Assembly: GCA_045863855.1 (NCBI GenBank)
Contig: BTVV01000013.1
Location: 9,294-73,293 of the forward strand
Reading direction: 5' to 3'
Source of the DNA: Planctomycetota bacterium
Lineage (GTDB): Bacteria > Planctomycetota > SZUA-567 > H5-PLA8
Length of the DNA: 64,000 nucleotides
The notes under the pieces are model-generated. The model was not told the DNA's origin and did no database searches. It saw only the letters and a program-made list of their open reading frames with translations. Below are positions 1 to 64,000 of the stretch, piece by piece; position 1 is the stretch's first letter; every line of letters begins with the position of its first letter. A program made the position numbers and the translations under genes.

Positions 1-705
1 GCTCCCACGCCGCAACCTCCGACGGGCACGCAATTCGCGTTCGTGCGCTGGTCGGACGGTGTGCGCGAGGCCAGGCGCGAGATCGCGTGGCCGTCGCGCG
101 ATACGATTCGGGAAGCCCTCTTTCGGCCCGCGCTACTGCCTGCTCTGCCCGAAGACTCGGACGACGACGGCGTGAGCGATGTGGATGAAGAGGAGGCGGC
201 GACCGATCCGGAAGATCCCGAACGCTATCCCTCAAGTACTCTGAGCGTGACGCGCGTGGCCGGGGCGGTGCGGTTTACCAAGCCGGGGTTGGATACGCTG
301 ACCCTGGCGGGAACGCTGCCGGAGGTTCCGGCTGCATTGGAAGCGGAAGGCGTTTTGGTGCGCGTGGAAGTAGCCGGAGCAGAAGTGCCGTTCGTGCTCG
401 ATGCGAAAGGGAAGGGGCTTTCCCAGCAGGGTACGCTGAAATTTACGGGTACGGCCTTTGAGCGCGAGACGAACGGCGGTTCGCGGCGTTTTATCGGTGG
501 ATCGGCGTCATTCACCGCGATACTTAAACGTGGCGATTGGGCGGGTGTTTGGACGGACTACGGGTTGCTTCCAGCCAGCGGCCCGACATACATGCCGCTC
601 CTCCTGCCCGTGCGGGTGCGCTTGGGCGGACGCGTTTTCGAGACCGAGGTAAGTGTGCTGTACCTTTCGCGTTCGGCGGCGTCCGGCAGCATTAAGGGCC
701 CTTGA
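1..705 (+). CDS. hypothetical protein, 3' part (gene begins upstream of window)
   Basis: Open frame runs from nt 1 with no upstream stop and ends at TGA 703-705. Contains an acidic D/E-rich stretch (PEDSDDDGVSDVDEEEA). No recognisable family. Confidence 0.4.
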   Translation, partial: APTPQPPTGTQFAFVRWSDGVREARREIAWPSRDTIREALFRPALLPALPEDSDDDGVSDVDEEEAATDPEDPERYPSSTLSVTRVAGAVRFTKPGLDTLTLAGTLPEVPAALEAEGVLVRVEVAGAEVPFVLDAKGKGLSQQGTLKFTGTAFERETNGGSRRFIGGSASFTAILKRGDWAGVWTDYGLLPASGPTYMPLLLPVRVRLGGRVFETEVSVLYLSRSAASGSIKGP

Positions 706-744
706 AACGGGCGGCTCGCCGGGCGCCCGGTATGGAGTCTCCTC

Positions 745-1446
745 GTGAATCTTGGTGCTTTCGGCGAACTGGCGCGCACGCGCCGCGCCACGCGCAGTTT
801 CCTTCCCGAACCGGTGCCCGAAGAGACGTTGCACGAGTTGCTCGATTGCGCGCGCTGGGCGCCCAGCGGTTACAACCTCCAGCCCACCCACTTCATCGTG
901 ATGAACGATCCGGCCCGCAAGGAGGCTCTGTGCCGAGCTTGTTTGAACCAGAAGCAGATTCGCGAAGCTCCGGTAACGGTGCTATTTGCGGGCGACCGGG
1001 ACGTCGCATCCAACCACTTCGAAGACATCCTCAAGCTGGACCGGGAAGCTCAGGCCATCGACGCCGCGTACGAGACGCTGCTGCGTAAGGTGGTCCCTCT
1101 GGCCTTCGGTCGCGGTCCGCTCGGGTTGCTCGCCCTCGCCAAGCGGATCTACGTGACGATTGCACACCCGTTCACACCCCTGCCGGACGTTCCGGCGGCT
1201 AACATGGATCGGTGGCTCACCCGGCAGGCGATGCTGGCGGCCATGAACTTCATGCTCGCGGCGCACGCGGCAGGCTTGGCGACGGTACCGATGGAGGGCT
1301 TCGACCCGCGGCGCGTGCGCGATGTCGCGGGCTTGCCGAGGCGTATGTTGGTTACGCTGGTGGTGCCCGTTGGCTACGCCGCGCCTGGGACGCGATCGAA
1401 AACGCGCCTGCCGTTGGAGCGGCTGGTGCATCGGAATGGATGGTAG
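745..1446 (+). CDS. nitroreductase family protein
   Basis: 233 aa with a GTG start. Motifs RRATRSF...LLDCARWAPSGYNLQP and MEGFD are typical of the NADH/FMN nitroreductase fold. Confidence 0.75.
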   Translation: MNLGAFGELARTRRATRSFLPEPVPEETLHELLDCARWAPSGYNLQPTHFIVMNDPARKEALCRACLNQKQIREAPVTVLFAGDRDVASNHFEDILKLDREAQAIDAAYETLLRKVVPLAFGRGPLGLLALAKRIYVTIAHPFTPLPDVPAANMDRWLTRQAMLAAMNFMLAAHAAGLATVPMEGFDPRRVRDVAGLPRRMLVTLVVPVGYAAPGTRSKTRLPLERLVHRNGW

Positions 1447-1642
1447 AATCTTAGAGGGGCGATTTTGAATTTTGGATTGCGCGCGCTCCGCACAAAGGTG
1501 CGTAACTGAATGAGCGACTAGAGGGATCAACGCCCCTAGATTCAGATGCTATGGGCGCCCTACTGCCGACCCCATGCTCGCAAGCCGCAGCCTTCAATCC
1601 TCGAATCAAAATCCAGCATCCGAAATCGAACGCCTCCCATCC

Positions 1643-3529
1643 TTACGCGCCAGGCAGAAGCGCCTCGTATCCGGGCAGGTCCGCACCGTTGAGGCAGCTT
1701 TCGATGATTTTGCGCCCCAGCGGATCCAGTTCCTTGCATTCCAGATAGGGCTTCAGTTCGCGTACGAAGAAGTCGTGCAGCATCTTCGCGCCGCGGTCGT
1801 AGGTTTCGACGCCGACCTCGGGCTGCGTTTCGACTTGCAGGAACCACTGCGCGATCTGCGTGCCTTCGATCACGATGGACTTCAGCGCGAAGCCCAGGAG
1901 CGGGCAGCGCGCGGCCTGGAGCTGATCGGGCCGGAAGCGCGCGCCGCCGCGCCGGGCGAGGTATTCGCGCACGATCCACTGCGGTGCGAAACCGACCTGC
2001 CAGACGCCAACATGCTGGTTGGGCGTAATGATGTAGCGCGTGCCGGGGGTCTTGCGGATCTGCGCCAGCAGTAAATTGGCCTGATCGACTTGGCGGCCGG
2101 TGCTGAACGGCCAATAGCTACCCACACCTTCGCTGCTGAGCGGCTTCGACTCGGTGATGCTGGGGTTCGCGTGCCCGCGAGGCGCCACGAGTCGCCAGAG
2201 CCACGCCAGCGACGGAGGCAGCAGGTGCAGGATGCCGAGGATTCCGTAGCTGGGCGCCAAACGCGAGCAGGGTGGGCAGCGTACGCCAAAGCTGCGCACG
2301 TCCACTTCGACCGGCTTGTCCACGACGCCCGGCACGATGCGCCGCGGCAGGATCACACGCGGATTGGGACACGGTTCGCCCGGCCGGTCTTCGGCGTGCT
2401 CCCAAATCAGACACGTCGCGCCGGGAACCGCGTGGAGGTTCAGGAATACGAGCGGCTCAGGAGGCTGGACGGTCAGACGCTCGAGGATCGGATCGGTGCC
2501 GTAATGGTCGACATGGTTGATGCGCACGAACCAGGCGTCTTCGGCGTCGGTGACGACGAGCTTGGTGCCCTTCTGGTGCAGGGGATGGCAGATGGCCATG
2601 TCGTCGGTGACGGGCCAGAGCGTACAGCCTTGCCCCAGCGCGAGCTTTCGGCGTTCGCCGCTGACGAGGTTCTCGCCGATCAGGAGCCGGCCGTCGTGCT
2701 CGCGGTGCGGGTACTCCAGCATCTCGCTTTTGCCGCCGCCGCTGGCGCCTTCGTGCAAGATCGTCACGATGTTGTCGTAGGGCGTGACCACTTGCACCGT
2801 GGACCCGTGCGCGGTGATCCAGCCCTCTTCTTCCCCGATGGCGAGCAGCACGCCGTAGATGCCCTTCTTGGCGCTGGGGCCGGGGTAGAGGTTCAACGAG
2901 TAGATTTCATGGAGGTCTGGCGAGCGATGGTGCACGACGATCTGCTGACCGTCGCAGTGCGAATGGCGGAAGGGCGGTGCGACGTAAATGACCGCGCGCG
3001 GTTCGTACTTTTCGGGCAGGTTTTCGGGCAGGATCATATTCTGCAAGTCGGCCAGGGCCGCGGCGAAGAAGGCGGCGTTGAGCGGGCAGACCAGAAGCGC
3101 GGCGTAACCAAAATCGTCGCCGCCGGCATAGAAAGGCTGGACGATCAGCGGCTGTCCGCGCAGCCAGTCCATGACCTCTTGCTTCATGCTTTCAAAGGTG
3201 CCCTTGAAGCGTTCATGAAAGCGCGGCTTATCGGATGCGAAACTCCCAGCGACCACCATGCTGTCCGGATCGCGGCGGCGCATGTACGGTTCGGGGTAAT
3301 TGACCGCAAGTCCGTTGCGGCAGCGTACGACTTCGGCTTCGACGACCGAACCGTGGGCAGGCGTTTCGTAACGCACCTCGAAGCGGTCCGAGCCATTCCC
3401 GCCCAGCGCCCATTCGATGAGTTCGGCCCGGTTTTTGGGGATGCGCACTTCAGGCGCGCCCTGCAAAACCTGCTCGAGTTCAGGAGGCAAAACCAAGTTG
3501 GGATGAAGCGCTGAGCTGCTGGCCGGCAT
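1643..3529 (-). CDS. DUF4914-like P-loop (Walker A GASGGGKSE) hypothetical protein
   Basis: About 628 aa from ATG 3529; an alternative TTG start lies at 3574. Carries a Walker-A-like motif HEGASGGGKSEM. The family assignment is from memory and tentative. Confidence 0.5.
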   Translation of the reverse strand: MPASSSALHPNLVLPPELEQVLQGAPEVRIPKNRAELIEWALGGNGSDRFEVRYETPAHGSVVEAEVVRCRNGLAVNYPEPYMRRRDPDSMVVAGSFASDKPRFHERFKGTFESMKQEVMDWLRGQPLIVQPFYAGGDDFGYAALLVCPLNAAFFAAALADLQNMILPENLPEKYEPRAVIYVAPPFRHSHCDGQQIVVHHRSPDLHEIYSLNLYPGPSAKKGIYGVLLAIGEEEGWITAHGSTVQVVTPYDNIVTILHEGASGGGKSEMLEYPHREHDGRLLIGENLVSGERRKLALGQGCTLWPVTDDMAICHPLHQKGTKLVVTDAEDAWFVRINHVDHYGTDPILERLTVQPPEPLVFLNLHAVPGATCLIWEHAEDRPGEPCPNPRVILPRRIVPGVVDKPVEVDVRSFGVRCPPCSRLAPSYGILGILHLLPPSLAWLWRLVAPRGHANPSITESKPLSSEGVGSYWPFSTGRQVDQANLLLAQIRKTPGTRYIITPNQHVGVWQVGFAPQWIVREYLARRGGARFRPDQLQAARCPLLGFALKSIVIEGTQIAQWFLQVETQPEVGVETYDRGAKMLHDFFVRELKPYLECKELDPLGRKIIESCLNGADLPGYEALLPGA

Positions 3530-3711
3530 GCGGTGACTCCCTGGATCTAGATTCCACGGCTTTGGCTGAGCCAAAACCCGCGCTACCCTACCATTCCGGC
3601 GAGCTAAATCAATTCAAGGTTGGACTGAGGATTTAAAGGCGAATGCACATTACGGCTTATGAATTTTCGGGCAAGATGCCCAATCATCACCAACCAAGAA
3701 GCTGTTGGCGC

Positions 3712-5722
3712 CTAGGGGGTATGGCGCCGAACGGCGGCGCGATGGACGATGACCTTGGTCTGATGGGTGCCCACGCCGATTTTGGAACGGTCGCCTAGCG
3801 AAAAGATTTCCATGGCCGGACGATGGTCTTGCGCATTCACGTGCCAGGTGCAAAGCAGCCGTTGATCCAAATAGCCGCGTACTTCGCTATTTCGAACCTC
3901 TACGCGAGCCACCATGCGGCGGCCTTGGGGAATGTCTTCTTGCCGGTAGATATAGGTAGGATTCTCGGTTCCCCAGAATAATTGATCGTCCCAGATGATG
4001 CCGATGGTTCGATAGTCGCGGCACCAAAGTGCGAAGCGAGCATGGTAGGGTCCTTTGCGGAAAATCAGACATACTTCGCCACGTCCGAAATCGGGACCGT
4101 CTTGCTGGTCCTGCGGCAAGACCGTGAATTCGACCTCGTAGTCGTATTCGGCGCCGGCTGGGTCGCCTAGCTTGATCCGCGCATTGGGGTGGCTGTCCGA
4201 ATACAACTCGTTGTTCCGCTTGCGCCACTGGCCTTCCACGCCATGCCCGCGAGGATCCACCGAAGGCAACAGGTTGCGCCAGTCCTGCGCAGTGGCTGGT
4301 GCGGTGGGCCGTGTCTCGGAAACGGCAGGCGCTCCGGTTTTGGCAGCCGGCGCCGCTGGAGCCTCGGTCTTCTCCGCCGGCGCTGCCTGTTTTGGCGCAT
4401 GGGGGTCCTGTACGCCGGGCGCCGAACGGGAGGGCCAAAGGGCCCAAAGCAGTAATAGGGCCAGAAGCGCTCCGGCCGCGCCGCCGGCCCAGAGCATCCA
4501 GGCCGGCCGGTGGTGCCGGGGCTCGGGCTTTCGTGGAGCGTTCCCCCGCGCGCGTGGCGCATAGGTATCCGATAATCCTGGCGGCGCGGACTGCATCCCG
4601 GCGGGATCGGATTTCGCTCGCGGCAGCGCCGAGGTCACCACCTTTTTCTCGGCCAGCGTCTCAGCGGCCAGCTTGGCGGGTGCTTCGCCACGCAGCACGC
4701 GGTCGATATCTTCGAGCAACTCGTCCGGATCCGCGTACCGGCTTTCGGGATCCTTCGCCATCATGCGCAGGATCACGTACTCGCAGCCGCGGCTGATCTT
4801 CGCGTGAACGCGCGTCGGCGGCGTCAATTCGTCGGTGGCGTGCTTTAGCACCACCTCGTAAGCAGTCTGGCCGTCGTAAGGCGTCTTGCCGGTCACCAGA
4901 TGGTAGAGCGTCGCACCGAGCGCGTAGATGTCGGCGCGAATGTCGATGTTCTTGGCGTTGCGGGCTTGCTCGGGCGCCAGGTAATGCGGGGTGCCCATGG
5001 CCATTCCGGTCTGGGTCAGGAAACTGGCCTCGGGATCGGCGCCTTTGACGAGCCCGAAGTCGCTGAGCTTGACCGTACCGGCTCGGTCGAACATCACGTT
5101 CGCTGGTTTCACGTCGCGGTGGACGAGCCCCAAGCGGTGCGCGCCCTGCAGCGCTTTGGCTACGTCACGCACGACTTCCAGGGCCTCGCGTTCCCCCATG
5201 CGCCCCGTCTTGCGCAGGCGGACCGAGAGGTCGCCGCCTTCGATCAGTTCCAGCGTGATGTAGTGGACGCCGCCGTCTTCGCCGTAATCCATGGTCCGGA
5301 CGACATGCGGATGGACAAGTTGCTGGCCCAGTTTGGCTTCGCGGTGAAAGCGCGCCAGCCGTTCGCGGTCCGAAACCAAGTCGGCGGGCAGCACCTTAAG
5401 CGCGACCCGAATGTTGGTGTCCTTGAGCCGGGCTTTGAGCACCGCGCCCATGCCGCCTTGGCCCAGTTTGCCTTCGATTTCGTAGGGGCCAATCTTGGCA
5501 GGGAGTTGCTCGGCGGCCAGCACCGCGGCTTTCATCAGTTGACCCACTTGTGCGGGGGTCAAGAGGCCCTGATCGACCAGCACCTGGCGCAACGCCGGGA
5601 TGGTTGCACCGCCGCGCAGCGCATCCTCTTGGAGCTTCCGGCAGCGTTCCAGATCCGCGGGTCGAACGAGGCCTTCTTCAAGCGCGCGCTGGCCGATTAT
5701 CGAGTCTTCGCTGGCCTTCATC
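3712..5722 (-). CDS. serine/threonine protein kinase with transmembrane segment and C-terminal extracytoplasmic jelly-roll (DUF1080-like) domain
   Basis: Hanks kinase motifs are present: GQGGMGAV..K, HRDVKPAN, DFG, APE. A Pro/Ala-rich linker and a TM helix (WMLWAGGAAGALLALLLLWALW) are followed by a ~190 aa domain. The ORF-track start at 6078 is an Arg-rich extension; the ATG at 5720-5722 (MKASEDS) is preferred. Confidence 0.85.
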
Positions 5723-5881
5723 GCCACCCGCTCCGCCCCGATCCGAGGCCGCATTCTACCGGTACGACTTCGAATTTCACCTGGGGTGCATGAGATTCGG
5801 ATTGGTCGTGGCGGTGAAGCAGCCCAGTGGGTATTTTCGGTCCCCTGTCGTTCACCTTTAGATCGATTGCCTGAGGATGAA

Positions 5882-8800
5882 ATGGCTCGAACACCTCGCC
5901 CCAAAAAGAAGGGGGCCGTAGCGCCCCTGCTGAACCACCCCGCCGAGATTTTTGCTTCCGCGCCTTTGCCCGGGCGGGGCATTCGACCGATTCGCCGGCT
6001 CATGGTGGCCAATCGCAGCGAGATCGCCATCCGTGTCTTCCGCGCGTGCACCGAACTGGGCATAGCGACCGTCGGCATTTACAGCCAGGAAGACAAGCTC
6101 GCGTTGCACCGCTACAAATGCGACGAAGCGTACCTGATCGGCGAAGGCAAGGGGCCGGTTGCGGCCTATTTGGGCATGGAGGAAATCATCCAGCTTGCCC
6201 GCGAAAAGCAAGTCGACGCCATACATCCCGGCTACGGGTTCCTGAGCGAGAACGCGGACTTCGCGGAGAAGGTGATCGCAGCGGGGCTGATCTGGGTGGG
6301 CCCCAGTCCGTCCGTAATGCGCAAAGTTTCGGACAAGGTGGCCGCACGCGAGCTGGCGCAGAAGCTGAAGCTGCCGGTAATTCCCGGCACCGACGGACCC
6401 GTGGGGAGCCTGAACGAAGCGCTGAAGTTCGCTCAATCGGCCGGTTTTCCGGTCATGGTCAAGGCCAGTCACGGCGGCGGCGGACGCGGGATCCGGCTGG
6501 CACGGAGTGCCGCGGAATTGAAGCAACTTCTGCCGCTGGCGCAGCGTGAAGCGAAGCAGGCTTTCGGCAGCGACGAGTGCTACATCGAGAAGGCGCTGGT
6601 CGGTCCGAAGCACCTGGAAGTGCAGATCCTGGGCGATACGCACGGGAACGTCGTTCACCTGTTCGAACGCGATTGTTCGGTGCAGCGCCGCCACCAGAAG
6701 GTGATCGAGATGGCGCCCAGCCTGGTGCTGGACGAGAATGCGCGCCGCGATTTGTGCGGTATGGCCGTGAAATTCGCTCGCGCCGCGGGCTACCAGAACG
6801 CCGGCACCGTCGAATTTCTGCGCGACCGCGACGGAAGCGTGTACCTGATCGAGATGAACGCGCGCATTCAGGTTGAGCACACGGTGACCGAGGAGGTCAC
6901 GGGGATCGATCTGGTGCAGGCGCAGATCCGCGTGGCGCAGGGCTACCGGTTGAGTGACCCGGAGACGCGCGTACCGCCGCAGGACCGGATCGAGCACACC
7001 GGGTACGCGATCCAGTGCCGCATCACGACGGAAGATCCGCGCAAAGGCTTTGCGCCCGACTACGGCCGCATCGGCACCTATCGGTCGGCGGCGGGCTTCG
7101 GGCTCCGGCTCGACGGGGGCACCGCATTCGCCGGGGCGATGATCACGCCCTATTACGATTCGCTGCTGGTGAAAGTGACCGCATACGGGCGCGACTTTGC
7201 CGCTGCCGCCGCGCGGATGTACCGCGGCCTGAGCGAGTTCCGCATCCGCGGCGTGAACACCAACATGCCGTTCCTGCAGAACGTGCTGCGCCACCGTGCG
7301 TTTCTCGAAGGGCGCTGCGACGTGCTCTTCATCGACGAGCACCCGGAACTGCTTCGCTTCCATGAGTCCCGCGACCGCGCGAACAAGCTGCTCGCGTTCC
7401 TCGCCGACATCACCGTGAACGGGAACCCGATCGTCGGTGAAGGGCAGAAAGCGCCGGCTGAGGCCAAGCCGCCCGTGCCGCCGCATCCACAACTGCCGCT
7501 CTCCACCGGGCGCTTATCGGGCGTCCCAGAGGGAACCCGGCAGATTCTGGACCGCGAGGGACCCGACGGGCTGGTGAAGTGGATTCTGCGCCAGAAAAAG
7601 CTGCTGGTCACCGACACGACCTTCCGCGATGCGCATCAGTCGCTGCTGGCGACCCGAATGCGCAGCCACGATCTGCTGCAGATTGCCCCGTATTACGCGG
7701 CGCATGCCGGCGACCTCTTCAGCCTCGAAATGTGGGGCGGGGCGACCTTCGATTCGGCGATGCGCTTCCTCAATGAAGATCCCTGGGAACGTCTGGTCGA
7801 ATTGCGCCGTAAGGTTCCGAACATCCTGTTCCAGATGCTCGTGCGCGGCAGTTCCGCGGTAGGCTACACGAACTATCCCGATAACGTGGTCAAGGCGTTC
7901 GTGAAAGAATCCGCGCAAGCCGGCGTCGATATCTTCCGCATCTTCGACAGCCTTAACTGGCTGCCGGGTATGGAAGTGGCGATCGAAGCCGCGCGCGACA
8001 GCGGGCGCATCTGCGAGGCGGCGATCTGCTACACGGGCGATCTGAACGATCCGAGCAGGTCGAAGTACGGCTTGAAATATTACGTGAGCCTCGCGAAGGA
8101 ACTGGTCAAGCGCGGCACGCAGATTCTCGGCATCAAGGACATGGCCGGCCTGTGCAAGCCTTACGCGGCGCACGCGCTGGTCAAGGCGCTGCGCAACGAA
8201 GTCGGCGTACCGATTCACTTTCACACGCACGACACTTGCGGCGGACAGGCGGCGACGCTGCTAAAGGCCGCCGAGGCCGGCGTGCATATTGCCGACATGG
8301 CCATCGCGAGCATGAGCGGCCTGACGAGCCAGCCGAATCTGAACAGCATGGTTGCCGTGCTCAAGGATTCTCCGCGCGCAACGGGACTCGATCCTTCGGC
8401 GCTCAATCGGATCTCCGAATACTTCGAGCAGGTACGGAAGTTCTATTACCCCTTCGAGAGCGGGATGCAGGCCGGTACCGCCGAGGTGTGGGATCACGAA
8501 ATGCCCGGGGGCCAGTACACGAACCTGCAGGTTCAGGCGAAATCGCTGGGACTCGAGAACCGCTGGGACGAGGTCAAGAAGCAATACCGCGCCGTGAACT
8601 TTCTGTTCGGCGACATTGTGAAAGTAACGCCCAGCAGCAAAATCGTCGGCGACATGGCGCTGTATCTGGTCTCGAACAAACTCACCGCGGAAGACGTCTG
8701 GACCAAGGGCAAGCACCTCAGCTTTCCGGAATCGGTGATCCAGTTTTTCGAAGGGCACATCGGGTTTCCGCCGGGCGGATTCGATAAGAAGCTCCAGCAG

Positions 8801-9442
8801 ATCATCCTGAAAGGCCGCAAGCCGTTGAAGAAGCGCGCCGGCGCGTACCTGAAGCCGGTCAAGCTGCAGGACCTGCGGGAGACTCTGGCGAAAAAGTTCG
8901 GCCCTGAAACCTCCCTGCGCGACGCGCTTTCCGCGGCGTTGTATCCCAAAGTGTACGACGTCTTCGCCGGGCACCGCAAGACGTATGGCGACGTGGCTCC
9001 GATTCCGACCAAGAATTTCCTCTTCGGCATGCAGGTGGACGAAGAGATCCTCGTCGAAATCGAACCGGGCAAGACGCTGATTGTGAAACTCGTTTCGATC
9101 GGCCCCCCTGCCGAGGACGGCACGCGCAAGGTCTATTTCGAACTGAACGGCGGGCCGCGCGACGTATCCGTGCGCGACCGCAGCGTTAAGGCGACGGTGG
9201 TCGAACGGCGCAAGGCCGATCCCGACAATCCGCACCATATGGGCGCGTCCATGCCCGGTGTCGTCGCCGAAGTGAAGGTAAAGAAGGGAAGCGAAGTCAA
9301 GAAGGGAGATGTGTTGATGGTGCTGGAAGCCATGAAGATGCAAGTCAACATCACCGCGCCGGACGACCGGGTGGTGGGGGAGGTCTGTATCGCCACCGGC
9401 GACACCGTAGATGCGGGCGATTTGCTGATAGCGTTCGAATAA
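5882..9442 (+). CDS. pyc: pyruvate carboxylase
   Basis: 1186 aa from ATG 5882. An N-terminal biotin carboxylase ATP-grasp domain is followed by a carboxyltransferase domain (HFHTHDT, HxH). The C-terminal biotinyl domain carries EAMKM. Confidence 0.9.
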   Translation: MARTPRPKKKGAVAPLLNHPAEIFASAPLPGRGIRPIRRLMVANRSEIAIRVFRACTELGIATVGIYSQEDKLALHRYKCDEAYLIGEGKGPVAAYLGMEEIIQLAREKQVDAIHPGYGFLSENADFAEKVIAAGLIWVGPSPSVMRKVSDKVAARELAQKLKLPVIPGTDGPVGSLNEALKFAQSAGFPVMVKASHGGGGRGIRLARSAAELKQLLPLAQREAKQAFGSDECYIEKALVGPKHLEVQILGDTHGNVVHLFERDCSVQRRHQKVIEMAPSLVLDENARRDLCGMAVKFARAAGYQNAGTVEFLRDRDGSVYLIEMNARIQVEHTVTEEVTGIDLVQAQIRVAQGYRLSDPETRVPPQDRIEHTGYAIQCRITTEDPRKGFAPDYGRIGTYRSAAGFGLRLDGGTAFAGAMITPYYDSLLVKVTAYGRDFAAAAARMYRGLSEFRIRGVNTNMPFLQNVLRHRAFLEGRCDVLFIDEHPELLRFHESRDRANKLLAFLADITVNGNPIVGEGQKAPAEAKPPVPPHPQLPLSTGRLSGVPEGTRQILDREGPDGLVKWILRQKKLLVTDTTFRDAHQSLLATRMRSHDLLQIAPYYAAHAGDLFSLEMWGGATFDSAMRFLNEDPWERLVELRRKVPNILFQMLVRGSSAVGYTNYPDNVVKAFVKESAQAGVDIFRIFDSLNWLPGMEVAIEAARDSGRICEAAICYTGDLNDPSRSKYGLKYYVSLAKELVKRGTQILGIKDMAGLCKPYAAHALVKALRNEVGVPIHFHTHDTCGGQAATLLKAAEAGVHIADMAIASMSGLTSQPNLNSMVAVLKDSPRATGLDPSALNRISEYFEQVRKFYYPFESGMQAGTAEVWDHEMPGGQYTNLQVQAKSLGLENRWDEVKKQYRAVNFLFGDIVKVTPSSKIVGDMALYLVSNKLTAEDVWTKGKHLSFPESVIQFFEGHIGFPPGGFDKKLQQIILKGRKPLKKRAGAYLKPVKLQDLRETLAKKFGPETSLRDALSAALYPKVYDVFAGHRKTYGDVAPIPTKNFLFGMQVDEEILVEIEPGKTLIVKLVSIGPPAEDGTRKVYFELNGGPRDVSVRDRSVKATVVERRKADPDNPHHMGASMPGVVAEVKVKKGSEVKKGDVLMVLEAMKMQVNITAPDDRVVGEVCIATGDTVDAGDLLIAFE

Positions 9443-9612
9443 CGTACAGTCGGGTTTCGTCCCTCCGGTGCATCGGGTCCAAGGATATGCACTAAGGGAA
9501 GGCAGAATGTGTTCCGATCATACTTTTCAACCGGTACGCAGGTCTAACGGTTGCAATTCCAGCGCAAGCGCGCACATTAACGGGGTCAGCCGATTCGTCT
9601 GAGGAGCCGCAG

Positions 9613-11046
9613 ATGGTACGCAGAAGTCGGAATTGGATCCTGGCCGGTTTCTTGCTGACGTGTTCCATCGCGTTTCGCGCGCACGCGGGCGCGGCCGAAA
9701 CGCCGGCGCCAGTCTTTCAGCCGGTCCCTTTCTCCGCATTGCCGGATTTCTCGAAGGAAGTCGAAGAGCGCGCCACGAAGAAGGGATTGGTGCACAACCA
9801 CGGCTTGGTGGCCACGATCAACTACAAGGAATTCGAAAAACGCAAGCTGAGTATGCAGAAATGGAAGCTCCCGGTTTCGGCGACGGGCTTCAAGGAAGAT
9901 GTGAACGTACAGATCGCGCTGCAGCCGGGCCGGGCGCCGCTGGCGGTGGCCCTGCTGGGTTTTGCGATGAAACCCGACGGTAAGGTCGCGCAGGCTTGGG
10001 CGCACGACCTGCACAACGCCGGCTGCCACGTGCTCACCTTCGATTCGGTTTTTTGCCCCGAATTGAATTGCTGTGTTGGGCACGGCGTGGCGGGACATCT
10101 GCACGCGGAGGCCGAGATCGTTGCCAAGCTGGTCGATGCGGCGCTGATTCAGAAAATCGAAGTCGCGGAACGGTTGCGCGATCGGGTCAGCAGCATTCGG
10201 ATTCTGGGCGGCAGCTACGGCGGCGCGCTGGCGTTGAACGTGCTCAAGTTGCCGCGCGCCCAGGAGTGGCCGGTGGACCGCACGTTGCTGCTTTCGCCTC
10301 CCGTGCGCATGCGCACCGCCGCAAGCACCCTCGACCGTTATTTTCGTGACGACCTGCCGCTCTTTGGCCCGTCACTCATGAAGCTCCTCGACGGGTATAC
10401 GCCCGAGGGCGCTCGGCCCACGCCACGGGAAGAGTCCTTGATGCGGGCCGGAATTGCCTACGACTTCCTCGGCACGCTCACCGAGATCCTCAAGGATAAC
10501 GAGAAGCGTTATCTGCCGGGCACCTTGGCGCAGTTTGCGGAATCCGACTCGAACGCCAATGCCGAGCAGCGCCGCAAGATTGAAGAGGAGATTCTCAAAG
10601 GCCGACATAAGCGCCAAATCGAGGACCTGAAACTTCAGTTCCCCGGCTTCGACAACGACAAGGCGGTGAAGGATGCCTACGAGCAGGCGCGCAAGTACAT
10701 GGAAGACCGCCATAAAGCCGAAAAGGAATCCGTGCGCCGCACCTTGGCCAAACCCGACCACTGGGGCTTTCAAGACTACGTGAATTATCTCTGCGCCCCG
10801 GCTTGGAAAAAGGATGCCGAAGGTATCTGGATCTGTGGAGACTTAGACAAGCACCTCGGCGAAGCGCCACCCTTTGTCCAGGTGGTGATGGCGCAGGACG
10901 ATCCGTTAAACGATCCGGAAGAACTGGCTAACCTGCGTAAGCTGGTTGCCGAGCCCGCGCTGCTGGTGCTGCCTCACGGCGGGCATTTGGGCTACTGCGG
11001 CACGAAGTGGTTCCAGGAACTGATCAAGAAAACCTTCCAGCCGTAA
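9613..11046 (+). CDS. secreted alpha/beta-hydrolase-like protein
   Basis: GAGGAG ribosome-binding site 7 nt before the ATG. Signal peptide (LLTCSIAFRAHAGAA). GxSxG-like ILGGSYGG nucleophile elbow. No precise family. Confidence 0.5.
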   Translation: MVRRSRNWILAGFLLTCSIAFRAHAGAAETPAPVFQPVPFSALPDFSKEVEERATKKGLVHNHGLVATINYKEFEKRKLSMQKWKLPVSATGFKEDVNVQIALQPGRAPLAVALLGFAMKPDGKVAQAWAHDLHNAGCHVLTFDSVFCPELNCCVGHGVAGHLHAEAEIVAKLVDAALIQKIEVAERLRDRVSSIRILGGSYGGALALNVLKLPRAQEWPVDRTLLLSPPVRMRTAASTLDRYFRDDLPLFGPSLMKLLDGYTPEGARPTPREESLMRAGIAYDFLGTLTEILKDNEKRYLPGTLAQFAESDSNANAEQRRKIEEEILKGRHKRQIEDLKLQFPGFDNDKAVKDAYEQARKYMEDRHKAEKESVRRTLAKPDHWGFQDYVNYLCAPAWKKDAEGIWICGDLDKHLGEAPPFVQVVMAQDDPLNDPEELANLRKLVAEPALLVLPHGGHLGYCGTKWFQELIKKTFQP

Positions 11047-11065
11047 CGTGTGTCCGCTGGTATGC

Positions 11066-12958
11066 CTACTCACCAAATGGGTTGGGCGCTTTGTACGACG
11101 CATCCAAAGCCATCAGAATTTCCGTGCTGCGGCGATGCCGGTCGCAAAGCGCGCGGAACGCATCGCGGTCCAGTAATTCATCCACATAAAGTTCGGCGCT
11201 AACCGGAGTTGGGATGCGTGCGTAGCGGCCCTCCCACTGCACGTCCACTTGATCCGTGACATCTTTGCCCGCACGGTCGTAGACCGCGAATCGCGGTTGG
11301 TCCTTGAAGTACACGGCCAGCGTCTGCGCTTCCCAGCCCAGGAAAACCCACACCTTTGTCTTTTTGCGCTGCGTATCGAAGAACACGGGAACCATCATGC
11401 GAGCATCGCACGCGAGGTCGGGATCGTCGGCGCGGGCCGCCCAAGTCTCGAATCGGCCGATCGCGGACTCGAGGGCCGGGGCGTCGAACATCCGATCCAG
11501 ATCCGCTTGCGGGAGTCGCCCCAAGACCTGTGGAAGCGCGAAATCGGCCGCGCGTGGCGCGGGAAGGCCCAACTGCCGTAGCGCCAATCCCGCCGCGCCA
11601 AGATGCAGGTCCATCACTTCCTGCAGTTCGGCAGCCACATCCATCTCGACGGGTCCGGCTGCCGTTAGCCTATGCATCGAACGAAGCGCGTCGTCTCCGA
11701 AGGCTTCTCTGAGTGTACTTCGAACGGCCGCATACCCCAGCACTCGCCGCAAATAGTGCGTAGGCAGCGGCTCGATATCCAGCCGCGGCCGGATGGTGAC
11801 CTTGGGCCGGTCGTTCGGCTCGGGCATGCCGCAGCCCGCCGCGGGAATTTCAAGCTGCTTGATCTGCGTCTCGCGCGCCAGCGCCATGAGGCTCTTGAAT
11901 AGCTTCTCAAGATGCTTCGCGTAACGCGGCGAAGCCTCCGCGCGTTGGTGCTCCGGCAGTCGAGCGTAGGCGACCAGCGGTTCCAGGGACCACGCCACCC
12001 AGTCGTACCAGCCGCCATCCGGCTGCAGCGCCAATTTCCCGTTGCGAACGCGGGCGATCAGTTCGTCGATGAGGCTGAAGCCGTCCGGTATCGGGCGGTT
12101 CCCGTAGAGCTTTTTGACTAAATCCGTCTCATACGCGCGGGACGGCGGCAAGAACCGGTACATCGGAGATTCGGGTGCGAAGCGTCCCGCATCGAGTTGC
12201 CGCAGTAGTCCGCGCAAGTCGGGCGCGTCGGCCGAGAACGGATTGACCAGCCACTCCACCATGCTCAGGTAGCGTTCGTAAGTCGCCCGCACTTCGGGTT
12301 TGGCGTGCAGCGCCCGTGCGAGCGCCTCGACGCCGGCGATCTCCTTCAGGTCGCTCTGCAGCATGCGATCCTGGCGGAAGATCCCGCGCAGTTCGTCGGA
12401 CCACGTATAAAAGGAAATGGGCTTGGAACGAAGTTCGTCGCCGAGGAACTCTTCTTTAACCTGCTCGGAGCGTTCGCGAAGAGGCAGAGGGAGGTCCAGT
12501 CGCTGTCCGCCTAATTGCGCTGCGGCGGCCAGCGTGGCGGTTGTGGGCCCGGCGATTGTATTCAGATCGGAGACGAGTTCGCGCAAGACCCGCGCTTTGC
12601 CCGAAAACGTTCCGCAGCTGCCTTGTGCGGCAAGTTCGACGGCCGCCACTAAGCCGTCGTCGAACTGCTTCGCTTTTTGCGCCAGTTCTGCAGCCGAAAC
12701 GAACCGCTCGGCGCATTCGGACGCTTGAAGCGCTGCCGGGGCTGGGAAAAGCGCGCTAGAACCATATTCAGGCGGCAGGTCGATGCGGAGAGTCTGGGTA
12801 GTGGGATCGATCTGAGCGCGATAGTCATCGGCCTCGGTGCTGCCGCCCGCAGGCAGGCCTGCGCCCGGCGCGAGGGCAGGCGAAGCGCCGAACCAGCCTT
12901 TTATGCGATCCGCCCAAGAAGCCACGCGCCGTTCTCCAGGTAGCTTGGATGGAAGCAT
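11066..12958 (-). CDS. DUF3160-like hypothetical protein
   Basis: 630 aa from ATG 12956-12958 (MLPSKLP). The ORF-track start at 13324 would overlap the cytochrome gene and is an Arg-rich artefact. The FYTWSDEL... region recalls DUF3160; this is tentative. It lies 38 bp downstream of the multiheme cytochrome on the same strand. Confidence 0.45.
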   Translation of the reverse strand: MLPSKLPGERRVASWADRIKGWFGASPALAPGAGLPAGGSTEADDYRAQIDPTTQTLRIDLPPEYGSSALFPAPAALQASECAERFVSAAELAQKAKQFDDGLVAAVELAAQGSCGTFSGKARVLRELVSDLNTIAGPTTATLAAAAQLGGQRLDLPLPLRERSEQVKEEFLGDELRSKPISFYTWSDELRGIFRQDRMLQSDLKEIAGVEALARALHAKPEVRATYERYLSMVEWLVNPFSADAPDLRGLLRQLDAGRFAPESPMYRFLPPSRAYETDLVKKLYGNRPIPDGFSLIDELIARVRNGKLALQPDGGWYDWVAWSLEPLVAYARLPEHQRAEASPRYAKHLEKLFKSLMALARETQIKQLEIPAAGCGMPEPNDRPKVTIRPRLDIEPLPTHYLRRVLGYAAVRSTLREAFGDDALRSMHRLTAAGPVEMDVAAELQEVMDLHLGAAGLALRQLGLPAPRAADFALPQVLGRLPQADLDRMFDAPALESAIGRFETWAARADDPDLACDARMMVPVFFDTQRKKTKVWVFLGWEAQTLAVYFKDQPRFAVYDRAGKDVTDQVDVQWEGRYARIPTPVSAELYVDELLDRDAFRALCDRHRRSTEILMALDASYKAPNPFGE

Positions 12959-12996
12959 GCTACCAGCGGGGCAGTCCGATGGAAGACGGGTGGCCG

Positions 12997-14640
12997 CTAC
13001 TTTTTCTCCGCGCCGCCTTGGCCGTAGCGCTCCTGCATGGCTTTGCGAATCGCCTCCGTCTGGCCTTCGGCGCCCTCTTTGAACCACTTGTGCTCGGGTC
13101 GCGCCAGCAAGGAGTCGATCACTTCGTTGACGGCTTTGGCTTGATCCGCCTTCCCGTGTTCGGCGGCGTGCTTGGTGATCTCGCGCGCCTGCGGAATCAG
13201 GTGGATGTAAAAGCGTTCGGCTACTTCGAACATGCCGTGCCAGTGTGTGTAGTCCGGCGCCATCATAGAGGCGCCGTGACGCGCTCGCCGGCCTTCGTGA
13301 TGCCACAAGTAAAACCAGGTCCACTCGATCTCTTCGTCGAAGTCCGTCTTTGTACGCAAGCCTTGCTTGAGCAGTTCATTCATGATCTGCATGCCGGGCT
13401 TGGCGAACTTCTCGTTGTAGAGCACGACCAAGTCATCGTACTGCTTATAGAAACCGTTGATGTAATCCGAGGTATGGCAGTGGCTGCAGCCGTTCTTCAT
13501 GCGCTGGCGCTTCTGGTCGGCCGTATCGGCGATGAGTTTCTTGCGCTCCTCTGGATCCGTCGATGTCACGATCTGGTGGTTGGCGTCGGTATCCATGCGC
13601 AAGCTGATGGGCGGACGATTGGTCCACGAAATGCGCTCGCCCGGATCGTGCGTGGCCGGCTCGCGCGTATTGGCGGACATGTGGCACGTCGCGCACGTCG
13701 GCGCGGCGTTGTAGTCTTTGCCCAGAACCCAGGAATCCGCGTCGAGGTTCATTTGCTCGCGCAGGTCGCGGTAGGCCACGCCGTGTTTGGACTCCTCGTA
13801 GATCTCTTTTTGAGGGTGATCCGGCCCCAGGTGGCACTTGCCGCAATTCTCGGGCTGCCTGGCGCGCCGCGGCGAGAAATCGTGACGGCTGTGGCATGCG
13901 CTGCACGAACCGCGGCTGCCGTCCACATTGAGCCGTCCGATACCCGTATTGGGCCAAGTGGAGGCATGGAAAAGCGGTTTGCCGTCATCGTTCTTAACGA
14001 TCTTCGCCATGGCTTCGTGGTTGGTCGGCTTACCGTCGGGTCCGGGTTTCAGATCGTCGACATTGATCATCCCGCCATCGGAACTTTGAAACGCCACTTT
14101 GCTGCCGTGGCACTGCTGGCATCCGCTGAAGGCGCTCGCCATGCCGTTTACCGAAGTCACGTCGAACCCCGGCGTGGGCCCGTGCGGATTAAAGGTCGCG
14201 CGGTGGCCTTCGACGGTCTCGGCGAGGAAGTTATCGAGCGACGCAAGAATATTCCCGCCCTTGGAATGATGACTATGCGCGAATTCCAGCGCTTCCTTCT
14301 GATGGCATTTACCGCAGTCGCGCGGCGTGACAACCGTGGCAAGCGTCTGGCCGAAATGCGCGAACGCGTCGGCATCGCCGGATTCCGCCTGGTGGCATTC
14401 CACGCAGCCGACACCTTTGCGTGCATGGGTGCTGCCTTCCCAGTGAGCCACGATGCCCGGCTGGGCTTGCTTATGGCAATCGACGCAGGTTTGTGACGAG
14501 GCCGGAATCGCGATGTGCGGCTTAGCCAGCCCCGCTTCCTCTTGCTTGCGCACGACTTCCATCCATTGAACGAAGATCAGCGAAACCAGGAACAGAATGC
14601 CCAGGATCCCGATGATCGAGCGCTTGGTGGTCAGTTGCAT
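12997..14640 (-). CDS. membrane-anchored multiheme c-type cytochrome (8 CxxCH motifs)
   Basis: N-terminal TM helix. Heme motifs: CVDCH, CVECH, CGKCH, CQQCH, CSACH, CGKCH, CATCH, CSHCH. Lies directly downstream of cytochrome b. Confidence 0.85.
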   Translation of the reverse strand: MQLTTKRSIIGILGILFLVSLIFVQWMEVVRKQEEAGLAKPHIAIPASSQTCVDCHKQAQPGIVAHWEGSTHARKGVGCVECHQAESGDADAFAHFGQTLATVVTPRDCGKCHQKEALEFAHSHHSKGGNILASLDNFLAETVEGHRATFNPHGPTPGFDVTSVNGMASAFSGCQQCHGSKVAFQSSDGGMINVDDLKPGPDGKPTNHEAMAKIVKNDDGKPLFHASTWPNTGIGRLNVDGSRGSCSACHSRHDFSPRRARQPENCGKCHLGPDHPQKEIYEESKHGVAYRDLREQMNLDADSWVLGKDYNAAPTCATCHMSANTREPATHDPGERISWTNRPPISLRMDTDANHQIVTSTDPEERKKLIADTADQKRQRMKNGCSHCHTSDYINGFYKQYDDLVVLYNEKFAKPGMQIMNELLKQGLRTKTDFDEEIEWTWFYLWHHEGRRARHGASMMAPDYTHWHGMFEVAERFYIHLIPQAREITKHAAEHGKADQAKAVNEVIDSLLARPEHKWFKEGAEGQTEAIRKAMQERYGQGGAEKK

Positions 14641-14658
14641 GAAAAGTGACTCCCTGAA

Positions 14659-15708
14659 TTAGTGCGCAACGGCGCCTTCCCATACGGTTAGCCCCACGAT
14701 GGCCAGCACGGCCACGACACCTACCCACACGCTGAATTCCGACTTCGGCCAGAAACGCCGAATCCAACCGTCCAGCAGCGGCCACATGAACATCGTGAAG
14801 AGGATAAAGCCCATGCTCAGCACCGCGGCGGTGCCCGGGAAAAGTTTCAGCCAGCGGAACGTAACGTAGAAAAACCATTCAGGTTTGATCACTTCGGGCG
14901 TGATGAGCGGATCGGCTTTAGGTCCCAGCTCGGCAGGAAAAACCGTAGCCAGAACGCTCAGCACAATCATCAGCACTAAGCCGATCATCAGCTCGGTATA
15001 CAGATGGTCGGGAAAGAAATTGAAATGCTTGGGCTCGTTCGGCTTCTCGTCCTCAAATTGGAACTCCGTCACGCCCTGCAGGCGGAGCAAGGTGATATGT
15101 ACGCCCAAGAGTCCGACGATCGCCACCGGTAGAGCCGCGGCATGCAGGATGAAGAAGCGTGGCAGGGTCTGCTGATTGTAAACCTCCCCGGCCAACAGGA
15201 GGCGTTTCATCAACGGACCGATCAGCGGGACCGTTTCGTTGATGTTCGCGCCGACGGTCGCGCCCCAGTAGCTGAGTTGTTCGTAGACGAGGCTGTAGCC
15301 GGTGAATCCCGTCATCAAGGTGCAGACGAGCAGGCACATGCCCACCATCCAGTTTAATTCGCGTGGCTTGCGGTAAGCGCCGGTGAAAAAGACGCGCATC
15401 TGATGCAGGATCACCGCCGCGATCATCAGCGTCGCGGCCCATTTGTGAATGCTTCGGATATACCAGCCAAAGGCAACCTCGTGCGTGATATGGCGAACGG
15501 ACTCATAGGCCCGGTCGGGCGACGATTCGTAATACAAGGCCAGCAGGATACCGGTGACGATCTGGACCACGAAGAGGTAAGCGGGTGTTCCGCCCAAGCA
15601 AAACCACCAGCGCCTCAAGTGATTCGGCACCGGCTCGTTGGTCATTTCACGGAGCTGTTCGCCGCGGATTGGGATACGCTCTTTGAACCAAGCGTTTATG
15701 CCGAACAT
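14659..15708 (-). CDS. cytochrome b (bc-complex subunit, b6-type with C-terminal extension)
   Basis: Polytopic. Conserved heme-ligand histidines sit in helices (HITHEVAFGWYIRSIHKW..., ...LHQMRVFFTG). Typical PEWY-like region (PEWFFY). Confidence 0.85.
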   Translation of the reverse strand: MFGINAWFKERIPIRGEQLREMTNEPVPNHLRRWWFCLGGTPAYLFVVQIVTGILLALYYESSPDRAYESVRHITHEVAFGWYIRSIHKWAATLMIAAVILHQMRVFFTGAYRKPRELNWMVGMCLLVCTLMTGFTGYSLVYEQLSYWGATVGANINETVPLIGPLMKRLLLAGEVYNQQTLPRFFILHAAALPVAIVGLLGVHITLLRLQGVTEFQFEDEKPNEPKHFNFFPDHLYTELMIGLVLMIVLSVLATVFPAELGPKADPLITPEVIKPEWFFYVTFRWLKLFPGTAAVLSMGFILFTMFMWPLLDGWIRRFWPKSEFSVWVGVVAVLAIVGLTVWEGAVAH

Positions 15709-15709
15709 G

Positions 15710-16282
15710 TCAGGATAACTCCTGGGGGCCGGCCACTTCGCTTGCCGACAGGCCTTCTAGTTCCACTTCGATGAATAGCAGTCCGTTCTCTATAAGGAGC
15801 GGATAGCGCCCCAATGACTGTCCTTTGGGCGGGCCTTCGGTACCCAGTCCGGACGGGTTGAAGACGCCATTGTGGCAGGGACAATAGAAGCGGTCGTTTT
15901 GAGCTTACCAGTGAACCTTGCAGCCCAGATGAGGACAGACGCTGGAAAGCGCGATGAAATCCTCGACGGAGCCCTGCGCCTGCTGGCGGGCGATCGTCAC
16001 GCCGGCGCCGGTTGGCGTGCGGAATTCCTTGGCGCTGCCCATCGGAAAATCTTGTACGGTGGATACGAACATCCATCCTTTTGCGGTAGCACCTGACGGA
16101 TAAAGGTAACGGGCAGCGAACGACGCGAAGGTTCCATAGCCGGCGACCAATCCGCCAGCCATGGCTAAGGCCGAAAGCTTGGCCAGAAAGTCTCGGCGCT
16201 CTGGTGCTTCAGGCTCTGCGTTCGAGTGAGAGGTCGTATTCACGTGATGGGCTATGCTCCAGCTCATGGCATCGGAAGGCAT
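15710..16282 (-). pseudogene. Rieske [2Fe-2S] protein interrupted by in-frame TAA (15905-15907) between cluster-binding boxes
   Basis: The N-terminal part has a Tat signal (RRDFLAKL) and box I CPHLGC, then TAA. The same frame continues AQNDRFYCPCHNGVF (box II) to TGA 15710-15712, 1 nt from the cytochrome b ATG. Spacing between the boxes matches intact Rieske proteins. Confidence 0.7.
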
Positions 16283-16507
16283 TCTTGCTAAGAGGACCTA
16301 TATGTCTACTATAAAAGTCGGATTTTCACCATGCCGCTCATATTTGGACACCAGAGGGTCGATTTTGTGGTGCCTTCGTTCGAATGCCGCAGCATCGGGA
16401 ACGTGTGCATACGAGTGAATCTGGAGCACATTTCGTTCAGGTTCGACTTCAATGCACTCGAACTCATAAAGGGGGGGCTATTCTCACGCCCAAATTCAGT
16501 CAATCGA
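16283..16507 (-). promoter_or_regulatory. AT-richer intergenic region upstream of the Rieske/cyt b/cyt c operon (putative promoter) and downstream of photolyase
   Basis: Marked local GC drop. The only ORFs here are short and low-complexity. It is positioned 5' of the first gene of the bc operon. Confidence 0.3.
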
Positions 16508-17956
16508 TCATATTCGCGTCAACGCGGCAAAGGCAGCCAGTGCTGCATCGCGCGCGTTCGCGTGATCGACTAGCGGGTGCGGGTAGGTCATGCCTAAATG
16601 CACGCCGGCCGCGCTTCGTTCCAGTCCCGGGCATTCCCAAGGACGATGTACATATCGATCGGGAAGCGACTTCAATTCGGGCGCCCAGCGCCGCACGTAT
16701 TGACCCTGAGGATCAAACTTCTCGCCTTGGCTGACCGGATTGAAGATGCGGAAAAACGGAGCCGCGTCCGCGCCGCAGCCGGCCGTCCATTGCCAGCCAA
16801 GCGTATTGTTGGCCAGATCCGCATCGACCAGTGTATCCCAAAACCAGCGCGCTCCTTCGCGCCAGGAAATCAGCAGGTCTTTCACCAGGAACGAGGCCAC
16901 GATCATGCGTACGCGATTGTGCATCCAGCCGGTGTGCCAGAGTTCGCGCAGCCCCGCGTCTACGATCGGAAATCCAGTCGCTCCGCGCTGCCACGCGTCC
17001 AAGGCAGGCCGATTCCTGCGCCAAGGGAAGGATTGGAAGGATGCTCGCAAGGGTTTGTGCGGCGTGTGCGGAAAATGGAACAGCAGATGATGCGCGAACT
17101 CGCGCCAGCCGATCTCGCGCAAGTACGTCTCCTCGGCGCGCACCCAGCCACCGCCGGAAGTTCGCTCCGCCGAAGCCCGCACCGCGTGCCAGACCTCGCG
17201 TGGGCCGATCTCGCCAAAATGCAGGTGCGGCGAAAGCCGCGAGGTCCCTGCTTGATCGGGCCGGTCGCGGCCGGCAGGATAATCCGCGAGGATGCCAGTC
17301 GTAAATCGCTTGAGGGCCGTTCGTGCACCTTTTGCGCCGGGGGTCCAATGCGCGTGAAAGCCGTCCGCCCAATCCCGGCTTGGCAGAAGCCCCAGCGAGT
17401 CCAGGGATACGCTTTGCGGCCAGCGGCTGGGAGCGGGCAGCGTACGCGGGCGCGCCAGCGGCTCCGGCGGCTCAGGTAGTTTCAAGCAGGCTTTCCAGAA
17501 CGGGGTGAAGACCTGATAGGGCGCCCCGCCGCCCGTTTGCACCGTCCAGGGCTCGAAAAGCAGCGCCGCGTTATGGCTTTCAGCCTCCCAGCCTTCTGAT
17601 TTGAGCGCGCGCTTGAGCTTCGCATCGCGCCGAATCGCCGCAGGCTCATAACGCCGGTTCCAATACACCGCATGCGCGCCGGTGGCTTGCGCCACCGAAC
17701 GTAGTTCGGCCAAACTTTCGCCGCGCCGAAGGATCAGGCGGGAGCCCTGCTTGGCCAGTTCGGCGTGCAGCGCCGCCAAGGAATGATGCAGCCACCATCT
17801 GCTGGCGGCTCCGGGCGCCCACGGTGCTTCCTCTTCGGGCGCCCAGATGTATACCGGCACGATAGGACCGCCGCGAGCCAACGCCGCACGCAATGCAGGC
17901 TGGTCGTCGAGTCGCAGATCCTGGCGAAACCAAACTAGGGTGGGCGATGCGGGCAT
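16508..17956 (-). CDS. phr: deoxyribodipyrimidine photolyase / cryptochrome family
   Basis: N-terminal photolyase domain (LVWFRQDLRLDDQPAL) and FAD-binding domain (TGFPIVDAGLRELWHTGWMHNRVRMIVASFLVKDL, WQWTAG). Confidence 0.85.
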   Translation of the reverse strand: MPASPTLVWFRQDLRLDDQPALRAALARGGPIVPVYIWAPEEEAPWAPGAASRWWLHHSLAALHAELAKQGSRLILRRGESLAELRSVAQATGAHAVYWNRRYEPAAIRRDAKLKRALKSEGWEAESHNAALLFEPWTVQTGGGAPYQVFTPFWKACLKLPEPPEPLARPRTLPAPSRWPQSVSLDSLGLLPSRDWADGFHAHWTPGAKGARTALKRFTTGILADYPAGRDRPDQAGTSRLSPHLHFGEIGPREVWHAVRASAERTSGGGWVRAEETYLREIGWREFAHHLLFHFPHTPHKPLRASFQSFPWRRNRPALDAWQRGATGFPIVDAGLRELWHTGWMHNRVRMIVASFLVKDLLISWREGARWFWDTLVDADLANNTLGWQWTAGCGADAAPFFRIFNPVSQGEKFDPQGQYVRRWAPELKSLPDRYVHRPWECPGLERSAAGVHLGMTYPHPLVDHANARDAALAAFAALTRI

Positions 17957-18296
17957 CGATCGGCTTTCGAATGGTCAGGCGGTAAATCCTCTGCGCCTGT
18001 TGAACCTTGGGGTAGCCGCTGAAAGTAGGGTGCATCTTACCGGCCTCGGCGTCACACGCCAATGGCCACCCTCAAGTTTGACAGAAGGCCTCGCCGAGGG
18101 GTATGAATAATTCGCCTTGGGAGGACGTTCCGATGTACGCATGCTTTTCGATGTGACCGCCCCGCTTGCCTCCATCGCGCCATCCGGCGCGCCGGCTGTC
18201 CTGTTTTGAAATCAGAGTATATCGCCGCACCTGAGGTTGGCGCATTCGCGCGAGCCGGTACGATGCTTATACGGACTTAAAGCAAGGAGTCTTACC

Positions 18297-20006
18297 GTGA
18301 GCAAGGTTCTGGTAACGAGCGCGCTTCCGTACGCCAACGGCCGCGTGCATCTGGGTCACTTGGCCGGCGCCTACTTGCCTGCCGATATCTACGTTCGCTG
18401 GCGGCGGTTGAAAGGCGATGACGTGGTCTTCGTCTGCGGGAGCGACGAGCACGGCGTCCCGATTACCTTAAGTGCGCTGAAGCAAAATACAACGCCGCAG
18501 GCAGTGGTGGACGAGTATCATATCTCCAATGGAGCCGCCTTTGCCGCCGCCGACATCCGCTTCGATATCTGGAGCCGTACCAGTTCGCCCGAGCACCACG
18601 CGCTTGCCCAGCATTTCTTCAAAAAACTTCTGAGTAAAGGCTTCATCGATAAGCGCACGACCCAGCAATACTACAGCGAGCAGTCGAAGCTCTTTCTGCC
18701 AGACCGGTATGTGGAAGGGATCTGCCCGCGTTGCGGCAAGGACGGCGCGCGCGGAGACCAGTGCGACGCCTGCGGCGAGACCTACGACGTCACCGAACTA
18801 AAGGAACCGCGCTGCGCCTTGCCCGGCGACCGTTCCACGCCGGTGCTGAAGAACACCGACCATTGGTTCCTGAAGCTCGACGCATTTCAGAGCCGGCTCG
18901 AAGCGTACGTGGCGGAGCACGCCGAGGCAGGCGCGGAACCTTGGCGCCTGGGCACGCTGCGCGGTGCGCAAGGCTGGCTCAAGCAAGGTCTGCGCGCGCG
19001 CTGCATTACGCGGGACACCGAATGGGGCGTCAAAATTCCGCTGGCCGAGGCCGATGCCGCGGGGAAACGCCTGTACGTTTGGTTCGACGCGCCCATCGGG
19101 TACGTCACTTTTACGCAGCAACTTTTCGCGAGGCGCGGCGATCCCGAAGGCTGGCGCGCGTATTGGCAGGATCCCGAGTGCGCCATTTACAACTTCATCG
19201 GCAAAGACAACATTCCCTTCCATACAGTGATCTGGCCAGCCATGGAACTGGGCTACAACGACGAGCCGGATCCGGGCGAGCGTCCTTACAATCTGGCCGC
19301 GCAGGTGGTGGCGAATGAGTTTTTAAATTTCGGCGGCGAAAAGGGAAGCAAATCGAAAGGCAACGCGGTGGAGATCGCCGAGTTCGTCGATTTGTTCGGT
19401 GCCGATCCGCTCCGGTATTACCTGACTTCCATCGCCCCCGAAGAGAACGACAGCAACTTTACCTGGACCGATTTCGCGCAGCGTTACAACGGCGAATTGG
19501 CCGACGTCCTCGGGAATTTCGCGCACCGCACGCTGACCTTCACGCATAAATATTTTGACGGCCGCGTGCCGGAAGGAAGGCCGCCGGGAGAGGCCGAGGA
19601 GCGACTGCGCGCCGCCACCGATCACGCTTGCAAGGTATCCGCAGAGAGCCTGGACCGGTTACGCTTCAAGCAAGCGCTGGCCGCGGCCATCGACCTCGCG
19701 CGCGAAGGGAATCGCTATTTCGACGAAAGGGCGCCTTGGAAGCAGCGCAAGGACGACCTCGATGGCTGCGGCACGACCTTGCGCGTCTGCCTGAAAACCG
19801 CCGCCGCGCTGGGTCTGCTGCTGCGTCCGTTCCTGCCGGAGAGTTCGGCAAGATTACTAAGCTGTTTCGGCCTCGACCGCAACGCCGTGCACGCTCCGGG
19901 AACTGCGGCGCGCAACGCGCGGGAACTGGTTCTGCCCGGCCAGACGCTGGGCAAGCCCGAGGTATTGTTCAAAAAAGTGGAGCCCGACCAGCTTCCCGCG
20001 CACTAG
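18297..20006 (+). CDS. metG: methionine--tRNA ligase
   Basis: GTG start at 18297 with an AAGGAG ribosome-binding site. HLGH (HIGH) motif, KSKGN (KMSKS) motif and zinc knuckle CPRCG...CDACG. Confidence 0.9.
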   Translation: MSKVLVTSALPYANGRVHLGHLAGAYLPADIYVRWRRLKGDDVVFVCGSDEHGVPITLSALKQNTTPQAVVDEYHISNGAAFAAADIRFDIWSRTSSPEHHALAQHFFKKLLSKGFIDKRTTQQYYSEQSKLFLPDRYVEGICPRCGKDGARGDQCDACGETYDVTELKEPRCALPGDRSTPVLKNTDHWFLKLDAFQSRLEAYVAEHAEAGAEPWRLGTLRGAQGWLKQGLRARCITRDTEWGVKIPLAEADAAGKRLYVWFDAPIGYVTFTQQLFARRGDPEGWRAYWQDPECAIYNFIGKDNIPFHTVIWPAMELGYNDEPDPGERPYNLAAQVVANEFLNFGGEKGSKSKGNAVEIAEFVDLFGADPLRYYLTSIAPEENDSNFTWTDFAQRYNGELADVLGNFAHRTLTFTHKYFDGRVPEGRPPGEAEERLRAATDHACKVSAESLDRLRFKQALAAAIDLAREGNRYFDERAPWKQRKDDLDGCGTTLRVCLKTAAALGLLLRPFLPESSARLLSCFGLDRNAVHAPGTAARNARELVLPGQTLGKPEVLFKKVEPDQLPAH

Positions 20007-20012
20007 CGGCCC

Positions 20013-21365
20013 TTAAAGCTTCCCGGCTTCGGTCTTCGCCTTCTTGCCGATCGCCGTATCGGGGTACTTTTCGGCGACTTGCATGTAAAGCTGCTTCGCC
20101 ATATCGGGCGCGTTGTTGCGCAGGTAATTCTCCGCGCGCTTGAAGAGTTTCTCGGCTTCCGCCAACGACTGCGCGGCATTCACGCTGGGGTCCTGAGCCA
20201 TGCGCGTGGCCGCGGCTTCGGCCGGCGCTTTGGCTGGCGTATCGGCATACTCGTGCGCCACGCGCTTGTACGCTTCGAGCGCTAAGGTCAGCTTGCCGGA
20301 TTTCTCCAGCGCCTGCGCATCGGCCAGCGCCTTTTGCCCTTCGACGTTGCGTCCTTCCTGTTTGCGCTGCCGCGTCAACTCCGCCGTCTTGGGATCGTCC
20401 GCGATCTTCTGCGCTTCTTGCTTGGCCAACGCTTCGAAGCTCGTGCCGCGATAATCCCGCGCAAAGGCATGTAGCGCCTCCAGCGCATCGGGCCCCGCCT
20501 GGCCTTTGGCCTCGGCAAGTTTCGCGCCCAAGTCAGCCTTCAGCGTCTCCAGTAACTTCGCCGCTTCCTGGGCCGAAGCGCCGATTCCGCCGGAAGCCTC
20601 CTGCAAAGCTTGCTCGGCCGCTCCCCATTGCCTGCCTTCAAGGAGCCGCTTCGCCGCGGTGAGCTTCTCCGCGCCGCCACGGTCGCAGGCCGCGTCGAAG
20701 TGCTGCAGCATGCTCTCGATCTGGGCAGGCACGATCGTGTGCCCAATGTCCGGCTCTTCGTGTTTCAGGAAGACGTTCGCGGCTTTCAGAATTTCGACGG
20801 TGGAAGCGTAAATCCGGTGGTTCGGATCCTGCTTGCCGACCGAGTAGTAGATGGCCGTGGTCTTGGACGCCGGTTCGTAGACCGCAGGCTTGGTCCCGGG
20901 CGACAAGCCATGTGCCGTGCCGCCGAAGCAGGTGAAGTGCGCATGCTCTTTCTCCAGCGTCATGAAGCCGATCGCACAGCCTGCGGAATGCCCGGTCAGG
21001 AGCACGCGCGCGGCATCCACGTTGAAGTTTTTCTTCACGTCCTCCAAGGTCGCCACGATGCGCGCGATGTCGTCGCTGTTCCAGGTGTATCCAGGGCCGG
21101 CCTTGCTGCTCGCCTCCGGAACCGCCAAGATGCTCCCGCGCTTCTTTGCAAACCCCGTCCAGAACCGCGCGAAGTTCTCCGCCGTATCGCCTGCTCCGTG
21201 CAGCGCCACGATCACTTCGTGCTTTTTCTCGGGCTTGTATGGCTCGGGCAGTAACAACACATAATGTCCGCCCGCCGCCAAATCGCGCTTCTCCGCGCCT
21301 GCGGCAAACAAGTTAGCCGTAATCAAAAGCGCAAGAAGGAGTCCGCATTTCGTCCATAAACGCAT
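20013..21365 (-). CDS. secreted esterase/alpha-beta hydrolase with C-terminal TPR/coiled-coil region
   Basis: Signal peptide. GHSAG nucleophile motif. The Ala/Lys-rich helical C-terminus ends in a TPR-like repeat (AKQLYMQVAEKYPDTAIGKKAK). Confidence 0.6.
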   Translation of the reverse strand: MRLWTKCGLLLALLITANLFAAGAEKRDLAAGGHYVLLLPEPYKPEKKHEVIVALHGAGDTAENFARFWTGFAKKRGSILAVPEASSKAGPGYTWNSDDIARIVATLEDVKKNFNVDAARVLLTGHSAGCAIGFMTLEKEHAHFTCFGGTAHGLSPGTKPAVYEPASKTTAIYYSVGKQDPNHRIYASTVEILKAANVFLKHEEPDIGHTIVPAQIESMLQHFDAACDRGGAEKLTAAKRLLEGRQWGAAEQALQEASGGIGASAQEAAKLLETLKADLGAKLAEAKGQAGPDALEALHAFARDYRGTSFEALAKQEAQKIADDPKTAELTRQRKQEGRNVEGQKALADAQALEKSGKLTLALEAYKRVAHEYADTPAKAPAEAAATRMAQDPSVNAAQSLAEAEKLFKRAENYLRNNAPDMAKQLYMQVAEKYPDTAIGKKAKTEAGKL

Positions 21366-21512
21366 CGATCGATCCTCCGCTACAGGCTCGTACGATTAGA
21401 CGCGCTCCCAGCGCTTTGAGCGTGGGAATTCCGCATTCAATTAGAGCGAAGCCACCGGGAAATGCTGCCGTACGAGGGGCGGTTTGCGTTGCAATAAACT
21501 AAAGTACGGAAA

Positions 21513-22520
21513 TCAGCCGCCGATCCGGCTCATCGCCGAAGCCGGGATCTCATGCCACACTTTGTGCAGTTCGGGCTTGAGCGCCGCGGCTTGCCGGAAT
21601 GCGTTCACCAAGTCTGCCGTGGAGGCGCCGCCGCGCAGCAGGCTCTTCACTTCCACTCCGCCGCCGTCAAGCAAACAACTGCGCAATTCGCCGTTGGCGG
21701 TGAGGCGCAATCGGTCGCACTTAGCGCAAAACGGCGCGCTCATGGCGCTGATGAACCCCAGCCGCCCCGCCGCGCCGGGAATCCGCCAGACTTCCGCCGG
21801 GCCGCGCATCGAGTCGCCGACTTCCAAAGGTTCCAGCGTTCCGAAGCGCCGCCTCAGCCGCTCCTTCGTGACCGTGTTGGGTACGAAGCCGAAGCTTCCG
21901 CTGCCCAACGCGCAATCCTTCGCTTCCTGGAGCGGCATGTATTCGATGAAGCGCATATCCAGCGGACGCTCCAGCGTCATGGCCGCGAACGACTCGACTT
22001 CGTCGTCATTCAGTCCGCCCAGCACCACCATGTTGAGCTTGATCGGCGCCAAACCTGCGGATTGTGCCGCGGCGATGCCCTCCAGCACGTCCTCCAGCCG
22101 GCCGCGCCGAGCGATCTGAATGAACTTTTCAGGATTGAGCGTATCCAGCGATATGTTGATCCGCTTCAAGCCCGCCGCCTTCAGGTCCGCGGCGTATTTG
22201 CCCAGAAGCAACCCGTTGGTGGTCAGCGCCAAGTCGGTGATGCCCGGCACCCGCGCGATCATCCCCGCCAGCGTCGAGATTTCGCGCCGCGCCAGCGGCT
22301 CGCCGCCTGTCAGCCGGACCTTGTACACCCCCACCGCCGCCGCGGCTTCTACGATGGCAGCGATCTCTTCGTAGCTGAGAATTTCGTCCTTGGGCAGCCA
22401 CGCGACGCCTTCTTGGGGCATGCAGTAGACGCAGCGCAGATTGCAGACATCCGTGACGGAGACGCGCAAATAGGTGAAGCGCCGCCCGTAAGTATCCACG
22501 ACCGGAGCTGGCGAATCCAT
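21513..22520 (-). CDS. moaA: GTP 3',8-cyclase (molybdenum cofactor biosynthesis)
   Basis: Radical-SAM motif CNLRCVYC, GGEPL and a C-terminal second Fe-S cysteine cluster (CAKCDRLRLTANG). ATG at 22520 (MDSPAPV) is preferred over the upstream extension. Confidence 0.85.
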   Translation of the reverse strand: MDSPAPVVDTYGRRFTYLRVSVTDVCNLRCVYCMPQEGVAWLPKDEILSYEEIAAIVEAAAAVGVYKVRLTGGEPLARREISTLAGMIARVPGITDLALTTNGLLLGKYAADLKAAGLKRINISLDTLNPEKFIQIARRGRLEDVLEGIAAAQSAGLAPIKLNMVVLGGLNDDEVESFAAMTLERPLDMRFIEYMPLQEAKDCALGSGSFGFVPNTVTKERLRRRFGTLEPLEVGDSMRGPAEVWRIPGAAGRLGFISAMSAPFCAKCDRLRLTANGELRSCLLDGGGVEVKSLLRGGASTADLVNAFRQAAALKPELHKVWHEIPASAMSRIGG

Positions 22521-22624
22521 GACGGAGACCTCGGATGACGGTGCGCGGGAGCCGGACGCGCCGCGCCGCGCACGGAACCCTGGAAGTCTACTCCCCGCAT
22601 CACGCCACGCAACAGGGGCAAATC

Positions 22625-23014
22625 TCACACCGACGGGAGGGTGGTGGAGGATTCCTTGAAGACGTATTGGATCGCATTCAGCAATTCCGCGGTCTCGAAG
22701 GGCTTGCGGATGAATACGTACGCGCCGAAGTCGTGCGCGTGGGCCACATCCAGCGGCGAGAAGCGCGCCGTCATGACGATGACGGGAATCCGTGCGTATC
22801 CCAGGTCGCGCAGGCGCCTAAGCGTTTCGAAACCGTCCATCTCCGGCATCATGACATCCAGGAGCACCAGATCCACCCAGGGATCGCGACGCAGGAACTC
22901 GAGCGCCTCCAACCCATCGGAAGCTTCGTCGACCGTGTGCCCGTGCGACGAAAGCAGCCGTGTCAGGGCTTCGCGCACGTCCGCCTCGTCGTCAACGACC
23001 AGGATGCGTTTCAT
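22625..23014 (-). CDS. single-domain response regulator (receiver)
   Basis: 129 aa. Residues DDE...D...K match a CheY-like receiver (MKRILVVDDEADV...LLDVMMPEMDG...K). Its start overlaps the stop of the upstream hybrid kinase by 4 nt (ATGA). Confidence 0.8.
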   Translation of the reverse strand: MKRILVVDDEADVREALTRLLSSHGHTVDEASDGLEALEFLRRDPWVDLVLLDVMMPEMDGFETLRRLRDLGYARIPVIVMTARFSPLDVAHAHDFGAYVFIRKPFETAELLNAIQYVFKESSTTLPSV

Positions 23015-24564
23015 GGGCTGGACCCGCCTTCGTCTGGATTCCCGGAAGCGAGCGCCAGCAGCGCGGCCTGCAACGTTCCGAATCCGGGCAGCGTTTCTCC
23101 CAATCCCACTTCGTCCAGCACGCGGCGTATGCGCGGCGGCACGTGCAGCAGCACGATGCTGCCCGAAAGCGACTGCGCGATCGCACGCCATTCCACCAGA
23201 CTTCCAATGCCGCGGCTGTCGATCTTGGGGCACGATTCCAGATCGATGGCCAGGTGCGGGGACCAGTTGCGCATCACGCGGTGAGCGATCTCGGTGATGC
23301 CGTGGATCGTTTCGAGCGTCAGCGGTCCGGCCACGCAAAAGCGCACGCCAGGCCCGTAGCGGTCGGCCGAAACCTGCACCCCCGGCAGCGCCCAGGACTC
23401 GCGCTGTTCGCACTGGGGCAACAGCGCGGAGGCTTGCGCCAGCTCGAACGAAAAGACGCAACCTCCGCCGGGCTTGGTGGTCACGTTCATGCGCGACTGG
23501 TGCGCCTCCACCAGCCCTTTGGCGATGGGCAGACCCAGGCCGCTGCTGGTGCGTTGCCCGCGCGAACGCCGCCGGTTGATCTGATAATATGGAAGGAAGA
23601 TCTGTTCTTGGTCTTCGGAGTCCATGCCGATCCCGTTGTCGCGGACCCAAATGCGAACACGCGAGCCTTGGGTTTCCGCGCCGATCTGCACTTCCACCCC
23701 CGGCTCGTTGTGGACCAGCGCGTTGGAAACGAGGTTCGAAAGAACCTGGCCGATCATCTGCGGGTCGCATTGCACCCACAGCACGTCGCGGCGCAGGTCC
23801 GTGGTCAGGCGCGCCTGGCGCTGCCGGGCCAGCGGCCGCAGCAAATCCAAGGTCTCGAGCGCCAGCACGCCCAGATCCGTTTCCTGCAACTCGACGCGCA
23901 AACGGCCGGACTCGATGCGCGAGATGTCCAACACGTCGTTGATCAGCGTCCGCAGACGGTCCACGTTACGCCGCACCAGCCGCAGGTTTTCGAGGTAATC
24001 TTCGGCCGGCTCCTTCGGCGGCTTGTTTTCCATGAGCGCCAGCGCCACTTCCATGGCGGTCACGGGCGTGCGCAACTGATGCGATACGAAGGATACGAAC
24101 TCGTTCTTCAGCCGGTCCAATTCCTTGAGCCGCGCGTTCTGACCCAGCAACTGGCCCATCAGCTTTTTACGCTCGATCGCGTAACGCAGCGCGCGGCGCA
24201 ACAGGCGAATGTTGATGCGGCCCTTTTGAAGGCAATCCTGGGCGCCACGTTCGATGGCCTTCACCGCCAACTCGTCGGCGTCCCAGCCCGTGAGCACCAG
24301 GATCGGAAGGTGCGGGGCCACTTCCTGCACCGAGGAAATGGTGTCCAGTCCGCGAGAATCGGGCAGCGAAAGATCCAGTAAAACCACGTCGAAGCCCCGC
24401 TCGCGCATCTGGCGCACGGCATCGGCCAGCGTGCGCGCGGGCGTCACCTCGAAGACATCCTCTTCGTAACCGCCCAGCATCTGCTTGTACGTCTCAAGCT
24501 GAGCCGCGTCGTCTTCGACCAGGAGGACCTGAATCGGTGGAAGTGCTTCCATAAGCAGCCTCAC
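23011..24564 (-). CDS. hybrid sensor: receiver + HisKA + HATPase_c + C-terminal STAS (anti-sigma-antagonist-like) domain
   Basis: N-terminal REC (VLLVEDD...DLSLPD). H-box FVSFVSHQLRTP. N/G boxes NLVSNALVHN...DNGIGM...GLGL. The C-terminal ~110 aa resemble SpoIIAA/STAS. GTG 24564 or ATG 24552 are the candidate starts. Confidence 0.8.
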   Translation of the reverse strand: MRLLMEALPPIQVLLVEDDAAQLETYKQMLGGYEEDVFEVTPARTLADAVRQMRERGFDVVLLDLSLPDSRGLDTISSVQEVAPHLPILVLTGWDADELAVKAIERGAQDCLQKGRINIRLLRRALRYAIERKKLMGQLLGQNARLKELDRLKNEFVSFVSHQLRTPVTAMEVALALMENKPPKEPAEDYLENLRLVRRNVDRLRTLINDVLDISRIESGRLRVELQETDLGVLALETLDLLRPLARQRQARLTTDLRRDVLWVQCDPQMIGQVLSNLVSNALVHNEPGVEVQIGAETQGSRVRIWVRDNGIGMDSEDQEQIFLPYYQINRRRSRGQRTSSGLGLPIAKGLVEAHQSRMNVTTKPGGGCVFSFELAQASALLPQCEQRESWALPGVQVSADRYGPGVRFCVAGPLTLETIHGITEIAHRVMRNWSPHLAIDLESCPKIDSRGIGSLVEWRAIAQSLSGSIVLLHVPPRIRRVLDEVGLGETLPGFGTLQAALLALASGNPDEGGSSP

Positions 24565-24775
24565 TTCAAGTCAGTTCGGTATACGATACGGCCGAATATG
24601 CTTACTCATATAACGACAGCGCGAGGCAACGATTGGCCGCGCTTGGCAAAAGAAGTAAACCACGTGGTGCGCATCGGGTCAATCCGTTCGCTCCGGCAAA
24701 TTCACTCGGCGCGAAATCGATCCATTCCATCGATTGGCGGTAAACCTATTTACCGTGCGCGACACACCGCTTGCG

Positions 24776-26059
24776 TTAGCCGCCCGCGCGTTTTGCGTAC
24801 AACGGAGTTCGATCGAGCAACTCCGCGCGCGACAGGTCGCGGCTGCGGCCTTTACGCCGCGTGACCTTGCGCGGCGTGCCGTCGGGGTCGGTCACCTCGA
24901 CCACTTGCCCCGATTCGATAGATTCTTCCGCCGAAATGGCGATCACCGCGCCTTCGCGACCGGCCGCGAAATCCGTCAGCGGTTTGCGCCGCTCGTTGAT
25001 CGCCGCGACGAATTCGCGCAGCATCGCCGGATCGCCGCCTTGGTGCCCGCCCGGATCCATCTCGACCGTCTCGCGCATGACCTTTCCCGGCCGCAGCCGG
25101 AAGCTCACCGCGATCTCGGGCGCCCGGCCGTGGGGGCAGGACAGTTCGATCTGGCCTTTGGTGCCGATAAAGCAGAATTTCCGCTCGTAATCGGGGCTGA
25201 AATGGCATTCCGTGTACGAAAGCTTCGCGCCGCTTTCGTACAGCACGTTCACCACCGCGTTGTCGTTCACGTCGACTTCGCGGCTGTAAGCGCAGAAATC
25301 GGGTTTGCGTTGCGGCTTCTGGACATAGTCGAGCTGCACGAACCGTTCTTGCCGCTCGCTGCAATCCGCGAATTCGTCGCACTCGTGGCAGACTTTTCCC
25401 TCCGGCTCGTCGCCGCCGTAATAGTCGAGGCCGCCGAACGAATGCACCCGCGCGGCTTTCGAGCCGATCACCCAGGAGATGAAGTCGAGCGAGTGGCACC
25501 CCTTCTGGAGCAACAGACCGACCACCTTGTTCCGGCGGCTCATCCAGTGATGGAAGTAATACGTTCCGCCCACACTCACGTGGTCGATGCAATCGGCGCA
25601 CAGGATCTCGCCGATCATTCCGTTCGAGACCAATCGATGCACGCGCTGCATCGCGTTGTTGAAGCGCATGCACAAACCCACCATCTGAACCGTCTCGCGC
25701 TCCCCGGCGAACCCGTTCACCAGCCGGTCGCAGTCGGCGATGGAAATGGCCAGGGGCTTTTCCACGAGCAAATGTTTCTTGAACGGCTTGAGCGCCAGTG
25801 CGCAGTCGACGTGGGTGTCGTCGGTGGTCGCGATGAATGCGGCATCCACGTCCTCGCGCCGGCCTAGTTCTTCAAGACTTGCGGATGCCGTGGCCTCGGG
25901 GAATGCCTGCTTCGCGCGCTCGATTCCTGCCGTCGCCACGTCGTACAGCGCCGTTACGCGCGCCAGTTTCAGATGCTCTTGAAACTCCCGGCTGACTCCG
26001 ATGCCGCGCCCGCCGCAACCCACCAACGCCAAACGCAACGGACGTGATTCGTCGATCAT
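24776..26059 (-). CDS. Gfo/Idh/MocA family oxidoreductase
   Basis: Rossmann N-terminus LALVGCGGRG. The EKP motif is typical of the family. Confidence 0.8.
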   Translation of the reverse strand: MIDESRPLRLALVGCGGRGIGVSREFQEHLKLARVTALYDVATAGIERAKQAFPEATASASLEELGRREDVDAAFIATTDDTHVDCALALKPFKKHLLVEKPLAISIADCDRLVNGFAGERETVQMVGLCMRFNNAMQRVHRLVSNGMIGEILCADCIDHVSVGGTYYFHHWMSRRNKVVGLLLQKGCHSLDFISWVIGSKAARVHSFGGLDYYGGDEPEGKVCHECDEFADCSERQERFVQLDYVQKPQRKPDFCAYSREVDVNDNAVVNVLYESGAKLSYTECHFSPDYERKFCFIGTKGQIELSCPHGRAPEIAVSFRLRPGKVMRETVEMDPGGHQGGDPAMLREFVAAINERRKPLTDFAAGREGAVIAISAEESIESGQVVEVTDPDGTPRKVTRRKGRSRDLSRAELLDRTPLYAKRAGG

Positions 26060-26151
26060 GAACGGTCCCCTTAAGGTGTGTACTAGTGCGCTTAAGTATA
26101 CCTGCTTGGCTCAACTTTCGCCAATCGAGCACGCATATGCGAGAAGGTAAT

Positions 26152-29070
26152 TTAGCGCCCCGGACCTTCGGGCATGCTGGGCGGCTTGATCGGGGCGGGA
26201 CTTTCCTCCGCCGCGCCCAGATCGGGGAAGGTGATCTTGATGATATCGCCGCCGCTGGCCGGCTTGACCTTCAGCGCGATATCGGTCACGAACTCGGGCA
26301 GATCCAGATCCAGCGCCTGACCGGGCTGCAAGTCTACGGTCAGGGTCTTGACGACCGCCCCGGAGCGCGTGTCCCAGCATTCCAGGCGGTACTTGCCTGG
26401 CGCGAGCCCCTGAACTTGCGCGCCTACGTTCTCGAACTTCGCGCGATGCGGCAGCTCCGGCAGTTCGTTCATCGCGTTGACGTCGTAAATCCAGACGTAC
26501 GCCCCGTCCTTCCAGCGGTACTGCAGGCCGCCCAATCCGCCGCTGCGGCGCGTGAAACGCACTTGCTCCGTCACCGCTTCCAGCCCGCGGCGGTCTTCGC
26601 CGGCGATGTAGTTCGCGAACGCACGGAAGGTCGGATACAGCTCGCGCTTGTCGATGAAGTCGTACCACCAAAAGAGCGGCGCACCGCCCGCCTCGGTCAT
26701 CCAGGTGGACCAGAGTCCGCAATGCAGATCGGCTTCCAGGCGCGGGATGCTCGTGGCGTTCCAGTTCCCGCCGAACTCGGTGATCCAATACGGCTTCTTC
26801 GCTTCGCGAAAGGCGTTCGCCCACGCTTGCGCGATGGCGTGGTAGCCCGGTTGCGCGCGATAGGCATCGCCGACGATGTAGTCCATCGCGGGCGAGAGCG
26901 CCAACTCCTTATCCACGTAGGTGTAGTCGGTGGCGTAGTGGTTGGTGACCAAGTGCCCGTAGGTATCGTATTCGCGCAGCGCTCCCAGCATTTCGCGCGC
27001 CCAATCCTGGCCTTCCGGGGTACGGAAGTAGTTGCGGCCTTTGGGATGGCTGGGTTTACCCTTGCTTCCGTCGCCGATCAGGTCGTACTCGCTCACCAGT
27101 TCCCAGCCCATAATCGTCGGATCGGCTCCCCAGCGCGCGGCGATGTAGCGCAGCCGCTTCTTATGCAGGTTCTTGGCCGCAGCCTGGGTCAGGAACTGGC
27201 TAGGCGTCGCGACCACGCCACCGGGTTCGGTGAGCCGGTTCAAGGGATTGAGGTCCCATTCCCAGTCGCACCACTGGCTGAACTTGCCGTGGTTATCGAT
27301 CACCAGGTGGATGCGCATGCCGTGCTCGCGGGCCAATGCCAGCACTCGGTCGAGCTTCCATGCGTGCTCCAGGCTGTAACGCCCCGGCCCGTGGAAATGC
27401 CGCCAGCGCCGTGTCCACTCGATCGCCAGCCACCACGAGGCCATCCATACTTCGCCCACCGACTCCCCCGCCGCCGACATCTTGGGGAAGAAGTCTTTGT
27501 ACATATTCAAGCCGCGGAAGAGCGGCGGATCCTTTTCGAAGATCACATCCCAGCAGCGCAGATCCACCGGCGAGTGGACGTTGTGGCCCACCGGATAAAA
27601 AAAGCTTCCGTCCTCGAACTCGAAGCAGCGCGGATCTTTGCGCGCCACGCGTACGAATCCTTTGTGCCCGGAAGGGACGGCCGTAAAGCGCACCGGGGGC
27701 GCCGCTACGCTCACTTCCTTTTCGGTGCCCGGGTACAGCGTGGCCTGAACGGCGATCGTGTGCTCGCCCAGTTCGCGCGGCGTGACGCGGACGTGCCATT
27801 CCGGCCGGCCCACCGGAGCCAGCCGTTCCTCGGCGAAGTAAGGCTCGTCCTCGAAGTCCTGATGCCAGAAGCCGAAGACCTGCAGCGTCCGCCCCGAAGG
27901 CGCGGTCACCGTCGCGCGGATATCGGCCTGTTCGGGATCGAACGGGTTGTAGACCTGTCGGTTGAGTTCGAAGCGCACCGCGCAGGTCTGGAAGAGCCCG
28001 ACGCGCGGGAGTCCGCTGCCGCCTGCCTCGGCTGGCGCCGCCAGCGGATCGGTGCGCAAGTTGAGGATCTCCAGCGCCTGCTCGTCGGGATCGCGAGCGG
28101 GCGCGCGCTCCCAGAGCAGGTTCAGCTCGGCCAGCCGTTCGCGATCGGCGTCGCTCTCCGCGTGGCGCTGCTCCTGCGCAAGCACCTTCTCGAAGCGCTC
28201 CTGCCGCAGCCACCCGCGGAAGCGATCGAGGTGCAGCTTGCCCGCAAAGGGGCGGTCGCCGTAAAAGGTGATGCCGATGGTCCGGACCTGACTGGCCTGG
28301 TTCTCTTCCCAGGCGCCCAAGTGTCCCAACGGCGCGACGTCGGGGCTCCCGCCTCGCAGATCGGCCGTGACCGTCGTCCATTCGCCGGGTTGCAGCGCCG
28401 CTTTGCTGCGCGCCTGGAACCAGCGTCCATCCTTGTCCTTCAGGAAGAACAGGCAGCCCACATAGCCCCGCACTTCGGCCGGGACAAAGACGTCGTAAGC
28501 GATGAAGCGCACGCCGGACATGCCCGTGGGGCGGCGGAAAATCGTGCAGGCATCGGGAAAGTGGACGGGAACAGACAGGCTCGCGCGGCTTTGGGGGTGG
28601 CTCACAACACCCGCATCGACCTCCAGCGGCATGCCGTCCAGGGCCGGATCGCGCGCCGTTTCGCCTTCGTCTTCGCCGGTCGGCGGTTCTTGCTCCGCCG
28701 GCGCCGGTTCCGTCGGCGGGACTTCCGGATCGGGCGTTTCGGCCGATGGTGCGACCCGCACGATCCCGTTTTCATCCAACGCCAGCGACTGCTCTTGTTC
28801 GAGCCGCCAGCTTTCCGCATCCGCATCCCAACTGAAAAGCGGCTCTTGAGGATGCGGGAACCAGCCTTGCTCGGGGGTCAACTCCGCCAGCGCAACCCGC
28901 GCCAGCGCCGCCGCCGGACGCTCCGGCGGCTCGCGCAGTGCCGTGTCTTGCACATCGCTGAAGACCAGGAAGGCGGTTCCCGCCACCAGCACCACGGCCA
29001 CCAGACCCAAGATCGGGTACAGGATCTTCGAAAGCGTGGTTGCGGGCTGAACTTGCACGTGGTGCCTCAC
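26152..29070 (-). CDS. membrane-anchored glycoside-hydrolase-like protein (DUF5060 / GH5-like TIM barrel)
   Basis: 972 aa with a GTG start. N-terminal TM anchor and a Pro/Glu-rich linker. The region WITEFGGNWN...WMTEAGG resembles cellulase-family catalytic Glu contexts. Tentative. Confidence 0.5.
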   Translation of the reverse strand: MRHHVQVQPATTLSKILYPILGLVAVVLVAGTAFLVFSDVQDTALREPPERPAAALARVALAELTPEQGWFPHPQEPLFSWDADAESWRLEQEQSLALDENGIVRVAPSAETPDPEVPPTEPAPAEQEPPTGEDEGETARDPALDGMPLEVDAGVVSHPQSRASLSVPVHFPDACTIFRRPTGMSGVRFIAYDVFVPAEVRGYVGCLFFLKDKDGRWFQARSKAALQPGEWTTVTADLRGGSPDVAPLGHLGAWEENQASQVRTIGITFYGDRPFAGKLHLDRFRGWLRQERFEKVLAQEQRHAESDADRERLAELNLLWERAPARDPDEQALEILNLRTDPLAAPAEAGGSGLPRVGLFQTCAVRFELNRQVYNPFDPEQADIRATVTAPSGRTLQVFGFWHQDFEDEPYFAEERLAPVGRPEWHVRVTPRELGEHTIAVQATLYPGTEKEVSVAAPPVRFTAVPSGHKGFVRVARKDPRCFEFEDGSFFYPVGHNVHSPVDLRCWDVIFEKDPPLFRGLNMYKDFFPKMSAAGESVGEVWMASWWLAIEWTRRWRHFHGPGRYSLEHAWKLDRVLALAREHGMRIHLVIDNHGKFSQWCDWEWDLNPLNRLTEPGGVVATPSQFLTQAAAKNLHKKRLRYIAARWGADPTIMGWELVSEYDLIGDGSKGKPSHPKGRNYFRTPEGQDWAREMLGALREYDTYGHLVTNHYATDYTYVDKELALSPAMDYIVGDAYRAQPGYHAIAQAWANAFREAKKPYWITEFGGNWNATSIPRLEADLHCGLWSTWMTEAGGAPLFWWYDFIDKRELYPTFRAFANYIAGEDRRGLEAVTEQVRFTRRSGGLGGLQYRWKDGAYVWIYDVNAMNELPELPHRAKFENVGAQVQGLAPGKYRLECWDTRSGAVVKTLTVDLQPGQALDLDLPEFVTDIALKVKPASGGDIIKITFPDLGAAEESPAPIKPPSMPEGPGR

Positions 29071-29349
29071 TCGGTGCGAGCTATACCATCAGACGCCGTA
29101 AGGTCAACTCCAGCGGCAGGTTTCCGGATTGATCCAGACAGCCGCCGACAAGCAGAAGCATGTATTCAACCTCACGAGGTGCCTTGAAGTCACTTGAAGG
29201 CTCGTCGGCCTCTGTCCTAACCCTTTACAGGGCAGATAGATGAATCCGTTAAGCGATTTTCCCAGGAAGTTCGCTCTATCTCGGGACCGCGAGCAGGAAT
29301 CCAGTGAAGTCCTTCGTCACAATCCTGGCGCTGGACTCGTCCACGAGTA

Positions 29350-30333
29350 ATGGCGCGGGGACCGACGATGATCACAGCCCAGCGGACTATTCTGACGCTT
29401 GGGGCGATGCTGGCCTTGAGCTTTGGCGCGAGTGCGGCTGAAAAGGACGAGCCCGTCTGCACCGTCGTTCGGCTCGACGACGGCCGCGAGGTTCGCGGCA
29501 TTGTGCTCGAAGAAAACGAGCGCGAACTGCTCCTGCGCACTTGGACGGGCGATAAGCGCATCATGCGCAGCCTGATCACCGATTATCGGCGCAACTTGAG
29601 TCTCGAGGAGCGCGCGTCGATCCTGCGCGGAGCAGATCCGTGGAAAGACAGCGCGGAGTGGAAGGCCCGCGACGCCGAGTTTGCGGGCGGCGCGAAGAAG
29701 GTCGAGACGCCTTCGGTCGAACGCATTCCGCCACGTGGCGGTACGCCCGGTCCGGCTGTCGCGCGGCACGCCTCGCCGTCGCCTGCTTCCGCGCCCAGCG
29801 CCGATATCGGAGCGTCTGGCCGCGCCGGATCGGACCTCCTGGGCCGGCTCGACAAGCGCGTCTCGCTCGAACTGGTCGACGACAAGCTTGAAGACGCCCT
29901 CGACATGATCGGCGTCATGACGGGCATCAACATCATCCTGCACCCCAAGGTCCGCGAGGCGCAGCAGAAAGTCTCGCTCAACGTCAGCAACATGGACGCC
30001 GCGAACGTGCTCAAGTGGCTCACCCGGTTGACCGACACGCACATCCAAGTCGACGATCAGGCGATTTTCATCACCGACAAGCCCGATGAGGGCGAAGACG
30101 ACCGGGAGCGCAACGAAATCCTGATGACGCTGGCGGCCAACGGAGTCGATTTGACCGTGATGCCTCCGGGCGGTCAGCCGCTGACGGACGCCGAGCGCAT
30201 GCAGGTCGCCATGGCGATTCACGAGAAGACCAACCCGAAGCCGACGGACTTCCCCGGGCCGGAGATGGGTCTGGTAGGAGCCGAAGAGAACAGCGGCTTC
30301 GCCGCCAACCCCTTTATGGTTCCGGGCCGCTGA
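29350..30333 (+). CDS. secreted protein with STN (secretin/TonB short N-terminal)-like domain
   Basis: Signal peptide. The segment VSLELVDDKLEDALDMIGVMTGINIILHP...VSLNVSNMDAANVLKWL fits the STN consensus. Confidence 0.45.
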   Translation: MARGPTMITAQRTILTLGAMLALSFGASAAEKDEPVCTVVRLDDGREVRGIVLEENERELLLRTWTGDKRIMRSLITDYRRNLSLEERASILRGADPWKDSAEWKARDAEFAGGAKKVETPSVERIPPRGGTPGPAVARHASPSPASAPSADIGASGRAGSDLLGRLDKRVSLELVDDKLEDALDMIGVMTGINIILHPKVREAQQKVSLNVSNMDAANVLKWLTRLTDTHIQVDDQAIFITDKPDEGEDDRERNEILMTLAANGVDLTVMPPGGQPLTDAERMQVAMAIHEKTNPKPTDFPGPEMGLVGAEENSGFAANPFMVPGR

Positions 30334-30385
30334 GCCTGCGGCAGCGCCTTACGGCTTGAACTTTGCAACCTCCGAGGACATAACC

Positions 30386-30820
30386 ATGGGCGAGTCGGCC
30401 GTGATTCCGGTCCGCAAAGCGGAGAAGCCGCTGGTCATGCAACGCATTCCCACCTTGGTGGGCACCTCGGGTCATTTCACGGGCGAAGTCTTCCCGCTGG
30501 AATACGGCAAGACCATCGCCGTGGGCCGCAGCCGCACCGCCGATTTCTCGCTGCGCCGCACTCAGAAATACCGCGATCAGAAGCCCGAGGACCGCGAATC
30601 CGACGCCGACGCGAAGACCGTCAGCGCCAAGCACTTCGAGATTACGATGTACAACCTCGGCTCGATCGAGATCCGCAACCTGTCCAGCAACGGGACCTTC
30701 GTCGACGGCAAGCGCATCGATACGCTGATCGTGGACGACGTGGCCAAGAAGTCGCACGAGATTCGTTTCGGGAAGGACGAAGTCTTAAAGCTTGAGATGC
30801 GCGTCCACGAGGATCTGTAG
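30386..30820 (+). CDS. FHA domain-containing protein
   Basis: GRSRTADFSL....VSAKHFEI.......IRNLSSNGTFVDGKRI matches the FHA core. Confidence 0.7.
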   Translation: MGESAVIPVRKAEKPLVMQRIPTLVGTSGHFTGEVFPLEYGKTIAVGRSRTADFSLRRTQKYRDQKPEDRESDADAKTVSAKHFEITMYNLGSIEIRNLSSNGTFVDGKRIDTLIVDDVAKKSHEIRFGKDEVLKLEMRVHEDL

Positions 30821-30876
30821 GCCGGCGCTCGATTGGGCCGCAGATGGCCGCGGCCTGGACCGCCGCAGAAAATGCG

Positions 30877-31698
30877 TTACCCCCTCCGTTTCCTTCCGCC
30901 CTTATGGCGCACCGGCTGCGGCAGCGCCTCCTGCTTCGGGCCGTTACGAAGCCCCAATCGATCCAACTCCCTTCGATTCAATTGGCATTTGGCGTAGCCG
31001 TAAACATGGCTGCGTCCGTACAGGAGCTGTAGGCGCTCCCAATTCGAGTAAAAATCTATTGTGCCCACAAACACATCCGAAACTTTATGGCTCCATTCGT
31101 GCTGCGCAAGAATTCGCAGGTCAATGCGATACCAGACATGTGCCCTGCGGTGATACTGAACCAGCGGATCGCGCGGGTCGGTGCGGCGTTCTTGCAATCC
31201 TTCCGCCAGCTTGAGTCTTTTGCGGCGCCGCGCTTTGGTGTTGTAGAGGGGATTGCGACGGAGCACCCCGGTGCGCGGATCGACGTACAATTCGCCTCGA
31301 AAGTCTTTCAACGTCCGTAAGAGTCCCCATTCGAGAACCTGGATGCGGCCCTGCCGATCCACCTGCGTATGCACGGCCACGAAATCCCTGAGGTGCTGAA
31401 AGATGTGAAGTTGCACCGCGCTGTCCAGGCGCAGATGTTCGGCGATTTCGGCATGGACTTTATTCCATGGCCGGCCCACGCGGCTGTGCAGAAAGCGCCT
31501 GAGCGGCATCAAGTTCTCGTTCAGCGACTTGCGCCTTCGATATTCGGCCCACGGCCGCCGCATGCCTAACTGCCGGGGCAATTCGTCGGCTGCTGCTGCG
31601 GATTGCCTGCGTTGCGCGTGATCCTTAGCACGCGGAAACGAGCCGCCGGGGTTATAGCGCGGGCGCTCGACGATAATTTTGGCCATATCGGTACGCAT
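30877..31698 (-). CDS. basic (Arg/Lys-rich) hypothetical protein, no recognised family
   Basis: 273 aa. AGGAG ribosome-binding site 5 nt before ATG 31698. Protein-like composition. Confidence 0.45.
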   Translation of the reverse strand: MRTDMAKIIVERPRYNPGGSFPRAKDHAQRRQSAAAADELPRQLGMRRPWAEYRRRKSLNENLMPLRRFLHSRVGRPWNKVHAEIAEHLRLDSAVQLHIFQHLRDFVAVHTQVDRQGRIQVLEWGLLRTLKDFRGELYVDPRTGVLRRNPLYNTKARRRKRLKLAEGLQERRTDPRDPLVQYHRRAHVWYRIDLRILAQHEWSHKVSDVFVGTIDFYSNWERLQLLYGRSHVYGYAKCQLNRRELDRLGLRNGPKQEALPQPVRHKGGRKRRG

Positions 31699-31790
31699 AC
31701 GAACTCCTTGGATCGCACGACGCCAGCGCCGCGCCGCGTCACGTTTCGCGGCATCGCACAGGCTTGCTCTAAGCCTGGAGGTACAGAGTT

Positions 31791-31825
31791 AGCTGAAAAG
31801 AATGGCCGTCCCGCGGGGGACGGCC
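31791..31825 (-). terminator. rho-independent terminator for the gene 32018-32419
   Basis: Perfect 9-bp GC stem GGCCGTCCC-GCGG-GGGACGGCC (31804-31825). On the minus strand it is followed by ATTCTTTTC. Confidence 0.5.
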
Positions 31826-32017
31826 TCGGCGAAAGGCTAGGCGGAGGTCAGACGGCTGGCGTCCCGGCGAGAGCAGCTACAGCTGAGGAATTCGCACCGT
31901 CATGTTCTAACTCCTTGCTAAAACATTCACGGCCTCGTCGCCGCAGACGGGGGACTAAATCACATCGACCGGCCCAGTGTCAAATCGGGCGGAAACTTTT
32001 TCGCCTAAGCCGCGCGC

Positions 32018-32419
32018 CTACTTTGCCGCATCCGTGCTGTTCGTCGCGATGGTGGTTCGCTTCAAGCGGATCTTGTGCGTCTTGCCTTCGCGCTCGACCG
32101 TGAACTCGCCGCCGAACTTATCGGCTTCGTACGGCCCCCCTTGCCACGCGACGGTCTTCGTGGCCGCATCGTACGTGTACTTGCCCTCGCCGCCGGGCTT
32201 TCCGCCCGGGAGCAGCACCTTGTAGACGCCGCCGGCTTCCAGCACGAGCGAACCCAGCACAAGCGGCGGGCGGCCGATCGCTCCGTACGATTGAATGACA
32301 TACGTGCCCAACCGCGGCCCGGCGCTGGTATCGCCGGCAGCCTCTTCGGCGCTCAGGGTGCCCGCCAGACCCAGCACTACGACGCAAGCCGCAGTCAATC
32401 CACTCATTACGTTCCGCAT
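32018..32419 (-). CDS. small secreted hypothetical protein
   Basis: GAGGAG ribosome-binding site and ATG 32419. Signal peptide MRNVMSGLTAACVVVLGLAGTLSA. 133 aa. Confidence 0.55.
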   Translation of the reverse strand: MRNVMSGLTAACVVVLGLAGTLSAEEAAGDTSAGPRLGTYVIQSYGAIGRPPLVLGSLVLEAGGVYKVLLPGGKPGGEGKYTYDAATKTVAWQGGPYEADKFGGEFTVEREGKTHKIRLKRTTIATNSTDAAK

Positions 32420-32550
32420 AAACGCTCCTCGAAATTGAATCGCGCTCGATGTCCAGATCGTAAGCACCGGCCTCGCGATCGCCACGGCATTCCGTGCTGC
32501 ATCCACGGTTCAGTGTAAATTCAAGGATTCCCAATCCGGCATTCCCCACG

Positions 32551-33429
32551 CTACACGCGCTGTTGCTTCACGAAGTCCCGCACGCGCTGGCCGCTGACAT
32601 CCTTAAACAGTTTCGAGAGATGAAACGGGCTGCAGAAGCCCAGCCGAGCGGCGACTTGTTTGAGCGACGCGCCGGGTTCCGCGAGCCGGCGGCGCGCTTC
32701 CTGCACGCGCAGCCAGCGCACGCGCGACATCACCGTCATCCCGGTCTTGGCCCGAAAACCGTGGGCCAGCGCCGAGACGGACATGCCCAGCGCCGCCGCG
32801 ACTTCGTCCAGCGCCGGCGGGCTTCCCGAGGCGACCAGCTTGCCGGCGGCTTCGTCTACGCGCTTGAGCAGACTATCTTCGCTCCAGCCGCGGCCCGGAG
32901 CGGAGATGCGCCACGGGTCGCCCGGCAAGCCCGCGCCGCCGCCGCGAGCGGCCCGCGCCACCTCCGCCAGGATCACTTGCAAGTGCGCCGCGGCCACCGG
33001 TTCCGCGCCGGGCTCGCCGCTCTGCCGCAACGACCACATCGCACGAACGTGCGGCAAGAGACGCTCTTCGGGATCGGACAGCAGCGTGAACGGCCGTTCG
33101 CTCAGCGGCGCCCAAGCTTTGCGCAAGTCGAAGTAGAACCAGACGTGCTCGATCTGCCGCGGCGGCCGCTCGCTCATGTGCCAGTACGAGACGCCCGGGC
33201 GGTACACGTACCACGTATGCACCGGCCGCGGAAAGGCGCCGATCTCGATATCCCGGCTCTGCACCCGCAAATGGCCGCCCGGCAGCGCCACATACTCCAT
33301 CAGCCACGGCTGCCATGTCCAAGGGCCGTACCACGTGCCCGGCACGTGCCGATAGGACCGCACCTCGCAGACCACCGAATGCAGCGCCGCGTCCGGAAGC
33401 TCGTGCAAGATTATGTATCTCCTTTGCAT
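32551..33429 (-). CDS. AraC family transcriptional regulator
   Basis: C-terminal double HTH (LKQVAARLGFCSPFHLSKLFK). Confidence 0.8.
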   Translation of the reverse strand: MQRRYIILHELPDAALHSVVCEVRSYRHVPGTWYGPWTWQPWLMEYVALPGGHLRVQSRDIEIGAFPRPVHTWYVYRPGVSYWHMSERPPRQIEHVWFYFDLRKAWAPLSERPFTLLSDPEERLLPHVRAMWSLRQSGEPGAEPVAAAHLQVILAEVARAARGGGAGLPGDPWRISAPGRGWSEDSLLKRVDEAAGKLVASGSPPALDEVAAALGMSVSALAHGFRAKTGMTVMSRVRWLRVQEARRRLAEPGASLKQVAARLGFCSPFHLSKLFKDVSGQRVRDFVKQQRV

Positions 33430-33506
33430 ATCGATGCAGATTCGAGCAGGTAAGCTTAAATTCGAGCACTAAGCATTACAAGGATTTGTATTTTGGAGGC
33501 GCACCC

Positions 33507-34283
33507 ATGACCGAGCACGAACGCTACCTCTTCGACTTGCAGGGCTACGTGACCGTTCCCGGCGCCCTGGATGCCGAGCAGCTCCGCGCGCTGAACGCGA
33601 TCCTTGACGAACGACTGGCCAAGCTCAGCGCCGAGAAAACTTCGCACCGCTTCGGCGATCTGCTGAGTTGGGGGGCGCCGTATCGCGCGCTCCTCGATAA
33701 CCCCGCGATCCTTCCGCACCTGGAGGCGCTGCTGGGCGAGCATCCGCGGCTCGACCATACTTACCTCGATATCATTCGCGGCGGCTTGAGCCCCATCGGC
33801 GCGACGCTGCACGGCGGGGGCACGCCTTACGATCCGGGCCAGTTTTACCAGTTCCGCGACGGGCGCATGTACAACGGGCTGGTGGTGATCGCGTACAATC
33901 TGCATGACGTGAACCCCGGCGATGGCGGCTTCGCGTGCGTGCCGGGCAGCCACAAAGCCAACTTGCCGTTGCCGAAAGAGTGGCGCGACCTGACTCAACC
34001 GCATCCGTGCGTGAAGGCCGTGACCGGGCCGGCGGGGACGGCGGTGCTCTTCACCGAAGCGCTCACCCACGGGCCGCTGCCGTGGCGCGGCGCGCACGAC
34101 CGGCGCACGATCTTCTTCAAGTACAACGCGCACTGCATCAGCTACGCCGCCGGCTACTACGACCCCCAGACCTTCGCCTCGGACGAACTGACCGAGCGCC
34201 AGCGCGCGATGCTGGAAGCCCCCAACGCCCGCTACGGCGGCCGGCCCACCGCGCCGAAACCGCAGGCGGCGAAAGCGCAGTAA
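33507..34283 (+). CDS. phytanoyl-CoA dioxygenase (PhyH) family Fe(II)/2OG oxygenase
   Basis: GGAGG ribosome-binding site. HxD...H context (HGGGTPYD ... VPGSHK). Confidence 0.75.
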   Translation: MTEHERYLFDLQGYVTVPGALDAEQLRALNAILDERLAKLSAEKTSHRFGDLLSWGAPYRALLDNPAILPHLEALLGEHPRLDHTYLDIIRGGLSPIGATLHGGGTPYDPGQFYQFRDGRMYNGLVVIAYNLHDVNPGDGGFACVPGSHKANLPLPKEWRDLTQPHPCVKAVTGPAGTAVLFTEALTHGPLPWRGAHDRRTIFFKYNAHCISYAAGYYDPQTFASDELTERQRAMLEAPNARYGGRPTAPKPQAAKAQ

Positions 34284-34299
34284 TATCCTGGGTGAGCGG

Positions 34300-35370
34300 T
34301 TAGATCCGTGCGTACAGTTCGGCCAGCGCCGCGCCGCGCACGGGCAGCGCGTGGACGCGTTCGGCATGCTCCCGCGCCGCGTGCCCGCGTTGCGCGAGCC
34401 GCTCCGGATCGCGCAGCCACTCGTAGAGCGCCTCCGCCCACGCCGACGCGTCTTCGGCGGGCAGCACGCGAGCGCAAGCTGCATCCTCGCCGAACTCTCG
34501 CAAGCCCGGCTTATCGGCTAAAAGCAGCGGCACGCCGCAGGCCAGCAACTCGGCCGCAGGCCGCGAACTCCCATCGCTGCCCGTCGCGAAGACCAGCCCC
34601 GCGCGCAGCGCCGCCGCTTGCCGCGCGTAGCCCGTATCCGTCTCTTCCAGCACGATACGCTCGCGCGCCGGGTGCCGCGCGATCAGCCGCTCCAGTTCGG
34701 CGCGGTCTTCCCCGCGTCCCAGCAGCACCCCTTGCCACGGCACGCTGCGTTCGAGTTTTTCCAGCACGTTTAAAAACGCGCGCTGTCCACGGTCTTCGCC
34801 GGTCTTCCAGCGTCCGATCAAGCCCAACTTCGGCGGTCCCGGCGGCCGCTCGTGCCGCGGGCGATACGCATCCGTATCCACCGCCGACGGGAGGTACCGC
34901 GCTTCGCGCGCGCCGCCGGCCGCCAGAGTCGCGGCGTCGGCGCGGCTTGTGCAGACCAGCGCGTGGCAGCCTTGCGCCAATTCGCGCAACAGCGGGCTCG
35001 GTACGCGGCTGGGCGAACGATGCCACGTCCGCACCAGTTTGACGTGGCGCATCCGCCGCAGCGCCAGTTGCGCGAGCAACTGGTCGTCGCTGCGGTGCAC
35101 GTGAACCGCGTCGAGCTTCAGGTCGTCCACCAGTGCGCGCAGCCGAGCGCCGTCGGCGGGCAGATGCAGGAGCCGCGCCGCGCCGCGGCCGAGCCGGAAG
35201 CCGCCGGCGAAGGCAACGCCCGCCTCCTGCGCGCCCTGCTCCGGATACGAGCCGCTCCGGCCGCCCAGCCACGCCGCGTGCCCCGCCGCGGAAAGCGCGC
35301 GGACGTCGTTTAACGCCGCCGCCACCGGGCCGGTCACGATGCGTCCGTGGATCAGGTGCAGCACGTTCAA
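34300..35370 (-). CDS. glycosyltransferase family 4 (GT1-fold)
   Basis: TTG start. N-terminus NVLHLIHG. The C-terminal EX7E-like region is typical of GT4. Confidence 0.7.
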   Translation of the reverse strand: MNVLHLIHGRIVTGPVAAALNDVRALSAAGHAAWLGGRSGSYPEQGAQEAGVAFAGGFRLGRGAARLLHLPADGARLRALVDDLKLDAVHVHRSDDQLLAQLALRRMRHVKLVRTWHRSPSRVPSPLLRELAQGCHALVCTSRADAATLAAGGAREARYLPSAVDTDAYRPRHERPPGPPKLGLIGRWKTGEDRGQRAFLNVLEKLERSVPWQGVLLGRGEDRAELERLIARHPARERIVLEETDTGYARQAAALRAGLVFATGSDGSSRPAAELLACGVPLLLADKPGLREFGEDAACARVLPAEDASAWAEALYEWLRDPERLAQRGHAAREHAERVHALPVRGAALAELYARI

Positions 35371-35515
35371 GAGGCCGCTGTTGCTCCGATGCCGATGCGG
35401 ACCAGTCTAGCGGTTGTCTGAATTCGGGCGAATGGAACTGCCGGGTTTGTAGGGGCCGTTCGTTAGCGCCAAGAGAAGGTGCGCGGGTCGGCGAGCCCTT
35501 GAAGAGGGTCCGCGC

Positions 35516-36109
35516 ATGTTTCAGGTACCGAATATTCGGAAGAACTTCATCCCCGTCGCCATATGCGTGGGGATTCTGCATCTCATACTGGCGGGCGTCG
35601 AGTTCGAGGTGTGTTGCTGGCGCCGCGCGCTCGCGGGGCTGGAATGGGTGTGGCAAGCAACCGCCTGGGAGCCGGATTGGCAGATGGGATTGAGTTTATA
35701 TACATTGGCCGCGGTTTATTTGCTGTTGGTGGGATGGTTCGCGCTGCCGTTTGTACATCACTTCAAGCGAGCACCGCGCGGCGATCATGCATTGCGCCTG
35801 ATGGGTCTGGCCCACGCGCTCCTGATGCTGGCCACCGGGTTGGAGATTATCCGCATCACAGAGCGGCCTTTTATGACGTGGAGCTTTGGGCCGTACACCC
35901 TCTCGCAAGGCTTGGCGCTGAATTGGTTCGAGCTCAGCACTTACCTTTGGCTGCCGATCGCCGGCTGGCTGCTCACGCTATTGGCGCTCGGAACTCACGC
36001 GAGGCGCTATTTCACCGTGAATCGCGAACTGGCCGGGATCGTCGCCAGCGCTACGCTTAGCATCGTCGGCCTCGTGATCGGCCTCGGTTTGATGGTTAGT
36101 GTGCCGTGA
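35516..36109 (+). CDS. integral membrane protein, unknown function
   Basis: Five to six hydrophobic helices. No known motif. Confidence 0.5.
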   Translation: MFQVPNIRKNFIPVAICVGILHLILAGVEFEVCCWRRALAGLEWVWQATAWEPDWQMGLSLYTLAAVYLLLVGWFALPFVHHFKRAPRGDHALRLMGLAHALLMLATGLEIIRITERPFMTWSFGPYTLSQGLALNWFELSTYLWLPIAGWLLTLLALGTHARRYFTVNRELAGIVASATLSIVGLVIGLGLMVSVP

Positions 36110-36111
36110 AG

Positions 36112-36891
36112 CTACGCGTGTTCGACGTACAACTCCCAGATCCGCTTGTAGCACTTCATCCCCCACACTGCGTCGGCCGGCGTTGTCGGGCCGCCGCCTT
36201 CCCAACTCGTCCAGCCCTTGTAGCCGATCCCCTTGAGCAGCGTGAAGACTTCCTGCCACGGATAGCGCTTCGTATCCCAAAGCTCCTGCATATGCACGCA
36301 GCCAATACGATGCTTGAGCAGTTCGAAGTTCGCCTTCACGCTCCCGTTCGCGTCGGGCTCGCCGGGGTTGCAGTTCCACGTCACGTACGCGTTCGAGTGG
36401 TCGGCGTGGTCCATGATCGTGCGCATCCGGTCGGGACGCTGCGTGTCTTTTCCGTGCACTTCCAGCCAGACTTGCTGGCCCAAGTCCTTGCCCGCCGCCG
36501 CAACCTCCGCGACGCTCCGCCCAATCTGCGCCAGCGTCTTCGCTTCGGGGACTTCCGCCGGCAGCCCGTTGGGCCGCACCTTGATGCCTTCGCAACCGAT
36601 GTCCGCGGCGAGTTGCAGATAGCGCTTGCTCGCCTCGATATCCGCGCGCAGCTTCGTCTGGTCCGGCGTGTGGTAATCGAAAGCCGTGCCCAGGCCATAG
36701 CACTTCACCGGGGAATCCGCGAACTTCTTGCGAACCTCGGCCCGCTGGTCCTTCGTCAGCGATTCCTCGACGCCGTGCGCGTGCGTCGTGCGCAACTCCA
36801 CGCCCGCGAAGCCGGCCGCCGCGCAGTTCTTGACGATCGTTTCGATGTCCCAGTGCTGCGCGACCTGATAGGTGACGAGTCCAAGTTTCAT
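36112..36891 (-). CDS. sugar phosphate isomerase/epimerase (xylose-isomerase-like TIM barrel)
   Basis: AGFAGVELR...HGVE...GCEGIKV...WLEVHG matches the AP-endonuclease-2/XI-like TIM fold. Confidence 0.75.
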   Translation of the reverse strand: MKLGLVTYQVAQHWDIETIVKNCAAAGFAGVELRTTHAHGVEESLTKDQRAEVRKKFADSPVKCYGLGTAFDYHTPDQTKLRADIEASKRYLQLAADIGCEGIKVRPNGLPAEVPEAKTLAQIGRSVAEVAAAGKDLGQQVWLEVHGKDTQRPDRMRTIMDHADHSNAYVTWNCNPGEPDANGSVKANFELLKHRIGCVHMQELWDTKRYPWQEVFTLLKGIGYKGWTSWEGGGPTTPADAVWGMKCYKRIWELYVEHA

Positions 36892-37011
36892 GGCAAAGTC
36901 TCCTTGAAGCCGTACATTACGTTCGGATTGCCGAACTCGAATGGCGAATTTAGCCGTGCAAAGCGCCGCAAAATAAGCGCGACTGGGTTAAACCTCCGCA
37001 ATCCGAAATCC

Positions 37012-38151
37012 CTACGCCCCCACGCCCGCCAAGGCCTTGAAGCGCCGCGCGAGCTTCCACTTGCCTGCGGCCAGCTCGTCGAAAACCTCGTCCACCTGCG
37101 AGGGATCCAGCGGCAGGCGCATCGGCTTCTGCAGGAAATGACTCAAGACCAGCGCATTGAAGAAGTGCACGGCCTCGCGCGCGCCTTCGGGGTCCACCAG
37201 CGGCTTGCGCCCGTCGCGTACGGCGAGTACGAAATCGCGCACCAGCGAACCCGGCTCGAACGGTTCGGCCTCGGGAAAATCCTGCCAGGTCAGCCCCGGC
37301 TTCTTGGCGAACATCTCCGCCTCGTCGCCCGCGTCGTAGAAGTCGTACACGCCTCCGTCCAGCCGCCCCAGCTTGATCGGCTTTCCGAACTGGATCGCGC
37401 CACGCTCGGTCTCGTACTCGACGACGTTCGTCGGCGAAAAGCTCGAGACATTCGCGACGAACGTTCCCGTTGCGCCGTTGGCGTACTCCAGCGCGGCCGT
37501 GCAGGTGTCTTCCACCTCGTGATCGTGGAACAGGTTATCCAGCCGCGCGCGCACTTCGGCGACCTGCCCGGTCACGTTCAGCAGCGCGTCGATGTCGTGG
37601 ATTGCCTGATTGATCAGGACGCCGCCGCCTTCGTACTTCCATGTGCCGCGCCACGCGCCGGTTCGGTAATACTTGTTGTTGCGGACGCTGTTGCTGATGT
37701 AGGTCGCGCGCACCAGCGGGCCGAGTTCGCCGTTGCGCATCACCTGGACCACGTGGCGCTGGGTGATCCGCTTCTGGTGATGGACGGTAAGCAGCTTTCC
37801 GGCCTTTTGGGCGGCGGCGAGCATCTTGTCGCATTCGCCGATGCGGATCGCCATCGGCTTCTCGACCAGCACGTGCAAGCCGGCTTGCAGGGCCGCGGTT
37901 CCGAGGGGCTGATGCAGGAAGTGCGGCAGATTGAGCAGCACCGCTTCGCACTGTCCGCTGGCAAAGAGCTTCTCGGCGTCGTTGAAGGCTTGCGCATTCG
38001 GGCAGAGTTTCTGGGCGTCTTCGACCGCCTTCGCGTTCAAGTCGCAGACCGCGGTGACTTCGGCTTCCGGCGTCTCGGCCGCGTTCTTCACGCGCCCCGC
38101 GCCCACGCCGCCGACGCCTACGATGCCCAGCCGGATTTTACGCTGCCCCAT
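37012..38151 (-). CDS. Gfo/Idh/MocA family oxidoreductase
   Basis: LGIVGVGGVG Rossmann motif and EKP. Confidence 0.8.
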   Translation of the reverse strand: MGQRKIRLGIVGVGGVGAGRVKNAAETPEAEVTAVCDLNAKAVEDAQKLCPNAQAFNDAEKLFASGQCEAVLLNLPHFLHQPLGTAALQAGLHVLVEKPMAIRIGECDKMLAAAQKAGKLLTVHHQKRITQRHVVQVMRNGELGPLVRATYISNSVRNNKYYRTGAWRGTWKYEGGGVLINQAIHDIDALLNVTGQVAEVRARLDNLFHDHEVEDTCTAALEYANGATGTFVANVSSFSPTNVVEYETERGAIQFGKPIKLGRLDGGVYDFYDAGDEAEMFAKKPGLTWQDFPEAEPFEPGSLVRDFVLAVRDGRKPLVDPEGAREAVHFFNALVLSHFLQKPMRLPLDPSQVDEVFDELAAGKWKLARRFKALAGVGA

Positions 38152-38278
38152 GCGCGGACTCCTTAAGAGAATGCGTCGCTCGCTTCTCGATCGCTATGAA
38201 GTCACTAAACCCCGCCGGCGCACGTGTGGGCCATGGGGCGAAGGGCTGAAAGGATGTGTTTTCCTGCTGTCTGGAGCG

Positions 38279-39172
38279 TCAGGTGGGCCAGATTTTGGTC
38301 ACGCGCCAGTCGCTGGGCGCCAGTCCCGTCCACTTCTTGAACTGCGCGCTGAAGTGGTACGGGTCGCCGAATCCGGTGCGCTGCGCGATTTCCTTCACGC
38401 TCAAGCGTTCCTGCCCGGCCAGAAGCGCGCACGCGCGTTCCATGCGCTTGCGCAGCAGCAGCGTCTTTGGCGCGACGCCCATGTAACGCCGGAACTGATG
38501 CGCGAAGTGGCTGGGCGACAGATTCGCGCGCCGCGCCAGCGCTTCCACGTCCAGCGCCGGATCGTCCAGGCCGCGGTCGAGCGTCTCCAGGACCGGCCAC
38601 ATCCAGCCCGGGCCGGAGCGCTTGGGATCGAAGCTCAGCCGCCGGGCTTGCGCCGCCGCTTCGAGCACCCGTGCGAGGAGTTGCACCAGCAGCGCTTTTG
38701 CGCGCAGCAGATCGAACGGATCGGCCTGCTTGCCGCCGCGGCCGCGCGCGACCAGTTCCTCGAAGACGCCTTGAATTTCCGCGCGCCGCGGCAGCGCCAC
38801 GGCCAGCGGCAAGTCCAGCATGCGCAGCGGATCGAAGCCGCCGCGCCCCACCTGGAAGTGCGCGAAAAGGAGTTCCACTTCGCCTTCGCCCATACTGCGC
38901 TCGTGAAACGGCGCGCCCGGCGGCAGCAGCGCCATCGTTCCCGTCCGCGCCTTCACGGTCTTGTGCGCGAAGGTGTATTCCAGGCCGCCGCGCAGAATGA
39001 AATGGAAATCGTAATCGTCGAAGGCCGGCCGGCGCACGTCGCGCCCGGCGCGGTGCGTGGAATGCCCGAGGCCGTGGGAGAGTTCCACCCGCGCATGCGC
39101 GAGTTCCTCGCAAAGCCAGCGAGCGGGGTAGGGCGAGATACTGGCCGGAGCGGCGTCTGGAGGTCGAGGCAT
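38279..39172 (-). CDS. AraC family transcriptional regulator (cupin + HTH)
   Basis: C-terminal HTH VKEIAQRTGFGDPYHFSAQFKK. Confidence 0.8.
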   Translation of the reverse strand: MPRPPDAAPASISPYPARWLCEELAHARVELSHGLGHSTHRAGRDVRRPAFDDYDFHFILRGGLEYTFAHKTVKARTGTMALLPPGAPFHERSMGEGEVELLFAHFQVGRGGFDPLRMLDLPLAVALPRRAEIQGVFEELVARGRGGKQADPFDLLRAKALLVQLLARVLEAAAQARRLSFDPKRSGPGWMWPVLETLDRGLDDPALDVEALARRANLSPSHFAHQFRRYMGVAPKTLLLRKRMERACALLAGQERLSVKEIAQRTGFGDPYHFSAQFKKWTGLAPSDWRVTKIWPT

Positions 39173-39196
39173 GCCGCGATTATACGCGGCGCCCCA

Positions 39197-40447
39197 CTAC
39201 TTCTTCACGTTCTTGTAGCGGTAGACCAGCATGGTGGCTTTATTGTGATTGCTGTCGCCGGCCCGGTAGAAGAAATGGGCGTTTAGCGCGGCATCGTAAA
39301 AGCCATGCCAAAGCAGGTGCTTCAAGTTTTCGCCCTTGCCTGAAATGTCCGGGGTCGAGTCGCCCATATCGGTCCAGCGGTTGGCTTCCGGATCGTACAC
39401 GGCGATCGGACCGTTGCTCTGATGCCACAGGACGACTCCATTGGCGGCATCGAAGTAAAGCTGCGCATTGTTGGTGGCGCCCAGTTGCTCCGGCTGGCCT
39501 TCGGCCTTGATTTCCGTCCACGTTCCGAGCTTCACGTCGTAGCAGGCAAAGCTATTGCCTTTGGCCACGTAGACGCGTTCGCGCTTCGAGTCGAAGCAGC
39601 CGTTGGAATCGATTTTGGATATCGAAGCAGGCACTTTGGCGCCCGCCGTCCATGTGTTGGTGGCGTAGTCGTAGAACCAAGTGGTGCCTTGGTGCGTGTA
39701 CAGCGTCTTCTTGAGGGAAGGGATGTACTCTGCGACGCCTTCGAAACGCCCGCCAGGGCCGGCTCCTTCTACGTACGTGCGCTCCCATTTATTCGCCGCC
39801 ACGTTCCAGAGCAGCGGATGCTTGGTCAACGGAAGGACGGCGCCGACGTTTCCGTAAGTCTGCTTCTCCTTGGGAACATCCAGCCAATCCCAGCGCTGCG
39901 GTACGGCTTTGCCCCACCAAGGGCACTGCGTCCACATGATGTGGTAGAGCTTCAAGTCCGTGTTGTAAGTGGTGTTGTTGTAGGCGTGCGAGAGGTACGA
40001 GATGGGAATGTCCTCGCCGTCCTCGGTGACTTCGAAGCCGTGCTTATCCAGCTTGAGTTTGGTTTCCTTATTCGCGCCGGGGTACAAGCAGATCCACTTG
40101 TGCGCGAGGGCGTCGTAAAACCACAGGTCGTCCATGTAGCGGCCGTCGGATTTCACGGCTCCGTGAACGCCGGTGCCGCAGAAGAACGCGCCGCCTAAGT
40201 CCGGCGCCGCGGCCATCTTCGAACACCAGGCTCGCCCGCGAGCGATGCCTTCTTGACCCCAGCGGGTATCGGCTTCGGGGCAGCCCAGGTTCAGCCATGC
40301 GTTGTCGCCCAGGGCTCTGATCTTTTCGATGTGCGGACCGGGTTTGGACGGCAACTCGGCCAAGGGGTTGGTGGAACTGCTTTCGCCGGCGGAGAGCAGA
40401 CTCGCCAGGCACCACGCCGCCAGCAACGCCATCGGAATCGATTTCAT
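39197..40447 (-). CDS. secreted Kelch/beta-propeller repeat protein
   Basis: Signal peptide. Repeated W/Y-rich blades (WFYD, WTxx). Confidence 0.5.
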   Translation of the reverse strand: MKSIPMALLAAWCLASLLSAGESSSTNPLAELPSKPGPHIEKIRALGDNAWLNLGCPEADTRWGQEGIARGRAWCSKMAAAPDLGGAFFCGTGVHGAVKSDGRYMDDLWFYDALAHKWICLYPGANKETKLKLDKHGFEVTEDGEDIPISYLSHAYNNTTYNTDLKLYHIMWTQCPWWGKAVPQRWDWLDVPKEKQTYGNVGAVLPLTKHPLLWNVAANKWERTYVEGAGPGGRFEGVAEYIPSLKKTLYTHQGTTWFYDYATNTWTAGAKVPASISKIDSNGCFDSKRERVYVAKGNSFACYDVKLGTWTEIKAEGQPEQLGATNNAQLYFDAANGVVLWHQSNGPIAVYDPEANRWTDMGDSTPDISGKGENLKHLLWHGFYDAALNAHFFYRAGDSNHNKATMLVYRYKNVKK

Positions 40448-41682
40448 ACGTGCTCCTTTGCTTTCACGTTTTCGGCAAGTCCTTCGGTATGCGCAAGATA
40501 CCGAGTCGGCACGCCCACGCGGACCGTAGGCCGGTGCGGTTGCTGCAAGCGCGCGAGCGCCAAGGCCGCGCCGATGCGGCCGAGTTCCACGCCGTCGATG
40601 CGGATCGCGTGGGCGGCGCCGCGCGGGAGCCGTTCGGCGGCGCCGGCGGCTTCCAGGCTAAGTCCATGATCGGCGCAGGCTTGTTGCAGCGCCTCGGCTT
40701 GATCCAGGTTGAAGCAGATTAACGCTTCGGGGCGTTCGGTATCCGGTTGTTGCGCCCAGCTTTGCGCCAAGTTCGCGGCTTCGCGAGCGCCGACATCAAG
40801 CCGATGAATCCAATCTTCGCGCACGGGCAGGTTGAGTTCGTCCATCGCGACGCGGTAGGCGTGCTGGCGGCGGACGCTGTCGGGCTCGACGCGCGTATGG
40901 GTGCGGACAAATGCGTTTAGTGCCGCGCCGTTCAGGGTTTCGGAAGGCGCCGGCGCTCCGATGACGCCACCCACGTAGTGGATGCGCCGCAAGCCTTGTG
41001 CTGCGAACGCTTGCACCGCCGCGCGATAGCCGTCCAGCGGATCGACGCAAACCTGATCGGCGCGACCGGCGCAGCGCGCGTCGTCGAAGTCCAGCAGGAC
41101 CGTGGGAAGCTTAAGCTCCAGCAGGCTTTCCAAGTACGCCTGCTCGACGACGTTGACCGTGATCAGGGCGTCGAAGCCTCCCGCGCGCACGGCCTCCAGC
41201 GGCGGATGCCGCGGATGCACCGGCAACGCTTCGCCCAAGGCTTCAAGCGTAAGCCCGCGCGCCGGAGCGTCCCAGACGGCGCGCGTAAACGCGGCTTCGT
41301 TCGGAACGCTCCAACTGGGAGCAACATTCGACAGGTTCCAGGCTTCCAGGACGCCACGCGTAAGCGCGCCCCACCAGGATTGAACTAAGCGCTCGGGGCG
41401 CACCGAGACGGGCCAGAGCAGCCCGACGCGCAGATGCCGCCCGGGCAGCAGCGGCGGCGCTTGGCGGTCGGCGACGTACGTTCCGCTGCCGCGACGCCGG
41501 ACAATCAAGCCCTCGGCGACCAACTCACGCAGCGCGCGGCTTACCGTCAGGGCGTTAACGTGAAGGCTGCGCGCGAGTTCCAACTCGGTCGGCAGGCGGC
41601 TTCCGGCGGGGTAGGCCGTACCCTTAAGGAGGCGCCGGAGATGCTCCAGGACGCGGGCGTGTTTGGGGGCATGGGTATCCAT
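40444..41682 (-). CDS. GntR-type HTH + LacI/periplasmic-binding-like sugar-sensing transcriptional regulator
   Basis: N-terminal GntR HTH (LPTELELARSLHVNALTVSRALRELVAEGLI). The stop overlaps the ATG of the Kelch gene (ATGA). Confidence 0.7.
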   Translation of the reverse strand: MDTHAPKHARVLEHLRRLLKGTAYPAGSRLPTELELARSLHVNALTVSRALRELVAEGLIVRRRGSGTYVADRQAPPLLPGRHLRVGLLWPVSVRPERLVQSWWGALTRGVLEAWNLSNVAPSWSVPNEAAFTRAVWDAPARGLTLEALGEALPVHPRHPPLEAVRAGGFDALITVNVVEQAYLESLLELKLPTVLLDFDDARCAGRADQVCVDPLDGYRAAVQAFAAQGLRRIHYVGGVIGAPAPSETLNGAALNAFVRTHTRVEPDSVRRQHAYRVAMDELNLPVREDWIHRLDVGAREAANLAQSWAQQPDTERPEALICFNLDQAEALQQACADHGLSLEAAGAAERLPRGAAHAIRIDGVELGRIGAALALARLQQPHRPTVRVGVPTRYLAHTEGLAENVKAKEHV

Positions 41683-41889
41683 ACCTCCCTGCGTACACCG
41701 CTCAAAAGCACAGTAATGTAATTATTATAAACATTACTAAAATTGAATCCGAAAGTCGGCGGCGTACGCGCAAGATATGATCGAATTATCCACCATATGA
41801 TCGATGAGCCTCCTTACCATGGGTGCTTCCGAGGGGTATGCTGGTCTATCGATGATCGATTCGTCGGATTACCCGGAGCACGCGCGTCC

Positions 41890-42786
41890 ATGAAGCTCAG
41901 CACCAAGCAGGTCGAATCCTACCGCGAGAACGGTTTCCTGATTGTCGAGGGCCTCGTTTCGCGCTCCGAACTCCAGGAACTTAAAGAAGATACGCTCAAG
42001 CTTTGCCGCGGCGAGTACCCCCATCCGGCCTTCCCGCCGCTCCCGGCGAACCTCACCGACAACGAGGTGCTCGAGCATTACCTTTGCCTGCATCAGGTTC
42101 ACCGAATCAGTCCGGTGATGATGAAGTACATCGCGCATCCGGGCATGGCGCAGGTCTTGAGTCAGATCGTCGCGCCCGACGTAAAGTGCATGCAGTCCAT
42201 GCTTTTCGTGAAGCCGCCGGATTTCCCCGGCCAGGCGTGGCATCAGGACGAGCTGTACATCCCGACGCGGGATCGTTCGTTGACCGGCGGCTGGATCGCC
42301 ATCGACGAGGCGACGAAGGCCAACGGCTGCCTGTGGGTCGTGCCTGGAAGTCACCGCACGGGCTACCTTTGGCCGCAGAAGGCGCACGAGCAGCCGGACG
42401 AATTCGACTTCGCTCCGATGAGCTACGGGTTCGACGAGCGCGAGGAGATTCCCGTCGAGGTGCCGGCCGGGTCGGCGGTCTTCTTCAACGGCTACACGCT
42501 GCATCGCAGCCGGCGGAACCGATCGAACATCTATCGCCGCGTGCTGGTGAACCACTACATGAACGCGTATTCGCTGCTGCCGTGGAACATCCCGGTTCCG
42601 CAACAGCCGGTGCCGAAGCACGTTAGCGCCGGGCAGGCCGATTTCCGCGACGTGATCATGGTCGCGGGGAAAGACCCGTACGAGTGGAAGGGCTACACGC
42701 GCGAGAACGGTGCGTACGCGCGGCCGTGCGAGAAGATCAAAAAGCGCCAGGCTGCGGAGAAGCAACTCGCCGGCGCCAGCAAGTAA
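41890..42786 (+). CDS. phytanoyl-CoA dioxygenase (PhyH) family protein
   Basis: HQDELY...VPGSHR...H matches the PhyH 2-His-1-carboxylate context. Confidence 0.8.
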   Translation: MKLSTKQVESYRENGFLIVEGLVSRSELQELKEDTLKLCRGEYPHPAFPPLPANLTDNEVLEHYLCLHQVHRISPVMMKYIAHPGMAQVLSQIVAPDVKCMQSMLFVKPPDFPGQAWHQDELYIPTRDRSLTGGWIAIDEATKANGCLWVVPGSHRTGYLWPQKAHEQPDEFDFAPMSYGFDEREEIPVEVPAGSAVFFNGYTLHRSRRNRSNIYRRVLVNHYMNAYSLLPWNIPVPQQPVPKHVSAGQADFRDVIMVAGKDPYEWKGYTRENGAYARPCEKIKKRQAAEKQLAGASK

Positions 42787-42816
42787 ACCGAGGCCTCGCT
42801 TCAGGAGTTATACGCC

Positions 42817-43566
42817 ATGGCAAACCTCGATCCGAAAACCGTTTACGACCGCGATGGGTATTATGTCGCGCGCGGGGTCTTCACGCCTGAGGAAGCGCGG
42901 GCGCTGCGCGAGCACTTTATGCGGCGGCGCGCGGAAGGGCCGAAACCCGGCGATCTGGGCGGGAATCCCAAGAGCGGCGAGAAGGATCCGCTCAATGCGT
43001 ATCCGCGCATGATCAACATGCATCCGTGGGACGAGACAACGAACACGCTTTGGCAAGACCCGCGCCTGAAAGACCTTGCGGCGAAGCTGGTGGGCGATGC
43101 GGTGGAGTTGAAGCAGACGATGCTGTACTTCAAGCCGCCGGGCGGGCGCGGGCAGGGCTTGCACCAGGACTGCCAGTACATCCAGCAGAAGCCGCTGATC
43201 GGCGTTTGGGTGGCGCTCGACGATTGCGACGCGGCCAACGGGCAGATGGTGGTCGTGCCGGGGAGCCACAAGCTGGGTCTGCAAGAAGTGACAAGTGCCG
43301 ACGAGTCCAAGAGTTTCGTTGGCGGGCAGACCGTATTGCCCGAGGGTTGCCGCGAAGCGGGCGTGCCGATGGCGGCCGGCGACGTGCTCTTTTTCGACGG
43401 CTTCACGATCCACGGGAGTTACAACAACACGACGGCCGACCGCTTCCGGCGGAGCTTCATCGTTCATTACGTCGGGGCGCACGCGGAGAAGCTGGTCGCG
43501 GACGAGAAGCAGCACATGAGCTACGTGCGCAAGCAGGTCTTGGAGAAGCAAAAGGTAGGCGCGTAA
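42817..43566 (+). CDS. phytanoyl-CoA dioxygenase (PhyH) family protein
   Basis: CAGGAG ribosome-binding site. HQDCQY...VPGSHK...H. Confidence 0.8.
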   Translation: MANLDPKTVYDRDGYYVARGVFTPEEARALREHFMRRRAEGPKPGDLGGNPKSGEKDPLNAYPRMINMHPWDETTNTLWQDPRLKDLAAKLVGDAVELKQTMLYFKPPGGRGQGLHQDCQYIQQKPLIGVWVALDDCDAANGQMVVVPGSHKLGLQEVTSADESKSFVGGQTVLPEGCREAGVPMAAGDVLFFDGFTIHGSYNNTTADRFRRSFIVHYVGAHAEKLVADEKQHMSYVRKQVLEKQKVGA

Positions 43567-43798
43567 GGAGTTAAGCGAAGGCGCGCAGACGGGAGCGTCC
43601 GCGGTTCGCGCAGCCGAACGCCGGGCTGCAATTAACACTTGTATCCGCCTCGCTTTAAGCTATCTTCCCCGCTTCGTTTTGAGCACGTCCCCGCGGCCCC
43701 TGTGAGTGGCCATATGGACTGCTGCTCGGGGCTAAGGGCCGGCGCCGCGCGAGTTTAGCTTTCGCCGCCGCGATCCCACGGATGCAAGGAGTCAGACG

Positions 43799-44476
43799 AT
43801 GTCTTCCGCCACAGGTATTCTCGGCCGCAAGGTCGGCATGACTCAGGTTTTCAACGAAGCGGGCTTGCGCGTGGGCGTGACGGTCCTGGAAGTCGGCCCG
43901 TGCAAGGTCTTGCAGGTCAAGGACGTCGAGAACGACGGCTACTTTGCGCTGCAGTTGGGCTTCGGCGAGAAGAAGGAAAAGAACACGTCGAAGCCGTTGC
44001 AGGGGCATTTCGCGAAGGCCGGCGCAAAGCCGGCTCCGTACGTCGGCGAGATTCGTCTCGCGGCGGCGGCCGAAGACAAGCAGGGCGAAGAGGTTACGGT
44101 TTCGATTTTCGAAGGCGTGCAGAAGGTGGACGTGACGGGCACGAGCAAGGGCAAGGGCTTCGCCGGCACGATCAAGCGTTACAACTTCCAGCGGCAGCGT
44201 GCGACGCACGGTAACAGCAAGAACCACCGGACGTTAGGTTCGCTGGGCCGGCACATGTCGATCAACAAGGGCGTGCCGAAGGGCAAGAAGATGCCCGGGC
44301 ACATGGGTAACGCGAAGGTGACGGTGCAAGGCTTGAAGGTCGTTAAGATCGATCCGGACAACCACTTACTGCTGATCGAAGGCGCGGTTCCCGGCCCGAA
44401 CGGGGGCTTCGTCGTGGTGAACAAGTCGATCCAAGAGAAGGTGCGGAAGGACAAGGAAAAGCGCCCGAAGTACTAA
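43799..44476 (+). CDS. rplC: 50S ribosomal protein L3
   Basis: AAGGAG ribosome-binding site. MSSATGILGRKVGMTQVF ... is the universal L3 signature. No rpsJ upstream or rplD downstream in this window. Confidence 0.9.
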   Translation: MSSATGILGRKVGMTQVFNEAGLRVGVTVLEVGPCKVLQVKDVENDGYFALQLGFGEKKEKNTSKPLQGHFAKAGAKPAPYVGEIRLAAAAEDKQGEEVTVSIFEGVQKVDVTGTSKGKGFAGTIKRYNFQRQRATHGNSKNHRTLGSLGRHMSINKGVPKGKKMPGHMGNAKVTVQGLKVVKIDPDNHLLLIEGAVPGPNGGFVVVNKSIQEKVRKDKEKRPKY

Positions 44477-44506
44477 GCCAGGAATTTCCGAAGATTCTGC
44501 TCGAAC

Positions 44507-44537
44507 GGGCCGGAAGAAATTCCGGCCCGTTTTTTTA
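44507..44537 (+). terminator. rho-independent terminator of rplC
   Basis: GGGCCGGAAGAAATTCCGGCCC hairpin followed by TTTTTTT. Confidence 0.7.
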
Positions 44538-44633
44538 TGCTTAAACCGCACGAGTGCTGCTCGAAGTGAGTTACGCAAAGTGTATGGCCGAGGAAGCTAT
44601 ACGAGGCGCTATATTTGCGCCACGTCGTGCGCT

Positions 44634-44703
44634 AAGTGTAAAAGTGTAAAGCGTAAGTGTAAAGTGTAAGGCTAACTTTACACTTAGGTTTACACTTTTT
44701 TTT
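44634..44703 (+). repeat. tandem/inverted AGTGTAAA octamer repeats forming long imperfect hairpin followed by T9
   Basis: Four direct copies of (A)GTGTAAAG are followed by two inverted copies TTTACACT and then TTTTTTTTT. It forms a very AT-rich patch in GC-rich DNA. Confidence 0.55.
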
Positions 44704-44784
44704 GACGCGGTTCGAGCGTGACAAAAGGCGCGAACCGGGTCGAATGGGTTCGAAAAAAGGCGCGTCCTTCCGTGACCTTCCGCG

Positions 44785-45372
44785 TCAGGGGTGCGGGGGA
44801 GGGGGTTGGGGCGCGTCGGCTCGAATGACGACCCAACGGGCGATGCGCGGGCAGCACAGAAAGACCAGCAGCAGGAGGAAGAGCTGGCCATACGGCGTAA
44901 AAAGGAAGAGCCAGAGCGGGTACCACCAGAAGACCGCATGCGCATCCACGCCTATATCCAAGTAATCGACGCCACCGCGTCGATTCAGGTACTGCCATTT
45001 CAGGTTCAACAGCATGACCCACGAGCCTCCGAAGGCGGCGGGGATTAAAACGCAAAGCGTAATAAGACGCCGGCTTGAGTCCGCCGTTCGATTACGCGCC
45101 AATAAGCGCAGGCCGATCAGCCACCAGATCGCGAGCAGCGTCCAAATAATCAGCAGTCCGATGAATAGCGGAGTATGGGCGTTCCGATCGATCAGTGGCC
45201 AAGCAAATAACCATGCGGCCGCGAACATTTCGACGGTCAATCCGTAGAATTCGGTGACGCGAAACTGGACCTTGGCCTGAGGGGCCACAGGCTTTAGCCA
45301 CATCGGCGCGAGCACGGCCGCCCCACAGACATGCGCGAGGGCCAAGGTCCACAAGAAGTCAAGGATGGGCAT
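44785..45372 (-). CDS. integral membrane protein, unknown function
   Basis: Five to six TM helices. ATG 45372 (MPILDFLW) is preferred over the longer track ORF. Confidence 0.5.
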   Translation of the reverse strand: MPILDFLWTLALAHVCGAAVLAPMWLKPVAPQAKVQFRVTEFYGLTVEMFAAAWLFAWPLIDRNAHTPLFIGLLIIWTLLAIWWLIGLRLLARNRTADSSRRLITLCVLIPAAFGGSWVMLLNLKWQYLNRRGGVDYLDIGVDAHAVFWWYPLWLFLFTPYGQLFLLLLVFLCCPRIARWVVIRADAPQPPPPHP

Positions 45373-45484
45373 TCCGGAGCTCCGCGAACTTCGCCGGTGC
45401 GGTCTTGTGAAGGCCGTGCAAACCCATAATATAGCGGTAGGTACATGCAGGGGAAATCCCACTACGGGGCGGCCGATTGAGCAT

Positions 45485-46246
45485 ATGGATGGAATCGTGG
45501 CGCAAAGCGATAGGCTTGGTTTCCGTCTGCTTCGAACTTTCGCATTTAGCGAATGTACGGCCTTGGTTTTTCCTGCCTTAGCATTTTCGGTTTTGGTTCT
45601 CTGTTCCTGTTCTAGTCCTAGTCAGAGGGAGCGAGAAAAATCCGCACCGAAGGACCCCCAAGCGAAGCCCATTACAGATCAGGTAGAGGATGGGGGTGAA
45701 TCTTCATTTTCAGGTGAGATCATTACGCCTGACTTGATGCAGTCGGTTCCTCCGGAAAAGCGGCATCCATTTCTTATGCCTGGCGAAGTGTATAGCGTGC
45801 CGCGCGTATTAAGCACCCCCAGCGGCTCGGTTTTAGAATTAGCCGAAAAAGGAATTAAGATCGTTAAGGGCCATTGGGAGATTAAAGGGGACTTTATTCG
45901 AGGCTCGCCCTTAGAAGGACAACCGCAGGCCATTTTGGAGTTCGATGTCGAAGATGCCTACTATGTCGGGATTTGGGCGAGAGGCGAGGCGGCGGGAGTG
46001 GGCTATTCTGTGGGCAAAAATACTATCTACGGCATTCGTCCGAACAGTACCTTAAAGTCTGTGGGACTCTATTTCCCTATTAATCGAAGTCCCGAACTCT
46101 GGTTGGACGAGAAGCGCCATCAATCCGAGTTGCCCGACTCGGATACTGTCCTTTCAGAAATTAAAGAGGGCAAGTGTTGGTTGATCGTAGAGCAGGGCAC
46201 AATCGAGTTTATGAATTTTAGCATCTATATGCGTTCGAATAATTAG
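45485..46246 (+). CDS. lipoprotein, unknown function
   Basis: Signal peptide with lipobox LVLC-S. Low-GC codon usage. No known domain. Confidence 0.5.
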   Translation: MDGIVAQSDRLGFRLLRTFAFSECTALVFPALAFSVLVLCSCSSPSQREREKSAPKDPQAKPITDQVEDGGESSFSGEIITPDLMQSVPPEKRHPFLMPGEVYSVPRVLSTPSGSVLELAEKGIKIVKGHWEIKGDFIRGSPLEGQPQAILEFDVEDAYYVGIWARGEAAGVGYSVGKNTIYGIRPNSTLKSVGLYFPINRSPELWLDEKRHQSELPDSDTVLSEIKEGKCWLIVEQGTIEFMNFSIYMRSNN

Positions 46247-46281
46247 TAGCATTGGGGTCGGGTGTGGTAGTTGGACTTGGA

Positions 46282-47088
46282 ATGGATCCATCTATGGGGA
46301 AGCACGTCAACTCGCTGCAGGAAGCAGCGAAATATTCGAATGCGCTATTTTACTTGGATTGCGAGAACGAAATACCGGTTACAAGCCCAGTACGCTTGGT
46401 TCGATGTACGGATGATGCGTTGCAGCGGTTGAGCGATGATTTGGGTTTTTACGGACTTCTTACGGATGCCACTCAGTGCGTCTTTTTTGATATTACACCA
46501 AGCGATCCACCTTGGACGAAAGCGCAGCTTAGCGGGGATATCTGGGTTGCTCCTAAATACGAGGCACTTCTGGGCGCTGCGATTCGGCAGGTGCTTATCG
46601 GCAAGGCCGAAGACCTATACAATAGTGCCTTTGACCCAACGAAACCCCTTTACCCCCTTGAGTCGCGCAAAGTCGGTGCTACGCCCATGTCCCTCGCAGC
46701 GGAATCAAACGATTGGGATGGAACGTTTGTTCGAATGCTCCGACTGAACCCCAACATCAATGCCTGTAACTCGAATGGTGATACTCCACTTCATGGCGCC
46801 GCGAGAGGCGGCCACGCCGCTTTCGTTGAGCGATTAATCGCATTACGAGCTATGGTCAATGCCAAAGGCGCGCATGAAAGAACGCCTCTCCACCTTGCCA
46901 TCCTGAATCAGATGAACAAATATCCTCCGTCCACAGACGCCGCAAAGCTTTTGATTCTGAACCATGCCGATGTGAATGCAAAGGATGAGAAAGGCTTAAC
47001 TCCTTTGGACTACCTATTGCGGTGGTGTCCCAACGATCTTGAGTTGAAGGAAATGCTTCTGTCGAGAGGCGCAGTAAGAGGAGGCTAG
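46282..47088 (+). CDS. ankyrin-repeat protein with unknown N-terminal domain
   Basis: Two to three C-terminal ANK repeats (GDTPLHGAARGGHAAFVERLI..., ERTPLHLAI..., KGLTPLDYLL). An alternative TTG start lies at 46252. Confidence 0.65.
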   Translation: MDPSMGKHVNSLQEAAKYSNALFYLDCENEIPVTSPVRLVRCTDDALQRLSDDLGFYGLLTDATQCVFFDITPSDPPWTKAQLSGDIWVAPKYEALLGAAIRQVLIGKAEDLYNSAFDPTKPLYPLESRKVGATPMSLAAESNDWDGTFVRMLRLNPNINACNSNGDTPLHGAARGGHAAFVERLIALRAMVNAKGAHERTPLHLAILNQMNKYPPSTDAAKLLILNHADVNAKDEKGLTPLDYLLRWCPNDLELKEMLLSRGAVRGG

Positions 47089-47190
47089 TAGGCCGGTGGC
47101 ACGGGCAGTCCCTCCCACCGATCTTGAACGCGTCGCCCTTTCTGGATTTGGTGCCACGGGATGCGGACGTTCGCAACCCGTGCACACCAC
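47089..47190. repeat. REP-like imperfect palindromes (GGTGGCACGGG / GGTGCCACGGG ... CCCGTGCACACC)
   Basis: Two related GC-rich palindromic units lie between the ankyrin gene and the transposase. A third related unit (CGTGCCACCAGCC) overlaps the transposase stop at ~47905-47918. Confidence 0.3.
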
Positions 47191-47238
47191 CGTACGTCTC
47201 TCGATGAACGTCACGGACTCCTATAGACTGCGCGGCGC

Positions 47239-47901
47239 ATGGACGGTCGGCCCCCGCATCGCAAGCGCGTCCGCACGTACAACGTGCCGGGGCACGCGCA
47301 ATTTCTCACCTTCTCCTGTTACCGGCGCATGCCTCTATTAAGTAACGACACATGGCGTGGTTGGTTGGGCGAAGGCGTCGCGCGCGCATGCGCTTCATTC
47401 GACTTCGCGCTGTGGGCGTATGACTTCATACCGGAGCACGTTCACCTCCTGGTGAAGCCGCGCGGGAGCGTCTACGACGTGAGCGCCTTTCGCCGGAGTC
47501 TCAAGCAGGGCGTTTCCAAACGCATCGTGAACGCGCTTAAAGAGAAGAACGCGCCGGTGCTCGCGAAACTCCGCGTCCAAGAGCGTCCGAGGAAATGGTG
47601 CTACCGCTTCTGGCAGGAAGGGCCGGGGCACGACAAGAACATCTGGAGCCTGGCCAAGGTGATCGAGAAGGCGGTATACTGCCATCGGAATCCGGTGGAT
47701 CGCAAACTCGTGCGTTCGCCGGAACAGTGGCGTTGGTCGAGTTTTCGCTGGCTGGAGTTGGGTAACAAGGAACAAGAATCGCTGGCGGTGGACGCTTGGG
47801 ACGAGCGGCTCCGCGACGATCCGGACGGTGAGGCACTGGCTGCTTACACCCGCAGCCAGTGGCACCAGTTCCTAAAGGGTACGCGGAAAGATGAGGCGTG
47901 A
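47239..47901 (+). mobile_element. IS200/IS605-like Y1 (HUH) tyrosine transposase, REP-associated (RAYT-like) type
   Basis: HUH motif EHVHLLV. Catalytic Tyr context AVYCHRNPV. C-terminal W.WSS motif (WRWSSFRW). 220 aa. Confidence 0.7.
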
Positions 47902-47979
47902 CCGTGCCACCAGCCATGCGCATGAAGGTGCGCTTAAGTACGAAGAGCAAATTCTCCTGATACTAAAGGGGCAATAGCG

Positions 47980-48315
47980 ATGGATGCGGAAGAAGCCGTC
48001 AAGGCACTCTGCCATTTAAGAAGGCGTGGAGGCATTACGGAGGATGGTTTCATTTTGGCATTGATAGCCAACGCGTCTGAATATTTTCCGGCTGACATTT
48101 GGCGTTCAATAAAAGATGACGACAAGGCGGAAGTTAAGCGCCATGTGTTCTCGATAAGGAATGGGGCTTCGGTATTTGGAGGGATTGACCGCAAGGCGGT
48201 ACTGGAAGGCGTAAAAGCATTTGTTGATTTCTTTGAAAAGGACCCAGCCGCCGTCCTCCGCAAAAACTCATCGCGTGGCGGATCAGGGGATGAAGGAACC
48301 GTCGATAAAAAGTAG
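47980..48315 (+). CDS. small hypothetical protein (111 aa)
   Basis: ATG start. Low-GC codon usage like the neighbouring island genes. No known family. Confidence 0.35.
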   Translation: MDAEEAVKALCHLRRRGGITEDGFILALIANASEYFPADIWRSIKDDDKAEVKRHVFSIRNGASVFGGIDRKAVLEGVKAFVDFFEKDPAAVLRKNSSRGGSGDEGTVDKK

Positions 48316-48808
48316 AAGAGCAGGGCTGAAGTAGAGTCGGAATTGGCGGCTTCAACGCAGATCCGTGCAAACGATTGCAATCCCTTCCGCCAAGTAGCCG
48401 CCAAAGTTTTGCCATCGAAACCGTAGATCAAGAGATCGAGAAGGCTTGCAACCTACCACCCTTGGTTTCCTAAACCGGAGGTCGCCCTCTGCTTGCTCCG
48501 AAGGGCGGGCTCTGCGTTGGCCTCGCCCGCCGTATGGTCTCGATGCGACGCCCTGCGGGACGCCTTGCCGTTTCAAAAGCGCCTGGCGACGCGGTGAGCA
48601 CGCTTTTCAGCGAGCTGCCAGGGCGCGGGATCGATCGTTCCGGCTACGCATCTTTACGAAAGAGTGCGCGTTCTTGTGAGGGCAAAAAATTGGGTTAGGC
48701 TGAGCGGTGCATGGACGGCAAAACGCACCGGCAGCATGCGCGCACGTGCCAGCGGGATCGGCGGGCGGACGGCGTTTTGAACCGGATGCCTTGGACTTCC
48801 GCCTGCGC

Positions 48809-49975
48809 ATGTTGCGTCACGCGCCTTCATCCGTGAAATCCCGTACGCGCGTTCGCGCGTTGCTCCTGCTTTGGATCGCGCTCGTCTTCGGCGCTTTGTG
48901 GACGTACGGGATGCCGGCGGGGGCGGCGGGCGCGGGCGTGGGGTTCGCGGTGCGTCCGGCGCCGCCGGCGGGCGGCGGCAAAGCGTTCCTGCATGCGTCG
49001 ATGCTCGACGGAAACAGCGTGCGTTCGGTGCACAGTTGCACGCTGGTGGAACTCTCCGGCGGGCGCTTGCGCGCCTTCTGGTACGGGGGGAGCCGCGAGG
49101 GGGCGCTGGACGTCGCGATCTACACGGCGGTGTACGATCCGTCCGAGCGGACGTGGAGCCGCGAGCGGGCGCTGATCGACCGGGCGGTTTCGGAAGACGG
49201 ACTGCAGCGCTGCGTCCAGAAGCTGGGCAATTCGTGCGCGCTGCTGGACTCGAGCGGGAAGCTGTGGCTCTTCTTCGTCACCTCGATGACGGGCTGGTCG
49301 GGGAGCAGCATCAACGTCACGACTTCGCCGGACGAAGGCGAGACGTGGACGGCGCCGCGGCGGCTGGTCACGTCGCCGTTCTTGAACCTGAGCACGCTGG
49401 TGCGCAGCCCGCCGTTTCAGTTCGCGGACGGGACGATCGGGCTTCCGGTGTACCACGAATTCCTGAGCAAATTCTGCGAGCTGTTGCGGCTGGACGGGGA
49501 CGGCAACGTGCTCTCGAAGCAGCGTCTGACGCAGGACCGTCTGGCGATCCAGCCGGCGATCGTGCCGTTCGGGGCGCTGGAGGCCGTGTGCCTGATGCGG
49601 CCGACGTATTCGTCGCCCAAGCGCGTGATCGGCTCGCGGACGACGGACGGCGGGCGGACGTGGAGCGCGGCGGCGCCGCTGGAGCTTACGAGCGACCGTT
49701 CGGGCGTGGCGGGGGTGCGGATGCCCGACGGCGGGCTGCTGGCGGCGGCGCGGGTGATGCGCAAGCTGACGCTTTCCGTATCGCGCGACGAAGGCGCGAC
49801 GTGGCGGACGGTGGCGCACGCGGCGGACGGCCTGGTGGCGGAAGACCCGAACGAGCGGACCACGTATCCGTGCCTGCTGCTGACGAAGGCCGGCGAATAC
49901 CACCTGGTCTTCACGTACAACCGGCGCGAGATCCGGCACATGCACTTCAACCAAGCGTGGCTGGATCTGCCATGA
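48809..49975 (+). CDS. BNR-repeat / sialidase-like (exo-alpha-sialidase fold) protein with N-terminal signal anchor
   Basis: Three Asp-box motifs S-x-D-x-G-x-T-W (SPDEGETW, TTDGGRTW, SRDEGATW). N-terminal hydrophobic anchor. Confidence 0.7.
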   Translation: MLRHAPSSVKSRTRVRALLLLWIALVFGALWTYGMPAGAAGAGVGFAVRPAPPAGGGKAFLHASMLDGNSVRSVHSCTLVELSGGRLRAFWYGGSREGALDVAIYTAVYDPSERTWSRERALIDRAVSEDGLQRCVQKLGNSCALLDSSGKLWLFFVTSMTGWSGSSINVTTSPDEGETWTAPRRLVTSPFLNLSTLVRSPPFQFADGTIGLPVYHEFLSKFCELLRLDGDGNVLSKQRLTQDRLAIQPAIVPFGALEAVCLMRPTYSSPKRVIGSRTTDGGRTWSAAAPLELTSDRSGVAGVRMPDGGLLAAARVMRKLTLSVSRDEGATWRTVAHAADGLVAEDPNERTTYPCLLLTKAGEYHLVFTYNRREIRHMHFNQAWLDLP

Positions 49976-50613
49976 CCGTTCACGCGCTGAGCGCCTGCTT
50001 CGGCCTGGGCGGCTGCTTGCTCGTGGCGCTCTTCTTTTTAACCTCGGCGTTTCGCTTCGTGGCCGTTCCGGTCTGGGCGCGCTGGGGCTTCGCGGCGGCG
50101 GCCGTGGCGGCGTTGCTGGTTCCGCTGGACGGTATCTCCGGCGCGGAGTACGTGCGCTCGTGGACGGGCGACGTGAGTCTGACGCTGGCGGCGCTGCTGG
50201 CGCTGTGGTGCTGGGAGCAGCTTTCCGGGCGGCGCGTGCTGGAAGCGCGGAGCTTGACGCGGCTGAGCGGCGCGGTGCTGGCGTTGGCGGTCTGCTTTTA
50301 TCCGTTCGCGCTGGGGTGGTCGATGTTCGATCCGTACGCTCTGGGGTACGGATCGCACGCGCTCTTCGCGAGCCTGCTGCTGCTGACGCTGGCGGCGTGG
50401 TACGCCGAAGAGCACGTGCTGGTGCTGGTCCTGACCTTCGGCGCGGCGGGCTTCGCGCTGGACGTGCTGGAATCGCGCAACCTGTGGGATTACCTGATCG
50501 ATCCGGTGCTGAGTCTGCTGGCGCTGGTGTGGCTGGCGTCGCGGCTGGCGCTGCGGTGGCCGTGGCGCGCGAAGCCGGCCGCCGGCGCGGCGAGCGAAGC
50601 GGCGGCGCTCTGA
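49972..50613 (+). CDS. integral membrane protein, unknown function
   Basis: The ATG overlaps the sialidase-like stop (ATGA). Five to six TM helices. Confidence 0.5.
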   Translation: MTVHALSACFGLGGCLLVALFFLTSAFRFVAVPVWARWGFAAAAVAALLVPLDGISGAEYVRSWTGDVSLTLAALLALWCWEQLSGRRVLEARSLTRLSGAVLALAVCFYPFALGWSMFDPYALGYGSHALFASLLLLTLAAWYAEEHVLVLVLTFGAAGFALDVLESRNLWDYLIDPVLSLLALVWLASRLALRWPWRAKPAAGAASEAAAL

Positions 50614-50637
50614 ACCTTTCTTAAAAAGTCAGGCTCT

Positions 50638-51567
50638 TCAGAAGTCCGCACCGGGTTCGGCCTCGGCGGAGGGCTCTTTGGCGTTGGGCCGGAGGTGATG
50701 CGGGAATTTGGATTCGAGGCGGGCTTTTAGTTTTTCGCGCGCGGGGCCATCGAGGGCGGCGAGGAGGCTTGCGCGGGCGGCATCAACGAGTTCGCGGGCG
50801 GCGGCGGCGGCATCCTGCATGAACTGCTGCGCGTCCTTGGCGAAGGCGGCGAGTTCGGGCGGCAGGTTCTGGGGTTCGCTCGACTGTTTGGCCAGCGCCC
50901 AGCCTTGTGCGGCGCGAGCTTCGAGTTCGCGGATGCGCGGTTCGAGCTTGGCGAGGCGAGCGGCCAGATCGGCGGCGAGCTTTTCGCGGACGGCGTCGAG
51001 CGCTTCTTTCTGGGCGCGGTCGGAGCCGGTGAGCACATCGTTGGCGCGCTTTTCGTAGCGGCGGCGCAGTTCGACGGCGCGTTCGGCGAGGCGGGCCTGT
51101 GCGGCCGTCCATTCCTGCTCCAGCTTGTCCCGTTCGGCTTGATAGGTCTCGCGCAGCCGCTGCATGGCCGTGGTGCCGGCGGGGAAGATCTCTTCGGCCG
51201 GGACGCCGCGCGCGAACGAATAGAGCAGATCGACGCCGCCGGGCGGCACCTTGAGGACGAAGGTGCGGCGCGGACCGTAATCGAGGTCGGACAGATCGGG
51301 CGCGGCGGGCAGGCCGAAGGCGAAGCGCACGCCGCGTTCGACGCCGTTGGGGTGCAGGCCGAAGTGCATGGCTTGGCCAATGGTGCTGTAGTGCGCGGCG
51401 CCGGTGGCGAGAAACTGAAGCGAGACGGCGGCTTGCCCGCGCTCGGTTCGAGAGGCTTCCACGCGGATAACCTTGGGGCGCTCGTTCTTGGGCGCGGATT
51501 CGTCCTCGGCGCGCGCGGCGGCCGACGCGAAGAGCAGGAGCGTCAGGGTGGCGGGGGCGAGGCGCAT
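50638..51567 (-). CDS. periplasmic coiled-coil protein (Spy/CpxP-like), paralog A
   Basis: Signal peptide MRLAPATLTLLLFASAAARA. Shares a conserved block with paralog B (GGVD.L..F..G...EEIF). Ala/Glu/Arg-rich coiled coil. Confidence 0.5.
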   Translation of the reverse strand: MRLAPATLTLLLFASAAARAEDESAPKNERPKVIRVEASRTERGQAAVSLQFLATGAAHYSTIGQAMHFGLHPNGVERGVRFAFGLPAAPDLSDLDYGPRRTFVLKVPPGGVDLLYSFARGVPAEEIFPAGTTAMQRLRETYQAERDKLEQEWTAAQARLAERAVELRRRYEKRANDVLTGSDRAQKEALDAVREKLAADLAARLAKLEPRIRELEARAAQGWALAKQSSEPQNLPPELAAFAKDAQQFMQDAAAAARELVDAARASLLAALDGPAREKLKARLESKFPHHLRPNAKEPSAEAEPGADF

Positions 51568-51755
51568 GGGGGCTCCGGTGGGGCGAAGTCCAAAATTCAA
51601 ACGGCAAGAATCCAACCAACGGCCAACGACAGCAACGGATCCATCAACGGAAACTTCCACAGCTACTTCAACGGCTGCGGGCGGGACGCCCGCGATACGG
51701 GGTTGCGGCCGGCCCCCGTCCGGTGGGGACGGGGGCTGAGGCCGCGGGATGAGGG

Positions 51756-52787
51756 TTAGAAGTTCTCGCCGGGAGGAGCCGCGGGCTTTTCGGGCGCGCC
51801 TTGGGGCTCGTTGCCGCGCTCGGGTCGATTGCCACGGTCTCCACCGGGAGGTCCGCCGCGACCGCGTCCGCCGTCGCGCATCTGCTGGCGGCGCTCTTCG
51901 AGTTCCTTGAACTGCGTCTCGAGCTTGGTCTTGGCGTCTCCGGTGAGGGCCGCGAGCATCTTGGCATGGGTGTCCTGCGTGACCTTCTCGATGGCCTCGC
52001 GGAGCTTGCCTATGACTTCCTGGCCCTTCTGGTAGACGCCGGCGAGGGCGCGCCAGTCGCGGTTCTCGCGGACTTCGGCGCCTTTGGCCGTGGCTTCTTC
52101 CTTGAGCTTGGTCAAGTCTTCGTTGAAGGGCTCGTTGGCCTTGGCGCGTTCTTCGTGGTAGGCCTTGGCGAGCGCATCGAGCTGTTCTTTCTCGGCCTTC
52201 TTGTCGCCCAACTGTTCGTTGGCCTTGCCTTCGTACTGTTCGCGCAGGGCGATGACCTTGAGCGCGAAGGCTTTGTTGGCGGCGTTGAGTTCGGTCTGCA
52301 GCTTCTTGAGTTCCTCGGCGTATTCCTTGCGCAGCCCGTCGAGGGAGGCGGTCTGTTCTTCGGTGAGCGTGAAGATTTCTTCGGCCTTCAGGCCGTCGCG
52401 GAAGGCATCGAGGTTGTCAACGCCGCCGACGGGTGTATTGACGACGAAGCGCTTCTGGACGCCGAAGTCGAGGCTTTCGACTTCGATGGGCGAGCTGCGC
52501 CCGACCATGAAATCGATCTGGCGATCGATCCAGGAGGTGGGGTTGTTTCCGCCGCCAAAACCACCGTTTCCGCGTCCGCGGAAGCCGCGCATCATTTCCG
52601 GCCCGCCGCCGGGTTGCATGCCGTCTTTGCGTTCGCCTTGCGGAGCGTTGGCGCCGGGGGTGACGGTGACAACGGCATCGCCTTCCTTTTTGGGCGCGCC
52701 TTCTTCTTCGGCCTGGGCGTGCCAAGGCAGCCAGCAGGCCAGGGCCAGGGCGAGCCCCGCTTGGACCTTCTTCGCTTCGCACAACAT
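51756..52787 (-). CDS. periplasmic LTXXQ-motif coiled-coil protein (Spy/CpxP-like), paralog B
   Basis: AGGAGG ribosome-binding site. Signal peptide. LTEEQ motif. Gly-rich tails. Confidence 0.5.
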   Translation of the reverse strand: MLCEAKKVQAGLALALACWLPWHAQAEEEGAPKKEGDAVVTVTPGANAPQGERKDGMQPGGGPEMMRGFRGRGNGGFGGGNNPTSWIDRQIDFMVGRSSPIEVESLDFGVQKRFVVNTPVGGVDNLDAFRDGLKAEEIFTLTEEQTASLDGLRKEYAEELKKLQTELNAANKAFALKVIALREQYEGKANEQLGDKKAEKEQLDALAKAYHEERAKANEPFNEDLTKLKEEATAKGAEVRENRDWRALAGVYQKGQEVIGKLREAIEKVTQDTHAKMLAALTGDAKTKLETQFKELEERRQQMRDGGRGRGGPPGGDRGNRPERGNEPQGAPEKPAAPPGENF

Positions 52788-52837
52788 GGTACGTCCTCCT
52801 GTGGTTCGGCTCTTCGCAGCCGGATGAAAATCGATGT

Positions 52838-54110
52838 TTACTTCGTTCCCGTCCACGCGTCGGGCGGGCGATAGCGTTCGCGCCCGCGGCGCACGGCGCC
52901 GGCGGCACGTTCGAGCTTGCAGGCCTGTCCGGCGGGCGTGGGCGCTTGCGCGTCGCGTTCCAACTGGCCGAGCCTGCGTTCGTGAGCTTCGAGATACTGC
53001 GCGACTCGGGCGCGGCGCTCGGTGAGTTCGCCGCGCGCCGCGGCTTCGGCTTGAGCCAGCCCGGCGTCGAGTTCCTTCAGGGTGCGGCGGTATTCGTCGA
53101 CGCGGGCGGAGTAGAGCGCGCGCTGGGCATGGAGCGCTCCGGCGTCGGCGGTCTGCTTAAGCGTCTCGACGCGCTTCTCGACGGTATCGAGGAAGACCTG
53201 GACGTTCTCGCGTTCGAGGTCGGAGACGTACATTTCGCCGGCGCGGACTTCGACGGCGCCGGAGGCGTGCGCGGCGGCGACCTGGGCCGAACCGCTGAAG
53301 ACCATCACGATGCCCTGGCCGCGGCGATCGGGATTGGGCGCGCCGGGCGGCGGGGCTTCTTCCTGGAAGACCATGGAGACGCCTTCGACCTTCGCGTCGA
53401 GGGCGGTGCTTTTGACCACGAGCGGTTCGGCTCCGCCGGGTTCGTAGGCGAAGAGCAGGCCGTCCTGCAGATGCAGCGCTTCGGCGGCGCCGCGCGCCTG
53501 CGGCCGGAAGCGCGTCTCTTGGAGCAGGCGCAGGCGCCCGCCGTTGGCGGTGCCGAAGACGGCTTCGCCTTCCTTACTGACTTGATAGAGCTTGCCCGGC
53601 GCGATCGCTCCGGCGGGCTTGCCGTCGGCGTCCAGCAGTGCGGCGGACCCGGGCAGCATTTCGATGCGCGCGACCGCGGCGCCGCGGTCCTGGAGCGCGC
53701 GGATGCCCAGCCAACTCAGGCCCAACGCAGCGACGCACGCGGCGGCCGCGCCGAACCGGCGCAGCCCAGGCGAGCGGCGCGCTTCGGAAATGAGGAGCGG
53801 GGCGCTGCCGGGGTCGCGCACGGGCGATGGCTGGAGCGTGGAATCATTCGCGGCGGTGTCCGACGGGAGCGCGGCCATGACACGCGCGGCGAAACGTGCG
53901 CCGGGCTGCGCTTCGCGCGAGGCGGCTACGAGTTGCGCATCGACTTCGTCGAGCGCATCGAGAAGCGCGCGCGTGGCGTCCGACGCGCGGGCGCGCTGGA
54001 GCGCTTGCGCGGCTTGGGGCTCGAGCGTTTCGCCGTTGCGTTCGCGCACGTGCGCTTCGGCGGCGGCGAATGCTTCGGGCGTCAGCGCCTGTTCCAGATC
54101 TTCCGGCGTC
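52838..54110 (-). CDS. anti-sigma factor (single-pass membrane, periplasmic sensing domain)
   Basis: Immediately downstream of the ECF sigma gene. Cytoplasmic N-terminus, TM helix FGAAAACVAALGLSWLGI, then a ~270 aa periplasmic domain. Confidence 0.6.
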
Positions 54111-54218
54111 ATGGCCACTCCTTCCACATCCAGCACGAGACTCGTACCGCGGGTTTTGCTGCCGCAGGCGCGTAAATCTCTCGAACTGCGATTATTACCG
54201 GCGCGTTCACGGTGCTGC

Positions 54219-54848
54219 TCATGGGCGTTCGCCTTTGCCGATGGCGTTGCGCAAAACGGCGAGTGCGCGCGTCAGGCGGCTGGTGATGGTGCCGATGGGC
54301 ACGCCTTCCGCTTCCGCAATCTGCTTGCAGCTCAAGCCTTGCTGGTACTTCTGCAGCATGGTCTGGCGGTAGGGTTCGGGGAGTTCTTCGACCATCGCCA
54401 GGACATCGGCGGCGCGAGCGCGGTCGGGGTTCGGTTCGGGTTCGGGCACATCCATCTCGGGATGGAGCGCGCTTTCGGGCCGCGACGACTGGCGCCGCGC
54501 TTCGCGCGAGGCGCGGTGGCGGGCGATCTGGAGTAGCCAGGGGAGAAAACGAGCCTGTTCGCGCAACTGAGCCAAGGCCGAGAAGGCGTTGACGAACACC
54601 TCCTGGGCCAGGTCTTCGGCCCGATGCGGTTCGCGGACGTACGGAAAGACGACGCCGTACACGACGCGCTGATAGCGTCCGACGAGTTCTCCGAAGCGTT
54701 CGCGCTGGCCGGCCAGGACGGCTTGGATGCACTCGGCATCCGCGGCAGCGGCCGCCGAAACGGGGGGCTCGGCGGAGCTGGCTGCATCCTTATTAGGGGG
54801 CACGGGCTGGGAGGCCCGGCGTGGCGAAGGCGCCGTCATCACACACAT
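54219..54848 (-). CDS. ECF (sigma-70 family group IV) RNA polymerase sigma factor
   Basis: Region 2 (AEDLAQEVFVNAF, LPWLLQIARHR) and region 4 HTH (LSCKQIAEAEGVPIGTITSRLTRA). Confidence 0.85.
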   Translation of the reverse strand: MCVMTAPSPRRASQPVPPNKDAASSAEPPVSAAAAADAECIQAVLAGQRERFGELVGRYQRVVYGVVFPYVREPHRAEDLAQEVFVNAFSALAQLREQARFLPWLLQIARHRASREARRQSSRPESALHPEMDVPEPEPNPDRARAADVLAMVEELPEPYRQTMLQKYQQGLSCKQIAEAEGVPIGTITSRLTRALAVLRNAIGKGERP

Positions 54849-55071
54849 CCTACTTAGGGCTCGGAACCCTGATTCTTGCTGCCGCGAGCATCACCTTACT
54901 CTGTAACTCTTAATCCTGATAGTGTTTACCGCAAGGCATGGGGGTTGGGGCCGCGCTTTGTATATAAGCTATATTTTTTCTATGGTTAACCTTTCCGGAG
55001 CCATCGATACACTGATTGAGATCACGTAAGCACTTGTGCTTTATAGACCTGCCGGTACCGAAGGAACGCTT

Positions 55072-56358
55072 ATGTCGACGTCGCACGTCGCCATCCCAGC
55101 CCCTCCGCCGCAGGTGCTGGGCGGCTTCGAACTGATTAAAAAGCTGGGCCGCGGGGCGATGGGCACCGTGTATCTGGCGCGGCAGCAGACGCTGGACCGG
55201 CTGGTGGCGCTGAAGGTGCTGGCTCCGCACTTGGCCGAGAACGAGCAATTGATCGGCCGCTTCCAGCGCGAAGCGCGCGCCTCGGCGCGGCTGAATCATC
55301 CGCACATCGTCCAAGGGATCGACGTCGGCCAAGACCGCGAAAGCGGGCTGTGGTACTTCGCGATGGAGTACGTGGACGGTCCGACGCTCTGGTCGGTGCT
55401 GAAGGATGCGGGCCGGATCCCGGAACGGCGTGCGGCGGCGATCGTGCTGGCGATCGCGCAGGCGCTGGAGTGCGCCGAGAAGAACGGGATCGTGCATCGC
55501 GATATCAAGCCGGACAACATTTTGCTGACGCGGCTGGGCGAGCCGAAGCTGGCGGACTTGGGCTTGGCAAAGGTGCTGGCCGACGACGCGACGGCGACGC
55601 AGTCGGGGATCGCGGTAGGGACGCCGCATTACATGGCTCCGGAGCAGGTGCGCGGGGAGACGGACCGTCTGGACGTGCGTTGCGATATTTATGCGCTGGG
55701 CTGCACGTTTTACCATTTGCTGAGCGGGCAGACGCCGTTCGAGGGGAAAGCGGCGACGTTGATCATGACGCAGCATCTATCGGCGCAGCCGGTTCCGATC
55801 CGGCAACTCGCGCCGGAGGTGAGCGACGGGTGCGCGCGGGTGCTGGGGAAGATGATGGAGAAGAGCCGGCGCGCACGCTTCCAGAGCGCGGCGGAGCTGG
55901 TGGCGGCGCTGGAGCAGCTTCTGGCGCCGGCGGCGGAGAGTCCCGCTCAAGAGCCGCGGCGCACGCCGCCGTCGATCCGTGCGGTGCGCGGCCGGCCGGG
56001 CCGCAGCGCGATCCGGCTGGAGGCTTCATCGCGGCGGCTACCCGAGCGCGTGGCGCGGCGGGAGCCGGAGTTTCGCCCGCCGAATCTGCTGCGCGGGATT
56101 GTGACCGATCTGGCGGTGCTGGTGGTGGTGCTTGGGGTGCTGGGCGGCGGCGCGTATTACGCGTACCGCGAAGGGCTGTTGGGATTCCTGCATCTGCCGC
56201 CGCCGAACTTGAGCAAGGACGCTCCGCGCGAGGCGCCGCCGCAAGCTCCGGAGGCGCCTGCGGCGAAGCTGCCGCTACCGCTTCCGCCGCTGGAGATCGA
56301 GCCCGAGTCGGTGCCGGCGCCGGAGCCGATCGAGTTCGAGAAGGTGGACGGGAAGTGA
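55072..56358 (+). CDS. serine/threonine protein kinase (membrane-anchored)
   Basis: GRGAMGTV..K, HRDIKPDN, DLG, APE. A TM helix follows the Pro-rich linker. Confidence 0.85.
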   Translation: MSTSHVAIPAPPPQVLGGFELIKKLGRGAMGTVYLARQQTLDRLVALKVLAPHLAENEQLIGRFQREARASARLNHPHIVQGIDVGQDRESGLWYFAMEYVDGPTLWSVLKDAGRIPERRAAAIVLAIAQALECAEKNGIVHRDIKPDNILLTRLGEPKLADLGLAKVLADDATATQSGIAVGTPHYMAPEQVRGETDRLDVRCDIYALGCTFYHLLSGQTPFEGKAATLIMTQHLSAQPVPIRQLAPEVSDGCARVLGKMMEKSRRARFQSAAELVAALEQLLAPAAESPAQEPRRTPPSIRAVRGRPGRSAIRLEASSRRLPERVARREPEFRPPNLLRGIVTDLAVLVVVLGVLGGGAYYAYREGLLGFLHLPPPNLSKDAPREAPPQAPEAPAAKLPLPLPPLEIEPESVPAPEPIEFEKVDGK

Positions 56359-56544
56359 AGTTCAAAAATCGAAGTTCAAAATCTTGAACGGCCCGCCAAA
56401 CGTATTGCAGTCCAACGTCCAATAATCGGCTCGGCTTCGGTATCGGCTTATTCGCATAAGAAAGGCATTCTCGTGCCCGAGGGCTGGGGTATAAAGAGTC
56501 ACGTGCGCACACGAGTGAGCGAGGCAATTTCTGGAGATCGAGCG

Positions 56545-58791
56545 ATGCGGATGCGGGGCTGGGGATGGGGCCTCTGGGTGCTGGCCGCAGCGGGGGTGGC
56601 GGCTCAGGAGCGGCCGCTGGCAGACGCGGGCGCGCCGTTCGGGAAGTTGCCGCTGGTGGACGAAGTGCGCTGCGGCGAAGCGGCCGGGGCGCGGGAATTC
56701 GCCGAACATCCGAAGGATGCGAGCACGATCGAGACGCTGCTGGGGACGGCGTGCCGCGTGCTGCCCAACGCGGGCGCCGCGAAGTACTTCGCCTACAAGC
56801 TGGGGAAAGGGAAGGGGCTGAAAGCGGGACAGGCGTACGTGCTGGCGGTGGACTATCCGGAGGACCGGCCGCGGACGTGGTTCGTGCTGAACCGCGGCGC
56901 GGAGTACGGGCGCGGTTGGGCGACGGGTTCGGCCGTCGGGGACGTGCTGTACACGTACACGAACAACAACGCAGAGTCGCTGGAGTACCCGCTCGCGCAG
57001 CAGTCCCGTTCGTGGCAGACGATCTTCTGGCTGCACGACCGCTTCGCGGGCTTGAACCTCGCGCGCGACAAAGCGGTGCGCGACCAGACGCCGGCGGACG
57101 GCTTCTGGGTCGTCGTGACGCAGGCCGACGCGGTGAAGGATCCGCTAAACGCGGGCGCGGCGGTCTCGCGTATCCGGCTCTTCGAGGTTCCCGATCCTAA
57201 GAAGTTCGACGCTCAGGTTCAGCTTCCGCCGCAGGAGTTGCCGCACCGGCGGCTCTTCTGGCGCGAGGAGATGGCCGACGGCGTGATCGGCGGCAAAGAA
57301 CCGGCGGGCCGCGGGCTGGACGACGAGACGGCATGGTACCGCTACAAGGCCGAACTGATGCGCGTCCTGGGCATGAACGTCTTCGGGAAGGATCTGCTGG
57401 AGTTCGGGCACAACCAAGGCTGGGAGGCGGAGGGCTTCGGCGGAAACGACTGGTACTGGAGTTCGCACGCGCCGAAACGCTGGGAAAAAATTCTGGCGAT
57501 GCTGAAGCCGTACGGTTTCGAGGCGCTGCCTTATTACGAATGGTCGGGCGGCGTGGGCGCGAAGGGCTTGGGCAAGGAGAAGCGCGCGAAGACGCTGGGC
57601 GGGAAAGAGACGTACACGCATATCGAGTGGACCGAGAAGAGCAACGTCGATCTGACCGATCCCGACGCGCTGGCCGACGCCAAGCGGCTGCTCGACGCGA
57701 CGGTGCTGAAGTTCAAGGCGCAGGCGGCGTTTGCGGGGGCTTGGTTCCGGCCGCGGCCGAGCCAGAATCCGATCGGCTTCGGCGACGCGACGCTGGCGCG
57801 CTTCGCGCAGGAAGCGCACGGGAATCAAGCGGTCACGCGGGAGGCGCTGAAGGGCGACCGGGCGCTGCTCGAGAAGTATTACGCATGGTGGTACGGGAAG
57901 CGGCGCGCGTTTCTGGCGGAGTTGCACGCGCATTTGCAGGCGGGACTGGGCGGCGAGCCGCTGCTGATCTACACGTGCGACCCGAGCGAGCCGGGTCCGT
58001 CGCTGCCGGGCGGTTTGAAGGTCGTCACCGACCGGCTCGACGCATGGGGTCCGATCTTGAAGCAGAAGGGGCACGAGAAGCTCAAAGCTCAGGCGTACGA
58101 CGAGGTGCTGAAGGACGATCTGTATCTGAAGGCGGTCTTCACGCCGCACGGGACGTGGGCCGACTGGGAGTGGCAGCACGCGGTGCCGGTGTCCGATCCG
58201 CAGCGCTACCAGGATCTGCCGGGGGTGCTGCTGACGTACCCGTTCAACCGTTCGTACACGGTTCGTTCGGAAAAAGCGTTCGAGGCTTTCCGCGGGCCGG
58301 CGGGTCTGGCGCTGCTGCGGCATTACCCGCTCAACGAGCACGCCATGCACGAGAGTCTGGGGTACTTCGTGAGCGATCTGGAGCGCGCGGGTCCGTTCGC
58401 GATGGAAGGCGAAGCGCTGGCGCTGGCGTACGGCGATCCGACGAGCATCGGGTATCTGAGTGCGGCGAGCTTCAACCGCGGCTTCCCCGAATACGTGCGC
58501 GCGTTTAACCGCGCGTTCCTGGCGCTTCCGGCGCTTCCGAGCAAGCGCCTCCCGGAAGCGTGTGCCGACGCGCAGGTCGTGGTGCGGGCCATCGACGCGA
58601 AGGAGCACGGGACGTACTTGGCGGTGGTGAACGTGAGCCGGGGCGAGAAGCAGGAGATCGTCGTGAAGCTGCCGAAAGCAGGGGCGGTGAGCGACGCGGC
58701 GACGGGCGCGGCGGTTCCGAGCGAAGGGGGCGCGGTGCGGTTTTCGATGTATCCGTATGAAGTGCGGGCGTTGAGGGTGAAGGGGGAGTAG
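56545..58791 (+). CDS. large secreted hypothetical protein (748 aa)
   Basis: GGAG ribosome-binding site. Signal peptide MRMRGWGWGLWVLAAAGVAAQ. W/Y-rich. No recognised family. Confidence 0.5.
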   Translation: MRMRGWGWGLWVLAAAGVAAQERPLADAGAPFGKLPLVDEVRCGEAAGAREFAEHPKDASTIETLLGTACRVLPNAGAAKYFAYKLGKGKGLKAGQAYVLAVDYPEDRPRTWFVLNRGAEYGRGWATGSAVGDVLYTYTNNNAESLEYPLAQQSRSWQTIFWLHDRFAGLNLARDKAVRDQTPADGFWVVVTQADAVKDPLNAGAAVSRIRLFEVPDPKKFDAQVQLPPQELPHRRLFWREEMADGVIGGKEPAGRGLDDETAWYRYKAELMRVLGMNVFGKDLLEFGHNQGWEAEGFGGNDWYWSSHAPKRWEKILAMLKPYGFEALPYYEWSGGVGAKGLGKEKRAKTLGGKETYTHIEWTEKSNVDLTDPDALADAKRLLDATVLKFKAQAAFAGAWFRPRPSQNPIGFGDATLARFAQEAHGNQAVTREALKGDRALLEKYYAWWYGKRRAFLAELHAHLQAGLGGEPLLIYTCDPSEPGPSLPGGLKVVTDRLDAWGPILKQKGHEKLKAQAYDEVLKDDLYLKAVFTPHGTWADWEWQHAVPVSDPQRYQDLPGVLLTYPFNRSYTVRSEKAFEAFRGPAGLALLRHYPLNEHAMHESLGYFVSDLERAGPFAMEGEALALAYGDPTSIGYLSAASFNRGFPEYVRAFNRAFLALPALPSKRLPEACADAQVVVRAIDAKEHGTYLAVVNVSRGEKQEIVVKLPKAGAVSDAATGAAVPSEGGAVRFSMYPYEVRALRVKGE

Positions 58792-58849
58792 TCAGTAAAA
58801 AGTGAAAGTGATGTGCGGGACGGGCATACGCGAAAGGTGGGCGCTGCGA

Positions 58850-59587
58850 TTATTCGCGTAGGGCTTCGAGGGTGGCTTTGAGGGCGTGAAGGGCGGCGGC
58901 GTCTTCGCGTTCGCCGAGGCGGCGGTAGAGGTCCATGGTGCTGCGGGGGAAGAACCCGGTTTCGTGGACGCGGGCATCGGCTGCGGGCGGTTCGGCGGCT
59001 GCGGGCGGCGCGGGATCGGGCCTCAGCAGAGCGGCGAGGAGGGCGACGCTGCCGCGGGCGTAGGCGGCTTGGAGCGACTTCCATGCGCAGGCCATGCCAA
59101 CGGTTTCGTCGAGCACCTTGGTTTCGAGGAGCGAGCTGCCGGTAAAGAGCGCGGCGGCTTCGGCGGCGCGCGGTCCGGACAGGAGCATGCGGGTCGAGCC
59201 TGGAAGGAGCGGCGGGGGCCCGTCGAGCGCGGCGTCGACGAGGGAGCCGCCGCCGGCGCGGATGGTCGCGGCGATGCGCCAGATGCGCGAGGGCGGCAGC
59301 GCATTGAGTTCGAGATACAGTCCGTTGAAGCGCAGCCGCGCGACGGCCTGGGCCACGTTTTCGGCCTCGGCGGCGGGCACGGCGCTGACGATGACCGTGC
59401 AGCGATTGACGATCGCTTCGAGGGTGCCGGCGTTGTTCAGCCGGGCGCGTTTGGCCAAGCGCGCGGTTCGCGGACTGCGGCGGTCGGAGGCCCACCATAC
59501 CTGCGCGCCCAGGTCGCGCGCGAGCGCGCCCAGTTCCGAGCCCAGAGTTCCCGGACTCACGATCCCCACGGCCGTTCTGGAACCCAC
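58850..59587 (-). CDS. NAD(P)-binding Rossmann protein (DUF1932-like)
   Basis: GTG start. N-terminal VGIVSPGTLGSELG glycine-rich loop. Confidence 0.45.
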   Translation of the reverse strand: MGSRTAVGIVSPGTLGSELGALARDLGAQVWWASDRRSPRTARLAKRARLNNAGTLEAIVNRCTVIVSAVPAAEAENVAQAVARLRFNGLYLELNALPPSRIWRIAATIRAGGGSLVDAALDGPPPLLPGSTRMLLSGPRAAEAAALFTGSSLLETKVLDETVGMACAWKSLQAAYARGSVALLAALLRPDPAPPAAAEPPAADARVHETGFFPRSTMDLYRRLGEREDAAALHALKATLEALRE

Positions 59588-59671
59588 GTGGCAAGCACCT
59601 CGGCACCGGCGCGATAGGGAGCGTTACGCGGCGCGGTAGGCTGCCCGCTCCGGGCTCGCCGGGATACACCC

Positions 59672-60709
59672 CTACAACGAAGGGCGGGGCTCGGTGTTTG
59701 CGGAATAGGCGGCGTTGGGACTTGCTTCGGCGGTGGGGGCCGGGAGTTGGCGGATTGGGAAGCGCACCTCGAAGCAGGCTCCGTTCCAGGCGGACGTGGT
59801 GAGGGCAACGCTGCCCCCGTGGAGTTCGGCGCAGGCTTTGACGGAGAGCAGCCCCAAACCGGTGCCGTTGGTCTTGGTGGTGAAGAAGGGTTGGAAGACG
59901 GCGTGGCGCTGGGCTTCCGGGATGCCGGGCCCGTTGTCTTCGACGCGGATGAGGACGTTATCGCCGTCGAGGGCGGAGCTGACTCGGATGCGGCCCATTC
60001 CTTCCGTGGCGTCGGCGGCGTTGAGGACCAAGTTGAGAAGCATCTGGTGCAGGAGGTGCGCGTTGACGACGGTTTTGAGCTCCGGCCCGGGGAGGAATTC
60101 CATCTGGCAGTTCTTACTGCGCACGTGGATGCCCGCGAGGTCGAGGGAGTCGCGGAGCACCGTGTTGATATCGCGTTCCTGCCAAGTGCCGTGAACGCCG
60201 GTCTTGCCGACGTTCATCAGGGTGCGCGAGAGGTTGGAGATACGGGCGATGCATTCCTGGAGCTTGGCGTGATCTGCGGCATGCGCGGCATCGGCCTGGG
60301 CCAGGCGATGGCTAATGGAGTTCATGGGCATGAGCAGGTTGTTGATATCGTGGGCGACGGAGGCGGCGAAGAGTCCGGCGGTGGCTCTTTTTTCGGCAGA
60401 GACCAGGGCCATTTGGTGGCGGACGATCTCGCGCTCCTTCAGCGTCAAGCGGCGCAGCGCGACATAGCCGACGACGAAAGTAAAGACGGACATGAGGGCG
60501 ACGAAGCCGAGGCCCTTGAGCTTCTCGATGCGTTCGAGGTCTTCGACGGACGCGGCCCAGTTCGCGGCGAGGTGGGAGGAGATCCAGATATATAAGGAGG
60601 AGAGCATCAGGTAGCTCAGGGCCATCAGGCTGGCATAAACCAACGGCGTACGACGATTCGCATCGTCCTGCGTCTGGGCATCCAGATCCGGATTCGGGGG
60701 CTTGAACAT
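59672..60709 (-). CDS. sensor histidine kinase
   Basis: Two TM helices. H-box FAASVAHDINNLL. N-box NLVLNAADA. G-boxes DNGPGI, GTGLGL. The upstream ORF-track extension is an Arg-rich artefact. Confidence 0.8.
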   Translation of the reverse strand: MFKPPNPDLDAQTQDDANRRTPLVYASLMALSYLMLSSLYIWISSHLAANWAASVEDLERIEKLKGLGFVALMSVFTFVVGYVALRRLTLKEREIVRHQMALVSAEKRATAGLFAASVAHDINNLLMPMNSISHRLAQADAAHAADHAKLQECIARISNLSRTLMNVGKTGVHGTWQERDINTVLRDSLDLAGIHVRSKNCQMEFLPGPELKTVVNAHLLHQMLLNLVLNAADATEGMGRIRVSSALDGDNVLIRVEDNGPGIPEAQRHAVFQPFFTTKTNGTGLGLLSVKACAELHGGSVALTTSAWNGACFEVRFPIRQLPAPTAEASPNAAYSANTEPRPSL

Positions 60710-60732
60710 GGCGGGCTCCGAAGGGCAACGAT

Positions 60733-62061
60733 TCAGATATCGTCGAGCAGGTGGCCGAGCTTCTCTTTCTTGGTCCTCAGATATTTGGCGTTCTTCGGAT
60801 GCGCGGGCATTTTGAGCGGGACGCGGTCCACGACTTCGAGTCCGAAGGCGTTGAGTCCGACGATTTTGCGCGGGTTGTTGGTGATGAGTTTGAGGCGTCG
60901 CAGGCCGAGGTCGTAGAGGATATGGGCGCCGAGGCCGTAGCGGCGCAGATCGGGCTTGAAGCCCAGCGCCTTGTTCGCTTCGACGGTGTCGGCGCCTTCG
61001 TCCTGGAGCTGGTAGGCGCGGAGCTTGTTGACGAGCCCGATGCCGCGGCCTTCCTGGCGCATGTAAAGGACGACGCCCTTGCCGGCGTCTTCGATCATGG
61101 CCATGGCGGTGTGTAGCTGCGCGCCGCAGTCGCAGCGCATGCTTCCGAAGGCGTCGCCGGTGAGGCATTCGCTGTGCACGCGGACGAGGACGGGTTCGCG
61201 CTGGAGTTTTCCGGGGCGGATGTCGCCTTTGACCAGCGCGAGGTGATGTTCGGCTCCGATGTCGGTTTCGTAGATATGGCAGCGGAAATCGCCCAGCCGG
61301 GTGGGCATGGCCACGTCGACGGTGGGTCGGATGAGCTTCTCTTTGCCGCGGCGGTATTCGATCAGGTCGGCAATGGAATAAATTTTCAAGCCGTGCTCGG
61401 CGGCGAAGAGGTCGAGGTGCGAAAGGCGCGCCATGGTGCCGTCTTCGTTCATCACTTCGCAGATGACGGCGGCGGGCTTGAGTCCGGCGAGGCGGCAGAG
61501 GTCGACGCTGCCTTCGGTCTGGCCGGTGCGCACGAGGACGCCGCCCTTGCGCGCGCGCAGCGGGAAGACGTGGCCGGGGCGTGCAAGGTCGTCGGGGCGC
61601 GAGGCCGGATCGATGGCGGTGCGGATGGTGTGGGCGCGGTCGGCGGCGCTGATGCCGGTGGTGACGCCGCGGCGCGCTTCGACGGAGACGGTGAACGCGG
61701 TGCCGAAGCGCGACGAATTCTCGACGGCCTGGAGGGGCAGGTTGAGCCGTTCGCAGTCTTCTTCGGTCATGGCGAGGCAGATCAGGCCGCTGGCCTTCTT
61801 GGCCATGAATGCGATCGACTCGGGGGTGACCATTTCGGCGGCGAGGACCAAGTCGCCTTCGTTCTCGCGGTCTTCGTCGTCGACGAGGACGATCATGCGC
61901 CCTGCGCGCAAGTCGGCGATGGCTTCTTCGATGGGGCTGAAGGGGCTGTTGGCCGGATCGGGCAGCGCGGCTCCGGCTTCGGCGACGGCCGAACCGGGTT
62001 TGGGTGCGGGTGTGCGGCGCTTGGCGGTCGCGGACGCTTTGCGCGTGGTGTGCTTAGGCAT
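60733..62061 (-). CDS. ribBA: bifunctional 3,4-dihydroxy-2-butanone-4-phosphate synthase / GTP cyclohydrolase II
   Basis: RibB part: RENEGDLV, VRTGQTEG. RibA part: CLTGD...C.CG zinc site, RQEGRGIGL. Confidence 0.9.
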   Translation of the reverse strand: MPKHTTRKASATAKRRTPAPKPGSAVAEAGAALPDPANSPFSPIEEAIADLRAGRMIVLVDDEDRENEGDLVLAAEMVTPESIAFMAKKASGLICLAMTEEDCERLNLPLQAVENSSRFGTAFTVSVEARRGVTTGISAADRAHTIRTAIDPASRPDDLARPGHVFPLRARKGGVLVRTGQTEGSVDLCRLAGLKPAAVICEVMNEDGTMARLSHLDLFAAEHGLKIYSIADLIEYRRGKEKLIRPTVDVAMPTRLGDFRCHIYETDIGAEHHLALVKGDIRPGKLQREPVLVRVHSECLTGDAFGSMRCDCGAQLHTAMAMIEDAGKGVVLYMRQEGRGIGLVNKLRAYQLQDEGADTVEANKALGFKPDLRRYGLGAHILYDLGLRRLKLITNNPRKIVGLNAFGLEVVDRVPLKMPAHPKNAKYLRTKKEKLGHLLDDI

Positions 62062-62250
62062 GGTGCGGTTCCCGGTCGGTATTCGTGGAGCCAGTATGGA
62101 CGAACGACGCGCCATCCGCCAGTCCACGCGAACTTAAGGAGAAGCGGCGGAGGTGAGCAACGGGGATTGACGGGCGGTCCGGTCCTGGCAGCATGGAAGG
62201 GACCAGTCTTCACGCGGACGGGAGCCCGGAGCGGCCGGATGGCGGCCATA

Positions 62251-62277
62251 GGGGGCTCGCGCCCGCCTCTTTTTTTA
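62251..62277 (+). terminator. terminator-like hairpin + T-run 20 nt upstream of the 62298 gene
   Basis: GGGGGCTCGCGCCCGCC followed by TCTTTTTTT on the plus strand. Confidence 0.3.
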
Positions 62278-62297
62278 GGCCCGGGAGGATTCGATCC

Positions 62298-63404
62298 GTG
62301 TCTCAACGCGTGAACATCGGCGTCATCGGCGTCGGCATGATCGGCAAGTCGCATCTGAAGCGTTACCAGGACCTGCCCGACGCGAACGTGGTCGCGGTGG
62401 CGGACTTGAACGAAGCGGAGGCGAAGCGGGTGGCCGCGGAGTTCAAGGTGCCTGACGCGTACGCCGATTTTCGGGCGCTCCTGAAGCGCGACGACATCCA
62501 GGCGGTGGACGTCTGCCTGCACAACAATTTGCACGCTCCGGTGACGATCGCGGCGTTCGAGGCCGGCAAGCACGTCTACTGCGAGAAGCCGATGGCGGGG
62601 AGCTACGTCGACGCGAAGGCGATGTACGACGCGGCGCAGCGGACGGGCAAGAAACTGCAGATTCAGATGAACACGCTCTACGATCCCGAGCACAAGATCG
62701 CGCGTCGGCTGATCAAGGAAGGGCATCTGGGCAAGGTGTATTACGCGCGCAGCTTCGGCTTCCGTCGGCGCGGACGGCCGTGGGTGGACGGATACGGCAC
62801 TCCGGCGTTCGTGAACAAGCAGATCGCGGCGGGCGGCGCGCTCTTCGACATGGGCATCTACCACATGGCGCAGGTCATGGACCTTTTGGGTAATCCGGAC
62901 GTGCTTGCGGTGAGCGGCGCGACGTACCAGGAACTGGAGATGTACGCCGACCGGGCCAAGAGCGGGAACTTCAGCGTCGAAGAGATGGGCCTGGGCCACG
63001 TGCGGCTGAAGGGCGGGCTCACGCTGGTGGTCGAGGAATCGTGGGCGGTCCATTACGACGGGAGCGAGCACAGCAAGATCCTGGGCAGCAAGGGCGGGCT
63101 GAAGCTGAGCAAGCCTCCGGTGCTGTACTCGAAGATCGGCGACGTGGAGTACAAGGCCGAGATCGAACTGGGGCACGTGGATACGCGCTGGCGCAAGTGC
63201 GAGAGCGACTACGAGCATTACGACAGCAACGAGAAGCACTGGCTGGCGGCGCTGCTGGGGAAGGTGGAACTGTATCCGACGGCGGCGATCGCGAAGAACG
63301 TGGCGCTGATCAGCGAAGGTATCTATTTATCGCAGGAACAGAACCGCGAGCTTCAGGCCGGCGAGATCCTGGAACGCTCCAAGTCCACGGCGCTTAAGGT
63401 CTAA
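62298..63404 (+). CDS. Gfo/Idh/MocA family oxidoreductase
   Basis: GTG start with a GGAGGA ribosome-binding site. IGVIGVGMIG Rossmann motif and EKP. Confidence 0.8.
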   Translation: MSQRVNIGVIGVGMIGKSHLKRYQDLPDANVVAVADLNEAEAKRVAAEFKVPDAYADFRALLKRDDIQAVDVCLHNNLHAPVTIAAFEAGKHVYCEKPMAGSYVDAKAMYDAAQRTGKKLQIQMNTLYDPEHKIARRLIKEGHLGKVYYARSFGFRRRGRPWVDGYGTPAFVNKQIAAGGALFDMGIYHMAQVMDLLGNPDVLAVSGATYQELEMYADRAKSGNFSVEEMGLGHVRLKGGLTLVVEESWAVHYDGSEHSKILGSKGGLKLSKPPVLYSKIGDVEYKAEIELGHVDTRWRKCESDYEHYDSNEKHWLAALLGKVELYPTAAIAKNVALISEGIYLSQEQNRELQAGEILERSKSTALKV

Positions 63405-63570
63405 GGCGTATTTCGGGGCTGGAGGCCGCCGGGACGGCGGTCTCCAGCCTGACTTTGAATTCCCGGCCGCGATCCCCTACAATGGTTCGGCTTAATGGGA
63501 TTTTCGCGCGCCTGCGTCCGGGCGCCGGCATGCGCAGAGTCGGACCTGTTGTGGTAAGGAGGCTAGGAAC

Positions 63571-64000
63571 GTGGCTGCTGTACGACGCAATGGAAACGAT
63601 CATCCCTTCGCGAAGAAGGAACCGAAGCCGACTCGAGCGCGCTTGGTGAGCCTTCTGGATCCGCTGGGCCGCAAGCGTTATGGGGAAGTCGAACGCTTTC
63701 TGGCGACGGTGCCGGGCGCGACGAGCGGTTTGCATTACTACGACACCGATTGGGGCTGGGCCGTGCGCTATATGCACGGGACCAAAGATGCGCTGTGCAC
63801 GCTGCATCTGCTTCCGAATACGTTCGAAGCGACGATTCCGGTGGACGACACGATTCGCGCGAACGGGACGGCGCTGGCGCCGGAACTGCGCCGCCGTATC
63901 GGCCGCACGCGGACGGTGAACGGGAAGCGCCTGGTGCGCCTGCCGCTGCGCAGCGACGGGGACTACGCGAACTTCCAGGGCTTGGTGGGCTTGCGCGCCG
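63571..64000 (+). CDS. hypothetical protein, 5' part (continues beyond window end)
   Basis: AAGGAGG ribosome-binding site then GTG 63571. The open frame runs to the window end and is protein-like. It is absent from the ORF track only because there is no stop codon. Confidence 0.4.
   Translation, partial: MAAVRRNGNDHPFAKKEPKPTRARLVSLLDPLGRKRYGEVERFLATVPGATSGLHYYDTDWGWAVRYMHGTKDALCTLHLLPNTFEATIPVDDTIRANGTALAPELRRRIGRTRTVNGKRLVRLPLRSDGDYANFQGLVGLRA

Follow-up and report, generated by a model that had tools for sequence, protein, structure and literature searches.

Rieske subunits of the bc1 and b6f type carry the Pfam Rieske domain (PF00355), in which a box I of the form CxHxGC and a box II of the form CxCH are separated by a spacer of 12 residues. 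An RR motif near the N-terminus is followed by a hydrophobic anchor, and the gene lies directly upstream of the cytochrome b gene, to which it is coupled. In the Planctomycetota type, the Rieske gene is encoded beside cytochrome b and a multihaem cytochrome c. From what is established for Rieske proteins, the 2Fe-2S cluster takes its first pair of ligands, a Cys and a His, from box I (here CPHLGC), and its second pair, again Cys and His, from box II (here CPCH). The reading frame described here has these elements. It differs from the known subunits by a stop codon between the two boxes, and is otherwise identical to its best database match, P0001.

In programmed readthrough and recoding, an in-frame stop is also followed by conserved coding sequence. 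Examples are selenocysteine at UGA, pyrrolysine at UAG, and leaky stops in phage coat-extension genes. This is the sole likeness between those systems and the Rieske stop. Orthologues do not share the latter, no recoding RNA element accompanies it, it is TAA rather than TGA or TAG, and the same strain has a sense codon in its place elsewhere. With nonsense-mutation pseudogenes and single-base consensus errors of metagenome-assembled genomes, the locus shares a one-step substitution, the lack of further lesions, and restriction to one assembly. We found no difference from such cases, among which the Rieske stop is an ordinary one. An initial annotation, made from the letters alone, considered that an assembly error, an inactivating nonsense mutation and programmed readthrough would each be notable. 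However, metagenome-assembled genomes routinely show one-base differences that are private to one assembly.

We analyzed a window of 64,000 nucleotides, which is the whole stretch of DNA considered here, from a metagenome-assembled genome of a Planctomycetota bacterium. The features of the operon are listed in Table 1. Translation of the minus strand over 15700-16300 gave ...SSVCPHLGCKVHW, a stop, and then AQNDRFYCPCHNGVF...ELS with a terminal stop; the open frame from 16300 down to 15700 reads ...FIALSSVCPHLGCKVHW, a stop, and AQNDRFYCPCHNGVFNPSG...GPQELS with its terminal stop. The Rieske frame extends from a first ATG at 16282 to a TGA at 15710-15712. When the internal stop is read through, the product has 190 aa from this ATG, or 185 or 177 aa from the starts chosen by gene callers in relatives. 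PF00355 spans the stop (residues 70-154 of the read-through product, E = 8e-9). Both boxes and the Pfam domain are therefore found in one reading frame, in which the window sequence has a TAA separating box I from box II, and the same-strain allele P0001 carries both boxes in a single chain.

These results bear out most of what had been read from the letters. The initial annotation placed an in-frame TAA between the two cluster-binding boxes, and translation confirmed it at + 15905-15907. It also placed the Rieske TGA 1 nt from the cytochrome b ATG, and one base indeed lies between the TGA and the ATG at 15708. The proposed length of about 190 aa without the stop agrees with the frame from the first ATG, and the spacing described as canonical corresponds to a spacer of 12 residues in 125/125 homologues. 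The description of the sequence was thus correct, with the minus strand left unmentioned.

The start codon of the Rieske gene can be read in more than one way: two ATGs of the window, at 16282 and 16267, are absent from relatives at 89-92% identity. The relatives have no upstream ATG, and their N-termini read VNTPSHSN... or MNTTSHSN.... The start used in relatives is probably the equivalent of GTG 16243 (VNTTSHSN), which gives the 177-aa form. An internal ATG (MFVSTV..., 120 aa) is chosen by gene callers in relatives, and likewise in the NCBI record (55 aa). The RRDFL motif ahead of the hydrophobic anchor is kept in relatives and may represent a putative Tat signal.

No second Rieske copy was detected within the window by a six-frame regex, and the earlier statement that this is the only copy here holds at that scope. 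The closest species-representative genome is 'Planctomycetota bacterium H5_PLA8', with 92% protein identity, and it contributes one Rieske locus among the best 80 loci listed. Among named proteins, the nearest relatives come from Planctomycetota genome bins, where they carry the annotation 'ubiquinol-/menaquinol-cytochrome c reductase iron-sulfur subunit' or 'QcrA'.

The operon has the order Rieske, cytochrome b, multihaem cytochrome c and a 619-aa protein. The cytochrome b gene has a GGAG 10 nt upstream of its ATG and ends in TAA. Eight CxxCH motifs were counted by eye in the multihaem cytochrome c, and its Pfam family, PF13447, is that of octahaem hydroxylamine-oxidoreductase-like proteins. 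The longer ORF of the 619-aa gene gave no Pfam match. The gene order with the multihaem cytochrome c and the 619-aa protein is kept in three relatives (L003, L005 and L008), and genes for photolyase and methionyl-tRNA synthetase lie upstream of the operon. An ATG-initiated ORF of 515 aa at 12949-14496 (+) runs opposite the multihaem cytochrome gene and is almost certainly not a true gene but the shadow ORF of a G+C-rich one.

Table 1. Features of the Rieske/cytochrome b operon, with positions counted on the forward strand of the window.
Feature	Position	Strand	Basis
Rieske [2Fe-2S] subunit gene, Rieske/cytochrome b operon	15710..16282	-	Translation; PF00355; near-identity to P0001
RRDFL, twin-arginine-like motif before hydrophobic anchor (AKLSALAMAGGLVAGYG)	16184..16198	-	Read from translation
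Box I, CPHLGC	15920..15937	-	Regex; six-frame translation
In-frame TAA in place of conserved Glu codon GAA	15905..15907	-	Same-strain contigs and homologues
Box II, CPCH, 3' of the stop	15872..15883	-	Translation; six-frame regex
Cytochrome b, 349 aa, fused b6-like N-terminal and C-terminal domains	14659..15708	-	PF00033, PF13631, PF00032
Multihaem cytochrome c, 547 aa, third operon gene	12997..14640	-	PF13447, E = 9.5e-22
Conserved 619-aa gene, downstream of multihaem cytochrome gene	11066..12925	-	Called as 619 aa in L003 and L005

We compared the window with contigs of the same strain assembled from other read sets. P0001 equals the window product over all 185 residues save for a Glu at the stop position. 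It is encoded by two contigs, L001 (4,659 bp, SRR24144931) and L002 (1,357 bp, DRR491769), both of which differ from the window at + 15907 alone. At this base the window has A and all the others have C, which corresponds to T versus G on the coding strand. When all three contigs of each read set were taken together, 13,418 of 13,419 compared bases matched for SRR24144931 (L001, L006, L089), and 14,030 of 14,031 matched for DRR491768/9 (L002, L007, L088). The single mismatch was 15907 in both cases, with 0 indels. The stop is the sole difference between this assembly and these two other same-strain assemblies.

The DRR491768/9 runs may be the read sets of the genome bin itself, because the DRR runs and the GMV protein accession of the deposited product (see below) are both DDBJ identifiers. 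If this is the case, an independent assembly of the same reads would give G at the variable base.

In a third read set, SRR22452305 (L005), 5,510 bases were compared, and 3 clustered synonymous mismatches and 0 indels were found. The differences are located at 10548, 10551 and 10557 (+), at third positions inside a 477-aa gene (9613-11046). All three fall within 10 bp, and none were found across the remaining 5.5 kb of the contig. This cluster resembles a multi-nucleotide variant or a small inter-strain recombination patch.

Further searches for the strain and for the truncated allele returned nothing. A 54-nt site with N at the variable base had no match in the genome contigs or metagenome contigs that were scanned exactly, and the strain is absent from those collections. 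For the truncated product, three starts were considered (125, 120 and 112 aa), and no contig encoding any of them was found among the assemblies on record. The sequence look-up with P0122, the deposited product, found no contig, and a protein search with the N-terminal fragment found no additional same-strain fragments.

Of 125 homologous proteins, 116 have Glu at the conserved stop position, and the others have Gln (8) or Ala (1). The initial annotation aligned the TAA with a conserved polar position of b6f-type proteins; in the present family the aligned residue is Glu and not the Asn or Asp of the b6f proteins. The initial annotation had also suggested comparing the codon in relatives. Across genomic and metagenomic loci, the codon was GAA in 38/84 and GAG in 28/84, and the rest were other sense codons, so that a stop at the Glu codon was found in 0/84 loci; the same-strain contigs have GAA. 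We also scanned JGI metagenome contigs with a degenerate pattern (box I, VHW, one of TAA/TAG/TGA/TGG, seven codons, CPCH), and no match was obtained.

Selection on the gene was estimated against relatives with 87-92% DNA identity. The dN/dS values were 0.005-0.05 and equally low on both sides of the stop, with 0.01-0.05 in the part downstream of it. Against L003, for instance, the sequence after the stop has 19 synonymous differences and 1 non-synonymous difference. Because the ratios are equal before and after the stop, there is no decay behind it. The gene also does not behave as a decaying pseudogene in that there is a single substitution and the post-stop sequence is identical to the intact allele. 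As far as these ratios indicate, selection has kept the full-length Rieske gene up to the present, and the lesion, if real, is very young.

The change is private to this assembly, affects a single base, derives from an ancestral GAA, and has no recoding signals. We give an even chance to the explanation that the TAA arose as an error of consensus calling or polishing, or that the assembler followed a minority variant. Under this explanation, the TAA would have no function and would not be a designed feature. On the coding strand, one G has become a T (C to A at + 15907), which converts the conserved Glu codon GAA into a stop in a Rieske gene that is ordinary, intact and strongly constrained in all other respects, and the change exists only in this deposited metagenome-assembled genome. 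The Rieske protein of the organism would then be normal, with a length of about 177-185 aa, and may work with the adjacent cytochrome b and the multihaem cytochrome c.

We infer an artefact or minor variant rather than a dominant allele because the independent same-strain assemblies carry G and no other assembly encodes the truncated product. In addition, the sole change in about 27 kb would otherwise be the knockout of a constrained respiratory gene. However, two observations argue against an artefact. Across the roughly 27 kb compared with the two read sets, no further mismatch and no indel occurs, so the assembly looks otherwise very accurate and a random consensus error is unlikely in advance. 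Moreover, genuine strain-level SNPs exist in the population, as is seen from the 3 synonymous differences in 5.5 kb against SRR22452305.

The same observations could be caused by a genuine nonsense allele, dominant in the population sampled, in which GAA changed to TAA very recently, and we consider the probability of this to be a little short of even. The stop is present in the public record (P0122 / GMV79850.1), the assembly is free of errors elsewhere wherever it can be compared, and real SNPs separate strains of this population. Population genetics leads us to expect nonsense changes among young mutations that selection has yet to remove, at a few percent of very recent mutations. However, purifying selection has remained strong until now both before and after the stop. 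Two other read sets whose DNA is otherwise identical carry GAA, the truncated product occurs in no other assembly, and the lone difference in about 27 kb would need to be a respiratory-gene knockout.

If the mutation is real, it would leave an N-terminal fragment of about 108-125 aa with the RR motif, the membrane anchor and the box I ligands only. Box II lies downstream of the TAA and is therefore missing from the truncated product. With the Cys and His of box II lost, such a fragment should not be able to hold a 2Fe-2S cluster, as follows from established Rieske biochemistry. Quinol would probably not be oxidized at the Qo site, and the Rieske/cytochrome b complex would have no function. With translation ending 192 nt short of the cytochrome b start, the two genes would no longer be translationally coupled, but cytochrome b would still have its own GGAG 10 nt upstream of the ATG. 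For quinol oxidation, the organism would need a different route, or else it would have to depend on fermentation in the reactor.

Programmed readthrough of the TAA into a full-length Rieske protein was another of the explanations proposed initially. The frame after the stop is open and fully conserved. Gln occurs at the stop position in 8/125 homologues, so near-cognate insertion would probably be tolerated, and an unrelated product, P0162, also ends at ...CPHLGCQVHW. However, the stop is not conserved: the same strain has GAA, and a sense codon is found in 84/84 loci and 125/125 proteins. A sense codon in the same strain from other samples means that the stop cannot be a conserved programmed signal. 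The JGI pattern scan gave no stop at the Glu site, and the 116 nt of RNA from the stop onwards fold no better than shuffled sequences (z = +0.75). The stop has the context TAA-G, which terminates translation efficiently in well-studied bacteria. TAA also ends 6/14 called genes of the strain. We found no tRNA genes and no Rfam matches in the window, and a suppressor tRNA within the window was rejected for lack of any tRNA gene there. Taking all of this into account, programmed readthrough is extremely improbable. Of the three explanations offered by the initial annotation, it is the one that was refuted, and the assembly error and the real nonsense mutation both survive.

The least credible explanations, to which we attach practically no probability, are a split Rieske protein, with each box on a polypeptide translated separately, and a genome-wide reassignment of TAA. 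The stop itself supports them, and nothing further does. No in-frame start exists between the stop and box II; the first is a TTG 31 codons downstream, past box II, so a re-initiated or split box II polypeptide is not possible. The homologues are all single-chain proteins with the 12-residue spacer. The alternative of two separate proteins, which had been named as a possible refutation, does not hold for these reasons. As for reassignment, cytochrome b, pyc and other genes end at TAA codons and have the same lengths as in relatives. This confirms the earlier remarks that TAA is a normal stop elsewhere, with pyc ending in TAA, and that genome-wide recoding is unlikely, since cytochrome b and pyc are among the 6/14 called genes with this terminator. 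We rejected programmed readthrough, a split protein and genome-wide recoding on the basis of a private one-base stop with no recoding signals and no restart.

P0162 needs separate consideration. It is a 112-aa Rieske product of an unrelated organism, 54% identical, and it was found in Logan and ENA on two contigs, the longest of 4,289 bp. Its end falls at the same codon as the window TAA. The gene may run off the end of its contig there, or the same Glu codon may have mutated independently to a stop for a second time. The empty JGI scan argues against a recurrent stop between the boxes. It is very improbable that the TAA is a true dominant allele in the reactor population and that, together with a stop at the same Glu codon in P0162 (planctomycete-like), it represents a recurrent and tolerated change. 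If this were true, the stop might be tolerated through low-level readthrough, with Gln, Lys or Tyr inserted and enough Rieske protein produced, or else the Rieske/cytochrome b/multihaem complex might be dispensable under anoxic reactor conditions.

In the public record, NCBI holds the product as GMV79850.1 (P0122), a 55-aa 'hypothetical protein AMXMBFR7_10340 [Planctomycetota bacterium]' ending in ...CPHLGCKVHW. It belongs to the 90% cluster of the Rieske protein, and is the sole record found that ends at ...KVHW. Because GMV79850.1 ends at the stop, the TAA is present in a deposited public genome bin, very probably the one from which the window comes. For curation, GMV79850.1 is better regarded as a fragment of a Rieske subunit gene with one suspect base than as a hypothetical protein. 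The case illustrates that cross-checking against independent same-strain assemblies can settle such calls without an exotic explanation. Its biological weight is small; at most, one bioreactor planctomycete strain would have just lost one Rieske/cytochrome b complex.

Two other regions of the window were noted. A 643-aa protein at 1643-3574 (-) has a full-length DUF4914 match (E = 1.6e-297), and its gene adjoins those of a Ser/Thr protein kinase (3712-6078, -) and pyruvate carboxylase (about 5990-9442, +). The G+C content of 44001-48000 is 0.55-0.56 versus about 0.62-0.69 in the flanking sequence, and the GC skew is positive from about 42 kb onward. This low-G+C stretch could be a horizontally acquired segment or could reflect a change in gene orientation.

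Follow-up and report, generated by a model that had tools for sequence, protein, structure and literature searches.

A low-GC, strain-specific segment beside a stand-alone rplC gene in a Planctomycetota genome: probable acquisition in layers

Between the gene for ribosomal protein L3 (rplC) and a sialidase-like gene of a Planctomycetota bacterium, base composition departs from that of the surrounding DNA. The question raised by this locus is whether the intervening DNA is a horizontally acquired cargo region, as the original prediction proposed, and whether it entered as one piece. The locus was analysed within a 64-kb window (the whole stretch of 64,000 nucleotides, to which all positions refer) and in related genomes. 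Composition and relatives support horizontal acquisition; the idea of one homogeneous insertion did not hold, as at least two layers are combined in the region. We consider it likely that positions 44791–48666 are foreign, strain-specific DNA acquired in layers at a permissive hotspot, the direction and number of the insertion or exchange events being what we infer from sequence comparison.

Composition and edges of the segment

The GC content of 44560–48700 is 0.547 versus 0.637 ± 0.022 (minimum 0.586) in windows of the same size elsewhere in the 64 kb, and the 2-kb window with the lowest GC in the 64 kb starts at 45101 (0.519). The sharp drop claimed between rplC and the sialidase-like gene is confirmed. 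Windowed GC and codon usage, calculated as a check on the island reading, are strongly non-uniform, and gene-by-gene values show that the dip itself is uneven along the region. For the genes of the lipoprotein, the ankyrin protein and the 111-aa protein, GC3 is 0.49–0.53 (z −5.8 to −6.7) and a CAI-like score gives z of about −4.5, with 36 genes of the window as reference. The Y1 transposase gene is host-like (GC 0.61, GC3 0.75, z −1.1) and the membrane-protein gene intermediate (GC3 0.73, z −1.6); being compositionally near-native, these two could be older residents and not part of one acquired block. The dinucleotide signature did not flag the region as anomalous.

The edges were defined by comparison with a sister genome (L083), which is about 92.5% identical to the window at the nucleotide level (92–93% on both sides, 99% for L3) and collinear with it up to 44790 and again from 48667. 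The homology breaks, taken from blastn blocks with the junctions read, fall exactly at 44790/44791 and 48666/48667, and the variable segment that they enclose is defined by two genomes only. To its left, rplC stands alone in every relative examined, and the terminator attributed to it is real (stem at 44503–44532 followed by a T-run), with 36 of 38 positions identical in L083. A cluster of GTGTAAAG repeats had been taken as the left island edge. The cluster exists, with three exact copies versus 0.53 expected that form a hairpin with a 24-bp stem, but it lies within the flank shared with L083, about 90 bp to the left of the homology break, and is therefore not the edge; at the same position L083 has a hairpin built from another unit, TGTATAC. 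To the right, the BNR_2 gene is present in L083 at 92.6% amino acid identity and absent in three other relatives (L091, L097 and L099). No tRNA or tmRNA gene occurs within the 64-kb window, and neither direct repeats at 44791 and 48666 nor an integrase at the edges was found. Insertion at tRNA genes and flanking direct repeats (att sites) are frequent but non-obligatory traits of islands.

Table 1. Features of the locus, with positions counted from the first nucleotide of the window
Feature	Position	Strand	Evidence
rplC (ribosomal protein L3), stand-alone, left conserved flank	43799..44476	+	TIGR03625, 265 bits
rplC intrinsic terminator, 12–13-bp GC-rich stem and T7	44503..44540	+	z −5.5
AT-rich hairpin of GTGTAAAG units, then T8	44636..44708	+	z −4.9
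195-aa membrane protein, 4–5 hydrophobic segments, no family, GC 0.595	44785..45372	−	ORF, segment and family searches
Variable segment, 3876 bp, not in L083	44791..48666		blastn homology blocks stop at 44790 and restart at 48667
253-aa putative lipoprotein or secreted protein, orphan, GC 0.49	45485..46246	+	ORF; self sole match
264-aa ankyrin protein, ~140-aa N-terminal domain of no known family and ankyrin repeats, GC 0.51	46294..47088	+	Pfam Ank E 2e-15
Discrete Y1 (RAYT-like) element, 825 bp, outer inverted repeats GGCCGGTGGCACGGGCA / TGACCGTGCCACCAGCC	47091..47915	+	inverted-repeat search; ends match L100/L101 units
Left 34-nt hairpin, REP-like	47150..47183	+	in the 64 kb, only at the ends of the element
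Y1 HUH transposase gene, 220 aa	47239..47901	+	Pfam Y1_Tnp, 26.1 bits (cutoff 23)
Right 34-nt hairpin, inverted relative to left, within 3' end of Y1 ORF	47833..47866	−	in the 64 kb, only at the ends of the element
111-aa orphan protein, no hydrophobic segment, GC 0.49	47980..48315	+	ORF; exhaustive HMMER
Right end of variable segment, non-coding, GC 0.59	48316..48666		no homology to L083
BNR_2 (sialidase-like) gene, start of right conserved flank	48707..49975	+	Pfam BNR_2 E 7e-66

A rival reading is an assembly or binning artefact, in which low-GC DNA of another organism was joined into the contig at repeats. Short-read contigs of several samples end at the hairpins (about 44496, 44631–44656 and 44741) and at 47120 in the left end of the Y1 element, and 47120–48667 is covered by no independent contig, so that the window assembly is the sole source for the right junction. 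Several points speak against an artefact. De Bruijn assemblers are expected to break contigs at palindromes, and contigs 100% identical to the window span 42461–45656, across the left junction (these come from the same sample that gave L096), and others from a different, unrelated sample span 44808–47120, from the membrane gene through the ankyrin gene up to the left end of the Y1 element. Furthermore, remnants of the Y1 element are present in L083 at the very same locus, indicating that the element belongs there. Faulty joining is accordingly a highly improbable source of the segment.

Site states in relatives and the orphan cargo

Alignment with relatives, carried out in search of an empty site, revealed several states of the locus. 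Between the same flanks, L083 carries 3293 bp of non-homologous DNA whose cargo is a GmrSD type IV restriction gene with a GC of 0.456 (Pfam PF03235 and PF07510; PADLOC Orf5 E 1.6e-135). In L097 and L099, whose L3 is about 69% identical, the site is empty: rplC is followed by a convergent spacer of 84–120 bp, past which lie genes homologous to p366, p432 and the ECF sigma factor gene of the window. In L091 the site holds a single unrelated hydrolase gene. The genes of the segment are thus not syntenic in relatives, and the island idea withstood this test.

All five genes originally named (membrane protein, lipoprotein, ankyrin protein, Y1 transposase and small orphan) exist as ORFs. The statement that none resembles a family beyond ANK and Y1 is also borne out, as these two were confirmed by Pfam and NCBIfam while the others lack a match in Pfam, NCBIfam, PHROGs and PADLOC. 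The membrane protein has no relative in L083, L091, L097 or L099, nor in viral contigs. The candidate lipoprotein contains a single N-terminal hydrophobic segment ending in LVLCSC; its start codon is uncertain (the NCBI call is 156 aa versus 253 aa here), and among billions of proteins searched it matched only itself, with no family, PDB or viral match. Its AF2 model has a pLDDT of 41.8, with the C-terminal ~135 aa predicted at low confidence to be all-beta, and both AF2 models of cargo proteins are unusable for assigning function. The ankyrin gene is probably co-transcribed with the lipoprotein gene. Its product has two homologues only among billions of proteins (61% and 54% identity), on short metagenome contigs. 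One of these, in L092, sits in an islet of GC 0.48–0.51 between genes of GC 0.65–0.70 and has neighbours other than those found here, which means that the cargo genes are not passed on together as a fixed group. For the 111-aa protein, an exhaustive HMMER search against 1.84 billion representatives returned itself and one spurious repeat protein only, and family, PDB and viral searches returned no match. The lipoprotein and 111-aa ORFs, having no homologue to back their coding status, are putative, and the cargo has no plasmid, phage or viral matches.

These data bear on whether the segment could be native core DNA of odd composition, such as genes that evolve fast or are expressed at low level, that the relatives lost by deletion. 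Although the near-host composition of the membrane and Y1 genes and the unremarkable dinucleotide signature would agree with this, three genes lie six to seven standard deviations under host GC3, L083 carries other DNA at the site where a deletion would be expected, the spacer is short in relatives as far removed as L097 and L099, and among billions of proteins at most two homologues are known for any one of the lipoprotein, the ankyrin protein and the 111-aa protein. Native origin followed by loss is therefore extremely unlikely.

Since the corresponding position in L083 is occupied by a genuine defence gene, another reading is that the four cargo genes, encoding the membrane protein, the lipoprotein, the ankyrin protein and the 111-aa protein, form an uncharacterised anti-phage or toxin-immunity module in a defence hotspot, the counterpart of GmrSD. 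The composition of the cargo is foreign and its occurrence sporadic, and the ankyrin region weakly matches PADLOC candidate models (PDC-M72A E 1e-8; Ankyrin). These matches, however, are limited to the generic ANK repeats and no other protein of the region has a PADLOC match, searches of the cargo with Pfam, NCBIfam, PHROGs and PADLOC revealed no effector domain such as a nuclease or an NTPase, and the L092 ankyrin homologue is not accompanied by the same genes. We regard such a module as unlikely.

A discrete Y1 element within the segment

The Y1 element lies 3 nt past the stop codon of the ankyrin gene, with a low-GC block on either side, and has a host-like GC of 0.61–0.63. Its protein contains the motifs H67-V-H69 and Y147-C-H-R-N151 (YxxxN), read directly in the sequence. 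In TnpA_REP of E. coli, the catalytic Y115 and an Asn four residues later (N119) lie in helix alpha-D (PMC3479197). The NCBIfam model REP_Tyr_transpos (NF047646) aligns over profile positions 2–146 of 146 with 64.1 bits, below its cutoff of 80, and transpos_IS200 scores 25.9 bits (cutoff 55). Within the 64 kb the 34-nt hairpin occurs only at the two ends of the element (chance expectation 0), and no further copy was found in 20 kb of L083 apart from the remnant.

The discreteness of the unit is seen directly in two sequences from one other metagenome (L100 and L101), which have in common just a hairpin-to-hairpin unit of 722 bp (90% identical) that contains no passengers, while the DNA on either side is unrelated. 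The hairpin stem is conserved across units, with one compensatory pair, and no common target sequence is evident among the three insertion sites. The remnants in L083 are permuted: the left end with its hairpin (83–87% identity) lies downstream of GmrSD, and Y1 residues 138–189 with the right end lie upstream. Together, the two metagenomic units and the permuted remnants argue for a Y1 unit that may have been mobile or duplicated.

The mobility gene of the islet is that of the Y1 transposase, whose HUH and Tyr motifs are intact, and since remnants of the element also accompany the alternative cargo of L083, the entire 3.9 kb might be one Y1-driven IS200/IS605-type transposon with passenger genes, inserted once beside rplC. 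However, the hairpins and inverted-repeat ends enclose 825 bp only and no hairpin copy is found at 44791 or 48666, the mobile unit of L100 and L101 is free of passengers, and the Y1 gene has a host-like GC that the cargo does not share, a contrast pointing to different histories. Insertion as a single transposon is thus improbable, and the transposase appears to serve only its own unit.

A replaceable site and its counterparts

The data presented above lead us to favour layered acquisition. In the proposed model, the convergent spacer between stand-alone rplC and an ECF-sigma/anti-sigma operon would be a permissive hotspot in this planctomycete lineage, where foreign DNA accrues in layers. The BNR_2 gene and a 213-aa membrane protein, present in both sisters and of host composition, would represent an older layer, and 44791–48666, wholly different between the sisters, a younger strain-specific one. 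Here the younger layer consists of the membrane gene, the lipoprotein–ankyrin pair and the 111-aa gene, the last three foreign in composition and essentially orphan, with the IS-like, RAYT-like Y1 element (hairpin-Y1-hairpin) as a separate layer within the low-GC cargo; L083 has the low-GC GmrSD gene instead, bracketed by decayed and permuted Y1 remnants. Cargo would arrive by horizontal transfer and could be exchanged through homologous recombination in the flanks that the genomes share, or through recombination between Y1 copies serving as portable homology, the latter of which would account for the RE-cargo-LE order seen in L083. For its part, the Y1 enzyme would move its own 0.7–0.8-kb unit alone, as single-stranded DNA, and the putative role of the cargo may be that of an envelope or cytoplasmic accessory module, possibly related to defence or immunity. 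A more specific proposal makes the site a defence hotspot in which cassettes are captured and swapped by recombination between hairpin-flanked Y1 copies and the orphan genes are an unrecognised defence or immunity module; Y1-mediated swapping would fit the RE-GmrSD-LE order, yet we consider this proposal as a whole improbable. Under layered acquisition, the site behaves as a replaceable hotspot and not as the scene of a single insertion event.

The locus provides a clean, well-bounded case of the micro-scale flexible genome in an uncultured Planctomycetota lineage of the anammox-reactor type, with three documented site states: empty (ancestral), occupied by a defence gene (in L083) and occupied by orphan cargo (in the present genome). 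The hairpin-Y1-hairpin arrangement as a discrete unit amounts to IS-like behaviour of a RAYT-like Y1 element, and to our knowledge such elements are little described in Planctomycetota. Small strain-specific islets with orphan genes and insertion sequences are common in bacteria; the region is otherwise an ordinary kind of bacterial genome variation and leaves current understanding unchallenged, unless its cargo should turn out to be a defence module of a new kind.

Members of the IS200 group (IS200/IS605) resemble the Y1 element as units of ~0.7–0.8 kb with a Y1 transposase only, subterminal hairpins, discrete ends, more than one occurrence and no evident target duplication. They insert 3' of a fixed tetra- or pentanucleotide. 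In the present element, by contrast, the two end hairpins are inverted relative to each other and further inverted repeats lie outside them, an arrangement of the ends that IS200/IS605 elements lack, and the protein is longer (220 aa) and better matched by the RAYT model than by the IS200 model (64 versus 26 bits). Nunvar in 2010 and Bertels and Rainey in 2011 reportedly described RAYT (TnpA_REP) genes with flanking REP sequences. The present element shares with this family (PMC3479197; PMC5581495) a Y1 HUH protein with the YxxxN helix motif that aligns over the full REP_Tyr_transpos profile, and flanking imperfect inverted hairpins whose stem shows one mismatched position and a compensatory change, an arrangement also present in L100 and L101. 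It differs in its score below the family cutoff, in having no dispersed REP copies within the 64 kb, and in its two occurrences between unrelated flanks in one metagenome, a behaviour typical of an IS. RAYTs are inherited vertically, and those of the classical groups 2/3 are present as one copy per genome and do not move.

GmrSD type IV restriction enzymes are the known counterpart of the sister's cargo, since the protein of L083 is matched over its full length by GmrSD_N, GmrSD_C and PADLOC Orf5/HEC-06; the window contains no such enzyme, and their relevance is only as a sign of accessory or defence cargo exchange at the site. Compared with flexible islets and defence-gene hotspots, the segment is only 3.9 kb long, is without integrase, tRNA gene or flanking direct repeats, and carries orphan cargo without a recognisable defence domain, in a sample of two variants. 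It resembles them in its sharp breaks between conserved flanks, the alternative cargo of the sister that includes GmrSD, low-GC cargo of deviant codon usage, the empty site in distant relatives and the presence of a mobile-element gene.

Comparative structure of the rplC site

The region between rplC, encoding ribosomal protein L3 (43799–44476), and the BNR_2 gene (48707–49975) forms a small islet, particular to this strain, within a convergent-terminator hotspot, composed of orphan cargo genes and a resident IS-like Y1 element; in a sister genome a restriction gene occupies the same site. The original prediction of a horizontally acquired, AT-richer island is thereby supported, with its edges corrected and a mosaic structure recognized.

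Searching with L3 brought up a protein of 99% identity located on megabase contigs, and a scan of genome contigs with generic L3 peptide patterns yielded only relatives at ≤54% identity, of no use for synteny. The sister locus, L083 (ENA ERZ27309503, a 760-kb contig), aligns collinearly with the window in two homology blocks at ~92–93% nucleotide identity (Table). Between these blocks lie 3876 bp in the window (44791–48666) and 3293 bp in L083, the two segment variants sampled, which have nothing in common except Y1 fragments. The L083 cargo consists of a 564-aa GmrSD type IV restriction enzyme (Pfam GmrSD_N and GmrSD_C; PADLOC Orf5, E 1.6e-135; GC 0.456) along with ORFs of 57 and 131 aa. In L091 (GCA_027493525.1; L3 80% identical), the interval from rplC to the conserved block holds an Abhydrolase_2 gene only. 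The empty site sought downstream of rplC was seen in L097 (GCA_016200135.1) and L099 (GCA_026184295.1; L3 ~69% identical in both), where just 84–120 bp separate rplC from convergent homologues of p366, p432 and the ECF sigma factor of the window. The four cargo proteins (membrane, lipoprotein, ankyrin and 111-aa) have no relative in L083, L091, L097 or L099. BNR_2 and the next gene, encoding a 213-aa membrane protein, have host-like GC and are shared with L083 and missing from the more distant relatives, indicating that they form an older insertion layer.

In every relative examined (L083, L091, L097 and L099 at 10001–10684; L3 identity 99% to ~69%), rplC lacks rpsJ or rplD neighbors; the detached L3 gene is thus a lineage trait rather than a local rearrangement. 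Directly upstream of rplC, at 41743–43566, are two tandem PhyH-family (phytanoyl-CoA dioxygenase-like) paralogues that are kept in L083 and not found in L091, L097 or L099, indicating that remodelling in this lineage also affected the upstream side.

The left break follows ...CCTTCCGCGTCAGG (44790), at the membrane gene's stop codon, and the right break precedes the BNR_2 ORF by ~40 bp. No tRNA gene, integrase or att repeats were found for the islet. The proposed rplC terminator is convincing (44503–44532 plus a T-run). The GTGTAAAG cluster, which had been taken for the left edge of the island, is a real feature, a long AT-rich hairpin (44636–44708) followed by T8 (z −4.9), but it marks no edge, since it lies ~90 bp inside the flank common to L083. 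A hairpin at the equivalent position in L083 (10835–10905) aligns with it without gaps; all the repeat units differ in a concerted way, TGTAAAG of the window corresponding to TGTATAC in L083, and the other arm is altered to match. Between the two genomes, 18/65 positions are mismatched in this hairpin versus 2/38 in the adjacent rplC terminator. The hairpin may act as a second terminator, or it may be an array of protein-binding repeats co-evolving with its binder. A search of 43500–49000 against Rfam gave sub-threshold chance matches only, and therefore neither post-rplC hairpin belongs to a known RNA family.

Coordinates of homology blocks, cargo genes and Y1-associated repeats (window positions unless L083 is named)
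Feature	Position	Strand	Remark
Left homology block	L083 5405-10991		window 39204-44790
Right homology block	L083 14285-20678		window 48667-55111
Lipoprotein gene	45485-46246		GC 0.49
Ankyrin gene	46294-47088		GC 0.51
111-aa gene	47980-48315		GC 0.49
34-nt hairpin, left	47150-47183	+	pattern GGTGCCACNGGNTGCGG..GT..GCANCCNGTGC
34-nt hairpin, right	47833-47866	-	same pattern, inverted orientation
Outer 17-nt inverted repeats	47091-47107 and 47899-47915		bounds of 825-bp unit

Composition and cargo proteins

The claimed composition drop is borne out: GC across 44560–48700 is 0.547, versus a mean of 0.637 (sd 0.022, minimum 0.586) for equal-size windows elsewhere and 0.633 for the window of this uncultured Planctomycetota genome as a whole, and, of all 2-kb windows across the 64 kb, the one beginning at 45101 has the lowest GC. 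The drop is patchy rather than even. Measured against 36 reference genes of the window, the lipoprotein, ankyrin and 111-aa genes deviate in GC3 (0.49–0.53; 5.8–6.7 sd below) and in CAI-like scores (~4.5 sd below); the membrane gene is intermediate (GC 0.595, GC3 0.73) and the Y1 gene host-like (GC 0.61, GC3 0.75). The bimodal GC profile arises because the Y1 unit, starting 3 nt past the ankyrin stop codon, sits between two low-GC blocks. The window-wide dinucleotide signature did not single out the region. The strongest deviation of that signature falls at 50000–52900, over p340 and p366, paralogues at 30–38% identity that are represented by a single copy in L097 and L099; it probably reflects low-complexity or coiled-coil protein composition.

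All five predicted ORFs are present, and ANK repeats and Y1_Tnp were indeed the sole family matches (Pfam, NCBIfam, PHROGs, PADLOC). The lipoprotein candidate matched only itself among 5.8 billion clustered proteins in a word-indexed search of limited sensitivity, and the 111-aa protein had no homologue in an exhaustive HMMER search of 1.84 billion representatives; its sole other match, P0126, was rejected as a repetitive junk ORF. Two homologues of the ankyrin N-terminal domain were found (61% and 54% identity). The homologue at locus L092, the closest one with genomic context, is frameshifted (ORFs 3279–3866 and 3848–4141) and forms, with a secreted HEAT-repeat protein, a two-gene islet (2468–4141; GC 0.48–0.51) flanked by radA (GC 0.70) and a gene of GC 0.65. 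The ankyrin gene family thus appears a second time as foreign cargo, again within a high-GC genome. The cargo showed no similarity to plasmids or phages by blastn or to viral contigs in dedicated scans, and PDB sequence searches gave no meaningful match for the lipoprotein, 111-aa or Y1 proteins. AlphaFold2 confidence was too low for a fold search of the lipoprotein (pLDDT 41.8, single sequence) or the ankyrin N-terminal domain (38.3, 3-sequence alignment); the C-terminal ~135 residues of the lipoprotein are predicted, at low confidence, to be all-beta. Its start is ambiguous: in the NCBI annotation it has 156 aa, beginning MPGEVYS and lacking a signal peptide; the ORF and the Logan gene calls permit a 253-aa form that includes a signal/lipobox-like segment; and the longest ORF (293 aa, within 45365–46246) extends into the divergent membrane gene.

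The lipoprotein and ankyrin products are identical to the NCBI MAG proteins AMXMBFR7_10600 and AMXMBFR7_10610 (82.8-kb contig), and exact-protein look-ups with the ankyrin, Y1, 111-aa and P0121 products returned no record. Short-read contigs from runs DRR491768, DRR491769 and SRR22452305 match the window at 100% identity; among contigs matching the window, no independent sequence spans 47120–48667. In many samples short-read Logan contigs end near 44496, 44631–44656, 44741 or 47120, at the rplC terminator, within the AT-rich hairpin or in the left end of Y1, most likely as assembler breaks at palindromes or repeats. Population heterogeneity was rejected as an explanation for the ends near 44496–44741, as these fall at palindromes, where de Bruijn assemblies break. 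Two independent samples share the break at 47120, which hints that the Y1 left end around it exists in repeated or variable form in those communities.

The Y1 element and its remnants in the sister genome

The hairpin-Y1-hairpin unit is a discrete, IS-like, RAYT-related element. The two 34-nt hairpins are the only copies in the 64 kb (0 expected by chance), and no dispersed repeat family emerged when the whole window was searched for repeats. A metagenome scan identified two further loci, L100 and L101 (JGI Ga0196964), whose Y1 proteins are 67% identical to that of the window. L100 and L101 match at 90% identity across a stretch of exactly 722 bp that runs from one hairpin to the other, with unrelated sequence outside, and each carries the inverted hairpins and the GTGACCGTGCCACC outer motif. 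Homology that ends at the hairpins amid unrelated flanks, together with the shared ends, defines the unit as discrete. Seven hairpin copies have an 11-bp stem in common, with one compensatory pair.

Remnants of Y1 flank GmrSD in L083. Upstream, 11066–11260 retains Y1 residues 138–189 and the right end; downstream, 13393–13552 retains the left end and hairpin at 83–87% identity. Decay of two Y1 copies on either side of the cargo would leave this order (right end-cargo-left end); for example, a circle carrying Y1 and GmrSD may have recombined with a resident Y1. The 14-nt CGGCGCATGGACGG over the Y1 start codon (47233–47246) recurs just inside the right flank, at 48705–48718 and at L083 14323–14336, and L083 homology to the Y1 5' flank stops at CGGCGCATGGACGG; the match is only marginally significant (E 0.007–0.4, small search space). 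Next to the left-end remnant, L083 13560–13700 contains three GC-rich perfect palindromes, CGCGCCCCTCCGGGGCGCG, CCCGGGGTTGAAACCCCGGG and GCGTCCCGCTGGGACGC (z −2.9), which look like a different REP-like repeat family and do not occur in the window.

The 220-aa Y1 protein passed Pfam Y1_Tnp (26 bits) and aligned along the whole NCBIfam REP_Tyr_transpos profile with a score of 64 bits, short of the cutoff of 80. It carries the HUH motif as H67-V-H69, followed by Y147-x-x-x-N151. It thus shares the HUH and Y-x-x-x-N arrangement of TnpA_REP, the REP-associated tyrosine transposase, in which the corresponding residues are Y115 and N119 (PMC3479197). Features of the kind found at the rplC site are well known; the novelty lies in this particular example and in documenting a hairpin-Y1-hairpin unit in Planctomycetota.

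Follow-up and report, generated by a model that had tools for sequence, protein, structure and literature searches.

A repeat-built hairpin with a T-tract behind the rplC terminator of a planctomycete, and its in-register rewriting in a close relative

The rplC locus and its non-coding module

The DNA analysed here is a single stretch of 64,000 nucleotides (hereafter, the window), and its L3 protein marks the source as an uncultured member of the Planctomycetota, the homologues being named 50S ribosomal protein L3 of Planctomycetota. Behind rplC and its terminator lies a non-coding module of about 250 nt (44539-44790), the core of which is an array of short repeats. The features of the locus are given below; L123 is a close relative and L001 an assembly contig, both described in the next section.

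43799-44476, + strand: rplC (ribosomal protein L3; Pfam PF00297 Ribosomal_L3), monocistronic, the gene upstream of the array
44503-44536, + strand: first rplC terminator, canonical and intrinsic (terminator scan), identical in L123
44547-44631, + strand: module 1, a predicted four-way junction (RNAalifold, window versus L123)
44634-44697, + strand: A+U-rich hairpin built of repeats, with four direct and two inverted units of 9 nt each
44696-44703, + strand: T8 tract directly after the 3′ arm of the hairpin, a U-tail in + strand RNA
44703-44787, + strand: module 2 (85 nt), with an 8-bp inverted repeat, TGACGCGG/CCGCGTCA, at its two ends, and containing GGTTCGA-like copies
44785-45462, − strand: convergent gene for a predicted multi-pass membrane protein (ORF and translation; called as a gene in L001), its stop codon abutting module 2
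44791-48666, no strand: strain-variable island (homology to L123 ends at 44790 and resumes at ~48667)
47239-47901, + strand: RAYT-like Y1 (HUH) transposase gene (NCBIfam NF047646, E = 1.3e-17, below the curated cutoff; Pfam Y1_Tnp)

The first rplC terminator has a stem (44503-44532) of 13 bp with 8 G-C pairs, followed by T7. In this clade rplC stands alone, with rplD, rplW and rplB not downstream of it. Its promoter and 5′ leader (window 43630-43798) are ~99% identical to those of L123, and the spacer just 5′ of the leader (43577-43630) is only ~50-60% identical; the conserved stretch is a candidate L3 leader or regulatory structure. Further upstream, an A+T-rich palindrome, AGTAATGTAATTATTATAAACATTACT, lies at 41700-41740 between a gene for a GntR/periplasmic-binding-type regulator (40444-41682, − strand) and two divergent PhyH dioxygenase genes; it recurs in conserved form in L123, and the regulator probably uses it as its operator. 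The cumulative GC skew has its minimum at ~39000-41000 and then rises steadily to 64 kb, through − strand genes as well. An origin of replication was rejected: the skew minimum at 39-41 kb is not accompanied by a DnaA-box cluster, the six 1-mismatch matches to TTATCCACA-like boxes (3.6 expected) being scattered, with none in the array. A dif site was likewise rejected, since the XerD arm is absent on direct reading and the skew minimum points to the origin side rather than the terminus.

The array consists of four direct and two inverted units, as an earlier note on this DNA had described. The unit AAGTGTAAA occurs exactly at 44634, 44642 and 44655 of the + strand, a fourth direct unit, AAGTGTAAG, lies at 44662, and the inverted units, TTTACACTT (the reverse complement), occupy 44677-44685 and 44689-44697; a seventh, degenerate unit (AAGTGTAtgg) is found at 44578. 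The T-run behind them has eight Ts, not the nine that had been counted. No further exact copy of the unit occurs elsewhere in the 64-kb window. With up to one mismatch allowed there are 11 matches, compared with 3.0 ± 1.7 in shuffled sequences, a count that none of 100 shuffles attains, and 6 of these matches fall inside the array's 64 nt. A literature search with the motif strings returned unrelated primer and vector sequences only. At a GC content of ~32%, in a genome of 63%, the array is one of just four stretches in the window with GC ≤36% over 60 nt, and the A+T-rich character ascribed to the element behind the rplC terminator is thus real. T-runs of at least seven occur three times on the + strand of the window: at the rplC terminator, at the array and at 62270. 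The first two, 160 nt apart, each lie directly behind a strong hairpin; at 62270 a short spacer separates the T-run from the G+C-rich hairpin before it.

RNA of 44625-44706 is predicted to fold into a hairpin of ~23 bp with a U-tail (−29.1 kcal/mol, z = −4.25; 0 of 200 shuffles as good). The array hairpin itself (−27 to −29 kcal/mol) has an A+U-rich stem of ~21-23 bp that is weak at the base, a loop of 9 nt and an end at 44697-44698, overlapping the start of the T8. A simple terminator scanner did not call it, presumably because a 9-nt loop and an A+U-rich stem lie outside the scanner's limits. Between the rplC terminator and the array, module 1 has a predicted closing stem of six pairs (44547-44552 with 44626-44631) and hairpins at 44555-44577, 44581-44603 and 44605-44621. 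In the RNAalifold consensus, which like the other consensus folds here rests on the two sequences of the window and L123, every pair of module 1 is kept, each substitution being either wobble-compatible or confined to a loop or unpaired position. On the + strand its consensus energy of −32.5 kcal/mol compares with −19.0 ± 3.4 for column shuffles (z = −4.0); on the − strand the energy is −22.9. For the whole of 44547-44703 it is −51.1 kcal/mol (+) and −39.4 (−), with column shuffles at −20.8 ± 3.7, and the better-folding + strand is also the one on which U follows the hairpin.

Module 2 folds barely better than its shuffles (z about −2), and its last 30 nt are identical in L123. GGTTCGA, said earlier to be present three times, is exact twice (44709 and 44747), the third being the near copy GGGTCGA at 44737; the accompanying inverted repeat, GCGGTTCG/CGAACCGG, is present with 7 of 8 positions matching. 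A further word, GCTCGAA/TTCGAGC, noticed post hoc, occurs four times in ~330 nt (44499-44825), against 0.36 per kb window-wide; these sites lie around the rplC terminator, both modules and the end of the convergent gene, and are only partly conserved in L123. Two candidate identities for this DNA were discarded. A tRNA or tmRNA fragment, to which the cloverleaf-like module 1 and GGTTCGA might point, was not found by ARAGORN; no T-loop sequence is present either, and the motifs have not been kept in L123. A small ORF at 44554-44649 shows six non-synonymous changes and one synonymous change against L123, where its stop codon is lost.

Relatives and the strain-variable island

A protein database search with L3 returned the window type, the L123 type (99% identity) and next an 80% relative that lacks the module. 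L123 is the sole close relative found: its aligned DNA blocks are 90-93% identical to the window (overall about 92%), and its upstream genes and intergenic module are as in the window. Three more distant relatives, L129, L130 and L132 (L3 identity 80% and 70%), have a single hairpin+T terminator after rplC and no module; convergent genes and an ECF sigma factor gene lie directly behind that terminator. Given that the distant relatives lack the module and that gene content at the junction varies, the module is a recent, lineage-specific addition. One of these relatives, L130, carries at 7970-8060 a perfect 26-nt inverted repeat, (TAAAACG)3 … (CGTTTTA)3, around a 36-nt G+C-rich spacer, between an ECF sigma factor gene and a GFO/IDH/MocA gene. 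Like the array, it joins tandem words with their inverse; it is absent from L132.

The module lies at the left edge of the strain-variable island, so that the island edge suspected in the earlier note is borne out. In the window the island holds, beginning with the membrane protein gene, a 293-aa ORF, an ankyrin-repeat protein, the RAYT-like gene and a 165-aa ORF. The membrane protein has no family match in Pfam, NCBIfam and PADLOC scans, and the ankyrin protein has a weak match to PADLOC PDC-M72A. The island of L123 (10992-14284) holds a GmrSD-type type IV restriction (defence) gene and RAYT gene remnants, and in L129 an alpha/beta-hydrolase gene lies at the rplC junction. Judged by these contents, the junction is a hot spot of gene-cargo turnover in this lineage. 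No Rep, Par, integrase or DNA-binding partner was found in the ORFs of the window and L123 islands scanned with Pfam, NCBIfam or PADLOC, or among the precomputed Pfam calls for L123. The att-like boundary that had been proposed as an alternative does not hold up, as the scanned ORFs include no integrase gene and the units are not conserved in L123. An integrase att site was rejected because the scanned island ORFs showed no integrase domain and no array or repeat was seen at the right homology boundary at ~48666 (50614-50637 was read in the window only). An integron attC site was rejected as well: GGCTAAC and GTTAGCC are each one base off R″ RYYYAAC and R′ GTTRRRY, and there is no IntI.

A k-mer assembly contig (L001, an identical Logan contig) passes through the array unbroken; the window's own genome is represented among the Logan contigs by two short, identical contigs only. 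For the L123-type strain, several independent assemblies among the Logan contigs (L124-L128) stop inside the rplC terminator or the array, and the last base of L127 differs from L123. These ends could reflect a loss of coverage at the hairpins or a population polymorphism at the site.

At least 120 loci that share this architecture of words came up in a genome-wide pattern scan. These are heterogeneous: 35 are one orthologous Bacteroidales regulatory region, and the others are MAG-specific dispersed hairpins, phage arrays or singletons. A universal GTGTAA element was rejected on account of this heterogeneity and of the MAG-specific hairpins sharing no neighbouring genes. Viral contigs contain the real word at 48 loci; two control words matched to it in composition reached 10 and 11. 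As many of the 48 lie in the same phage families, the enrichment is modest, and as the control words also reach ~10 viral loci each, the architecture is generic and the word modestly enriched. No plasmid or phage similarity of the element was found, and its conserved flank words are absent from the viral contigs. The 35 Bacteroidales genomes (L004, L008, L020, L022, L041, L059, L074 and ~28 more) share an orthologous intergenic TGTAAAG array with one inverted copy and a T-run, adjoining TolC/HlyD-type efflux and two-component system genes. Its unit is conserved across genera, a picture that would fit a transcription-factor binding array. Dispersed intergenic hairpins of GTGTAA/GTGCAA hexamers are spread over several contigs within single MAGs: the Nitrospinota MAG JACQEW01 (L057, L058, L064, L066, L077, L105) and the MAG CAWGIE01 (L007, L019, L078, L113). 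With no neighbouring genes in common, they look like undescribed REP/MITE-like families.

The nearness of a RAYT-like gene raised the possibility that the array is a REP-, REPIN- or MITE-like dispersed palindrome, or a hairpin substrate of that HUH transposase, on the model of the IS200 left-end terminator hairpin. Several observations point this way. In L123 the RAYT remnant begins ~75 nt after module 2, from which we infer an ancestral order of module then RAYT, and the module may once have directly preceded the transposase gene; GTGTAA-type unit hairpins form the dispersed families just described; and REPs are typically found downstream of genes and between convergent genes (PMC3733652). 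Against it, the array is single-copy in the 64 kb and at the related loci (none in L129, L130 or L132), L001 runs straight through it, it lacks a GTAG tag, and the RAYT family has different hairpins of its own. These are G+C-rich and REP-like, have the form GGTGC-CACTGGCTGC-loop-GCAGCCAGTG and lie upstream of the gene in L202 (~250-300), L203 (~2900-2960) and, in degenerate form, the window, where an inverted copy (…GCACC) sits inside the 3′ end of the RAYT-like gene. In the window they lie at 47150-47186 and 47834-47866 and are not linked to the array. L202 and L203 are RAYT homologues, 67% identical, and are without the A+T-rich array. The GGTGC-tagged hairpins thus appear to be the REP-like pair of a planctomycete RAYT, and the array was rejected as the REP of this gene; we give the explanation as a dispersed palindrome or transposase substrate, taken as a whole, very little probability.

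Two alleles of the array and a proposed role

The arrays of the window and L123 align without gaps and differ at 18 of 71 positions. Every unit is changed in register and without indels, from TGTAAAG in the window to TGTATAC in L123, and the inverted units from CTTTACA to GTATACA, one L123 copy being degenerate (GTATCCA). The TGTA cores keep identical relative positions (window 44637, 44645, 44658 and 44665; L123 10837, 10845, 10858 and 10865), and a tail of TTCTTTTT occupies in L123 the place of the window's T8. In the hairpin consensus 21 of 21 pairs are kept in L123 and 0 are broken. Four pairs have changed on both sides (AU<->UA twice, GC<->CG twice), all of them transversion swaps. The best fold leaves two units unpaired in each strain (window U1 and U4; L123 U2 and U4), and these changed in concert with the others. 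The long hairpin with a U-tail envisaged in the earlier note therefore not only folds well but is retained in L123, with compensatory changes. That note had made its reading depend on conservation of the repeats in relatives; their sequence is not conserved, but their architecture is, in L123. We conclude that a concerted, structure-preserving rewriting of six units is documented, in only two alleles.

To put this pattern in numbers, 18 random substitutions were placed on one allele in 5000 simulated trials. Starting from the window allele, at least 5 copies of a 7-mer were kept in 2 of the 5000 trials, and a fold as stable as that of L123 was obtained in 1.8% of them; starting from the L123 allele, the fold energy of the window was reached in 0 of 5000. 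Conservation of the array between the two strains is 0.75 and that of its flanks 0.81-0.85, ordinary values against a range of 0.42-0.94 for other intergenic DNA. Hence, what is exceptional in the array is the pattern of change and not its amount. Inversion of the palindrome was rejected as the source of the swaps, since the direct alignment (72%) beats any reverse-complement alignment.

A coordinated change of six units might be expected of a DNA binding-site array, of the ribbon-helix-helix heptad-operator, iteron or arm-site type, if the specificity of its protein were strain-dependent and the units had co-evolved with it. Such an array would consist of near-identical 9-mers, direct and inverted at fixed spacing, as these six are; it would explain why the units dispensable to the hairpin changed in register with the rest while the TGTA core was kept in 4 of 4 direct units. 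It would also sit well beside a hot spot of cargo exchange, and the similar GTGTAA arrays of phage contigs and the conserved Bacteroidales region look operator-like. However, the scanned island ORFs yielded no partner of such a type, whether a DNA-binding, Rep, Par, integrase or transposase protein, the orthologous flanks make a swap of the whole element unlikely, one inverted unit of L123 is degenerate, and the T-tract and RNA-type fold are left unexplained. Units that differ between genomes 92% identical speak for a structural role rather than for a sequence conserved as a protein-binding site. We consider a binding-site array distinctly improbable, and the iterons suggested in the earlier note are not supported: the scanned island ORFs include no Rep/Par gene, and the units all differ in L123, the opposite of what iterons would show. 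There is only a slim chance that the six units are the specificity determinants of a recognition array for a putative sequence-specific factor, either protein or RNA, marking the rplC-proximal boundary of the cargo hot spot. The change from TGTAAAG to TGTATAC would then record a shift of specificity by co-evolution, much as in immunity or incompatibility switching, and the cargo would be a defence gene in L123 versus ankyrin and membrane proteins in the window. To our knowledge, no allele-specific recognition-array system of this kind has been described in Planctomycetota.

We tentatively favour a role for the hairpin in RNA. The array would form the stem of a long A+U-rich hairpin with a U-tract, closing a structured non-coding stretch of ~160 nt behind the rplC terminator, and would act as a second, atypical intrinsic terminator or as a hairpin protecting a 3′ end. 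It would stop transcripts that have passed the first terminator or, in some strains, a short RNA begun just upstream, and the convergent variable island would thereby be insulated from the highly expressed rplC. The repeated words are not a conserved recognition sequence; it is geometry and pairing that are kept. The units may be held alike by template switching or gene conversion between direct and inverted copies, and such copying within the hairpin would explain why all six changed together in L123 and would yield the transversion swaps observed, with pairing maintained by selection or by the mechanism itself. In bacteria, clustered mutations that match one arm to the other are well known to arise by template switching in quasipalindromes (PMC7202029).

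Several observations weigh against a terminator. With its 13 bp, 8 G-C pairs and T7, the first terminator seems strong enough that little read-through should reach the second; the stem of the array hairpin is A+U-rich beside the U-tract; and between the two hairpins the window and L123 share no conserved promoter. The unpaired units changed in concert with the paired ones, so selection on pairing alone is not a sufficient explanation. Together, the strong first terminator, the want of a conserved promoter, the A+U-rich stem base and the changed unpaired units keep our preference tentative.

Because the compensatory changes are all transversion swaps, copying between arms at the DNA level could have made them without selection on RNA. 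The array might be a functionless, self-maintaining quasi-palindromic repeat, the remnant of DNA inserted behind rplC, with direct and inverted units kept alike by replication slippage and template switching and with an incidental T-run and fold. Arm copying predicts just such swap-type changes, and it would reach the unpaired units too. A possible donor in cis exists in the arms of hairpin 2 of module 1, which resemble the L123 unit; the flanks are conserved to a degree ordinary for intergenic DNA; and repeat-built hairpins of the same architecture are widespread, as the viral counts for the real and control words illustrate. Slippage should, however, alter the number or spacing of units, and the two alleles are equal in length and unit positions. 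Moreover, the T-tract beside the hairpin is kept, and the adjoining module 1 is significantly structured on the same strand. We regard a functionless repeat as unlikely.

The earlier note had also proposed a small RNA of ~160 nt. What stands of this proposal is that 44547-44703 folds well beyond its shuffles and better on the + strand, an anatomy, ending in a hairpin and U-tail, that is typical of sRNAs. In an independent sRNA gene the transcript would start at its own promoter and end at the U-tract, the repeat hairpin serving as terminator or functional domain. L123 has a sigma-70-like site, TTGTCA-16-TATATT (10/12), ~20 nt upstream of the array. Its −10 is conserved in the window, but the −35 reads GCCGAG there, and on the + strand of the window the scanner found nothing resembling a promoter ahead of the array. 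A covariance-model scan with Rfam 15, a check that the note had named, gave zero matches at gathering score in the whole window and no family at a meaningful E-value; below threshold, only miRNA-precursor (generic hairpin) models lie over the array, others lying over the 3′ end of rplC and its terminator. In addition, the repeated motifs that would serve as seeds differ between the strains, whereas nearby candidate target regions are ~99% conserved. An sRNA gene is therefore highly doubtful in our view. Overall, what the earlier note had observed is confirmed, and its interpretation is supported in part.

If the terminator or 3′-end hairpin that we favour is real, its function would be an ordinary one, the stopping or capping of transcripts behind a ribosomal protein gene. 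Unusual would be the means, an A+T-rich stem made from one repeated word in a G+C-rich planctomycete in which hairpin+T terminators are rare. The array is a natural example of concerted, structure-preserving evolution, with six units rewritten alike at 92% genome identity and an unchanged geometry, and the pair of alleles may offer a test case for template-switch homogenisation versus selection on RNA pairing. The array would gain importance only if its units turn out to act as recognition sites specific to each allele.

Comparison with known systems

Ribbon-helix-helix operator arrays, such as the omega heptads of pSM19035 and the MetJ metboxes, and plasmid iterons are made of contiguous 7-9-bp units in direct or inverted orientation. 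The array is like them in having six 9-nt units, direct and inverted, where at least three short units would be expected. It is unlike them in that no cognate protein gene was found in the scanned island ORFs, the units are not conserved in close strains, and a T-tract and an RNA-type fold are present. We do not place it among them, as no partner gene was found and the units are not conserved.

The left end of IS200 reportedly carries a terminator hairpin, a finding attributed to Beuzon, Marques and Casadesus in 1999. Like it, the array would be a terminator hairpin ahead of a Y1 transposase gene, stopping transcription that runs in from outside, if the inferred ancestral order is right. The array differs from IS200 in that there are no IS200-like boundaries, the RAYT homologues are without such a hairpin, and the RAYT-like gene is now 2.5 kb away.

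REPs measure 20-40 bp and carry a GTAG or CGTC tag at one end (PMC3733652; for REPs and RAYTs, PMC3116915 and PMC5581495). The array resembles REP, REPIN and BIME elements as an extragenic hairpin between convergent genes, 3′ of a coding region and with a RAYT-like gene near. It is longer than a REP or REPIN, is untagged, and is single-copy as far as seen (the 64-kb window, L129, L130 and L132). No GTAG is present at the array, and a CGTC 8 nt upstream occurs in the window only, being absent in L123. Given that there is no tag, a different hairpin at the RAYT genes and no sign of multiple copies in the sequences covered (the contig is unbroken), membership of the REP/REPIN class is not supported.

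The closest parallel to the changes themselves is found in quasipalindrome template-switch hot spots (PMC7202029), in which clustered substitutions likewise keep or raise the complementarity of the arms of an imperfect inverted repeat. The difference is one of extent, since the six units of the array were all changed completely and in register as natural strains diverged, and not by one mutation event in the laboratory.

Intrinsic terminators, among them the tandem terminators found behind highly expressed genes, resemble the array in having a stem-loop and then directly a U-tract, both in the sense direction of the gene upstream. The array is the second hairpin+T site, 160 nt after the first, and its hairpin is retained through compensatory change. 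The typical intrinsic terminator has a short, G+C-rich stem of ~5-14 bp and a loop of 3-8 nt, whereas the stem of the array is ~21-23 bp, A+U-rich and built of repeats, with a 9-nt loop. On the strength of these likenesses and differences in sequence and predicted fold, the element is probably best filed as an unusual, repeat-built variant of the intrinsic terminator or extragenic hairpin.

Follow-up and report, generated by a model that had tools for sequence, protein, structure and literature searches.

The unit and its gene

The 64-kb stretch of DNA analyzed here (the window) contains an 825-bp unit (47091..47915, plus strand) that consists of a left module, a RAYT-like HUH/Y1 gene, and a right module, the two modules being mutually inverted copies. 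The gene occupies 47239..47901 on the plus strand, with its stop codon at 47899-47901, and encodes 220 aa; the right module itself encodes residues ~199-220 of the product. An earlier note on this DNA had credited the protein with a HUH motif, a catalytic tyrosine, and a W.WSS signature, and all of them are present: HVHLLV at residues 67-72 (H67-V68-H69), YCHRNPV at 147-153 (Y147), and WRWSS at 164-168. H67, H69, W125, N151, P152, W164, W166, and S168 never vary in an alignment of 29 relatives, of which at least 90% keep Y147. Among the key residues of the protein (H67/H69, W125-Q126, Y147, N151-P152, W164-W166-S167-S168), the predicted catalytic ones are intact.

Pfam Y1_Tnp (PF01797), which had been proposed as a check, matches the protein at 26.1 bits against a cutoff of 23, over residues 25-102 only, and Pfam finds no second domain in the 220 aa. 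The NCBIfam model REP_Tyr_transpos (NF047646) aligns over model positions 2-146 of 146 with 64.1 bits, a score below its curated cutoff of 80, and transpos_IS200 (NF033573) reaches 25.9 bits against a cutoff of 55. Every one of the aligned relatives (29/29) matches the RAYT HMM, with a best E of 8e-29. When the family profile is compared with PDB, the top match is E. coli TnpA-REP (4ER8; 2.6e-10), and the alignment spans the HUH half as well as the Y..NP..W.S half; for IS200-type chains the values are 6.5e-5 to 7e-3, in the N-terminal half only. Searched singly with phmmer, the 220-aa protein has no match in PDB, and 4ER8 is reached only by the family profile. An AlphaFold (AF2) model of the protein (pLDDT 84.8, with a low-confidence tail at residues ~200-220) retrieves 4er8_A first in Foldseek (4.5e-9, TMt 0.75, 19% identity), and ISDra2, IS608, and Sulfolobus IS200 come next at 2e-5 to 1e-3. 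Sequence and structure are both nearest to TnpA-REP, which supports the earlier view that the protein is RAYT-like rather than IS200-like.

The spacing Y-x-x-x-N-P is the signature of class 2 (TnpA-REP) in the scheme of Quentin et al. (PMC6006769). Because the protein has this tyrosine motif (YCHRNP) together with a GGTG(C/G) foot on its hairpins, and not class-3 features, we would place it in class 2, where its EHVH context matches none of the subclass HuH motifs tabulated in PMC6006769 and the combination of EHVH with an 80-aa HuH-Y spacing is an exact fit to none of the tabulated subclasses. Membership of class 3, TIRYT, or IS200 was rejected on the tyrosine motif, domain content, and end structure. 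The MAG 'Planctomycetota bacterium AMXMBFR7' contains an identical protein, labeled "hypothetical", and the ~3000 database relatives are mainly from Planctomycetota and mainly 190-220 aa long. No real relative was found among viral contigs, and exact-sequence look-ups of the RAYT protein and of ORF111, a 111-aa ORF downstream of the unit, found no contig.

Each module follows the same plan over ~100 nt, with an outer box A (GGCYGGTGGCAC) and an inner hairpin, box B, that has a 5′ GGTGC foot. On the left, box A (GGCCGGTGGCACGGGCA, with a GTGG foot) marks the terminus of the unit in an element at 47091..47120 (plus strand), which includes a weak hairpin at 47094-47120 (DNA fold −7.6 kcal/mol, z −1.9) with GGTGGCACGGG at 47095-47105. 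The inner-left REP (47150..47188, plus strand; GGTGCCACGGG...CCCGTGCACACC) is a strong hairpin of −15.7 kcal/mol (z −3.5; 0/200 shuffles as good), with its GGTGC foot at 47150-47154 and a stem of 47155-47165/47172-47182 that includes one A.A mismatch. Both sequences had been described in the earlier note as palindromes upstream of the gene; the sequences are as given there, and the inner one folds strongly and the outer one weakly. A third palindrome had been placed at the stop codon. The sequence is there (CGTGCCACCAGCC at 47903-47915, directly 3′ of the stop codon), but it has no fold of its own (z +1.5) and is instead the inverted partner of the first: it belongs to the outer-right box A (47899..47915, minus strand; reverse complement GGCTGGTGGCACGGTCA), which overlaps the stop codon and forms the right terminus, and 47091-47107 is inverted relative to 47899-47915 over 17 nt with 88% complementarity.

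The fourth element, which the note had missed although it is the best of the hairpins, is the inner-right REP (47832..47866, minus strand), a second box B hairpin that sits inside the coding sequence, within codons ~199-210, as the inverted partner of the hairpin at 47150-47188. On the minus strand it reads GGTGCCACTGGCTGC-GGGTGTAA-GCAGCCAGTGCC, with a perfect 10-bp stem (47834-47843/47852-47861) and a GGTGC foot that is the reverse complement of 47862-47866. Around the two inner hairpins, 47137-47183 and 47833-47879 form an inverted match of 47 nt (72%); the hairpins have a common GGTGCCAC head, and their stems differ by compensatory changes. The 15-mer GGTGCCACTGGCTGC of the inner-right hairpin has an exact match in the homologue loci L001/L002, and the inner-left REP occurs as the same variant in L011 and is homologous to upstream REPs at other loci.

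Aligning left ends with reverse-complemented right ends shows that all are one ~100-nt module, in gene-bearing and gene-less elements: box A (GGCYGGTGGCACTG), a variable spacer of ~35 nt, and box B (CTGGTGCCACTGG plus the hairpin). The terminal GGCYGGTGGCAC is kept in elements of both kinds alike. In the unit itself the outer boxes have GTGG feet and the inner hairpins GTGC; the canonical foot is GT[AG]G. Box A repeats the start of the hairpin 5′ arm, with G replacing C. Since it does so, box A could pair with the 3′ arm and the C that follows; it also marks the element terminus, and it may define the cleavage site.

The 10-mer GTGSCACGGG has two hits in the window versus 0.42 expected, and 10 of 100 shuffles reach two, so that the count is not significant alone. 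A scan of the 64 kb for GTG[CG]CA[CT]-footed hairpins returned the two 10-bp-stem hairpins and one 6-bp hit at chance level (the average in simulated sequences of equal composition is 1.7 weak footed-hairpin hits). With mismatches allowed, no further copies were found in the window beyond the four sites of the unit, and window-wide repeat finding gave no dispersed family; a 25-nt repeat family (D4) touching 47281-47305 looks like a GC-rich chance match. What exceeds chance is that the four parts are arranged in mirror symmetry and that this arrangement is conserved in other genomes. Contigs from two independent Logan assemblies, SRR22452305 and DRR491768, are 100% identical to the window and both end at 47120, a shared end that hints at a branch in the assembly graph caused by a repeat or a variant. 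Position 47120 is also the 3′ edge of the outer-left hairpin.

The module family in related genomes

The layout of the window recurs, with an even cleaner hairpin, at the closest homologue loci, L001 (72% aa identity) and L002-L004 (67%), where GGTGCCACTGGCTGCGGnCGTTTGCAGCCAGTGCC lies 75-80 nt upstream on the plus strand, an inverted copy lies within the last codons, and GGCTGGTGGCA(C/T) boxes stand outside. At L019, with a 58%-identical homologue, a shorter hairpin with the same head is found on both sides, outside the CDS, with more copies downstream. A 3′ REP that is read through as a C-terminal tail is found in this subclade only. For a broader view we combined 80 metagenome loci, fetched with the family alignment, with the earlier loci; 66 of these were non-redundant and had sufficient flanking sequence. 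When upstream flanks are compared with downstream ones, the best inverted match is nearly always a hairpin headed GGGTG(C/G)CAC. Footed hairpins lie upstream on the plus strand and downstream on the minus strand, heads outward, at 52 of the 66 loci; 11/66 have one side and 3/66 none, and the reverse orientation on both sides is seen at 5 loci only. The RAYT/REP arrangement suggested for the window is therefore borne out as inverted flanking hairpins.

Across the family there are 27 distinct stems, and the feet are GTGC in 81 cases and GTGG in 23. In 28 hairpins of equal length, compensatory double changes occur at 6/10 stem pairs (40 cells), a level that 0/500 shuffles reach, and in slid registers only 23-41% of cells pair. 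The percentage paired is in part a product of construction, since the sequences were chosen by a hairpin finder; the informative part of the covariation result is that diverse stems follow a constant foot. Judged from these sequences, the co-variation of stem and gene is the pattern of a REP family that would be co-evolving with its RAYT.

Modules also occur apart from the gene. In 403 kb of loci, 53 footed hairpins are separated from every Y1 gene by more than 450 bp, and their stem is usually that of the local gene's REPs. We scanned 185,579 species genomes with an exact 25-base hairpin pattern, and the resulting copy numbers are lower bounds because the scan demands exact matches. It found 14 loci in four Planctomycetota MAGs and one contig binned as Chloroflexi: NC_groundwater_1043 has the pattern on five contigs, FR_30 at five sites, TGS_PLA7 on three contigs, and H5_PLA8 at one site. 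A close homologue of the gene is present at only one of these loci per genome, and the others are solo hairpins, solo right ends of ~100 bp, and inverted doublets with heads outward (86-137 bp between heads). In the FR_30 MAG, every solo right end stops at the counterpart of position 47915. One mini-element, L010:190-432, folds as a whole into one long hairpin (−69.5 kcal/mol, z −10.2), for which reason we call it REPIN-like. The module family is thus dispersed in related Planctomycetota genomes in small numbers (lower bounds); as exact-match lower bounds, the copy numbers are far below the hundreds typical of classical REPs. For the genome of the window itself, the outcome is in part the one that the note had named as counting against its reading, since the 64-kb window has no further copy and the closest genome in the collection has a single exact-pattern hit, at a decayed copy of the gene. 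In viral contigs a loose hairpin pattern gave hits at about the chance estimate, a handful of which are true footed hairpins.

Boundaries, setting, and possible mobility

Within the genome collection, the nearest sequence is L011, on a 3.26-Mb contig of H5_PLA8, which matches the window only at 47090-47247 (84%) and 47625-47915 (91%). It has the same termini, a 377-bp internal deletion that removes the HUH half, a frameshift, and unrelated flanking genes, and this decayed gene copy is the sole exact-pattern hit on its contig. A check for additional RAYT copies thus gives a single copy in the 64-kb window and one decayed copy elsewhere, in the nearest relative. Homology with all other copies likewise ends at 47090/47915, and neighboring genes differ at each gene-bearing locus examined (L001, L002, L014, L019, and the window). 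No target-site duplication was found at six elements with readable termini, which fits HUH-Y1 chemistry.

GC content is 0.49-0.57 at ~44.5-48.3 kb versus 0.63 for the window, and within this patch the RAYT unit has 0.62 and its flanking genes 0.51 and 0.49. The patch holds ORFs without Pfam hits, an ankyrin-repeat protein, and ORF111, for which a collection of 5.8 billion proteins contains no homologue outside this MAG; the outer-left hairpin begins 3 nt past the stop codon of the ankyrin gene. No empty site was found, the closest ankyrin homologues being ~60% identical and on contigs of 1.3-1.6 kb. Because the GC of the unit contrasts with that of its flanks, and because homology stops at the unit ends, the unit appears to have been inserted later into a low-GC accessory patch and not to have been the vehicle of that patch. 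The same observations (homology that stops at 47090/47915, and a 62% GC unit in a patch of 49-51% GC) give no support to the earlier proposal that the RAYT may have mobilized the cargo of an island. The element is small and self-contained, and nothing links it to movement of the neighboring genes. RAYTs are not known as movers of cargo genes.

These observations are best explained, with high probability in our judgment, by a REPtron of a Planctomycetota lineage, that is, an intact TnpA-REP/RAYT (class-2 HUH-Y1) gene between inverted cognate modules of ~100 nt. By analogy with E. coli TnpA-REP (4ER8) and IS608, whose mechanism is summarized in PMC6006769, the protein would bind the folded hairpin on single-stranded DNA and read its unpaired 5′ foot. 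The HUH-bound metal and Tyr147 would then cut the strand through a 5′-phosphotyrosine intermediate, and the cut strand would be rejoined to another cleaved site. The expected outcome would be inverted module pairs (REPIN-like mini-elements) that are excised, inserted, or amplified.

A second reading overlaps with this one and differs only in what moves. The 825-bp unit might be a self-mobilizing REPIN, with the RAYT gene inside its own inverted-repeat element and gene-less mini-elements shed by internal deletion, a suggestion that we regard as tentative; H5_PLA8 holds a copy of the unit with a 377-bp internal deletion. Put as a rival to a stationary, domesticated REPtron, the unit would be an autonomous transposable element that moves or transfers whole and spawns MITE-like derivatives, which is possible if somewhat doubtful. 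The window and L011 share the unit alone (84-91% nt identity), with ends exactly at the outer boxes and unrelated flanks; the neighbors differ again at L001, L002, L014, and L019; gene-less mini-elements have the same four-part architecture and termini; the lack of target-site duplication is what HUH-Y1 chemistry predicts; and the GC of the unit (0.62 versus 0.51/0.49) suggests insertion into a low-GC patch. The decayed state of L011 is IS-like behavior, and this closest copy, in a different context, does not suggest stable vertical inheritance. However, the window has only one copy of the gene, no empty site came to light (ORF111 lacks a homologue, and the ankyrin homologues are on short contigs), and lost synteny or recombination at REPs could give the same boundaries. 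If the whole unit did move, it would stand as a living intermediate, with IS200-like insertion sequences on one side and domesticated REPIN-RAYT systems on the other, and the view that a REPtron does not transpose as a unit would be contradicted.

It is very unlikely that the flanking hairpins are cis-regulatory, mRNA-stabilizing, or terminator structures rather than enzyme substrates. The start of the outer-left hairpin so close to the ankyrin stop codon would suit such a role, and REPs elsewhere have secondary effects on mRNA stability and termination (PMC6006769). But terminator-like sites number 0 versus 1.3 expected, there is no Rfam match, in several genomes modules are also found where no Y1 gene is present, as solo ends or in inverted doublets, and the two sides, being inverted, cannot both act in one sense on one transcript. 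A regulatory-RNA reading was dropped because Rfam gave no match and the terminator scan found none. Least credible of all is an insertion sequence of the classical IS200/IS605 family, whose left and right ends would each have a subterminal hairpin, for although the Pfam Y1_Tnp threshold is passed, hairpins lie near both ends, and target-site duplications are absent, the transpos_IS200 score is 25.9 bits against 55, the tyrosine motif is Y-x-x-x-N-P and not the class-1 Y[IV]ENQ (PMC6006769), TnpA-REP is the best match in sequence as in structure, both ends consist of a single module in opposite orientations where the hairpins of IS608 and ISDra2 are distinct and on the same strand, and the 64-kb window has neither a tnpB gene with the unit nor near-identical copies of its gene.

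Comparison with known systems

The closest parallel to the proposed REPtron is E. coli TnpA-REP (RAYT, YafM; PDB 4ER8; subclass 2.2 of PMC6006769 and Group 2 of PMC5581495). The two share the HUH-Y1 fold, E. coli TnpA-REP being the top structural and profile match, as well as Y-x-x-x-N-P, a WQ/WE motif, and a C-terminal extension of the W.(W)SS type. In both, cognate stem-loops flank the gene in inverted orientation and have an unpaired 5′ tetranucleotide foot, and gene-less inverted doublets (BIME/REPIN) occur. The differences are also considerable. Identity is 19%; the protein here has 220 aa versus 165 aa, an HuH-Y distance of 80 aa versus ~60, and EHVH in place of DHLH; the inner foot is GGTGC and the outer one GTGG, versus GTAG. 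Here a bipartite module of ~100 nt stands at each end, the 3′ REP lies inside the coding sequence, and the repeat copies seen so far are low in number and not in the hundreds.

The REPIN-RAYT systems of Pseudomonas (Bertels and Rainey; PMC3116915; Group 3 of PMC5581495, subclass 2.5) resemble this one in that the inferred mobile unit is an inverted doublet forming a long hairpin (as in L010), the same repeats flank the RAYT gene, and repeat and gene co-vary between lineages. The system described here belongs to another phylum and has another foot, shows no large within-genome population (in the 64-kb window) and no sign of vertical inheritance, and includes a gene-bearing unit that shares the termini of the mini-elements and sits in different contexts. 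TIRtrons/TIRYTs (PMC3733652; roughly subclass 2.1 of PMC6006769) are also similar, in that a Y1 gene lies between long terminal inverted repeats, of which some are self-complementary, and in that the repeat families are moderately abundant. Their C-terminal HTH domain (Bac_DnaA_C/HTH_23/HTH_28-like) has no counterpart here, where the tail has low pLDDT, and the absence of a second domain sets the protein apart from the HTH-bearing TIRYT/subclass 2.1 proteins; nor do the GGCYGGTGGCAC termini fit GGGGWSAS, or the HuH context NHVH/NH[YF]H.

Class 3 TnpA-Y1 proteins (PMC6006769), the class richest in Planctomycetes, share the host phylum and have atypical flanking secondary structures reminiscent of a REPtron, but they combine Y----Q with a CnGA foot, as against Y---NP and a GGTG(C/G) foot here. 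IS200/IS605 TnpA (IS608, ISDra2) has in common with the protein the HUH-Y1 fold (Foldseek ~2e-5), the absence of target-site duplication, and, by analogy, what would be recognition of hairpins on ssDNA; it differs in its tyrosine motif, its asymmetric same-strand ends, and its multicopy behavior, and the NCBIfam score of our protein is far below the cutoff.

The unit is real and well formed, and as a bacterial repeat system it is of an essentially known kind. Nearly all work on REPIN-RAYT systems has dealt with Proteobacteria. REPtrons and REPINs as such are familiar (PMC3116915, PMC5581495, PMC6006769), the planctomycete R. baltica had already been noted to have RAYT genes accompanied by flanking repeats (PMC3733652), and GGTG feet are recorded for marginal members of subclass 2.2 (PMC6006769); the papers retrieved with the motif strings were all unrelated. 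The system goes beyond the textbook case in four features: its foot is not GTAG, its modules of ~100 nt are bipartite, the 3′ REP serves as a C-terminal tail in this subclade only, and the gene-bearing unit has mini-element termini and turns up in different contexts, in one instance as a deletion derivative. These features leave some room for a mobile REPtron, although we would not bet on it. What emerges is a large Planctomycetota RAYT lineage, with thousands of database relatives and a very regular architecture of inverted bipartite modules, a GGTG(C/G) foot, stems that co-vary with the gene, and doublets that share the termini of the unit. If mobility at the level of the unit were true, this lineage would be a good system in which to study how IS200-like elements became REPIN-RAYT systems.

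Termini and coding sequence of the RAYT unit

In the alignment of module ends, the terminus of the element is marked by box A (GGCYGGTGGCACTG; 47091-47107 and 47899-47915). Box A copies the initial bases of the 5' arm of the hairpin, with G replacing C, and therefore it could pair alternatively with the 3' arm of the hairpin and the C that follows. The right REP encodes a C-terminal peptide, ALAAY.RSQWHQF (47833-47901), which is found only in the closest subclade of relatives (P0002-P0008; columns 215-242 of the protein alignment) and forms a tail of low pLDDT in the window protein. For most relatives, the protein match ends ~120 nt before the downstream REP. A family of 25-nt direct repeats with 80%–84% identity (777-801, 37640-37664, and 47281-47305) touches the RAYT gene in its 5' part; this resemblance between GC-rich stretches is probably fortuitous.

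Local composition and contig ends

The unit sits in a low-GC patch (44500-48330; 0.49–0.57 vs 0.63 for the window), and its own GC of 0.62 is genome-typical. The patch holds ORFs without a Pfam match, an ankyrin-repeat gene (46252-47088), and a 111-aa ORF (47980-48315) for which no homologue was found outside the source MAG. In two independent Logan assemblies (SRR22452305 and DRR491768), contigs match the window with 100% identity, and both break off precisely at 47120, where the outer-left hairpin has its 3' edge. A repeat or a presence/absence variant may have produced a branch in the assembly graph at this point.

Copies on contigs assigned to other sources

Locus L006 (JACRBR010000144.1), a contig of 3.4 kb in a Chloroflexi bin, carries at 3094-3223 a mini-element that is REPIN-like and of the Planctomycetota type; the contig could be mis-binned, or the element could have been transferred horizontally. 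A few IMG/VR "viral" contigs (L105/L131, IMGVR_UViG_3300038701_003238; L128; L135; L109) bear true GGTGCCACTGG-footed hairpins whose stems are 9–10 bp long, and none of these contigs carries a relative of the Y1 gene. They may derive from prophage regions or from Planctomycetota DNA that was wrongly classed as viral.

Further REP types in related genomes

At locus L001, another kind of footed hairpin (GTGCCACAGGTCG...CGACCTGTG) forms a doublet with heads outward (3076-3151), at a distance of ~7 kb from that MAG's RAYT gene; it is a second REP type in that genome. The Planctomycetota MAG FR_30 encodes further Y1 paralogues (L016 2752-3243 and 5532-6026; L008 2720-3217) whose identity to the window protein is only ~31%. 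Window-type REP copies lie close to these paralogues, and a hairpin of another type, GGGTGGCCCCCATAACsCCGTTATGGGGGC, flanks the paralogues in inverted orientation. This suggests that several RAYT/REP pairs are present in one genome.
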